A stretch of 48,917 nucleotides of DNA from Macrostomum lignano (Eukaryota): NCBI GenBank assembly GCA_002269645.1, contig NIVC01001140.1:1-48917 (forward strand). The letters run 5' to 3'. Below, one piece after another: positions 1 through 48,917 of this stretch (positions within the stretch are counted from its first letter, which is position 1; every line of letters begins with the position of its first letter). The notes beneath the pieces are model-generated. The model was not told the DNA's origin and searched no databases. It was given only the letters and a program-made list of their open reading frames with translations. Position numbers and translations under genes: made by a program.

Positions 1-420
1 GATCTGCCTTGTGCAGTGGGTCTTAGACTGCCTTCGCGTGCTTGGGGGTATTAGTCCTGCCTTGTGCTCTGGGGTATTAGATCTGCCTTGTGCTGGGGGT
101 ATTAGACCTGCCTTGTGCTTGGGGTATTAGACCTGCCTTGTGCTCTGGGGGTATTAGACCTGCCTTGTGCTCTGGGGGTATTAGACCTGCCTTGTGCTTG
201 GGGTATTAGACCTGCCTTGTGCTCTGGGGGTATTAGACCTGCCTTGTGCTCTGGGGTATTAGACCTGCCTTTGTCTGGGGGTATTAGACCTGCCTTGTGC
301 TCTGGGGGTATTAGATCTGCCTTGTGCTTTGGGGGTATTAGACCTGCCTTGTGCTCTGGGGGTATTAGACCTGCCCTGTGCTCTGGGGTATTAGACCTGC
401 CCTGTGCTCTGGGGTCATAG
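1..420. repeat. Intronic minisatellite, 24-27 bp unit (acctgccttgtgctctgggggtattag)
   Basis: Direct inspection; runs up to the DGAT1 acceptor. Confidence 0.95.
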
Positions 421-2460
421 ACGTGTTCGCCTCCCTCTTTGCAGTCTTCAGCGCGCCAACCCTGGGCATTTACTCCATCGTGTTCCTGAAGCTGTGGTCC
501 TACCGGGACATGAACTCCTGGTGCCGTCTGGAGCGCCAACTGCAGCTCAACAAGCGCTCAGAGCTCAAGCGGAACAAGAGCATCGCCTCCGTGCTCACGG
601 AGGCTGGGGCCGACGGGACGGCGGCAGCGAGCGGCTGCGGCTGGCCAGGGGGTCCTCCAGCCGGTCCTCCCTGCTGTGCTACCCGGAGAACCTGACTCTG
701 GGCAACCTGTACTACTTCATGATGACGCCGACTCTCTGCTATGAGCTCAACTTTCCCAGGCTGATGCGAATTCGGAAGCGATTCTTGGTCAAGCGATGTC
801 TGGAACTCGTGTTCCTGCCGCAGGTAAGCCGGGCAGCAGGTGTCAGCAATGCAGTGTCAGACCACATAAGTCACTCAGTCGCGCAATGTCAGATCAAATG
901 AGTCAGTGTCACTCAGTGTCAGTCAAGTCAGGCACAATTCTGCAGTCGCTTTCGTAGTGTCAGATTAAATCAGATGAGTCAGGCACAGCTATGCGCAGTC
1001 AGATCAGATGAGTCAGGCACAGCTATGCAGTCAGATCAGATGAGTCAGGCACAGCTATGCAGTCAGATCAGATGAGTCAGGCACAGCTATGCAGTCAGAT
1101 CAGATGAGTCAGGCACAGCTATGCAGTCAGATCAGATGAGTCAGGCACAGCTATGCAGTCAGATCAGATGAGTCAGTCACAGCTATGCAGTCAGATCAGA
1201 TGAGTCAGGCACAGCTATGCAGTCAGATCAGATGAGTCAGGCACAGCTATGCAGTCAGATCAGATGCCAGTCACGCAGTGTCAGCAGTCCAGCTACGCCT
1301 CGCATCCGCAGGTGATGGCGGGCCTGACGCAGCAGTGGATCATTCCGATCCTGAACAACTCCGTGAAGCCGCTGCAGGCCTCGGAATGGCCGGTGGTGCT
1401 GGAGCGGCTGCTGAAGCTGGCCATCCCCAACCACCTCATCTGGCTGATCTTCTTCTACGTGTTCTTCCACTCCGCGCTGAACGTGGCCGGGGAGCTGACG
1501 CTGTTCGGCGACCGCAACTTTACAAGGACTGGTGGAACAGCGAGAGCGTCACCGAGTTCTGGACGCTCTGGAATGTGCCCGTTCACCGCTTTGCCAAGCG
1601 GCACATCTTCACTCCGCTGATCCACCGCTGGGCTTCAACAAGCTGCTGGCCTCTGTTGTGGTCTTCGCCGTGTCCGCCTTCTTCCACGAGCTGCTGGTAT
1701 CCGTGCCGCTGCGCATGTTCCGGCTCTGGGCTTTCCTGGCCATGATTATGCAGGTGCGCGGGACAGGGCTGATCCCTGTGCTGGTCCCAATGTGCTGGTC
1801 CCACCGATCCCACCGCTGGTCCCAGTGTACTAGTCTCACTGATCCCTGTGCTGGTCCCAGTGTACTAGTCCCACCGATCCCACTGCTGGTCCCAGTGTAC
1901 AAGTCCCACTGATCCCTGTATTGGTCCAAGTGTGCTGGTCCCAGTGTGCTGGTCCCAGTGTGCTGGTCCCAGTGTGCTGGTCCCAGTGTGCTGGTCCAGT
2001 GTGCTGGTCCCAGTGTGCTGGTCCAGTGTGCTGGTCCCAGTGTGCTGGTCCCAGTGTGCTGGTCCCAGTGTGCTGTCCAGTGTGCTGGTCCCAGTGTGCT
2101 GGTCCAGTGTGCTGTCCCAGTGTGGTCCCAGTGTGCTGGTCCCAGTGTGCTGGTCCAGTGTGCTGGTCCTACTGATCTCAGTTCTGATCCCAGTGTGCTG
2201 GTCCCAGTGTACTAGTCCCACCGATCCCACTGCTGGTCACTCCTGCAGATGGGCAGCTGAGCAGGTCACTCCTGCAGATGGGCCCAGGTCACTCCGCAGG
2301 TTCGTTCGCCATGTTCGTCAGTCGGGTTCTCCGAGGCGGTCAGCTCGGCAACATGGCGGTGTGGCTCAGCCTCATCATCGGACAGCCTCTCGCCATCATC
2401 ATGTACTTTCACGACTACTACGTGAGCCTGCACCAGGGCAAGGCTGAGGGTGCTGTGTGA
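421..2460 (+). CDS. DGAT1: Diacylglycerol O-acyltransferase 1 (MBOAT family), last three exons; 5' part lies outside the window; four apparent 1-bp deletions
   Basis: Exons 421-823, 1312-1753, 2300-2460 with AG/GT boundaries. Translated pieces include [42 protein letters not shown], FYxDWWNSES ([14 protein letters not shown]), [13 protein letters not shown] (catalytic His) and [18 protein letters not shown], all recognisable DGAT1 motifs. The frame shifts by -1 near 600-630, 1520, 1625 and 2302. Confidence 0.93.
970..1265. repeat. Intronic minisatellite, 32 bp unit (agctatgcagtcagatcagatgagtcaggcac)
   Basis: Period 32 by inspection, about 9 copies. Confidence 0.95.
1785..2235. repeat. Intronic minisatellite, 14 bp unit (cccagtgtgctggt)
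   Basis: Direct inspection. Confidence 0.95.
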
Positions 2461-3164
2461 GGCACCGGCGCAGCTCATCTGGAGTCTCGTCTGCAAACTC
2501 TGGAACTTTTTATTGAAGCAGAAATTTGTCTAATAGGTACCTTGCTACTCTGCGCTGCATGCTAAGTACTTAACTATTTCAGATTAGATATGCAAGCTTT
2601 CTGTTAGTGTTTAGCAAGTTTCACTAGAATCAGTGAGCCCGCACTTATTGAGCAGCTTTATTGTCCGATCTAATTCTGATTCATTATTTGTTTGAAGCAG
2701 CCGTTTTTCTCTTTCTAATTGTGACAATTTTTCTCAACCGAGTCCCGCGGACCTTTGCTTGTGCCCTGCGCAGCCCTGTGCTGCAGTTGTTGCCCAGCGC
2801 GCCCACTGATGCAGCGGGCTCGCACTGCATTGACAATTGCACGCTGTGCTGGGACCTATTGGGACTTCTGTGTTGAGGCTGGTTGACTTTGCGGTCCGAC
2901 TGCTGCAACTGGCACTGCTATCTGTACTCAATCTAATCAAATAAACTGTCCGATCGCTGTCTTGTTATTTTTCCTCGCGATTCGAAACTCACTGGGCTGT
3001 TTTTTGCCGCTGCCTTGTAAATCATTTTGGTGCGGCAGGTGGTTTTTGGCTCGGGTTCAGCTTGCTTCCTCAGCTCTGAGTTACTTCTGTTTAAAAACCC
3101 TGGGCACCGCGTTATCCATTGACTGTGCAGTCTAAGTAGGATCTGGCACTTCTGTGCGAGCAAC

Positions 3165-3982
3165 ACCCATAGTGGGATCAGCACCTCATAGTGGGATCAG
3201 CACCTCATAGTTGGGATCAGCACCTCATAGTGGGATCAGCATCCATAGTGGGATCAGCACCCCATAGTGGATCAGCATCCCATAGTGGGATCAGCCCCCA
3301 TAGTGGGATCAGCACCCCATAGTGGGATCAGCACCCCATAGTGGGATCAGCACCTCATAGTGGGATCAGCATCCCATAGTGGGATCAGCACCACATAGTG
3401 GGATCAGCACCCCATAGTGGGATCAGCATCCCATAGTGGGATCAGCACCCATAGTGGGATCAGCATCCCATAGTGGGATCAGCACCCCATAGTGGGATCA
3501 GCACCCCATAGTGGGATCAGCATCCCATAGTGGGATCAGCACCTCATAGTTGGGATCAGCACCTCATAGTGGGATCAGCACCCCATAGTGGGATCAGCAC
3601 CCATAGTGGGATCAGCATCCCATAGTGGGATCAGCACCCCATAGTGGGATCAGCACCCCATAGTGGGATCAGCACCCCATAGTGGGATCAGCATCCCATA
3701 GTGGGATCAGCATCCCATAGTGGGATCAGCACCCCATAGTGGGATCAGCACCCCATAGTGGGATCAGCATCCCATAGTGGGATCAGCACCCCATAGTGGG
3801 ATCAGCATCCCATAGTGGGATCAGCACCTCATAGTGGGATCAGCATCCCATAGTGGGATCAGCATCCCATAGTGGGATCAGCACCCCATAGTGGGATCAG
3901 CATCCCATAGTGGGATCAGCACCTCATAGTGGGATCAGCATCCCATAGTGGGATCAGCACCCCATAGTGGGATCAGCACCCA
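3165..3982. repeat. Minisatellite, 20 bp unit (ccatagtgggatcagcaccc), upstream of the MRPL46 acceptor
   Basis: About 40 copies by inspection. Confidence 0.95.
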
Positions 3983-4014
3983 GGATCTGCATCCCAGTCC
4001 CCCGCCATCCGCAG

Positions 4015-5290
4015 GCTACATCAGCCGCTGTGGCTGCCCTGTGGCGATCGGGCTCAGCCGCCACTCCGGGCCTCACCCGGTCTGGCCGGCTGCTCAGCGT
4101 TGGCCTGCTCATCCAGCGCAAAGCTGTGCTCACGCCTGACCTCACTGAACTGGAGACTCGAGCCTCGGACCTCTTCACCCGGCTGGACTTTGAGCGCAGC
4201 CGCCTGTCCGACTTTGAGCTGCGCGACCGCGCCGAGTCGGAGGCAGCCAAGCGGAGCCTCAGCGCAGCCGCGGAGGGCAAAGTCCAGGTGGCCAGGGACG
4301 GCGCCGTAATTACCGCCAAGGACCTGATGCAGCGGTGGGCTGCTGAGCAACAGGCAGTCACTCTGGCCTCCAGGTGTGCTGTCGGTTTCACTTAATGCTT
4401 TAATTGTATTGCATAGCCACTCTCGCTACTCACAGTAGCTGTTTGCACAGCTAGGTCAGCTGCAGTCCGTCCTCACTACTCACAGTATCAAATAGCTGTT
4501 TGCACAGCTAGGTCAGCTGCAGTCCGCTCTCACTACTCACAGTAGCTGTTTGCACAGCTAGGTCAGCTGCAGTCCGCTCTCACTACTCACAGTAGCTGTT
4601 TGCTCAGCTAGGTCAGCTGCAGTCCGCTCTCACTACTCACAGTAGCTGTTTGCACAGCTAGGTCAGTTGCAGTCCGCTCTCACTACTCACAGTAGCTGTT
4701 TGCACAGCTAGGTCAGCTGCAGTCCGCTCTCACTACTCACAGTAGCTGTTTGCACAGCTAGGTCAGCTGCAGTCCGCTCTCACTACTCACAGTAGCTGTT
4801 TGCACAGCTAGGTCAGTTGCAGTCCGCTCTCACTACTCACAGTAGCTGTTTGCACAGCTAGGTCAGCTGCAGTCCGCTCTCACTACTCACAGTAGCTACT
4901 CCGCATTCTCTCCACCACAGGGAGGCCGCCGACCCCAGCCTGAAGCGGCCAGCCGTGCTGCTCAGCACGGATGCTGACCTCTGCCTCCCCTGCTGCCCAG
5001 TTGTTGACGGCGACGCCAGCCTTCGAGCCGCCTGCGACCGCCTACTGGAGCTGATGGGGCTGACCGCCAGCTGCCGGTTGCTAGGCAACGCGCCAGTCGG
5101 CCTGCACACGTACAAGTACAAGAAATCCCCAGTTTCCCTGTTCCTGCACCGGGCCATCTTCACCGGTGCCGACTGGCGCAGCGCGGAGGCCTCGGGCAGC
5201 TGGAAGTGGGTGGACGCGGACTCGCTGCCCGGCCGCGTCCCGGACAGGCGGCTGCTGAAGAAGCTGCGGCTGCTGGCTGCCGAGTTTTGA
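4015..5290 (+). CDS. MRPL46: Mitochondrial ribosomal protein mL46 (MRPL46), two exons; no genomic ATG found
   Basis: Exons 4015-4373 and 4921-5290 join in phase 2 (729 nt, open to the stop). LLIQRKAVLTPDLTELE..LDFERSRLSDFELR, AKDLMQRW and LLGNAPVGLHTYKY match the mL46 pattern as recalled. The N-terminus ATSAAVAALWRSGS looks like a mitochondrial presequence. Confidence 0.85.
4425..4897. repeat. Intronic minisatellite, 50 bp unit
   Basis: cactactcacagtagctgtttgcacagctaggtcagctgcagtccgctct, about 9 copies. Confidence 0.95.
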
Positions 5291-5556
5291 CTTTTAATTT
5301 GTAGCTTCACTGGCAGCAGCCCAGTTACTTTGTAGCCTAATGTGTTATCATTGATTGCTAGCTTTTTCTACCCATAAAATGCACCCTACACTGCATTTTC
5401 TGCGTGCAGACCTTTGCTGCTAGAACAATTTTCTGTTGTTTCGCTTTTTATTTTTTGTTCTTGTTAATTTTCTGCTTTTTGTTCTTAGAATTTAACTTCA
5501 ATAACTTTTACTCCCTACTAGCAGTAGTCTGTTCGATCGCTCCGCAGCCTCTTCCT

Positions 5557-7146
5557 ATGCCGCTGCTGCCGCTGCTGTCCTCTGGGCGGCTGGCCCGTCT
5601 GACCGCCTCTGGCCGCCGTCTTCTCAGCTCCACCAGCGGCGGCGCGCAGCCTCCCAAGACCGGCATCCTCATGCTGAACATGGGCGGGCCGGAGACACTG
5701 GACGATGTTGGCGACTTTCTGCACCGCCTGTTCAGTGACGGGGACTTGATCCCGTTGCCCGCACAGTCTCGGCTGTCTAAGTACATCGCCAGGAGGCGCA
5801 CCCCGGCCATCAGGGAGCAGTACTACCGCATTGGCGGCGGCAGCCCAATCCTCAAGTGGACTGAGGCTCAGGTGAGTCCCCGCTCAGGGGACAGTTTTAG
5901 CTTTTGTTTAGCTTCAATCTTAGTATTCGGTGAGTGGATGCAAATTTTCTAGCGATACTGGCTTGGCATTTCACATATGAGCTTCTGCATGTGTCCAAGT
6001 GCGAGACTCGGACTCACGATTGGCCAGGACCAGTGTCTGAGTTCTCTTTGCCAGCTCAAAGACACACGCGTCAAATTTCTGTTTATCCATCAGTGCGCAA
6101 CCTTTTGCACACCCTATAAGAGATTCGCTTCAAATTGTTTCCTTGCTTCTCTTCAGTAGGCGATCTCTCTTATATATCACTGTTCGGGTGCCGATATGTA
6201 TCGTAAATAACTTTCCAGCATGTCAGACTTCGTAGGAGCTGACCAGCCATGAAAGCTGACCATGGGAGAATTATCCCCAAACCCGCAGGGCCGCGCCATG
6301 ACGGCTCAGCTGGACCGGCTGAGCCCGGGATCGGCGCCGCATCGCCACTACGTTGGCTTCCGCTACGCCCGGCCGCTGCTGGAGGACGCCGTGGAGGCGA
6401 TGGAGCGGGACGGCGTGCAGCACGCGATCGCCTTCTCACAGTACCCGCAGTACTCCTGCAGCACCAGCGGCAGCTCCTTCAACGCGCTGGCCGCGTACTA
6501 CCGCAAGCGCAGCGGGGCCAGCAGCATTCAGCGCTGGTCGCTCATCGACCGCTGGCCGGCGCACGCTGGCTTCGTGGCCGCCGTGGCCGAGCGGGTTCGG
6601 CCAGAGCTGGATAGGCTGGGGCCGGAGGAACGGGCCCGCTGCGCGCTGCTGTTCTCCGCCCACTCGCTGCCCATGTCGGTGGTGAACCGGGGCGACCCGT
6701 ACCCGGCTGAGGTGGCCGTCACCGCCCATATGGTGGCGCAGGCGCTGGGCCCCGGCAGCGTGCCGTACCGGCTGGTCTGGCAGTCCAAGGTGGGTCCGCT
6801 GCCCTGGCTGGGCCCCAGCACGGAGGAGGCCATCCGCGGCCTGGTGAAGCGCGGCCGCGACCAGCTGGTTCTGGTGCCCATCGCCTTCACCAGCGACCAC
6901 ATCGAGACGCTGTACGAGCTGGACGTCGAATACGCAGGCAAACTGGCCGGCGACCTCGGCGCCCGCGTCCTCCGCTCCGAGGCTCTCAACGACAGTCCGA
7001 CCTTCGTGTCTGCGCTGGCCGACCTGGTGCTGCAGCACCTGGCCGAGGGCTGCACCGTCAGCTCGCAGTTCCAGCTGCGCTGCCCGCTGTGCACAAATCC
7101 CAGGTGCGCCGCGGCCAGGGAGTTCTTCGCCCAGCATGGCAACTGA
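5557..7146 (+). CDS. FECH: Ferrochelatase, mitochondrial, animal [2Fe-2S] type, two exons, ~390 aa
   Basis: Exons 5557-5871 and 6289-7146 join in phase 0. Motifs [64 protein letters not shown] and C-terminal CPLCTNPRC cluster ligands are present, with an Arg/Ser-rich presequence. Confidence 0.97.
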
Positions 7147-7982
7147 CTGGCTGCTGTCTTACCGGTGCTGATCCTCCTTTATTGCGTCTGTTCAGCAATT
7201 GTATGTTTTTGTCTTACCGGCTGCATTCGGTTGACGATTTTGGTTTACCTGCGACGGCCCACAATGTATAACTGGGGCTGATATTTGCACCGCTTGTTCT
7301 TATAGTTAGTTATAGGCAGGTGCATGCCTTTGGCGCTGACCTGCTTCTCCCAGATTCCTTCGCTTTGTTCTGCTTTATTCGGCATTTTCAGCTAGTAAAA
7401 ATGAATTGTATGGCTGTAACTGTGCATTAATTATTAATCATATCGAAATAAACTCGGAGTTGCTGGCGCCTCTGTGAGAGCTCTGCAACTGATCAGCTTT
7501 ACTACTTGACAGAATATCTAGTGTGGCTTCCTGGACAATCGTACCTGAGCCAATAATTAATGGAATGCGTTCTCGTTGCTGGGTTAATGTGATTTTTGCT
7601 GCGCTATTTGGCAGGTACTTTGTGAACTTATTAGAACCCAACAGGCAGACATTATGGCTTATGCGGTCACATGATGCAATTACAGCTACGAATATGCACA
7701 TGGAAGAGTCAAATGTAGCACCTCTAGCGAGCGGCGACTTCTCTTAACTCATTCACTCTACACTCGGAGGGGTCTACTATAAAGCTGTCGTAGCGTAAGT
7801 TCGATCGTACGTCGGAACTTTTACACTGCGGAAATAAGAACAATCTTATGTTACGATGGCTTTGTAGAACTGGCCCGGATATTTTAACATGGCACTGAGA
7901 GGACTCTTAAACTCCAGATAGTTATCATTGCTTCACAATGGACTTCGGTGGGCTGGATTCCGGGACTTCAGAGGGGCCGTCT

Positions 7983-8372
7983 CCCCAGTGCTTCAGTGGA
8001 CTGGCTCCCCAGTGCTTCAGTGGACTGGCTCCCCAGTGCTTCAGTGGACTGGCTCCCCAGTGCTTCAGTGGACTGGCTCCCCAGTGCTTCAGTGGACTGG
8101 CTCCCCAGTGCTTCAGTGGACTGGCTCCCCAGTGCTTCAGTGGACTGGCTCCCCAGTGCTTCAGTGGACTGGCTCCCCAGTGCTTCAGTGGACTGGCTCC
8201 CCAGTGCTTCAGTGGACTGGCTCCCCAGTGCTTCAGTGGACTGGCTCCCCAGTGCTTCAGTGGACTGGCTCCCCAGTGCTTCAGTGGACTGGCTCCCCAG
8301 TGCTTCAGTGGACTGGCTCCCCAGTGCTTCAGTGGACTGGCTCCCCAGTGCTTCAGTGGACTGGCTCCCAAG
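7983..8372. repeat. Intergenic minisatellite, 24 bp unit (ccccagtgcttcagtggactggct)
   Basis: About 16 near-perfect copies. Confidence 0.97.
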
Positions 8373-8496
8373 TGCATGTACTAAACTTATTTTTTAAAAG
8401 GCTCAAAAGATTTTCATGAAACTTGCACCGTTCGATCATAAAGGCACTAGAATGTTTCGCAAACAAACTCATTTATTAAATCTGAAGTACTTTTGG

Positions 8497-8541
8497 CAAG
8501 GATGACTAAAGTAACGCATATATATACTTAAGTAGTCCTTG
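8497..8541. mobile_element. Short dispersed hairpin element, copy 1
   Basis: caaggatgactaaagtaac-gcatatatatac-ttaagtagtccttg; same ends as 21501-21533, with imperfect terminal inverted repeats. Confidence 0.4.
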
Positions 8542-9170
8542 ACTTTTGGTTGGATTAGAAGCCGCAAAGTGAAATATTTATTATTTGATTTTGCTTTAGA
8601 TTTTAAATATTTATATTTTGCTTTAACTCGATAGATAGAAACTTCTCTTTAGTTGGTTGGAGCCCTACTATAGCTTGTATTTGTATACACGAGTATTCAG
8701 TATTAGTAGTTCTTGAGCAGAAGACAGGCCCCTGCTGAATGTAAGGTTGGTTGGCTTTACTTCTAAGGCTTTGTCCAGCGAGTCAGGCTGTGGAGAGAGG
8801 CGTTCTTTCTGTGTGTACAGTCATTTAGCGCTGGGAAGGCGGGGGACAGGGAAAAGAATGTACATTGACGCAGGGCAGAGTGTACATTTGTGCACGGGCA
8901 AGGGGGTTTCTAGAAAGAGTCGAGGCATTGGGCTTCATTTCTCTCCCCGCGGGCCAGCAGGGAGAGGCTGACAGGGCTGTGGGTAGGTAGGGCCTGGCTT
9001 GTACATTAAACCTATTATAAAAGAAGAAGGCAAGCAACGACAAGAATGAAAACGAAAAATGAAAACTGAGGCTTCCGGATTTAGCAGATAATTTGTTTTC
9101 TGTTTTACGTTTTAAATTAAAAAGCGAGTCAGAAAGCTGAATAAAACTCTGACATCATCGTCTCAAGCAA

Positions 9171-10099
9171 ATGGCCACCGATCTCAGAGACAAACTCAAA
9201 AGAAGGCATTCCCCACTGCTCGATGAGTCCGAGCCCAGCGTCAAGTCAGCCGAGCCCACAGAGAAGCACCTGACGGAGCTGCGGCAGTGGCGCTTCGCCC
9301 GCTCCTTGGTGGACGTCTTCCTGAAGGGAGACGGCAGGATGTACCACACAGCGGATAAGAACCTTTCGGAGGCGCAGAACATGCTGGACCGCTGGCTGCT
9401 GTCCTTCCAGCTGGACTACGCTGGCAGCATGGACTCGCGCTACCCGCTGTTTCCGCAAAGCCTGAGAGAGGAGGACTCGGTGAACCAGAAGCTGATCGAC
9501 GAGTGCGTGGAGAAGAAGTTCAGCTCGGACAGGGAGAACGCCAGGACCATCTTTGGTCAGTTGGAGCAGCGACTGCGCAAGTTCCTGAAGGACGATGGCA
9601 GGGACGAAGACACGAGCGACCTCCGCATAGAGCTGATTGAGGACAGCGAAGATGCAGCTCACGTGACACTGGGCGACTTCAAGTCCAAGCACTGCTGGCG
9701 GGTGAAGTTCCTGGTGCGCAACTTCGGACTGCTGCCAGCCACCAGGATGCTGATCAGGTACGAGGCGCTGGGCACCGGCAGTCTGCAGTGGGGCGACCCC
9801 ATCACAGTGCACAATGCACTGCATGACCTCATGGGAGTTCGGTACGAGGGCTTCGCGTCTCCTCTGAACTCCAAGATGATCGACAAGGCGGACTCTCGCT
9901 TCTGCAGCCTCTTCATCGACACTGACGAGGAGTTCGGCAGCATGGGCAGCTTCTTCAAGGTGGACTTCTCCAAGTGCCACGGCGGATGGACGGTCAACCC
10001 GCCATTCATCGAGGAGCTCATGGACCGGGTGGCCACCAAGGTGCTGAACTACCTGGACACTGGCGATGAGAACTGCTGGTTCTTCGTCACCTTCCCCAG
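9171..10099 (+). CDS. PCIF1-like exon 1: N-terminal part and catalytic core of module 1
   Basis: ORF 9171..10112, containing FASPLN and NPPF motifs; donor GT at 10100. Confidence 0.85.
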
Positions 10100-13000
10100 G
10101 TTCGACTGTTGAGAGCGCTCAGCTTTTTGTTCCACCAGCAACCTTTTTAATCATACTTAGCAGTCCCGGATCAACTCAGGATTGTCATCAGCCACCGATC
10201 CCGGTATTTGAGCCTATTTGGGATCCGCACCAGCCACTGATCCCGGTATTTGAGCACTCTATTTGGGATCCTCTCCCAGCCACTGATCCCGGTATTTGAG
10301 CACTCTATTTGGGATCCTCTCCCAGCCACAGATCCCGGTATTTGAGCACTCTATTTGGGATCCGCACCAGCCACTGATCCCGGTATTTAAGCCTATTTGG
10401 GATCCTCTCCCAGCCACTGATCCCGGTATTTGAGCACTCTATTTGGGATCCTCTCCCAGCCACAGATCCCGGTATTTGAGCACTCTATTTGGGATCCTCT
10501 CCCAGCCACTGATCCCGGTATTTGAGCACTCTATTTGGGATCCTCTCCCAGCCACTGATCCCGGTATTTGAGCCTATTTGGGATCCTCACCCAGCCACTG
10601 ATCCCGGTATATGAGCACTCTATTTGGGATTCTGTACAAGCTATGGATCCAGAGATACGGGATTTGAGCATTCAAGTCGCGATCTTCTCCCAGCTATTGA
10701 TCCCGGGATCTGAGCACTTTTTGGGACCATCTGCCGCTCAATACTCCCAGGATTTGAGAGCCACAATTTTACTGGGATGTCTCTTGGCCTGAAAGGAGCT
10801 CTCCCACAACATTAAGCGCAAATTCTGAGGGTATTTACGAGCTAAAAGTGGAGTGACTCTGTGAAACTGATGCAGTTAAATTACCAGTGTATCTCAGATA
10901 CTTGATTAAAAATTGCTGTCTGCATTGCACTAGGAATTACCAATTTACTCGTATTTACACCTGTACTCGTAGTTTGAGCGACCTGTCTACACAGTACAGC
11001 TAAGCAAGTGCGCTTCTAGCTCAGAAATCTCTGAGGTGGCGACCTTTGCTTAGTTAACATTCATGGCAGATTTCAAAGCATGCCAAAATTCTGTCTATAC
11101 CCGATCCTCGCTACTCTTAGTAGAGGAATGTGCTGGTCTGCTTCAGTTTTTCTCCAAGTCGAAGCCTTCTTGCGGCCGAATGAATTTTATTTAGATAGGA
11201 ATTCGATGATCAAATCGGATTTGATTGCTTCCAACCCACTAAGGGGATTTCTTATCTACGTCAGAAACTTTTTTATTTTTCTTACACCTCTAAATTGTAT
11301 TTTTTCCATCGCCTAAACATCCGCCAGGTGGGATGACACCCCCGGCTGGGTGCGTCTCAGTGATTCCAAGCGCCGCATCGACCAGATCGAGCTGGACGAC
11401 GGCGGCTTCACGGTGCAGGACTGCTACGGCCGCATCTTCGTGCCCCGCAACAACCTCACCATCTTCGTGATGGGGAACCGCCTGCCCGATGATGCCAACC
11501 TAAAGGAGATTCGCAAGATGTTCCGCAACCTCAACCGGCACATGGTGGAGGAGGAGTGGCGGATGACCTGCAGCAAGCAGCTCCGTGTAATCCTCAAGCC
11601 CAGCCGGCACAGAGCTGCCAAGACCGACGGCCATGAGACGGGCAACACCGCGGATCTCCGGAACAGACTCAAAAGAAGGCATTCCCCACTGCTTGATGAG
11701 TCCGAGCCCAGCGTCAAGTCAGCCGAGCCCACAGAGAAGCACCTGACGGAGCTGCGGCAGTGGCGCTTCGCCCGCTCCTTGGTGGACGTCTTCCTGAAGG
11801 GAGACGGCAGGATGTACCACACAGCGGATAAGAACCTTTCGGAGGCGCAGAACATGCTGGACCGCTGGCTGCTGTCCTTCCAGCTGGACTACGCTGGCAG
11901 CATGGACTCGCGCTACCCGCTGTTTCCGCAAAGCCTGAGCGAGGAGGACTCGGTGAACCAGAAGCTGATCGACGAGTGCGTGGAGAAGAAGTTCAGCTCG
12001 GACAGGGAGAACGCCAGGACCATCTTTGGTCAGTTGGAGCAGCGACTGCGCAAGTTCCTGAAGGACGATGGCAGGGACGAAGACACGAGCGACCTCCGCA
12101 TAGAGCTGATTGAGGACAGCAAAGATGCAGCTCACGTGACACTGGGCGACTTCAAGTCCAAGCACTGCTGGCGCGTGAAGTTCCTGGTGCGCAACTTCGG
12201 ACTGCTGCCAGCCACCAGGATGCTGATCAGGTACGAGGCGCTGGGCACCGGCAGTCTGCAGTGGGGCGACCCCATCACAGTGCACAATGCACTGCATGAC
12301 CTCATGGGAGTTCGGTACGAGGGCTTCGCGTCTCCTCTGAACTCCAAGATGATCGACAAGGCGGACTCTCGCTTCTGCAGCCTCTTCATCGACACTGACG
12401 AGGAGTTCGGCAGCATGGGCAGCTTCTTCAAGGTGGACTTCTCCAAGTGCCACGGTGGATGGACGGTCAACCCGCCCTTCATCGAGGAGCTCATGGACCG
12501 GGTGGCCACCAAGGTGCTGAACTACCTGGACACTGGCGATGAGAACTGCTGGTTCTTCGTCACCTTCCCCAGGTTCGACTGTTGAGAGCGCTCAGCGTTT
12601 TGTTCCACCAGCAACCTTTTTAATCTACTTAGTAGTCCTGGATCAACTCAGAATCCTCATCAGCCACCGATCCCGGTATTTGAGCCTATTTGGGATCCGC
12701 ACCAGCCACTGATCCCGGTATTTGAGCACTCTATTTGGGATCCTCTCCCAGCCACTGATCCCGGTATTTGAGCCTATTTGGGATCCTCTCCCAGCCACTG
12801 ATCCCGGTATTTGAGCCTATTTGGGATCCTTACCAGCCACTGATCCCGGTATTTAAGCCTATTTGGGATCCGCACCAGCCACTGATCCCGGTATTTGAGC
12901 ACTCTATTTGGGATCCTCTCCCAGCCACTGATCCCGGTATTTGAGCACTCTATTTGGGATCCTCTCCCAGCCACTGATCCCGGTATTTGAGCCTATTAGG

Positions 13001-15923
13001 GATCCTCACCCAGCCACTGATCCCGGTATTTGAGCCCATTTGGGATCCTCTCCCAGCCACTGATCCCGGTATTTGAGCCTATTAGGGATCCTCACCCAGC
13101 CACTGATCCCGGTATTTGAGCCCATTTGGGATCCTTACCAGCCACTGATCCCGGTATTTGAGCCTATTTGGGATCCTTACCAGCCACTGATCCCGGTATT
13201 TGAGCCTATTTGGGATCCTCTCCCAGCCACTGATCCCGGGATTCAAGCACTATTAGGGATCCTCACCCAGCCACTGATCCCGGTATTTGAGCACTCTATT
13301 TGGGATCCTCTCCCAGCCACTGATCCCGGTATTTAAGCCCATTTGGGATCCTTACCAGCCACTGATCCCGGTATTTGAGCCTATTTGGGATCCTCTCCCA
13401 GCCACTGATCCCGGTATTTGAGCACTCTATTTGGGATCCTCACCCAGCCACTGATCCCGGTATTTGAGCCTATTTGGGATCCTTACCAGCCACTGATCCC
13501 GGTATTTGAGCCTATTTGGGATCCTCTCCCAGCCACTGATCCCGGTATTTGAGCACTCTATTTGGGATTCTCTCCAAGCTATGGATCCAGAGATACGGGA
13601 TTTGAGCATTCAAGTCGCGATCCTCTCCCAGCTATTGATCCCGGGATCTGAGCACTTTTTGGGACCATCTGCCGCTCAATACTCCCAGGATTTGAGAGCC
13701 ACAATTTTACTGGGATGTCTCTTGGCCTGAAAGGAGCTCTCCTTCTACAACATTAAGCGCAAATTCTGAGGGTATCTACTAGCCATAAGTGGAGTGACTC
13801 TGTGAAACTGATGCAGTTAAATTACCAGTGTATCTCAGATACTTGATTAAAAATTGCTGTCTGCATTGTGCTACAAATTATCAATTTATATACGATCGTA
13901 GTTTAAGCGATCTGTCCACACAGTAGCAAAGCAGTGCGCTCATTCATGGCAGATTTCAAAGCATGCCAAAATTCCGTCTATATCCGATCCTAGCTACTCT
14001 TAGTGGAGGAATGTGCTGGTCTGCTTCAGTTTTCTCCAAATCGAAAGGGACAACCGCTACCAATTAAATTTTATTGGGATTCGGTGATCAAAACAGTGTT
14101 GATTGCTTCGAACTCACCGAGGTGATTTCTCCGCTTAGCCAGATACTTCCACTGTTTGAGTACTTTTGTTTTTTATTTCGTACTTTTAGTTCTCCTTAGT
14201 TACATCTCTAATTTGTATTATTTTCCGTTGCCGAAAATCCGCCAGGTGGGATGACACCCCCGGCTGGGTGCGTCTCAGTGATTCCAAGCGCCGCATCGAC
14301 CAGATCGAGCTGGACGACGGCGGCTTCACGGTGCAGGACTGCTACGGCCGCATCTTCGTGCCCCGCAACAACCTCACCATCTTCGTGATGGGGAACCGCC
14401 TGCCCGATGATGCCAACCTAAAGGAGATTCGCAAGATGTTCCGCAACCTCAACCGGCACATGGTGGAGGAGGAGTGGCGGATGACCTGCAGCAAGCAGCT
14501 CCGTGTAATCCTCAAGCCCAGCCGGCACAGAGCTGCCAAGACCGACGGCCATGAGACGGGCAACACCGCGGATCTCCGGAACAGACTCAAAAGAAGGCAT
14601 TCCCCACTGCTTGATGAGTCCGAGCCCAGCGTCAAGTCAGCCGAGCCCACAGAGAAGCACCTGACGGAGCTGCGGCAGTGGCGCTTCGCCCGCTCCTTGG
14701 TGGACGTCTTCCTGAAGGGAGACGGCAGGATGTACCACACAGCGGATAAGAACCTTTCGGAGGCGCAGAACATGCTGGACCGCTGGCTGCTGTCCTTCCA
14801 GCTGGACTACGCTGGCAGCATGGACTCGCGCTACCCGCTGTTTCCGCAAAGCCTGAGCGAGGAGGACTCGGTGAACCAGAAGCTGATCGACGAGTGCGTG
14901 GAGAAGAAGTTCAGCTCGGACAGGGAGAACGCCAGGACCATCTTTGGTCAGTTGGAGCAGCGACTGCGCAAGTTCCTGAAGGACGATGGCAGGGACGAAG
15001 ACACGAGCGACCTCCGCATAGAGCTGATTGAGGACAGCGAAGATGCAGCTCACGTGACACTGGGCGACTTCAAGTCCAAGCACTGCTGGCGCGTGAAGTT
15101 CCTGGTGCGCAACTTCGGACTGCTGCCAGCCACCAGGATGCTGATCAGGTACGAGGCGCTGGGCACCGGCAGTCTGCAGTGGGGCGACCCCATCACAGTG
15201 CACAATGCACTGCATGACCTCATGGGAGTTCGGTACGAGGGCTTCGCGTCTCCTCTGAACTCCAAGATGATCGACAAGGCGGACTCTCGCTTCTGCAGCC
15301 TCTTCATCGACACTGACGAGGAGTTCGGCAGCATGGGCAGCTTCTTCAAGGTGGACTTCTCCAAGTGCCACGGTGGCTGGCATGTGAACCCACCCTTCAT
15401 CGAGGCCATGATGGACCGGGTGGCCTCAAGGATTTTGGACTATCTGGACACTGGCGATGAGAACTGCTGGTTCTTCGTCACCTTCCCCAGGTGGGACGAT
15501 GCCCCCAGCTGGGAGCGCCTCAGCCTCTCTAAGCACCTCATTGACAAGTTTGCGCTTGACAATGGCGGCTTCACGGTGCAGGACGGCTACGGCCGCGTCT
15601 TCGAGCCGCGCAACAACCTCACCATCTTCGTGCTGGGCCACCGCCTTCCCGAGGGCGCCAACCTGCAGGAGATTCGCAAGATGTTCCGCAACCTGGACAA
15701 GAGCAGGGTGGAGCAGGAGTGGCAGATGACCTGCGGCAAGCAGCTCCGCCGAATGCTCACGGCCACCCGGCGCAGTGCAGTCAGGGTTTCTGGGGACTCC
15801 CCAGCTCGCTGCCTCCCAGACGATGACGTGCCGTCCGCCGCCCCGGCAGTGCTGCCCGCCAAGCCCGTCATCGACCCGCAGCTGAAGCCGAATCGCCAGT
15901 TGAAGCGGTTCAAGAAGTCCTAG
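9171..15923 (+). CDS. Triple-domain PCIF1/CAPAM-like N6-adenine methyltransferase without a WW domain; three exons, ~1283 aa
   Basis: Exons 9171-10099, 11328-12572, 14246-15923. Both introns are phase 2 (CCC AG|GTTCGA ... CCGCCAG|G TGG) and restore FPR-WDD, which is contiguous in the third module. The total is 3852 nt, a multiple of 3. Each module has RYEALG..LQW, EGFASPLN, RFCSLF.DTD..FGS.GSFF and VNPPF, the PCIF1-family pattern. Confidence 0.82.
10188..10630. repeat. Minisatellite, 42-46 bp unit, in PCIF1-like intron 1
   Basis: ccggtatttgagc(act)ctatttgggatcctctcccagccactgatc. Confidence 0.95.
11328..12572 (+). CDS. PCIF1-like exon 2: C-terminal part of module 1, linker, and core of module 2
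   Basis: Acceptor ccgccag ends at 11327. The exon is 1245 nt (415 codons, one repeat unit) and lies within ORF 11350..12585. Confidence 0.85.
12660..13570. repeat. Same 42-46 bp minisatellite, expanded, in PCIF1-like intron 2
   Basis: About twice the length of the intron-1 array; accounts for most of the 445-bp intron length difference. Confidence 0.95.
14246..15923 (+). CDS. PCIF1-like exon 3: C-terminal part of module 2, complete module 3, and basic tail
   Basis: Acceptor at 14245; ORF 14268..15923 ends in KPNRQLKRFKKS*. Confidence 0.88.
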
Positions 15924-16815
15924 CCGGGCCCTGGCTGCACGCTGCTGCGGCTCCCGCAAGCTCCGTGCCCGCTGATGCCGCCCCGATTATTCAAGTTGAG
16001 ATGTTTGCTTCTTCTGCAGCCTCCTGCTGTCTGATTAACTTTTCAATACTGTTTTGATTTGTTTTACTATGCGGTAAATTAATGATAATGTTCCAATTTT
16101 AATCCTTATATAATTAGACTCTCTAGACAGACTAAAAGATTTTCCAATTGTTTTATGTTTGTATTTCATTTAACTTTTTGGCCATTGCTTGAGCGGGGAC
16201 TGCTCAGGTGTAGGACGCTGCACTTCTCACGCCAGCACTAATCAGCCCCGTTTGCATGGGGACGTATAAAGTATGTCCACTATATGGAGACCAGCAAACT
16301 TAAACAAATTGGGCCACTCTCGAATATGCGAATAAGCTACTTTCAGTTGATTAGTAAATTAAGCATTTTAATATATTTATGAGAAGACTCAGCTGTTATC
16401 CCCCCAGCTTCCGAAATGACTGCCAACTATCCACATTTGACCTCTACCTGCCCGCCGCCCAATGTTTATCGTTACAGAGCAAAATATTGTTTAACTGCAT
16501 GCGCTAATAGTGCTGTGAAAATCCATTTGACGTAACCTCGTGATTTTTGTCTGTCCATAAAGCAATGAAAACTCGAGAAATAAAAGCCATCAGTCAATTC
16601 AATATTCCATTAGAATCATACTACAACTGGGTTATATTTTATACTGTAACAGCTTCATGAATTTAACTAAAAAATGTAATGAGCACTGATGACTATTGTG
16701 GGATGGCTGAACTTTCTAGCGATGCGAGCAGAAAATATGAAGACAGTAATAATAGTGGGGTAAAAAGTACATTCTAGAAATGTTAAACCGCACGATCGGA
16801 CCAGGTCAGCAGGCG

Positions 16816-17307
16816 TCACAGTCTCATCACCCGGCAGCTGCGCACGTCTTTGGAGAAGCTGCGCACGATGGCAACGCCCTGGCAGCTGCCCAGGACCTCC
16901 GTGGCCGTCTGCCTGACGGTAAGGTTCCCACAGGCGTAGTTGTGCTCGAGCTCCATTGAGCCGGTTGGACTCGGGCTGATGCACTTGGACTCCGAGTGGG
17001 CAAGGCCCTGCTCCGGCAGGTGGTTCCAGTAGTGTCTGCAAGTCTCCATCCGGCAAGGCCCGGAGGTGTCGACGCTGCATCTGCGGACCTCGCTCTCCGG
17101 CGTCAGCCTTTGCATTCCCTCGGGCAGGAAGACTAGGAAAGTGTCGTTCCGGGTCAGGTTGGCCGCGAAGCCGGAGCCGCAGCGGTCAGTCACCAGTCGC
17201 AGCAGGTTGGTCGGCTGCAGGGCCTGGCCCTGAGGCTGCATCAGCCACAGGCAGAGCAGGAGAGCCGCTGCTGCCAGGCTGGGCTTGCTGCTAGTTTCTG
17301 GGCGCAT
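16816..17307 (-). CDS. Small secreted cysteine-rich protein of unknown family, single exon, 163 aa
   Basis: ATG at 17307 follows a ttttcaccagcagca acceptor-like context. Signal peptide SLAAAALLLCLWLMQPQGQA, eight Cys in the mature part, three N-x-T sequons, and GC-rich coding-like composition against AT-rich flanks. Confidence 0.7.
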   Translation of the reverse strand: MRPETSSKPSLAAAALLLCLWLMQPQGQALQPTNLLRLVTDRCGSGFAANLTRNDTFLVFLPEGMQRLTPESEVRRCSVDTSGPCRMETCRHYWNHLPEQGLAHSESKCISPSPTGSMELEHNYACGNLTVRQTATEVLGSCQGVAIVRSFSKDVRSCRVMRL

Positions 17308-18149
17308 TGCTGCTGGTGAAAAACAGCTGTTCCAAGGCAAAATTTGGCTTAGTGGGAGCTCAGGGCCTGCGGTCTCGCCTTTTGTAGTCTCGGGGCGGGA
17401 GGAGGGGGACCCCGGGGGCTCCTCGAGCCTTCCTCCACGCGGGCTCGCAGCGAGTAGAGGCATTGGTTGCCGCAGCTGCAGGATGCTTGGGCTTATTTTA
17501 GAAACTTTTTATTCCTGGCTTCCATTTTTAGCATTCGAAGCTTCCTTGGCAAGTGCTCACAATAGCCAGGCAGGCATGCTCAGGCCATTGTCAAACCGCC
17601 CCACAGTATTCTCTTTTTACTGCAGCAACACTTGCAGACGTAAAATATCTCAGCCCAAGTGGCAGCCCGCCTTCCCACGACCCGACTCACTGTGACTCAT
17701 TGTGCGCTGCACTGAATGAGAAAACTGCCACAGTGAAGCATTTCAGGGCGCAAAAGTGGATCCGAAATCTCTCAGACTGCTTCTGAAAATCAGTCAAACT
17801 GGTTCTTTGCTTGACTTGAAATTCCGTAGATCAACCAAAATGCCTCAGCTTAAAGAGTTGAGAGTTAGCTTAGCTTAGCTTAGCTTAGTTTTTAAGAGTT
17901 AGCTTAAAAAGATGGTCCAGGGAAATCGGCTGCTTCTACACGTGTTTCAATGAATTCAGGAGGCCACTTTAATCCATTCTTTAATTCCCACTTGACAGCT
18001 GAATCAAGTCTAAATACTTAAGTGTGTAAAGTTTTTTTAAGTCATTGAGAGAAATATGGAGATAGCCATTTACGTTGGCCTGTTTAAGCGAACTCACGGA
18101 AAACTGAATGTCCTGGATCGAGACAGGGTCACCCCTCTTACTCCTTACT

Positions 18150-19312
18150 GCCTTACATGTACTAACTGCCTTACTAACTGTCTTACTAACTGTCTTACTA
18201 ACTGTCTTACTAACTGTCTTACTAACTGTCTTACTAACTGCCTTACTGTCTTACTTACTGCCTTACTAACTGTCTTCCTAACTGTCTTACTAACTGTCTT
18301 ACTAACTGCCTTACTAACTCCCTTACCAACTGCCTTACTAACTGTCTTCCTAACTGCCTTACTGTCTTACTTACTGCCTTACTAACTGTCTTCCTAACTG
18401 CCTTACTAACTGTCTTACTTACTGCCTTACTAACTGTCTTACTTACTGCCTTACTAACTGCCTTACTAACTGTCTTACTAACTGCCTTACTAACTGCCTT
18501 ACCAACTGCCTTACTAACTGTCTTCCTAACTGCCTTACTGTCTTACTTACTGCCTTACTAACTGTCTTCCTAACTGCCTTACTGACTGTCTTACTTACTG
18601 CCTTACTAACTGTCTTACTTACTGCCTTACTAAATGTCTTACTTACTGCCTTACTAACTGTCTTACTTACTGCCTTACTAACTGTCTTACTTACTGCCTT
18701 ACTAACTGTCTTACTTACTGCCTTACTAACTGTCTTACTTACTGCCTTACTAACTGCCTTACTAACTGTCTTACTAACTGCCTTACTAACTGCCTTACCA
18801 ACTGCCTTACTAACTGTCTTCCTAACTGCCTTACTGTCTTACTTACTGCCTTACTAACTGTCTTCCTAACTGCCTTACTAACTGTCTTACTTACTGCCTT
18901 ACTAACTGTCTTACTTACTGCCTTACTAAATGTCTTACTTACTGCCTTACTAACTGTCTTACTTACTGCCTTACTAACTGTCTTACTTACTGTCTTACTA
19001 ACTGTCTTACTTACTGTCTTACTAACTGTCGTACTTACTGCCTTGCTAACTGTCTTACTTACTGCCTTACTAACTGTCTTACTTACTGCCTTACTAACTG
19101 TCTTACTTACTGTCTTACTAACTGCCTTACTAACTGTCTTACTAACTGTCTTACTTACTGCCTTACTAACTGTCTTACTTACTGCCTTACTAACTGTCTT
19201 ACTTACTGTCTTACTAACTGTCTTACTTACTGCCTTACTAACTGTCTTACTTACTGCCTTACTAACTGTCGTACTTACTGCCTTGCTAACTGTCTTACTT
19301 ACTGCCTTACTA
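18150..19312. repeat. 12 bp-unit tandem repeat (cttactaactgt / cttactaactgc)
   Basis: Direct inspection. Confidence 0.95.
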
Positions 19313-19669
19313 CTTCAGAATTATGAAGCTCAAAAAAGCAAATCTGGTTTAACAACGCGAGACAGGACAAAGCAGGAACATGCCTTACAGGTGACTATTG
19401 TTCTCAGTCCGGGGTGCGGTCCGAAATGCCTTCTCAGCTTTTATGATGCCGCCCTAATTTATGGCCCCCAGGACGCTGGAAAACTTGCCGTCGCGCGCAT
19501 TTTGCTGCTCCTGCGAGACTCTTGTGAACGGAATCTGAGATTGTTATTGCTTCTCAGCTCTCATTCAAACTGGCTCGAGCGGCATTGCCAATGCGGATGG
19601 ATGCGGATATTTCTGCTTTTAAGGGGTTCCGGGTTAACACTCTGACCACCTGACTATTCATAACTGACC

Positions 19670-21500
19670 ATCCTTCTCTCTCTCTCTCTCTCTCTCTCTC
19701 CATCTCCATCTCTCATTATATCTCTCCATCTCCATCTCTCATTGTATCTCTCGATCTCCATCTCTCATTATATCTCTCCACCTCCATCTCTCATTGTATC
19801 TCTCGATCTCCATCTCTCATTATATCTCTCCATCTCTATCTCTCATTGTATCTCTCGATCTCCATCTCTCATTGTATCTCTCGATCTCCATCTCTCATTG
19901 TATCTCTCGATCTCCATCACTCATTGTATCTCTCGATCTCCATCTCTCATTGTATCTCTCGATCTCCATCTCTCATTGTATCTCTCGATCTCCATCTCTC
20001 ATTATATCTCTCTATCTCTATCTCTCATTATATCTCTTCATCTCCATCTCTCATTATATCTCTCCACCTCCATCTCTCATTATATCTCTTCATCTCCATC
20101 TCTCATTATATCTCTCCATCTCCATCTCTCATTATATCTCTCCATCTCTATCTCTAGTTGTATCTCTCGATCTCCATCTCTCATTATATCTCTCCATTTC
20201 TATCTCTCATTGTATCTATCAATCTCCATCTCTCATTGTATCTCTCGATCTCCATCTCTCATTATATCTCTCGATCTCCATCCCTTGTTGTATCTCTCCA
20301 TCTCCATCTCTCATTATATCTCTCTATCTCTATCTCTCATTATATCTCTCGATCTCCATCTCTCATTATATCTCTCCATCTCCATCTCACATTATATCTT
20401 TCGATCTCCATCTCTCATTATATCTCTCCATCTCCATCTCACATTATATCTCTCGATCTCCATCTCTCATTATATCTCTCCATCTCCATCTCTCATTATA
20501 TCTCTCCTTCTCCATCTCTCATTGTATCTCTCGATCTCCATCTCTCATTATATCTCTCCACCTCCATCTCTCATTGTATCTCTCGATCTCCATCTCTCAT
20601 TATATCTCTCCATCTCTATCTCTCATTGTATCTCTCGATCTCCATCTCTCATTGTATCTCTCGATCTCCATCTCTAGTTGTATCTCTCGATCTCCATCTC
20701 TCATTGTATCTCTCGATCTCCATCTCTCATTGTATCTCTCGATCTCCATCTCTCATTGTATCTCTCGATCTCCATCTCTCATTATATCTCTCTATCTCTA
20801 TCTCTCATTATATCTCTTCATCTCCATCTCTCATTATATCTCTCCACCTCCATCTCTCATTATATCTCTTCATCTCCATCTCTCATTATATCTCTCCATC
20901 TCCATCTCTCATTATATCTCTCCATCTCTATCTCTAGTTGTATCTCTCGATCTCCATCTCTCATTATATCTCTCCATTTCTATCTCTCATTGTATCTATC
21001 AATCTCCATCTCTCATTGTATCTCTCGATCTCCATCTCTCATTATATCTCTCGATCTCCATCCCTTGTTGTATCTCTCCATCTCCATCTCTCATTATATC
21101 TCTCTATCTCTATCTCTCATTATATCTCTCGATCTCCATCTCTCATTATATCTCTCCATCTCCATCTCACATTATATCTTTCGATCTCCATCTCTCATTA
21201 TATCTCTCCATCTCCATCTCACATTATATCTCTCGATCTCCATCTCTCATTATATCTCTCCATCTCCATCTCTCATTATATCTCTCCATCTCCATCTCTC
21301 ATTATATCTCTTCATCTCCATCTCACATTATATCTCTCCATCTCCATCCCTCATTATATCTCTCCATCTCCATCTTTCATTATATCTCTCCATCTCCATC
21401 TCTAATTATATCTCTCGATCTCCATCTCTCATTATATCTCTCTATCTCTATCTCTCATTATATCTCTCGATCTCCATCTCTCATCATATCTCTCTCCATC
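19670..21500. repeat. CT-rich 26 bp-unit repeat with a 780-bp higher-order duplication
   Basis: Unit tctccatctccatctctcattatatc. Lines 20161 and 20941, and lines 19741 and 20521, are identical. Confidence 0.95.
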
Positions 21501-21533
21501 CAAGGACGACTAAAGTAACTTAAGTAGTCCTTG
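21501..21533. mobile_element. Short dispersed hairpin element, copy 2
   Basis: caaggacgactaaagtaacttaagtagtccttg, inserted near the end of the CT-rich repeat. Confidence 0.4.
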
Positions 21534-22707
21534 TCTTTATCTCTCATTATATCTCCCTGTCTCTGATTTCATTTTTTTTATTTCATTAGTATATTTGTTT
21601 TTATGTACGATATATAAAAGTTATTAATGTATATGCAAATATTCGTATTATTATTTACACAGTATATATTTTCACAGCTTTTTGCTGACACATTCGTTAT
21701 CTATCGCTTTAAGTAGTCTGGCTAGCACAATGCTGTCGGAAAATGCTTATTCTTTTTAAAAATCCGCTGAATTAAGAGGGCCGTGGACAGCCCTAGCTTG
21801 AAGCGACTGTATCAGATTTGCCCGGTCAAATAGGGCAGCCTTTGGCACAGTGTTAGCAGTGTTCAGATTCACTCCCACTGGCGCCTGTTGCACCTGCAAA
21901 GCTCCAGACCTTTAGAACCTCGGCAGGCTGCACCCCAGCTAGCGGAGGGAGGATGCCGGCTGCCTCATCTTTTCCGATGCCCTGCCAGCATGGCAGCACT
22001 GAGGGCGCAGTCTGCAGTTGACTGGGTGGCTGAAGTCTGCATGCAGAGATTGGCAGATAAATCCAAGCTAGCTGGGCTCGCAGTGCAGCTGCTCCATTAA
22101 GAAATGATTGCATTTGAATATGGCACAGCTGCAGCATGACTTGCGGATGCCGGGATTGCTTCGCAGCCGCATCTCTATCCGGAAGGCTGAGCCGAATGCT
22201 CACAGACCGCCGGGGGCTCCCTTCTGTCCCGCACTCGCTCTCTCAGAGCAGCCCATTGTTCTGTGAATGCAGCTCGCGCCAGCGCACCTTGGGCTTGTCA
22301 CAATAATAAAACTCTGTCACAACAAGCAAAAATGGAATTTTGCGCTACGCAAATCGCACTGCGAGCTGCTCCGAATTGCATGAAATCGAGAGGCAGAGCA
22401 CCGCCCCAGTCCTGCTCGCTGCTCGGGCTGGCCCGGCTTTCCAGGCTTATTGCGCAGCTTCACCCCACCCGTACGGCCCGCTCTGCAGCACCTTCTGCCC
22501 CGGGAGGGGGTGGCGTGCAGCCCTGCGACCTCGTGCCCTCCACCCCGGGCCGCGCAATTCAAGTCGCCCTTCTTACTTCAACCAGGACGCAGTTCTGCTT
22601 GCTAAGCCCGTGCGCACTCGGCATTTTTCAGATATCACTGCGCAGCCCTCGGCACACGGCTGCCCGAAGCCAGCAGAGACAACTCGGCAGAGCTGCAACG
22701 CTGAGCG

Positions 22708-25700
22708 ATGGACAAGAAGGAGTACTGCAAGGTCACCGTGCACTGGGAGAACAAGTCTACTGGGAAAATGGACACCAGGATCCTGGTAATTAGTCCGCGA
22801 CAGTCTGAAATAAACTGCCACTGCGCGCAGACTCTTGCGCCAATCAAGCAAAGCTGCACAAAATGTCTTGTTAGCTCTGTAGCTCTAGTGGTGAAGGTGA
22901 ATGGGGCCGATTTGTGGGGTTCGTGCGCTCTTTTACACCGCCATCCAAACTGACCACTGACTCAACCGACTGATGTACGGATAAGTGTGGGGGAGTGACC
23001 AGGGCACGCATAAGTGTGCGGGAGTGACCAGGGCACGCATATAAGTGTGCGGGAGTGACCAGGGCACGCATAAGTGTGCGGGAGTGACCAGGGCACGCAT
23101 ATAAGTGTGCGGGAGTGACCAGGGCACGCATATAAGTGTGGGGGAGTGACCAGGGCACGCATATAAGTGTGCGGGAGTGACCAGGGCACGCATAAGTGTG
23201 CGGGAGTGACCAGGGCACGCATAAGTGTGCGGGAGTGACCAGGGCACGCATAAGTGTGGGGGAGTGACCAGGGCACGCATAAGTGTGCGGGAGTGACCAG
23301 GGCACGCATAAGTGTGCGGGAGTGACCAGGGCACGCATATAAGTGTGCGGGAGTGACCAGGGCACGCATAAGTGTGGGGGAGTGACCAGGGCACGCATAA
23401 GTGTGCGGGAGTGACCAGGGCACGCATATAAGTGTGCGGGAGTGACCAGGGCACGCATATAAGTGTGCGGGAGTGACCAGGGCACGCATATAAGTGTGCG
23501 GGAGTGACCAGGGCACGCATATAAGTGTGGGGGAGTGACCAGGGCACGCATATAAGTGTGCGGGAGTGACCAGGGCACGCATAAGTGTGCGGGAGTGACC
23601 AGGGCACGCATAAGTGTGGGGGAGTGACCAGGGCACGCATAAGTGTGCGGGAGTGACCAGGGCACGCATAAGTGTGCGGGAGTGACCAGGGCACGCATAA
23701 GTGTGGGGGAGTGACCAGGGCACGCATAAGTGTGGGGGAGTGACCAGGGCACGCATAAGTGTGCGGGAGTGACCAGGGCACGCATATAAGTGTGCGGGAG
23801 TGACCAGGGCACGCATATAAGTGTGGGGGAGTGACCAGGGCACGCATATAAGTGTGCGGGAGTGACCAGGGCACGCATAAGTGTGCGGGAGTGACCAGGG
23901 CACGCATAAGTGTGCGGGAGTGACCAGGGCACGCATATAAGTGTGGGGGAGTGACCAGGGCGCGCATATTAGTGTGGGGGAGTGACCAGGGCACGCATAA
24001 GTGTGCGGGAGTGACCAGGGCACGCATAAGTGTGCGGGAGTGACCAGGGCACGCATAAGTGTGAGGGAGTGACCAGGGCACGCATAAGTGTGGGGGAGTG
24101 ACCAGGGCACGCATAAGTGTGCGGGAGTGACCAGGGCACGCATATAAGTGTGGGGGAGTGACCAGGGCACGCATAAGTGTGGGGGAGTGACCAGGGCACG
24201 CATAAGTGTGCGGGAGTGACCAGGGCACGCATATAAGTGTGCGGGAGTGACCAGGGCACGCATAAGTGTGCGGGAGTGACCAGGGCACGCATAAGTGTGC
24301 GGGAGTGACCAGGGCACGCATAAGTGTGCGGGAGTGACCAGGGCACGCATATAAGTGTGGGGGAGTGACCAGGGCGCGCAAATAAGTGTGCGGGAGTGAC
24401 CAGGGCACGCATATAAGTGTGGGGGAGTGACCAGGGCGCGCATAAGAGACGGCCTATTGGAGTCAGTAGGCTCACAATCCGACACTGAAGCCAAGCATCA
24501 CGGATGCACCTCTGTGACGAAGAAATCGAAACTGCCTCTTATCCCCAGATCATGCGGTCCGATCGCATGGAGGTGGCGGTGCTGAAAGGCCAGATCCGCA
24601 CCGAGCGCTCTGTGCACTTCCTGGACATCCGCCGACTGGAAGCGGGCGGGGAGAACCGCGCCAGTCTGCAGATAAGCACCGGCGAGGTCCTGCAGTTCAT
24701 CTGCACTCTCGAGGCCGACCTCATCAAGCTGGTTTCGCATCTGGTGGCCAGCCTGCAGTTTCACCTGCCGCAGCTGCGCACCACACAGCAGCAGCTCTTG
24801 GATCTGCGGCTGCCAAAGTCGTGGGACCTGGAGTCCTTGGTAGAGGCCCACAAGGCGGAGCTGGGCCGGCCGGGCTCGGACAAGTGCGGCCACTTCGGCA
24901 GCGCCTACGAGTTCTTCTGTCGCTACACGGGCGCCGAGGTTCGCGAAGAGATCCGCTGGGACGTGGAGACCATCTACTTCTCGCAGGGCTCGCGCACCTT
25001 CAACATGACTGACTTTAGCCACTTCGGCCCGGCGGACTTCGCCATCATCCTGGCCTCCCTCAGCTTCAATGACTACTTCACTGCGCTCCATGTCGAGGGC
25101 ATCAAGTTTGTGAGCTCCTGGCTGTGCACAAGATCCGCATTTGTGACTCTGGGTTGCCTGGCCCTTGGATCTCCGAACCAATCAGATGTCCTTGGGCTCA
25201 CTGGGTCAGCGTGGTCCTTGGTTAGGCTTCCGAACCAATCAGATGTCCTTGGGCTCGCTGGGTCAGCGTGGGCCTTGGTTAGGCTTCCGAACCAATCAGA
25301 TGTCCTTGGGCTCGCTGGGTCAGCGTGGGCCTTGGTTAGGCTTCCGAACCAATCAGATGTCCTTGGGCTCGCTGAGTCAGACTTGTGGTTTGCTGCAGAC
25401 GTACTAAAAGTAGTATTGATATACTTCAAATAGAAAACACTACGAGTCTCGTATCCGTACAAGTTAATTCGGGAGCTTTAAGCTTCAGGTGGCTTCAGAG
25501 TTTAGGTGGGGGCTAAATTTCATCCATCGGTACATCGAACTCAAAACTTCTCACGAATCATTTGTCCCTTCCAGACAGCTCAGATGAGCAAGTTCCTGGA
25601 GATGATGCTGACTTACAACACAACGCTGCTGGAATTGCACCTGCCCAACTGCGGCCTAAAAATGTGAGTAGCTATCACTGCTTCTCACCCTGCTCTCTGC

Positions 25701-28700
25701 ATTTAATCCCAGCTTTCACATCTCCCAACTCCGCCACAGAGACTCGGTGCGGGCGATTGCCTCAGCGTTGGACGCCAACAGCGGGTTCCGCATCAAGGTG
25801 CTCGACCTGTCCGGCAACACCTTCAGCGACGATAAAAGTAAATTGAAAAGGGCTGCTGTCCTGCTACCCCTGGAGTCCCCTTCTCAGGCTTAGCGCTGTT
25901 TGCCATGCACTCACTCCGGGTGTCACGTCACTCACTTTGGGCGTTACTCACTCCCTCCGGGTGCCACTCACGCACTCACTGTGAGGCGTTACTTACTCAC
26001 TCTGGGCGTCACTTACTCACTCTGGGCGTCACTCACTCACTCTGGGCGTCACTCATTCACTCTGGCCGTCACTCACTCACTCCAGGTGCCACTCATTCAC
26101 TCTGGGCGTCACTTACTCACTATGGGCGTCACTCACTCACTCTGGGCGTCACTCACTCACTCTGGGCGTCACTTACTCACTCTGGGCGTGACTTACTCAC
26201 TCTGAGCGTCACTCACTCACTCTGGGCGTGACTTACTCACTCTGGGCGTCACTCACTCACTTTGGGCGTCACTCACTCACTCTGGGCGTCAATCACTGAC
26301 TCTGGGCGTCACTCACTCACTCTGGGCATCACTCACTCACTCTGGGCGTCACTCACTCACTCCTGGTGCCACTCACTCATTCCCTTATTTCCCTGAAAAA
26401 CCGCCGGTCCTCAGCTAAAGTTCAAATGCCAGCAGCCTCATCCCCTTTTCATTGAAGTCGTGGACCGGCTGTGCGCCCTGCTGTCTCGGCTCAGCAGCAG
26501 TCTGGAGCGGCTGGTCTTGAGCGGCTGCGGCCTCTCCGCCAAGGCGTTGAACCGCGTCTGCGAAGCCCTCGGCGGCGGTCAGCAGGGCCTCCCGGGCCCG
26601 CCGCCTCTCAGCCACCTGGTCATCGATTGCAACGAGCAGAAGGGGGAGAATTCAACAGTGAGTGGAGCCCGGAAACTGAGCATGCTTGACTGGAGTATAA
26701 ACTCATAAATTTCACATGTTCTGGAGCAACTGCTTTGACCTTCTGTGAATCCTTTTAATGCCTGAGACACCAGCTATCTACCTGCTTGTTCAACTGTCTA
26801 CCACTCTCCCATCAGACTGCTCATCTGCAACCCACTAAGCCGCTCTCCCATCCAGACTGCCCATCTGCACCCCACTCTGCCGCTCTCCCATCAGACTGCC
26901 CATCTGCACCCCACTCTGCCGCTCTCCCATCAGACTGCCCATCTGCACCCCACTCTGCCGCTCTCCGATCAGACTGCCCATCTGCACCCCACTCTGCCGC
27001 TCTCCGATCAGACTGCCCATCTGCACCCCACTCTGCCGCTCTCCGATCAGACTGCCCATCTGCACCCCACTCTGCCGCTCTCCGATCAGACTGCCCATCT
27101 GCACCCCACTCTGCCGCTCTCCCATCGGACTGCCCATCTGCACCCCACTCTGCCGCTCTCCCATCAGACTGCCTATCTAAGCCAGCCACTGGCCCACCTG
27201 CCCCCTACCAGCAACGAGCTTCCATTGTGCAGATGCTGAAGACGCGTGGGTTCTGCAGCGAAGTGAGTGAGGGGCCGCTCAGCCAGCTCTGGCACCGCGA
27301 ACTTGCATGCGGGCTCTGATTCAAGGCTGCAGTGCCTTACAGAAAATTCCAGTAACAGCCTCGAAACTGGCTATTTGTAGTAGTGCAGAATGGAGTTGCA
27401 GATCTCTATCAGTAAAGCCAAACGCATGACTGCTTTGGGATGCAGCGGGCAATAATCAATGGGATATTGTTTTATCTGTTCTCTGTTTCTACTGAGGCCA
27501 AAACGCGGCAGCTCGAACCGACCCCCTCCGTTTGCAGCTCATACAAAAGTACATTTCCAAGGCCACCAACCTGGAGCATCTCAGCTGCGTGGGCTGCGAC
27601 TTCAACCTGGACTCGGTGAGCACCCAGTATCAGCTGCTTGGCGAACTTGGTCAGTTCTGACTGAGCCCGCTTGGCTGCTCTAACCAAACTCGCTGCCCCT
27701 TCCACAGTTCGCCCCAGCCTTCCTGCGCGGACTGACCCAGTGCGTGACCCACCTTGACCTGAGCGGCAACCCCTTCTGGAACCCACGCCGCGGCTCCCGG
27801 CCCAAGGACGCACCGTCCCTCAGCAAGGACTGGGGCCAGCTCTTCTCCCGCTGCCTGCGCCTCCGGCTTCTCCGCCTCAACTCCTGCCGACTGCCGCCTC
27901 AGGCCATCTCCGACCTGCTCAGCGGCCTCGGCTCCAACAAGGATCTGAAAGGAGTTCGGCTGGAACTCGCCTCGAATGAGTTCGGAGTGGCCGGAGCCCA
28001 TGTGCTTTGCAGCTGCCTCAACAGCTGCTCTATCAGCTGCCTCGAGGCCCTGGATCTTAGCGATAATGGTGCGGTGCTAATCTGATAATGCATGTCGCTG
28101 TCCTGTTGCTGCTCTGTTGCTGCCCTGTTGCTGTCCTGTTGCTGCCCTGTTGCTGCCCTGTTGCTGCCCCGTTGCTGTCCTGTTGCTGCCCTGTAGCTTC
28201 TCTGTACCAAGTCATTTCATTACGCACACAGCTGTCTAACAGCGGAAGATGCATTTTAACTTTCCAGCATTCGACTCCGAGCTGAACCGAGTTGTGGAGG
28301 CAGTTTGCCGATCCTCCATCCGACACCTGTCAATTGGCGGGAACAACTTTAGGGCCAAGTAAGTGCAGTGCAAACGCCCATGATGGATGGCGGCACAATC
28401 TTTCCTGCCGGGAATAAGGACTCACTCCGCACTTTCAATTTCAGGGACGTCAATCTGGATGAGTTCTCCGAATTGGTCACGGATTCCAAGTGTGTAAGTA
28501 CTCTTCTTAGTCAGTCAGTCAGTCAGTCAGTCAGTCAGTCAGTCAGTCAGTCAGTCAGTCAGTCAGTCAGTCAGTCAGTCAGTCAGTCAGTCAGTCAGTC
28601 AGTCAGTCAGTCAGTCAGTCAGTCAGTCAGTCAGTCAGTCAGTCAGTCAGTCAGTCAGTCAGTCAGTCAGTCAGTCAGTCAGTCAGTCAGTCAGTCAGTC

Positions 28701-31700
28701 AGTCAGTCAGTCAGTCAGTCAGTCAGTCAGTCAGTCAGTCAGTCAGTCAGTCAGTCAGTCAGTCAGTCAGTCAGTCAGTCAGTCAGTCAGTCAGTCAGTC
28801 AGTCAGTCAGTCAGTCAGTCAGTCAGTCAGTCAGTCAGTCAGTCAGTCAGTCAGTCAGTCAGTCAGTCAGTCAGTCAGTCAGTCAGCCGCTCCTCAATTC
28901 CAGACCCTCGAGTCGCTATCCCTGCGAGACTCCCGCCTGCGCGACAAGATCGTGGTGCTCCTAAATGCCATCGGCCAGTGCCGCAACCTCAGCAAGCTGG
29001 ACATCAGTGGCAACTGGATGCAGGACCTGGGCGCGAAGTTCCTGGCCAAGAGCCTTTACCTGAATTCCAGCCTGACGGAGGTGCGGCTGGACGACAACCA
29101 CATCGGACTCTCTGGCCTGAGGGACATCACGGAGGCGCTGCAGTTCAACTCCAGCCTGTGCAGCATGCCGGTGCCGGCCATGGACATCGCCCGCATTCTG
29201 GCCGACCCCAGTGCCGCGAGCTCCGTGAACGCCGCGCTGGCCAGCCTGCAGCAGGCTCTGCTGAAGAACCACTCGGCCACCTACCAGGTCACCGGCCGAG
29301 ACTACCGCCTGCAGTCCGAGCTGGGCAGCTACGCCTTCAGCCTCGACCACCTGGCCAGCCGGCTCGACCACAGTCTCAAGGCCATCGACAAGTCCGATCC
29401 GGACCCGGAAGTGGCCGAGTGCGAGCAGCGCTGTCGGGCAGCCATGCGGGACGCGCTGTCCGCCCGCTACCTGCTGACCGGCCTGTCTGGGGTAGCTGAT
29501 TCTTGGCCGGCCGAGTCCATTAGCCACTGCGTCCGCAAGCAGCTGGCGCAGCCGCTGCTGGACGCCGCCTCGGCTGACCTGGGCGGCACTCAGGAGGCGA
29601 TGCTGCAGTTCCTGGAGGCGGAGTGCCCGAACGCCTTCAAGGCGGACCCAAGCCTGGCCGCGACGCTGCGTAACCGCCTCGCGTCGGAGCAGAGCCAGTT
29701 CTCCGCGGCCTCCGTGCTCACCCTTCTCGAGCGGTCGGCCATGGCCAGCGTGGCCAGCAAGTTGACGTGAGAAGCCCTTGGCCGCTCAGTGCAGTTTTAG
29801 GCTAAAGTAGAAGGAACACAGAAGTTGCGGTGTTGCAATTTTGCTTTAAATTTGCTTTTGAAAGATAGAAAATGGGTATCTTTATGCACTTAATAGAGGA
29901 CGGCTATCACAACGATCACATGAAGTTGGAACGTGCTTGGTCCAAGTTGCTACTGAAGTTTATCGACTTAAAGTCAACAAAAGTGCTGCTGGAAACGGTC
30001 AAGCACAGACAAATGGAACAAAGTTGCCGTTCATCCTCTATCGCTTTACTGTATCGTGTATAGAAGCATTTTTTTCGTCCCAAGACTTTCCGCGTTATTT
30101 ATCCGTGTTGATGCAATCCCATGCAATCAAATGAATTCCTGTGGAACGCGAGCGTTACCTCCTGTTTCGCATAAGTGGTCCCTGCTGAAGCACTGCCGCC
30201 AGTCCCAGGTGTTTGCAGGCAAGACAAAGACCACTGTCAGAAAGGAATGGACGAGCTATTGGGCCCGGGTGTCTTCACAATGTTTTCTACTTAAAGAGTT
30301 TAGAAGCAATACTAGACTGGAGACTCAAAAACTTCAAACTAAGTTTGTCATTCTCCTCACCTCTATGTATTTTCTCAAGCCTCAGTCAGCTTCCTCCTGC
30401 CCCAACCCGCCGCCTGCAGAGCTCTGCAGCTCAACAGTGCGCTGCTCATCAATGACTGCATGCAGGAGGCCATTGGGCACAACTTGCAGATGGCGGAGCA
30501 GACTCTGGTGAGACCTGCCTGTTAATATTGCCAGTCCGGCCCTGCTTAGATTTATAGTTGGTTGTAGCGCTCCGATGGTGCAGCAGTGAAATTCAAGAGC
30601 CCCGCAACGCCCCGCAGAGCAAGCTGATGCGCTCAAAGATGCTCAAGCCGAACCTACGCCGCAACGAGTCCCAGAAGACGTCGGAGAGCGACGCCGCCGA
30701 CTCGCAGTCGCCGAAGACGCCGGAGCCGCAGTCGCTCCACAACGACGGCCGACGCAACACGCGGCCGATCTCCGTCTTTGGCAAGAAGGGGTCCGCCAAG
30801 ATAACGGAGCTCATCGAAATCAGCGTCGACGAAGGCAAGGCTGACGGCTCCGATGCAGATAAACAGCGGTCACTGCAGGCGCTGCCCCGCCGGCCGGTCG
30901 GGAACCAAAACCGCCGGCTACCCACCTCAAACCTGCTGCGCCAGCGGCAGTCGGAGGAGGCGAAGGAAAAGGAGGACAGCGAGCCAGAGCCGGACGAAGA
31001 GATCGACGTGGATCTCGAGGCTGATCCCGTGTTTGAGCAGCGCGACGCGGACGAGCCGAAGCAGCCGCCGCCTGCGGCAGCTACTCAAGGGGCCGCTCGG
31101 AAACTGCCGGTGGGAGCCGTGCCGCTCATGGGCTTCGGCGCGCCGCCGCCGCATGTGCAGCAGAAACTGCTCGCTAGGCCAGAGGAAGAGAGCAGCGCGG
31201 CCTCCTCACCCTCGACGCCACCAGCTCGGGTCCGTCTGCTGCCGGCAGGCAGCACCCCGATGGCCATCAGCAAGGACGACCTCGCCAAATCCGTCCTGCG
31301 CAAAGCTGAAAGTGAGCAGCAGCCGCCGCCTGCGACGGCTCCGAAACCGAAGCCGAAGACGGGCACCAAGCCACCCGCTTCAAACGGTAGGAGACACTGT
31401 TGGGTGACCATGGCGGTTGGCTGGGTGGGAAGGCACACTGACCAAGCAGCTGGTACCAATCAATCAGTCACACTGAACAAGCAGCTGGTACCAATCAATC
31501 AGTCACACTGACCAAGCAGCTGGTACCAATCAATCAGTCACACTGACCAAGCAGCTGGTACCAATCATCAACAAGTCACACTGACCAAGCAGCAGGCACC
31601 AATCATCAACAAGTCACACTGACCAAGCAGCAGGCACCAATCATCAACAAGTCACATGACCAAGCAGCAGGCACCAATCATCAACAAGTCACACTGACCA

Positions 31701-32452
31701 AGCAGCTGGTACCAATCAATCAGTCACACTGACCAAGCAGCTGGTACCAATCATCAACAAGTCACATGACCAAGCAGCTGGTACCAATCATCAACAAGTC
31801 ACATGACCAAGCAGCTGGTACCAATCATCAACAAGTCACACTGACCAAGCAGCTGGTACCAATCATCAACAAGTCACATGACCAAGCAGCTGGTACCAAT
31901 CATCAACAAGTCACACTGACCAAGCAGCAGGCACCAATCATCAACAAGTCACACTGACCAAGCAGCAGGCACCAATCATCAACAAGTCACATGACCAAGC
32001 AGCAGGCACCAATCATCAACAAGTCACACTGACCAAGCAGCTGGTACCAATCAATCAGTCACACTGATCAAGCAGCTGGTACCAATCATCAACAAGTCAC
32101 ACTGACCAAGCAGCAGGCACCAATCATCAACAAGTCACACTGACCAAGCAGCAGGCACCAATCATCAACAAGTCACATGACCAAGCAGCAGGCACCAATC
32201 ATCAACAAGTCACACTGACCAAGCAGCTGGTACCAATCAATCAGTCACACTGACCAAGCAGCTGGTACCAATTAACCAGTCACATCAAAAGACAAACAAT
32301 GAAACCGGTACCTTACCGCAGACTCGGGCACCGCGGCACCAGCAGCGCGGACCTCGGTGATCATTGATGGCAAGTCATCGCCGCGATTGGAGGAGCATGA
32401 TGACCGGAAGCTGAAGTCTCTGCCCACCGAAAAATCTAAATCCAAGCCATGA
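22708..32452 (+). CDS. CARMIL: CARMIL / LRRC16 (PH-like domain, LRRs, helical dimerisation region, proline-rich tail); 13 exons, ~1171 aa
   Basis: Exons 22708-22785, 24549-25109, 25575-25663, 25740-25837, 26458-26657, 27538-27615, 27708-28068, 28268-28358, 28445-28493, 28904-29766, 30420-30507, 30558-31386, 32322-32452. All phases are compatible (3516 nt). EEIRWDVETIYFSQGSRTFNMTDFSH and LSKLDISGNWMQDLGAKFLAKSL match CARMIL as recalled. The first exon and the 30558 acceptor are less certain. Confidence 0.88.
22978..24445. repeat. CARMIL intron 1 minisatellite, 29/31 bp unit (ataagtgtgcgggagtgaccagggcacgc[at])
   Basis: About 48 copies by inspection. Confidence 0.97.
25165..25380. repeat. Intronic 57 bp tandem repeat
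   Basis: Three to four copies; visible as a 19-aa repeat in the ORF track. Confidence 0.9.
25985..26385. repeat. Intronic 20 bp tandem repeat (tctgggcgtcactcactcac)
   Basis: Direct inspection. Confidence 0.92.
26822..27175. repeat. Intronic 39 bp tandem repeat
   Basis: Period 39, about 9 copies. Confidence 0.93.
28509..28886. repeat. (AGTC)n microsatellite
   Basis: Perfect tetranucleotide run of about 94 units inside a CARMIL intron. Confidence 0.99.
31436..32283. repeat. Intronic ~35-39 bp tandem repeat (actgaccaagcagctggtaccaatcatcaacaagtcac)
   Basis: Direct inspection; last CARMIL intron. Confidence 0.93.
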
Positions 32453-32779
32453 GAGCCTGTGTACCGCTAAGAAGTACTTTTTATCTATTTAATCAGCATA
32501 TTCAGAGTCCTGACTCAATCACCAATCTTTTATCAGAGTGAAAAAAACTTCACTTTTCAGGCTTTTTGACAAATTTCGCCAAATTTCTGCACATTTATCC
32601 TCTTTTTCTGCTCCCCCCCCGAATGCACGCTGAGACGACTTTGAGTCGCTCCTCACTGGTTCTGACTTTCTGCGCTGCCTCCCCTCAGTGCCGCACCCCA
32701 TTATATTAAGTATTTTCTGTGATTAGTTCGTGATTATTCTAGACTTTTAGCTCAGCACAGAAGCATGCGACAGCTGAAC

Positions 32780-34310
32780 AATGATTGAGTGTCTATAGAA
32801 CAGTGATTGAGTGTCTATAGAACAGTGATTGAGTGTCTATAGAACAGTGATTGAGTGTCTATAGAACAGTGATTGAGTGTCTATAGAACAGTGATTGAGT
32901 GTCTACAGAACAATGATTGGGGGTCTATAGAACAGTGACTGAGTGTCTATAGAACAGTGAATGAGTGTCTATAGAACAGTGATCGAGAGTCTATTGAACA
33001 GTGATTGAGTGTCTATAGACCAGTGATTGAGTGTCTATTGAACAGTGATTGAGTGTCTATAGAACAGTGATTGAGGGTCTATAGACCAGTGATTGAGTGT
33101 CTATAGAACACTGATTGTCTATAGAACAGTGATTGAGTGTCTATAGACCAGTGATTGAGTGTCTATAGAACAGTGATTGTCTATAGAACAGTGATTGAGT
33201 GTCTATAGAACAGTGATTGAGTGTCTATAGAACAGTGATTGAGTGTCTATAGAACAGTGATTGAGTGTCTATAGAACAGTGATTGAGTGTCTATAGAACA
33301 GTGATTGAGTGTCTATAGAACAGTGATTGAGTGTCTATAGAACAGTGATTGAGTGTCTATAGAACAGTGATTGAGTGTCTATAGAACAGTGATTGAGGGT
33401 CGATAGAACAGTGATTGAGTGTCTATTGAACAGTGATTGAGTGTCTATAGAACAGTGATTGAGTGTCTATAGACCAGTGATTGAGTGTCTATAGAACAGT
33501 GATTGAGTGTCTATAGAACAGTGATTGAGGGTCGATAGAACAGTGATTGAGTGTCTATAGAACAGTGATTGAGTGTCTATAGAACAGTGATTGAGTGTCT
33601 ATAGAACAGTGATTGAGTGTCTATAGAACAGTGATTGAGTGTCTATAGAACAGTGATTGAGTGTCTATAGAACAGTGATTGAGTGTCTATAGAACAGTGA
33701 TTGAGTGTCTATAGAACAGTGATTGAGGGTCGATAGAACAGTGATTGAGTGTCTATAGAACAGTGATTGAGTGTCTATAGAACAGTGATTGAGTGTCTAT
33801 AGAACAGTGATTGAGTGTCTATAGACCAGTGATTGAGTGTCTATAGAACAGTGATTGAGGGTCGATAGAACAGTGATTGAGTGTCTATAGAACAGTGATT
33901 GTCTATAGAACAGTGATTGAGTGTCTATAGACCAGTGATTGAGTGTCTATAGAACAGTGATTGTCTATAGAACAGTGATTGAGTGTCTATAGAACAGTGA
34001 TTGAGTGTCTATAGAACAGTGATTGAGTGTCTATAGAACAGTGATTGAGTGTCTATAGAACAGTGATTGAGTGTCTATAGAACAGTGATTGAGTGTCTAT
34101 AGAACAGTGATTGAGGGTCGATAGAACAGTGATTGAGTGTCTATTGAACAGTGATTGAGTGTCTATAGACCAGTGATTGAGGGTCGATAGAACAGTGATT
34201 GAGTGTCTATTGAACAGTGATTGAGTGTCTATAGAACAGTGATTGAGTGTCTATGGAACAGTGATTGAGGGTCTATAGAACAGTTATTGAGTGTCTATAG
34301 AACAGTGATC
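32780..34310. repeat. Intergenic 22 bp minisatellite (gtctatagaacagtgattgagt)
   Basis: About 70 copies. Confidence 0.97.
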
Positions 34311-34967
34311 AAATGTAATCTATATGGAATGATAGAACACTAGGGTTTGCGTGACCGAATGCTAAGCAATGGCTGAGGGTCCAACAAATTTCCATGCCCC
34401 TCAGGCAAGCTGCCATATCGGATTGTCAATAAATCATTGTGCTTTAATCATGAATTCCTCCATATTTGCGATCGAGCTCCTGCCGTGATTTGAGGCAAGT
34501 ACTCGTAAAATTGTTTGCCGTCCGGCCTAAATTCTTTATTGCAATGCGGATCAGAAAACACAGCGTACCGATGCAATCAGCGATGCTGTTGGATGCAGTT
34601 GGCAGCTGGGGGGTTGCCGCTCAGGGCGCTGTGGAAATGAGCTCCATTATGGAGCGCTAAGCAGACAAATTAACTGTCGGGGAAATTGGGCCACCTGATC
34701 CAAATCTCTCAACCGTCCGAACAGCTCTCCCCCGCCCCAGCCCCAGCCCCAGCCCCCGCCCCAGCCCCAGCCCCAGCCCCAGATCCGCCACCCAATGGAA
34801 GAGCAGCAGGAGAAGAGAGGAAGAGGTTATCGAATGGAAAGTGATGAAGCTGAGGAGACTGGAAGTCTGGGTCGCTCAAAAAACCTGTCAGCCTTTGAAG
34901 CCGCGACTTTCAAAGCCGGTCCGCCTTATCCGAGCCCAGCCTCCGCAGCCCAGCAGGAGGGGCCGAC

Positions 34968-37900
34968 ATGCCGTTCATCGCGCCGGCAACAAAAGTGCAG
35001 GCGAACGTGACGGAGAACACGGAGAGCCGGGAGGAGAAGGTGCGGAATGACAAGCGGAAGCTGGCCACCAGCGCGGCGGGGGTCGCCATCAACGGCATCG
35101 TGGCGCTGGCGGCTGACATCATCTTCATTAGCTACAGCTGCACCGCGGCTCGGGGTACGGCGTTTGAGGGCTTTTGTGCACCCAGAGTCCAATTAGGAGT
35201 CCAATCTGCTCCCAGCACCCCCTGGCCCGCCTTCTATCAGGTGCTCAGAGACTCGCAGACTTCATTTTCCATCTCTTGAGCGCCCTTTGTGGGATGCACT
35301 TTGAAGCCCCGCCTTTGCCCTGCAGCTTGCTGGCCTGTTCAGATTTTCAATTTCCGCCATTGCCTCCACCATTTCATTAACCTGACTGGGGGATTGAGCT
35401 GGCTCTCAGTGCATCATCATGCCAGATGAGCTGGCTCTCAGTCAGTGCATCATCATGCCAGATGAGCTGGCTCTCAGTCAGTGCATCATCATGCCAGGTG
35501 AGCTGGCTCTCAGTCAGTGCATCATCATGCCAGGTGAGCTGGCTCTCAGTCAGTGCATCATCATGCCAGGTGAGCTGGCTCTCAGTCAGTGCATCATCAT
35601 GCCAGATGAGCTGGCTCTCAGTCAGTGCATCATCATGCCAGGTGAGCTGGCTCTCAATCAGTGCATCATCATGCCAGGTGAGCTGGCTCTCAGTGCATCA
35701 TCATGCCAGGTGAGCTGGCTCTCAGTGCATCATCATGCCAGATGAGCTGGCTCTCAGTCAGTGCATCATCATGCCAGGTGAGCTGGCTCTCAGTCAGTGC
35801 ATCATCATGCCAGGTGAGCTGGCTCTCAGTCAGTGCATCATCATGCCAGGTGAGCTGGCTCTCAGTCAGTGCATCATCATGCCAGGTGAGCTGGCTCTCA
35901 ATCAGTGCATCATCATGCCAGGTGAGCTGGCTCTCAGTCAGTGCATCATCATGCCAGGTGAGCTGGCTCTCAGTGCATCATCATGCCAGGTGAGCCGACT
36001 CAAAAGTGTCAAGGAGCCAAAATATCCATCAGCAGCAACTGCCCAGATCTCGCAGGTCTCGAATGACAGGAGCTTTCAAGGCCCTTCACCAAAACCAACT
36101 GAAAAACGAGCGGCTGCCTTGTTGCCGCAGTCAGCTCTGCCTGAGCTGCCAATCAAAATGTGGGCAGGTTGCAAAATCTGCGAGCTGACAGCTTTCATAC
36201 CCCCGATTTGCAGCTGCAGTTGTTCACTTTGCAAACAATGCGCCGGGAATAATTGGAAGCTTACCGCTTGCATTGGGGGGGGGGGCGCTGGCTCTGGCCT
36301 GGCACTGGCAAACAGTGAAGAACAGAGGAAACAGCCGAAGCTGCGCGAAAACATTTTGTTCGCATCCGGAACTCTGGGAGCCCGTGGGCTAGCTGTTTGC
36401 TCGCGGATAGTCCCTGGCTCCCGGCTCCTCCCGAGCTGGCTGAGACACTGCAAGCTGGCTGAGGCACTGCAAGCTGGCTGAGACACTGCAAGCTGGCTGA
36501 GGCACTGCAAGCTGGCTGAGACACTGCAAGCTTGCTGAGACACTGCAAGCTGGCTGAGACACTGCAAGCTGGCTGAGGCACTGCAAGCTGGCTGAGACAC
36601 TGCAAGCTGGCTGAGGCACTGCAAGCTGGCTGAGACACTGCAAGCTTGCTGAGACACTGCAAGCTGGCTGAGACACTGCAAGCTGGCTGAGGCACTGCAA
36701 GCTGGCTGAGACACTGCAAGCTGGCTGAGGCACTGCAAGCTGGCTGAGACACTGCAAGCTTGCTGAGACACTGCAAGCTGGCTGAGACACTGCAAGCTGG
36801 CTGAGGCACTGCAAGCTGGCTGAGACACTGCAAGCTGGCTGAGACACTGCAAGCTGGCTGAGGCACTGCAAGCTGGCTGAGACACTGCAAGCTTGCTGAG
36901 ACACTGCAAGCTGGCTGAGACACTCGCCCATCTCTCTAAGCTTCTGATCCCAAATTCGCCGCTCGTAATTCCCCCAGAGAAAATTCCTCTCGAATACTAT
37001 CTGAGAAAGTTTCATTCGCATCTTGAATGCTTGCACCTTCAGTAACTGTTAAGCTCTCCCGAGAGAAGTTTGTCTCCGGCCGTTTCTCCTGATCCGAACC
37101 TGCGGCTGAAAGCCGAGTGGGTGCGGGCTGGCCCTACCCTCTTCTGGCTCCCCCAATGCAGCTTCAACCCGCAGTGCTTGGCAACTCCTCTCCCTCCGAT
37201 CCGCCCCACTGTATTGCCAAAGCTCCCTTCGCCACTTCTTTTCCCTGTCTTCATCCCACAGCAGCCGCAGATAACGGCCCGGGCTCCCCTGCGCGTCCCT
37301 GAGAGAGCGTTTCCCTCGCCCCATCATCGCTGTTCCCCGTCGCGTGCAGTTTCGAGTTGCAGTTGCAAATTTGATACTCAGACATTGGCCCAGATTATTC
37401 CCTACCCTACTCTAAACCCAAACCCTAGCAGACACAGAAGCCAGCTTTTCTGCCAAAAGTCCCTGGCAGCAGAGAGGACAAGTCTTGAAGTTTGGCCCAG
37501 CAGCTGGCATTGGCTGCACTCTGTATGGCACCTTAGACTTCACAGCATGCAGCTCTGGCTTGCGACTGCCGAATCGCTATCTCTGACCTCGCGAGTTCTT
37601 TAAGGGGATCAACTGAAGGCAGCGCAGCCCCAGTGGCGCAGATTCCGGCTGCACTCTCCGCCAGAACCCAAATGCACTGGCTGAGCCCGCCGCTCCCACC
37701 CGCTCCTCTGCCCTACCTGTCTTCTCGCTCCTCAATCACGTTGCCATGGCAACAGACTGCTGAGAAGCTTGTTGGCTTGCGCAAAGTGAGGTACTCTGCG
37801 GATCCGGGAAGAAGGGAAAGGCAGCAGAGCAGGCCGCCTCCAAAAAAGCCTCCAGTTTTATTCGCCCAACCCCGGGGCTGCCGGCCTCTCCTCCCGACCG

Positions 37901-40480
37901 AGCCGAGCCCGCCCACTCCAGCCAGCCCCGAGGCTCGGAAGCTGGGATCTCTCCGCGTTCCCCCAGATCCCGGGAATAATTTCGACGTTTTTGTCAGCGG
38001 GAGCGGCCCGGCCACTTCCGATCCCAGCTCCGCTCCTTCCTGCGCGGCCGCCCCGCTGTGTTTTTCCTCTCGCATCTCATTTGATTTTCGTCCCGCTCTC
38101 CACGCCTTCCCCGATTTCAGCCTTTGCTCTGCTAAGCGGGGAGCCCTCAAATATTTGAGCAGTCCTTAGAGAAAAAGAGTGCGCGGCTTTCCCGACTGGC
38201 GGTCACGCGACCTCGGGGATCAGCCGTCTGTTTTTAGTCGCCGTTGCCGCGACGGGATCTGCTCAGCAATCTCAACGATCTAAAAATCTGGGGAATTGGA
38301 AAGCGAGCTCAGACCTGCCAAGGCCCAGGAAGCACAGGAAGCATCCGCTCGAAATCACGCTTGACATTTTTTCACTCTGCCAGCGTTAAGCACCCTGGGA
38401 TTAGCAAAAGTGAGATAATTGCCAGCAGCTCAATCCTGTGTCACCTGTTCCTCAGAGGAGTTGTGCTCACTAAACGAGCTCAATCCTGTGTCACCTGTTC
38501 CTCAGAGGAGTTGTGCTCACTAAACGAGCTCAATCCTGTGTCACCTGTTCCTCAGAGGAGTTGCGCTCACTAAACGAGCTCGATCCTGTGTCACCTGTTC
38601 CTCAGAGGAATTTTGCTCACTAAACGAGCTCACAGCTGACGGGAGCCGATAGTCAGGCTTAGAAAGCGAGTGTCAGACACGGATTCTCTTTTTTTGCCAT
38701 TTGCCAATGGAAAAGGGCAAACTGTTGTCCCCATTGACTGCTGCGGGCAGCCGGGCCAGCCCAGAGCCCTTTGAGCTCTCTTTGTTTCACGCTCAAATCT
38801 GCTCCCATAATCCAGGGGTCATCCACCCCTCCCTATCGACTGAGGAAGTCAGATCGATGCGTGAGTCGGCCGGGAAACTTTTTCACGCCAGCTTCTCCTG
38901 TCTCCATGGCAACCGATATGCCGGCCCGCCCCGGCAGCCGAGGCCATTTTTTCTCAGTTGGAGAATCGTATGAGCAAAAAATTATCCGATGATGAGCTCA
39001 GCAGACTCCCACTGCTGCCTTCTTTGCCTGCTCTGCGCAAAAGTACGATAAACAGTCACTGAAAAACGAAGCTGCCCAGACCATTGTGCTGCAGTTGATG
39101 CGGAGCACAGTGGCAATTGGCATTGACTAGCGGGCTGCGGGGACGCTGCGACTCTGGCCAGCAATTTCAGCTGCAATTAGGAGTGCAAATCCTGAGCCAA
39201 GGCGGTGCGGCTGCAGCTCAGGCTCTGCTCAGCCCTGGATTCGATCTACATGCTCAACCATGCTATTATTGATGAAGCATGACATTAATTTCGCCAACTT
39301 GTTGGCGAGCCTGAAAGCAGAATACGCTTCTACTGCAAAACTGCATTGGGTGTTGCTGCACTGGCGTGATGGCAGTGATTGGGAACCAACTTCTTTCGGC
39401 AGAGTTACCTTCTGGTTTTGTTTATAAATTGCCCGTAAGCGTGCCCCTTCACGGGGTGACGTTTACGGTTGTTAATGACCGGTCGGGCACCGCTCCTTTG
39501 CGCTCTCCCCTGCTCTGGCCGCTTTGTGCTCCGTGCGTACTCTCTCTCCCCCATCGCACCCCCTCCCCCTCCGTCTCTCTGCCCCGTCGCACCCCCTCCC
39601 CCTCCATCCCTCTGCCCGCGCGCACCCCCTCCCCCTCCGTCTCTCTGCCCCGCGCGCACCCACCCCCGCTCTGGTTTTAAAGACTGCTCGCGTGTTTTGG
39701 CTCGCTTGTCTGTTTGCGCGAGTCAATTTTTCTTTTTATCTTCTTTTATCTTGATTACAAGTTGCTCCACCTGTCTATAAGGCTATTGCCGATCGCTTGT
39801 TTGACTCGAAATAAATCGTTTTATTGTCCCACGTCTATGGGGCTCTTTTGCGCGTCTGCGTGCCTCGTTCTCCCAAGTTCGGCCTCTCTGCCTTCGTGCT
39901 CCGACCGTGGGATTAACAAACTTCTTTCGACACTAATGAATGGGCAAATACCTACATAAGTACTTTGGAACTCTGACGGGAATCCCTCCCAAGAATCCTC
40001 GCGAGCCCTCGGGATTTGCCACGAGCCCTGCGTAATGCCAACGAGCACCGAAGAATCCGTAAAAGCACTCGGCACTCCCCCAGCACTCCGGAACCTCCCC
40101 GCACACTAGCGGTCTCCCTGAGCGCCAGGACGCGGCACTCTCATCTCCCTCCCTCCCAAACCTCCGCAGGCATCGGCATCGGCATCGCCGTCGGCTCCTT
40201 CGCAGCAGCTTTGCTCAGCGTAACCCTTGGCTGCTGCGGCACCCGCCTGTTCCTGAACCCCTGCTTGATCATCACCAACTGCAGTCTCCACTGCCTCATC
40301 CTGGCGCTCAACGTGGCATTCGTGACCTGCTCGTTCCTCACGCGACTCAGCTCGGAACCGCACTGCACCGCCATGACCATCGGCATCACCGGCATCACCC
40401 TGCTCATGTACCTGCCCTGCTGCATCGCCGCTGCCGCCATCCTCCTGCACTGGCACCGCGACAGGGGCGCCCTCACCTGA
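34968..40480 (+). CDS. Putative four-transmembrane protein (MS4A/CD20-like topology), two exons, ~165 aa
   Basis: Exon 34968-35154 (phase-1 donor G|GTACGG) joins exon 40170-40480 (cctccgcag acceptor, phase 1), 498 nt in frame. Four hydrophobic stretches: LATSAAGVAINGIVALAADIIFI, IGIGIAVGSFAAALLSVTLG, CLIITNCSLHCLILALNVAFV, MTIGITGITLLMYLPCCIAAAAILL. The family assignment rests on topology only. Confidence 0.55.
35395..35995. repeat. 36 bp tandem repeat (gagctggctctcagtcagtgcatcatcatgccaggt)
   Basis: Direct inspection. Confidence 0.95.
36432..36922. repeat. 19 bp tandem repeat (gctggctgagacactgcaa)
   Basis: About 26 copies. Confidence 0.95.
37740..37753. promoter_or_regulatory. RFX X-box, perfect palindrome GTTGCCATGGCAAC
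   Basis: Exact 14-bp match to the RFX consensus GTNRCC-N0-3-RGYAAC. Confidence 0.65.
38425..38632. repeat. 50 bp tandem repeat
   Basis: About 4 copies of gagctcaatcctgtgtcacctgttcctcagaggagttgtgctcactaaac. Confidence 0.92.
38900..38913. promoter_or_regulatory. RFX X-box GTCTCCATGGCAAC
   Basis: Canonical ciliary X-box form, 1.16 kb from the perfect X-box. Confidence 0.55.
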
Positions 40481-41721
40481 CCTTGTGCGACTCCCGAGTT
40501 GCAGCCTGACCCCCGCTGGCTGAGGACCGCCGGTTGGAGTGGGACAGTGTGGATTTCTATATTGAAGACCGAATCCGAAATTTATTAGCGAGATAGAAAT
40601 TTCATGATCTGGTCATGCGGGACAAGATTTGTGTTTGATTGGAGGCTTGAAGAAATTCCATTGGAGACTCAACTTGATAGGCTTTATAGCAAGCATTGCA
40701 TCAAAGGCTTTTCACCATAGACCGTCAGAAAATCCAGTTCAGAAAAATGGCAGGCAAAATGAAAGTTAAAATTTCTACTGAAGTGTGCTTGAAATTGGCT
40801 TGCCTTTCAGTCTCCAGCTTAAGTAAGGTTATGCTTTAAAATAATTGACTTGTCGAACCACCCCGGTTGAACCCGCACTGGCTTCATAATTGTTGTCGGG
40901 AACTCCAACCTTTGCTTCGAATCCGTCCTGTATATTGAAGGCCCTCGTAATTTGGTTCTCAAATTTTCTCATTTTGTTCCCCCATCAGCCCGCTGCATGA
41001 GCTGGTCTGCTTATGGCAGAAACTGGCAAGACTCACTCTTGTGTAAAGTGCGAATCCAGACTGAAAATGAAGAAAACAAGCACTGCAAATAAACCAGCAG
41101 TTATGCCTCGTACGAGGCACTCTTTTAAGTTGCGAATATGAACGCATTTGGCAGGAAACTTTGATTTGCTCTGGGACGCACTGTCAGAACGGTGAGCAAT
41201 CAGTGAATTCTGTATTATTGAGAGCAGCAAACCACACTGTCACAGAGTTTCTACAATACTCCTCACGATAGGTTCAAAATATGCTGCAATTCTACCTGTA
41301 AATTTATCCGAAACTGTAAATTACTTCTTTAAACATTGAGGAGGCAGAGGTGGCTACTATAAAAGTACATAGCGTAGAACAGAACAGAGCAGCTGCCCTA
41401 ACTAGCAGCTCGTATTTAGCGGGACATTTTTTCCGCGCCAGAATTTGAGTCAGAATTGAGTCAGAATAGGCAGCAAAAAACTATGCTGTAAAATGTATAT
41501 TGAAAACTGTAGCTCGCCATGATGCAGAAACTACTTTGAATATACATGTAACGCACATATTCACCTGTAGGAAACAAACAAAAATTAAAACGCCTTTTGT
41601 TTTTCCCGCTGTCTATGCAAATGAAAACCCAGTTCCGTCAAAACGATTCACATATTTAGTTGAAATAAATATTCATCATTGCTCCAGAGAGTGCTCGAGC
41701 CTCTCTCACTGCTCCAGCCGC

Positions 41722-43926
41722 TCACCAGGGCTCTGGCATCAGCTCCAGATCATCGCCAAACGGGATGGGTGAAGGTGACAACGATGCGAGCGGTGATGCG
41801 GTGGTTGGCGGCAGTGCCAATGTCTGCAGCGCTGTCGAATTCGGCGGGGCCGGATCAGCGTCCACGCTGTCCGTACCGACCCCATTGAGGTCGTCCGCGC
41901 AGCGTCCGAGAAGGCCGGCTATCCGAGCGAAGAGGCTGCCGTCATCTCCAGTGGCAGGCCGGAGTCGACAGTCGCGGCGCCGCTGATGGTCGTGCACAAG
42001 CAGTTCGGTAGGAGTGCCTGTCTTGTCGGCGTTTTCAGGCTCTGTAACCTCCACGTGTAGTTGCGGCTGCTGGATGGCCATCACCGGGAGGAAGTCCCGT
42101 CTGTGCTTGTACAGGGCGAGCTGGCGACCTTCCGGGTCCACGCGACACCACAAGCTGACCCAGCGGCCGGAGAACCAGGCCGTCACGTGACCCTTGAGGC
42201 TCTCCTGGTTCTCGTCAAGCGCGCGCACGCTGCGAAATCGAGCTAGCAGCTGGCGGTGTCGATCGGAGGTGAGCTCCGTGGGCTCCGCACCCGCTGCTAT
42301 GCGGCAAAAGAAGCAGCAACGCAGCGATTTGTCGCCTCCCCAGCTGGTGTGTGCCTGGTAGCTGGTGCAGTCCGAGCAGAAGGCGCCCCCACACACTCGG
42401 CAGGAGAGGCGGCGCCGCTGCAGCAGGCGATAAGTGGCTCCACAGCCCTGACAGCGTGACGCTTTGTCAAGAGGCGTCATCACTGGCCGCCCAGTGCGCC
42501 CAGCAGCCCGTTCCCATGGCAACAATTGATCATCACCTTCAGTCGGAGAGTCAAAGAACGGCACACCAAGTCTGCGCAGCTCCATGGCCCAGTCGCGGCA
42601 CTCGCGGATACCGTCGCTACCGCTGTCGCTGCTGTCCCCGCAGGCTTCCTCTTCGGCTCCTCTGCGGCTGCCGAATTCGAGTTGCAGCCGGGCATCGCTG
42701 TCAGTGTCCATGCGCAGCAAGCAGCCCTCGCAGCCGAGTACACGGAGGTCGCCAGGAACCGGCAAAGCCCGCTTGGCAGTCCAGGTCTCCTGGCGGAAGC
42801 GGCTTGGCGCGCAGATGAGCAGAGTGCGCCTCGACAGCAGGAGATAGCGCGGCTTCTCCTCCTGCCAGGCGCGGCCGTGGCGGAGACAGCAGTGCGCGAA
42901 CTCCTCCCAGTGAGGTGCCAGCGTGGCTGGGAAAGCCACGGAGCGAAGGAGCTGCAGCCTCTCCTGAAAGGCGGAGAAATCGCGTAGGCTTTTCTCTAGC
43001 TCACTAAGCGACTCCAGAACGGTGTTTTTGGCGCGATGCGCGCTGGCAAAATCCACGTGGCCGGATCCAATTTCTTCGAGGTAGCGATCCAGCAGCATGG
43101 GGTAGCGCATTGGCCGCTGCACTGGCTCCAGCAGCAGAGCCCGCAGGTCAAGTTGCGCTTCCACCTGATCTGTGCATTGCTGCCGCAGCTGGGCGAACTC
43201 TCGCCTAAAGGCTTCATCGGTCATCCAGCCACGGACAGTTGCAGTTGTCTGCGGAAATGTCGAATAGTAAGTACTGTAGCTCTTGAGCTGATGACCATAC
43301 TGGCACATGAGCTGTCCGAGTTGCTGCTCGCTTTCCAGTAGGTCTGACAGCAGCTGCTCATGCAGCAGCCGCATGCTCTGGAAGTGTCCAAAGACGCGCT
43401 TTAGCTCATCCTGGCTGCAGCAGGTCAGCCGCCGTTCCTGCACTGCACTCTGCAGTCCGAGATAGTACACGTCGAACACCAGGCCAAGCCGGCGCACGTA
43501 GGTTCGCTCCGTGGCCACGAACTCCTCAAGAGCACTGGCGTAGCTCGAGCTGGACGCTTCCGCAACAGCTTCGTTTGACGCGTCTGACTTTCGCTGAACG
43601 TCCTCGCCGAGTGGAGGAACATCATTGATACGAAGAGCGTCATCATTATCTGAATCATCAGATCCCGGCACCTCCTCGGATAGGTGGCAGCTGCCCGCGG
43701 CAGGGACCGGAGCGCTGTTCGCGAGAGGCACAGCTGCAGTGCCGTCGCAGCTGCAGCTCAGCCGGAGTCGCAGTTGACCGGAAGAGCCGCGGCTTAGCTG
43801 AGCCAAAACAACTGGTCCGAGCTGCTGCTGCTTCTGCTCCTCCTGCTTCTGTCGCCTTGGATCTTCTGGGCCAATTATTTGCAACGAATCCTCACAGCCA
43901 TGGTCCCAAGTGATGACCAGTCGAGA
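41722..43926 (-). CDS. FGD-like RhoGEF (DH-PH-FYVE-PH), one large exon; start unresolved
   Basis: DH: EEFVATERTYVRRL, LLLEPVQRPMRYPMLLDRYL. FYVE-type Cys pattern CQGC..SCRVCGGAFCSDC..RCCFFC, followed by a second PH-like region. The frame is open up to an acceptor ttccgacag at 43927. The ORF-track start is TTG, not ATG. Confidence 0.85.
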   Translation of the reverse strand, partial: SRLVITWDHGCEDSLQIIGPEDPRRQKQEEQKQQQLGPVVLAQLSRGSSGQLRLRLSCSCDGTAAVPLANSAPVPAAGSCHLSEEVPGSDDSDNDDALRINDVPPLGEDVQRKSDASNEAVAEASSSSYASALEEFVATERTYVRRLGLVFDVYYLGLQSAVQERRLTCCSQDELKRVFGHFQSMRLLHEQLLSDLLESEQQLGQLMCQYGHQLKSYSTYYSTFPQTTATVRGWMTDEAFRREFAQLRQQCTDQVEAQLDLRALLLEPVQRPMRYPMLLDRYLEEIGSGHVDFASAHRAKNTVLESLSELEKSLRDFSAFQERLQLLRSVAFPATLAPHWEEFAHCCLRHGRAWQEEKPRYLLLSRRTLLICAPSRFRQETWTAKRALPVPGDLRVLGCEGCLLRMDTDSDARLQLEFGSRRGAEEEACGDSSDSGSDGIRECRDWAMELRRLGVPFFDSPTEGDDQLLPWERAAGRTGRPVMTPLDKASRCQGCGATYRLLQRRRLSCRVCGGAFCSDCTSYQAHTSWGGDKSLRCCFFCRIAAGAEPTELTSDRHRQLLARFRSVRALDENQESLKGHVTAWFSGRWVSLWCRVDPEGRQLALYKHRRDFLPVMAIQQPQLHVEVTEPENADKTGTPTELLVHDHQRRRDCRLRPATGDDGSLFARIAGLLGRCADDLNGVGTDSVDADPAPPNSTALQTLALPPTTASPLASLSPSPIPFGDDLELMPEPW

Positions 43927-45129
43927 CTGTCGGAATCATGAGAGCAGAATTTACTTTGATGAGAGACGAGATTAGGGTCATAATGGGTCATATCATATGC
44001 GTCTGGAATTTATAGTCTCACAGCATGCGTACATGCCTGTCACTTCCTTTGTCCTCCTGAACTATATTATTCTTTTCTCTTCGCCCTCTCCTCTCCATTA
44101 TCCTCAATCTTCTCTCCTGTTCCCTCCCATAGAAAGAAAGTCTAAAGTCTAATTTAAGGAGAGTCAATTTTTTGGCCCAAAGATAAAAAGGTTGCAGACC
44201 CTTACGGTTAGAGTGACGAAGATTCAGTACCGATTAGAATTTGCCCTTCTTCAAAACTTGGTGCTTCAAAAGCAACGCAGAAATCTGCTCCCTGTGCTCC
44301 CTGCTCTGAACCGCGAGTCATTGTCAAGTTAGGCTCACCGGGTCGGCGATTTCCAAGCTAAAATTCAAGCCGGTGAAGTTTTGCCGATTTCCGTTCGCCA
44401 TCAGTTCGCTGCTATTCACAGCAAAGATTCGAGCACAGTGCAAGGCGATGGAGAAGCTATTTTAAGCACTATGGTACTAAAACTCGAGTAGTGATGCCAT
44501 CAGTCTTATAGAGCTTGAAGCTGCGTCTCCTTTTAATACCTTGCTAGCAAAGAGGCGTCATTTTTACCTTTGAAGCGGGCTGCACAATGTACTTGCGGGG
44601 CACAGTTGCAGCGAACGAGCTGTACAGACAACGGTCGAGCTTGAGAGGGCAGAAACAGCCGTTTCTATTGTCTTCGAATCTCTGCACAGTAGGAAAGCAG
44701 CCGGACCACCCCGCTCACTTCCAGCTTATGCACGCGCACTCGTACCATCCATTCGCTGCATGAAATGCTGCGGACCGACGTAACCAAATTAGACACTATT
44801 TTTATTCATTAAAGCAGATATGCGAGCTTGATAAGTCGCAGCAATTCTTCAGCCAAAGTCGACCATTTCTCCCATGCCAATGTGGATGCTGAAAATACAA
44901 TGTTTCCAGTCCCAGAGAAAGTCTTTGTTTCTTTCGTATCAAGCAGCAGACATACATTCTTTGTGTTTGGGGCATGGTTGCAGACAGTTGGGTCTGGGTC
45001 TCTATTGGTGCACAGAAACCCCAGCACTGACCGCTAATAAAGCATTTTGCGCCCAGTTTAAGTTTATGGCCAATTTCATTTGATCCTTGACCTTGATCTT
45101 TCACTTGACTAGTGGCCGATGCAGAAGCA

Positions 45130-45190
45130 GTCGACGCAGGGACTACTTAAACTCCACTGGCACAGTAGTTTAAGTAGTCCCTGAGTCGAC
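45130..45190. repeat. 24-bp inverted repeat (one mismatch) with 13-nt loop, related to the short hairpin element
   Basis: gtcgacgcagggactacttaaact / agtttaagtagtccctgagtcgac; shares the ttaagtagtcc core. Confidence 0.75.
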
Positions 45191-45967
45191 GAAGAACAGT
45201 CTGTGCCATTCGCATTGAATAAACGCGACACATCACAAAAAGATTTTGCTTCTAGGACAGCAATGACTTGAGTTGATCTTCGACGGCAACCAGCATCGAT
45301 ACAGACTCTGCATCCAAGCAGAATATTTTGTTATCTTTCTCTGCAGAGAGTTGGTCATTTTCGTCAAAATTAATTTCTTCCTTCTCTATGCTGTTCACTA
45401 CAATAAAAGTTTCAATGCGTATATTACCTCTTCACGCCATTTTGTTTAACAAAACCGAGATTAATTGACAAACTTTACTTGCATAATACACAAGATAAGA
45501 CGATTGGTGCGTCAATGCGTCGAAACCACATGTCGTTGAAATGATCTGAGCGAACAGACTCGCTTGGACTGCATGCAGTGTTGGAATGGCGTGTGCCGAA
45601 CTGTATATTAGCTCAGTTGGACCATGCTCGTATAACTGCAAGCAAACTGCAAAATTAGTCATTGCTGTGGTAAACAGGGATTGAGAAATCGGCCCTAAGA
45701 TGCGTCATGCTGTGGGCTGCGCAAACAGCCGTTAATTCGTTCTGCTTTAAACGGTAGTCGATCCTAAGGAAGACGAGGGGTTGCTTTTGTCTTAGTATTT
45801 TAAGAGCAAAAATACACGCAAACCGCCAAGTCCCATTAGAGTGCCCCACTTCTGATTTTAAGTCCTTGGTCCGCGTGGGAGGGCGCGGGATGCCTCCAGG
45901 ATAAATACAGCAGCAACCACAAGGCTGTGCGACCACAAGGACCTGCTTCAATAGCAACCTGTTTGCA

Positions 45968-47013
45968 ATGGCGCTTCAACTGAGACTGTTCTTTGCCAAA
46001 GCAACTTTTATCTGCTGCTTCGCTGTTTTTATAGCAACAGGTAAGTCATTGGATCATGGTGCATGAGTTACCCTTGTGTACGTCAGGAAGTCTGTTTTCC
46101 TTTCCTTTGTGCCAGTGCTGGCAACCAGGTCACACATGTGCCAGTGTCAGGGCCTGATTGACACCTGTGCCACACCATGGTGACCAGGTCACACATGTGC
46201 CAGTGTCAGGGCCTGATTGACACCTGTGCCACACCACGGTGACCAGGTCACACATGTGCCAGTGTCAGGGCCTGATTGACACCTGTGTCACACCACGGTG
46301 ATCAGGTCACACATGTTGTGCCAGTGTTAGCTAGGGTCTGATTGACGCCTGTGTCACACCACGGTGACCAGGTCACACATGTGCCAGTGTCAGGGCCTGA
46401 TTGACACCTGTGCCACACCATGGTGACCAGGTCACACATGTGCCAGTGTCAGGGCCTGATTGACACCTGTGCCACACCATGGTGACCAGGTCACACATGT
46501 GCCAGTGTCAGGGCCTGATTGACACCTGTGCCACACCACGGTGACCAGGTCACACATGTGCCAGTGTCAGGGCCTGATTGACACCTGTGCCACAACACGG
46601 TGACCAGGTCACACATGTGCCAGTGTCAGGGCCTGATTGACGTCTGTGCCACACCACGGTGACCAGTTCTTGTGCAAGTGCCTGGGCAAAGGGACAATTT
46701 GCCTCATCATTTACCTCAATTCACGAGAGAGCATACTCGTACTTTTCAGCCATACCCTCCCACCTTTCCCACAGTCGCATATGGGAAGTCGAGCGAAGAG
46801 GAAAAGAATATTTCTGAAGCTTGGAGGACTCCGGTGCACTTGCTTTTCTGCCGCCACGGCAACCACTCACGGGGCAATCAAATTGTTGGTCATGTTTTCT
46901 TCCGTCCCCCACCAGCGCCGCCGAAATGGAAGCTGTGGCGCCTGCTGGTTCGCCTGGTCTGTCTGGACTCACTGAGCCACAGCCTGAAAGCTCACGTGGA
47001 GCTGCCGACATAC
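45968..47013 (+). CDS. Putative secreted protein, first two exons; may continue
   Basis: Exon 45968-46040 (MALQLRLFFAKATFICCFAVFIAT, donor G|GTAAGT) joins exon 46775-47013 in phase 1, giving a signal peptide ending VAYG. A possible donor GTGAGA lies at 47014. No homology recognised. Confidence 0.5.
46125..46665. repeat. Intronic 59 bp palindrome-rich tandem repeat
   Basis: About 9 copies; unit contains gtgacc-a-ggtcac, cacatgtg, gtgtca..tgacac and caccatggtg. Confidence 0.95.
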
Positions 47014-47334
47014 GTGAGAGCATTTGGCGCTGCTGTAGCCTCGACTTCATGGCTCTGAGTGCAATTTGAGAACTTTTTTCCAATTTATCACAAGTACCAC
47101 TGATAGAGAGAGAATATACCATTTCAAAACAATGCGCTTAAATTTTGGGCTCAATATTTGAAGGCTCCTGATCAAATGCATGCACACACGCGCGGATACT
47201 GTACGCAGGCACGCGCTCACACAGGGTGTACAGCAGCCCTGAGGGGCTTCTAGTCGAGTACACTCTGTCTGTGCCTTGGGAGTTGGCCAAAATTAATGCT
47301 GGCCTTGCACGGAATAGAACCAGGAAGTCTGAGG

Positions 47335-48237
<903 letters not shown>

Positions 48238-48680
48238 GTGGGCACCTCCAATCTCAGGCACTGACACGGTAGAAAGGACTGAATAAAGTCAGTTAAGTTG
48301 AGTTGCCGATATTTCGAAATTATTATATTTCTTCGTCAGGGCAAGTGAAAAGTAGCGACAAGTGGCGTTGTAAAAGTTTTTAAATAGGCGGGTTAGAAGG
48401 GAGAGAGAGTAGACAGGTGGTTAGATAGCGTACGGTAAGTATGTACACTTGGTGAGTCGATAAAACACTATTAGACTTAAAAATGCAAATTAACTGAATC
48501 AGTGCACAAATAAAGTGAACGCACGTGGTCTGCATCGAGCCTACACGCGAATATTGGAGCGGTGCAGCTGCACACTCCATGCTTTGGGAGTTGGCCCTCA
48601 TGGGTGTGAATCGCACGACAACCCTCCGGCCAATGTTGGCCGTGAATGGACTCGAACCAGGAAGTCGTGGCGGCGAGAGC

Positions 48681-48683
<3 letters not shown>

Positions 48684-48758
<75 letters not shown>
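48684..48758. repeat. (GA)n microsatellite
   Basis: Direct inspection. Confidence 0.98.
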
Positions 48759-48761
<3 letters not shown>

Positions 48762-48917
48762 TTTACAAGCCGCTGATAGGAGAACCAACCCCATTTGCAT
48801 AATACACTTTATGCCTTATTTATTAACTTTTATGAATTTTTTATGAATTCAATTTATGAAAGCGAATCAAACACTTGCAGCTGAGTTCCGTGAGCAACTC
48901 GTCAGGCTTCGCTATGC

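What the first reader, a model, noticed from the sequence alone, without database searches (positions are those of the whole stretch)
9171..15923. One protein with three tandem PCIF1/CAPAM-type adenine methyltransferase domains and no WW domain
Seen: three ORFs that look like separate gene copies can be spliced into one frame (9171-10099 + 11328-12572 + 14246-15923, 3852 nt, ~1283 aa). The two phase-2 introns split each module at FPR^WDD, a junction that is contiguous in module 3. Every module keeps FASPLN and the catalytic NPPF motif. Established: canonical animal PCIF1 is a single cap-specific m6Am methyltransferase recruited to the Pol II CTD by an N-terminal WW domain; WW-less PCIF1-like domains are known from large DNA viruses and some protists. 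Inference: a WW-less, concatenated three-active-site enzyme is an architecture I do not recognise. It could be a lineage-specific RNA-cap (for example spliced-leader or snRNA cap) or DNA adenine methyltransferase, possibly of viral or horizontal origin.
Basis: partly seen in the sequence, partly recalled or inferred. Interest (0 to 1): 0.9.

Follow-up and report, generated by a model that had tools for sequence, protein, structure and literature searches.

The report
Flatworm gene with three PCIF1-like modules
A gene of the flatworm Macrostomum lignano, already in GenBank but never studied, really does join three near-identical copies of a WW-less PCIF1-type RNA adenine methyltransferase into one 1283-residue protein; this is a young internal duplication in a known enzyme family, an unusual architecture rather than a new kind of system.

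Summary
9171-10099 + 11328-12572 + 14246-15923 splice into one 3852-nt frame through two GT..AG phase-2 introns. The product has three complete modules, each with FASPLN and NPPF, and no WW domain.

The window is the start of M. lignano contig NIVC01001140.1. The exact 1283-aa model is public (PAA71771.1, BOX15_Mlig000263g2) and comes from an RNA-seq-based annotation. Two other contigs carry the same three-module gene in the same synteny, so it is not an assembly artefact.

Each module folds like human and zebrafish PCIF1/CAPAM (Foldseek E 2e-15). The intron sits at the end of strand β5, so the next exon supplies a helix and strands β6-β7 of the preceding methyltransferase domain. A read-through product ending FPRFDC* would be an incomplete fold.

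Divergence patterns point to an older two-module gene (dS about 0.4) extended recently by unequal crossing-over.

The closest relatives are single-module, WW-less M. lignano paralogs. Beyond them lies a large family, sampled members of which sit on giant-virus-like contigs, often fused to cap or transcription enzymes. Two-module relatives exist there, but their first catalytic motif is degenerate.

Function is inferred: a Pol II CTD-independent N6-adenine RNA methyltransferase, probably acting next to the cap. The number of modules in the mature mRNA is unverified.

The parts
9171..10099 (+). Exon 1 (CDS from the ATG): helical domain plus methyltransferase core of module 1, up to strand β5 (..FFVTFPR)
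   Evidence: identical to the GenBank model PAA71771.1
10100..11327 (+). Intron 1 (GT..AG, phase 2). Read-through would give FPRFDC* after 4 codons
   Evidence: the same splice contexts occur in all six introns of the three loci
10189..10630 (.). 46-nt minisatellite (about 9.8 copies) inside intron 1
11328..11643 (+). Start of exon 2: tail' (helix, β6, β7 and C-terminal helices that complete module 1) plus a disordered basic linker
11644..12572 (+). Rest of exon 2: helical domain plus methyltransferase core of module 2. It has no ATG of its own (AAC ACC GCG where module 1 has ATG GCC ACC)
12573..14245 (+). Intron 2 (GT..AG, phase 2), paralogous to intron 1
12661..13579 (.). 43-nt minisatellite (about 21 copies) inside intron 2. 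Copy-number differences account for the different intron lengths
14246..14561 (+). Start of exon 3: second copy of tail' plus linker (first 300 nt compared, 100% identical to 11329-11628), completing module 2
14562..15923 (+). Module 3, uninterrupted: helical domain, methyltransferase core, older diverged tail'' and a disordered basic C-terminus, then the stop codon
9996..10007 (+). NPPF catalytic motif of module 1
12469..12480 (+). NPPF catalytic motif of module 2
15387..15398 (+). NPPF catalytic motif of module 3

Best explanation
This is one real three-exon gene of Macrostomum lignano (BOX15_Mlig000263g2). It encodes 1283 residues made of three complete WW-less PCIF1/CAPAM-like modules. Each module has an N-terminal helical domain and a Rossmann methyltransferase domain with intact SAM-binding and NPPF motifs. 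The modules are joined by disordered, basic linkers of about 45 residues, like beads on a string. Splicing is needed: each intron cuts the methyltransferase fold after strand β5, and the next exon supplies the helix and β6-β7 that finish that domain before running on into the next module. The gene arose by internal duplication. An older two-module gene (A-type module, intron, tail', then B-type module with tail''; dS about 0.4) gained a third module by recent unequal crossing-over inside the 5' 810 nt of the modules, and the copies are still being homogenised. Inferred mechanism: each module transfers a methyl group from SAM to N6 of adenine. By homology, and because relatives are fused to cap and transcription enzymes, the likeliest substrate is the cap-adjacent adenosine of capped RNA (m6Am-type). 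It would act without Pol II CTD tethering, since there is no WW domain. Shown here: sequence, architecture, fold, conservation and duplication history. Inferred: catalysis, substrate, and that all three modules are present in the mature protein.
For: Frame and splice sites. A public model identical to the window product comes from a StringTie/TACO/TransDecoder RNA-seq annotation that also cuts transcripts at detected SL and poly(A) sites. Three contigs carry three modules each, share synteny, have intron lengths of 1228-1941 nt and keep all six introns GT..AG. Modules 2 and 3 lack their own ATG, and the frame stays open through tail' and linker. For tail' versus tail'', dS is 0.40 and omega 0.38-0.5; pN<pS for the whole old segment has p=0.002. 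Against outgroups, tail' keeps the ancestral residue at least as often as tail''. The AF2 model of one module has pLDDT 86.7 and pTM 0.85. The intron falls at R310, at the end of β5 (302-309); helix 315-321 and strands 326-332 and 353-359 come from the next exon. In the two-module model, pLDDT is 85-90 across the splice junction, the linker 395-439 is below 50, and pTM is 0.49. Foldseek top hits are human and zebrafish CAPAM (E 2e-15 to 3e-13), and the next fold scores 3e-3. PDB sequence hits are 6IRV/6IRX at E 1e-17, or 1e-30 to 1e-31 with a family profile. Residues invariant in the family are all present. Relatives are fused to FtsJ (x6), mRNA G-N7 methyltransferase, viral poly(A) polymerase, RNA polymerase subunits, XRN and RNase III. 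The SL's terminal ATG joined at 11328 reads ATG GTG GGA TGA, so trans-splicing there would not give an in-frame start.
Against: I saw no read-level RNA evidence. The flanks of the two junctions are identical, and there are three near-identical loci, so short reads cannot count modules. Exon 2 is symmetric (1245 nt), and skipping it gives an in-frame 868-aa two-module product. The donor GTTCGA is weak, so intron retention (truncation at FPRFDC*) may be common. Omega of 0.4-0.5 is only moderate constraint. Modules 1 and 2 are nearly identical, so the third module may be a neutral, recent addition. Cap-binding residues could not be mapped. No enzymatic data exist for any WW-less PCIF1-like protein in the literature searched. 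One of the three loci (L002) has a 1-nt deletion that truncates module 3; this may be real decay or an assembly error.
Confidence: 0.68

Rival explanations
1. The mature mRNA usually carries fewer modules than the gene model. Either exon 2 is skipped, giving a two-module 868-aa protein, or the weak donors are often unused, giving truncated and probably NMD-targeted transcripts. The three-module protein would then be a minor isoform.
For: Exon 2 is 1245 nt and symmetric, and skipping it stays in frame. Donor and acceptor contexts are identical at both introns, so E1-E3 and E1-E2 junction reads look the same. The donor matches the consensus only at GT and +5.
Against: The RNA-seq-based annotation reports the three-exon CDS at all three loci. 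Nothing in the sequence favours skipping.
Confidence: 0.15
2. The protein is as modelled, but it is not a cap-adjacent m6Am enzyme. It could methylate internal RNA adenines, snRNA or DNA (6mA), or act mainly as an RNA-binding scaffold.
For: There is no WW domain, so there is no co-transcriptional tethering. Cap-contacting residues could not be mapped. The published SL begins with C, so about 30% of mRNAs would lack a cap-adjacent A. The family belongs to the M.TaqI-like group of DNA and RNA N6-adenine methyltransferases.
Against: The whole module, helical domain included, matches CAPAM structures far better than any DNA methyltransferase. Relatives are fused to cap 2'-O- and N7-methyltransferases, poly(A) polymerase and RNA polymerase subunits rather than to chromatin or DNA modules. 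NPPF and the SAM motifs are intact.
Confidence: 0.2
3. These are three separate tandem gene copies, or one functional copy plus two truncated pseudogene-like copies. ORFs 1 and 2 would end at FPRFDC*, and ORF 3 would be translated from an internal Met.
For: Each read-through ORF has a stop 4 codons past the donor. M. lignano processes polycistronic precursors by SL trans-splicing. In-frame Met codons exist in exons 2 and 3, the first at codon 48.
Against: Modules 2 and 3 have no ATG at the module start, and the frame is open through 105 codons of tail' plus linker. tail' is under purifying selection and is no more derived than tail''. The truncated products lack a helix and β6-β7 of the fold. 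The SL ATG is out of frame at these acceptors. The annotation pipeline, which cuts at SL and poly(A) sites, kept one gene.
Confidence: 0.07
4. The triplication is an assembly artefact, produced by mis-joined haplotypes or expansion of a repeat.
For: Mlig_3_7 is highly redundant and repeat-rich. The modules are 97-100% identical.
Against: Three independently assembled contigs all show three modules, with different intron lengths and private substitutions. At least two modules are structurally required, because tail' and tail'' differ by 24% at the DNA level.
Confidence: 0.02

Closest known systems
Vertebrate PCIF1/CAPAM (human 6IRV/6IRW, zebrafish 6IRX-6IS0), the cap-specific m6Am methyltransferase
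   Same: Same Pfam family (PF12237). Same helical-plus-Rossmann fold (Foldseek E 2e-15). NPPF catalytic motif and the FASPLN / DTDxxFGS SAM-binding motifs are conserved.
   Different: No WW domain. The helical domain is much smaller (module about 400 aa against about 500 aa of crystallised core; TM 0.53). Only the methyltransferase core aligns significantly by sequence. There are three modules per polypeptide rather than one.
WW-less PCIF1-like proteins of Nucleocytoviricota (CroV, Tetraselmis virus 1, Hokovirus, pithovirus-like, Bodo saltans virus, salmon gill poxvirus) and many relatives on metagenomic contigs
   Same: Single helical-plus-methyltransferase module of about 310-450 aa with no WW domain. 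Shared N-terminal 'NIxERWL' helix motif and core motifs. These give the best full-length sequence matches outside Macrostomum.
   Different: The flatworm gene is a spliced host gene flanked by ordinary animal genes in conserved synteny. Its clade carries a distinctive 'F.VQD.YG' tail motif and separates from the virus-like sequences in an NJ tree. It has three modules.
Two-module PCIF1-like proteins (650-870 aa; e.g. P0002, P0003, P0006, P0030) on dense, intronless, giant-virus-like contigs. I found no literature describing them.
   Same: Tandem full PCIF1-like modules in one polypeptide, spaced about 350-370 aa apart.
   Different: Their first module keeps the SAM motifs but has a degenerate catalytic tetrad (VPPI, SPQL and similar); only the second has NPP[F/Y]. 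That makes a pseudo-enzyme/enzyme pair. The duplication is old and independent, whereas the flatworm has three intact, near-identical modules.
M. lignano single-module paralogs (Mlig021227 440 aa, Mlig015920 372 aa, Mlig030305 361 aa)
   Same: Same WW-less clade. Mlig021227 is the sister gene, at 46-51% identity over 90% of a module.
   Different: One module each. Mlig015920 is intronless. Mlig021227 has 4 introns, none at the FPx^W position.
PCIF1-derived methyltransferase domain of DIRS1-type retrotransposons (Iyer et al. 2016, PMC4738411)
   Same: PCIF1-clade methyltransferase domain without a WW domain.
   Different: The DIRS1 domains sit inside RT/RNase H/tyrosine-recombinase polyproteins and have lost catalytic residues. 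Here there are no such domains and NPPF is intact.

Membership tests
PCIF1/CAPAM family (Pfam PF12237) | Significant match to the family profile above the gathering score | tested here: met
   90-104 bits against a cut-off of 31.1 for each of the three ORFs
PCIF1/CAPAM family (Pfam PF12237) | Catalytic NPPF tetrad after strand β4 | tested here: met
   NPPF at aa 276, 691 and 1106, following strand 271-275 in the model
PCIF1/CAPAM family (Pfam PF12237) | SAM-binding motifs and family-invariant residues | tested here: met
   R196, Y197, E226, F228, S230, P231, N233, D252, G259, P277 and W311 are invariant in the family alignment and present in every module
PCIF1/CAPAM family (Pfam PF12237) | Helical domain plus Rossmann methyltransferase fold as in the crystal structures | tested here: met
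   AF2 pLDDT 86.7; Foldseek 6IRW/6IRV E 2e-15, prob 1.0, TMq 0.53; next fold E 3e-3
Canonical animal PCIF1 (Pol II-tethered m6Am writer) | N-terminal WW domain that binds Ser5-phosphorylated CTD | tested here: not met
   No WW model hit at E<=0.01 in any ORF. No coding ORF other than translated minisatellite upstream of the ATG
Canonical animal PCIF1 (Pol II-tethered m6Am writer) | m7G-cap-contacting residues (human R239, R269, E563 as listed in PMC11550742) | tested here: inconclusive
   Only a weak alignment of the 'RWLL' helix to zebrafish 'FNRWLLE' (2.4 bits). Residue numbering could not be reconciled with the chains shown
Canonical animal PCIF1 (Pol II-tethered m6Am writer) | Methylates m7GpppAm-RNA at N6 | not testable with these tools
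   Needs a biochemical assay
WW-less single-module PCIF1-like proteins (giant-virus type) | Full-length similarity over the helical and methyltransferase domains, module of about 310-450 aa, no WW | tested here: met
   Matches span query residues about 30-390 at E 1e-30 to 1e-64. P0088, P0018 and P0019 lie on virus-like contigs. BFVD hits E 1e-16 to 1e-9
WW-less single-module PCIF1-like proteins (giant-virus type) | One module per protein | tested here: not met
   Three modules. Among the best 150 representatives, only this protein's own cluster has three full matches
DIRS1 retrotransposon methyltransferase domain | Embedded in an RT/RNase H/YR polyprotein, with catalytic residues lost | tested here: not met
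   No such domains in the protein or in the longer relatives scanned; NPPF intact

The most novel reading that the evidence does not exclude
A free-living flatworm lineage holds an expanded clade of giant-virus-type, Pol II-independent PCIF1-like methyltransferases, at least four loci including one three-active-site enzyme. The tandem enzyme would work as a multivalent cap-adjacent or other RNA adenine methyltransferase on a class of RNAs that canonical PCIF1 does not serve. Candidates are non-trans-spliced mRNAs, snRNAs, or marking of self versus foreign RNA. The module number would be under selection rather than a neutral by-product of a repeat-prone genome.
Probability: 0.1. Interest if true: 0.6.

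Novelty: new variant of a known kind. Interest (0 to 1): 0.4.

Why it matters
PCIF1/CAPAM is studied almost only as a single-domain, Pol II-tethered vertebrate enzyme. This locus shows three things. First, a tractable animal model with established RNAi and transgenesis carries a separate WW-less PCIF1-like gene family. Second, the module can be concatenated with every active site intact. Third, tandem PCIF1 modules recur independently on giant-virus-like contigs as a pseudo-enzyme/enzyme pair. Together these give an entry point for asking what WW-less PCIF1-like enzymes methylate, which has not been tested for any member. The locus is also a clean example of domain gain by unequal crossing-over, with an intron carrying the fold across the repeat boundary. 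The architecture itself is young and may be nearly neutral, so its biological weight is uncertain.

Tried and rejected
- A homolog search with a family alignment as query timed out.
- I searched for a canonical WW-PCIF1 of M. lignano using the human methyltransferase core copied from the tool alignments. It returned only short fragments and no Macrostomum entry, so that question stays open.
- Expression data: no occurrence of Mlig000263 in the text library or in the held supplements of three M. lignano papers. No paper links PCIF1 with Macrostomum.
- Mapping the human cap-binding residues failed. P0002 turned out to be a two-module virus-like protein rather than a canonical PCIF1, and the numbering in the review did not fit the chains.
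- Transposon origin of the inter-module intron: there are no other copies in the window and no terminal inverted repeats. The intron position is not shared with paralogs. Its origin stays unexplained.
- Rfam found nothing in the window.
- The taxon of the nearest non-Macrostomum sequence (P0011, Logan SRR21676451) could not be determined.
- The NJ tree has no support values and its tips are mostly unlabelled, so I use it only for coarse grouping.
Full report
**1. Observation**

The three stretches 9171-10099, 11328-12572 and 14246-15923 join into 3852 nt with a single terminal stop, giving 1283 aa. Both introns read CAG|GTTCGA ... polypyrimidine-CCGCCAG|G. Both are phase 2 and interrupt FPR^WDD, which is contiguous in the third module. 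FASPLN and NPPF occur once per module. Each read-through ORF hits Pfam PF12237 at E 1e-25 to 1e-29, and nothing resembling a WW domain is detected. The repeat periods are 2473 and 2918 nt.

**2. What and where**

The spliced product matches a 1283-aa GenBank protein of the flatworm Macrostomum lignano. The window is the first 48.9 kb of contig NIVC01001140.1; locus L001 is identical to window positions 1-25923. Its product is PAA71771.1, BOX15_Mlig000263g2.

GenBank annotation of this assembly was not made ab initio. It comes from a genome-guided RNA-seq assembly (STAR, StringTie, TACO, a de novo transcriptome and TransDecoder). Its TBONE step cuts transcripts at experimentally detected spliced-leader and poly(A) sites (PMC5730564). 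So the two introns have transcript support and the unit was not cut into separate genes.

I did not see any reads myself. The flanks of the two junctions are identical and there are three near-identical loci, so short reads cannot count modules.

**3. Not an artefact**

Two further contigs, NIVC01001141.1 and NIVC01002568.1, carry the same three-module gene between the same neighbours: ferrochelatase upstream and a Carm_PH/LRR gene downstream. Exons are 96-99.8% identical. The six introns range from 1228 to 1941 nt because a 43-46-nt minisatellite varies in copy number, and all six keep the same GT..AG contexts. At least two modules are structurally required in any case, because the two kinds of C-terminal tail differ by 24% at the DNA level.

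**4. Why one protein rather than three genes**

- Modules 2 and 3 have no ATG at the module start (AAC ACC GCG where module 1 has ATG GCC ACC). The frame stays open through the 105 codons that precede them.
- That stretch (tail' plus linker) is under purifying selection relative to the uninterrupted tail'' of module 3: dS 0.40, omega 0.38-0.5. Combined with the equally old 3' part of the methyltransferase core, pN<pS has p=0.002.
- Polarised against seven outgroup paralogs, tail' keeps the outgroup residue at least as often as tail'', so it is not decaying.
- In a confident AF2 model of one module (pLDDT 86.7, pTM 0.85), the intron falls at R310, the end of strand β5. Helix 315-321 and strands 326-332 and 353-359 of the same Rossmann domain are encoded by the next exon. 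A product ending FPRFDC* would therefore be an incomplete fold.
- A two-module model keeps pLDDT 85-90 across the splice junction. It predicts a disordered linker (residues 395-439, pLDDT below 50) and no confident inter-module packing (pTM 0.49), which looks like beads on a string.
- The M. lignano spliced leader ends in ATG. Joined at 11328 it reads ATG GTG GGA TGA, so trans-splicing at these acceptors would not supply an in-frame start.

Caveats:
- The donor is weak.
- Exon 2 is a symmetric 1245-nt exon, and skipping it gives an in-frame 868-aa two-module protein.

**5. History**

Modules 2 and 3 differ at one of the first 810 nt. From just before NPPF to the end of the core they then diverge at dS about 0.39, the same age as tail' versus tail''. 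Modules 1 and 2 share the A-type 3' core, and their tails are identical.

The simplest reading is an older two-module gene (A-type core, intron, tail', then B-type core with tail''). It would have gained a middle module by unequal crossing-over within the homogenised 5' parts, before the three loci diverged.

Homogenisation continues. Locus L002 carries the same 21-nt in-frame deletion in modules 2 and 3 only. It also has a 1-nt deletion that truncates its product to 1204 aa, which may be real or an assembly error.

The origin of the inter-module intron is unexplained. It is not shared with paralogs: Mlig021227 has four introns at other positions and Mlig015920 is intronless. It has no terminal inverted repeats and no other copies in the window.

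**6. Family placement**

By sequence, a module hits only PCIF1 in the PDB: E 1e-17 for the single sequence and 1e-30 to 1e-31 with a family profile. By structure, human and zebrafish CAPAM are the top hits (E 2e-15 to 3e-13), with a gap of twelve orders of magnitude to the next fold.

An exhaustive HMMER scan of 1.84 billion representatives gives 2341 relatives. The closest are WW-less single-module M. lignano paralogs. Next come 310-450-aa WW-less proteins that match across the whole module and share an N-terminal NIxERWL motif. Those whose context I read lie on dense, intronless contigs:
- P0088 sits with an NCLDV capsid gene, RNA polymerase and topoisomerase II.
- P0018 sits with Rpb5, RNase III and Skp1.
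- P0019 is itself fused to FtsJ.

BFVD structure hits are the PCIF1-like proteins of CroV, Tetraselmis virus 1, Hokovirus, pithovirus-like viruses, Bodo saltans virus and salmon gill poxvirus.

Among 56 longer relatives, the fusion partners are FtsJ (x6), mRNA guanine-N7 methyltransferase, viral poly(A) polymerase, RNA polymerase subunits, XRN, RNase III and helicases. WW is not among the 25 partner families listed. This ties the WW-less family to mRNA 5'-end and transcription chemistry.

In an unsupported NJ tree, all M. lignano paralogs plus three sequences of unknown origin form one clade, marked by an F.VQD.YG tail motif and separate from the virus-like sequences. A direct viral origin is therefore possible but not shown.

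**7. Are tandem PCIF1 modules unprecedented?**

No. About 16 of the best 150 representatives (650-870 aa) contain two full modules. Their first module keeps the SAM-binding motifs but has a degenerate catalytic tetrad (VPPI, SPQL and similar), and their second has NPP[F/Y]. The two whose context I read lie on virus-like contigs, one of 362 kb. That is an old pseudo-enzyme/enzyme pair. It is independent of the flatworm gene, which is the only protein in the list with three full, intact modules.

**8. Mechanism (inferred)**

Each module is predicted to bind SAM and to methylate N6 of adenine through NPPF. The CAPAM-like helical-plus-methyltransferase fold and the fusion partners of relatives make the cap-adjacent adenosine of capped RNA the likeliest substrate. 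Lack of a WW domain implies action without Pol II CTD tethering, as presumably in the viral homologs.

The published SL begins with C, so trans-spliced mRNAs are unlikely substrates for cap-adjacent adenine methylation.

Whether three sites give any advantage (avidity, dosage) or are a neutral product of a repeat-prone neopolyploid genome cannot be decided from sequence.

**9. Verdict**

The finding is real, and the gene model is already public though uncharacterised. I found no literature on it. It is a new architectural variant of a known family, not a new kind of system, and interest is moderate. The decisive test is full-length cDNA together with biochemistry on single and mutated modules.

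Noticed in passing
L007 3328-5724; L008 10001-12175; proteins P0002, P0003, P0006, P0029, P0030, P0044, P0082, P0089, P0100, P0101 and others: A recurrent class of 650-870-aa proteins with two tandem PCIF1-like modules. Module 1 keeps the SAM-binding motifs but has a degenerate catalytic tetrad; module 2 has NPP[F/Y]. This looks like a pseudo-enzyme/enzyme pair. The two whose context I read sit on dense, intronless, giant-virus-like contigs. I found no description of them in the literature searched.
   Followed up: partly
L007 1067-2530 (-) next to 3328-5724 (+): The same virus-like contig carries a second, single-module PCIF1-like gene (487 aa) about 800 bp from the two-module gene.
   Followed up: no
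proteins P0019, P0017, P0005, P0007, P0111, P0168 and the census of alignment A5: WW-less PCIF1-like modules are fused to FtsJ (x6), mRNA guanine-N7 methyltransferase, viral poly(A) polymerase, Rpb1/Rpb2/RNA_pol_N, XRN, RNase III, DEAD/SNF2 helicases and glycosyltransferase family 8.
   Followed up: partly
L002 (NIVC01001141.1), modules 2 and 3 and exon 3: This locus has the identical 21-nt in-frame deletion (EPSVKSA) in modules 2 and 3 but not in module 1, which indicates ongoing gene conversion between modules. It also has a 1-nt deletion in a C-run that frameshifts the last tail (1204-aa model); this may be real decay or a long-read indel error.
   Followed up: partly
window 10189-10630 and 12661-13579: A 43-46-nt minisatellite (CAGCCACTGATCCCGGTATTTGAGC(ACTC)TATTTGGGATCCTCTCC) fills much of both introns. 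Copy number differs in all six introns of the three loci.
   Followed up: partly
window 4-414, 969-1266, 3166-3981, 4420-4897, 7981-8375, 18160-19312, 19695-21494, 22977-24446, 28509-28886, 31430-32272, 32776-34309, 35406-35995, 36434-36924, 46124-46666, 47344-48237: The window is packed with minisatellites of 19-59-nt units, plus (AGTC)n and an (AG)n tract of about 900 nt. These account for the extreme GC/AT-skew segments and for the long repeat-encoded 'ORFs' in all frames, such as GASPLKHW at 7925-8419.
   Followed up: no
L004 (Mlig021227, 4 introns) and L012 (Mlig015920, intronless): M. lignano has at least four WW-less PCIF1-like loci with very different intron content. None shares the FPR^WDD intron, which suggests an intron-poor ancestor with later, gene-specific intron gains.
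   Followed up: partly
protein P0157 (UniProt A0A1I8JIN4, older ML2 annotation): A 443-aa M. lignano model joins a Sleeping Beauty-type transposase HTH to a PCIF1-like module. It is probably a chimeric gene prediction next to a Tc1/mariner element.
   Followed up: no
window 5548-7146 (+), 22708 onward (+), 41722-43884 (-): The neighbours are ordinary animal genes: ferrochelatase, a Carm_PH/LRR (CARMIL-like) gene, and a RhoGEF-FYVE protein encoded in a single 720-aa ORF. The first two are syntenic in all three loci. The gene numbering (g2, g4, g6 for three loci) hints that each transcriptional unit holds a second gene, possibly an upstream partner.
   Followed up: no
window 9246-9980, 11719-12453, 14637-15383 (- strand): Each module carries 244-248-aa antisense ORFs. 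They have no start-codon conservation or homology evidence and are most simply a by-product of GC-rich codon usage on the sense strand.
   Followed up: no
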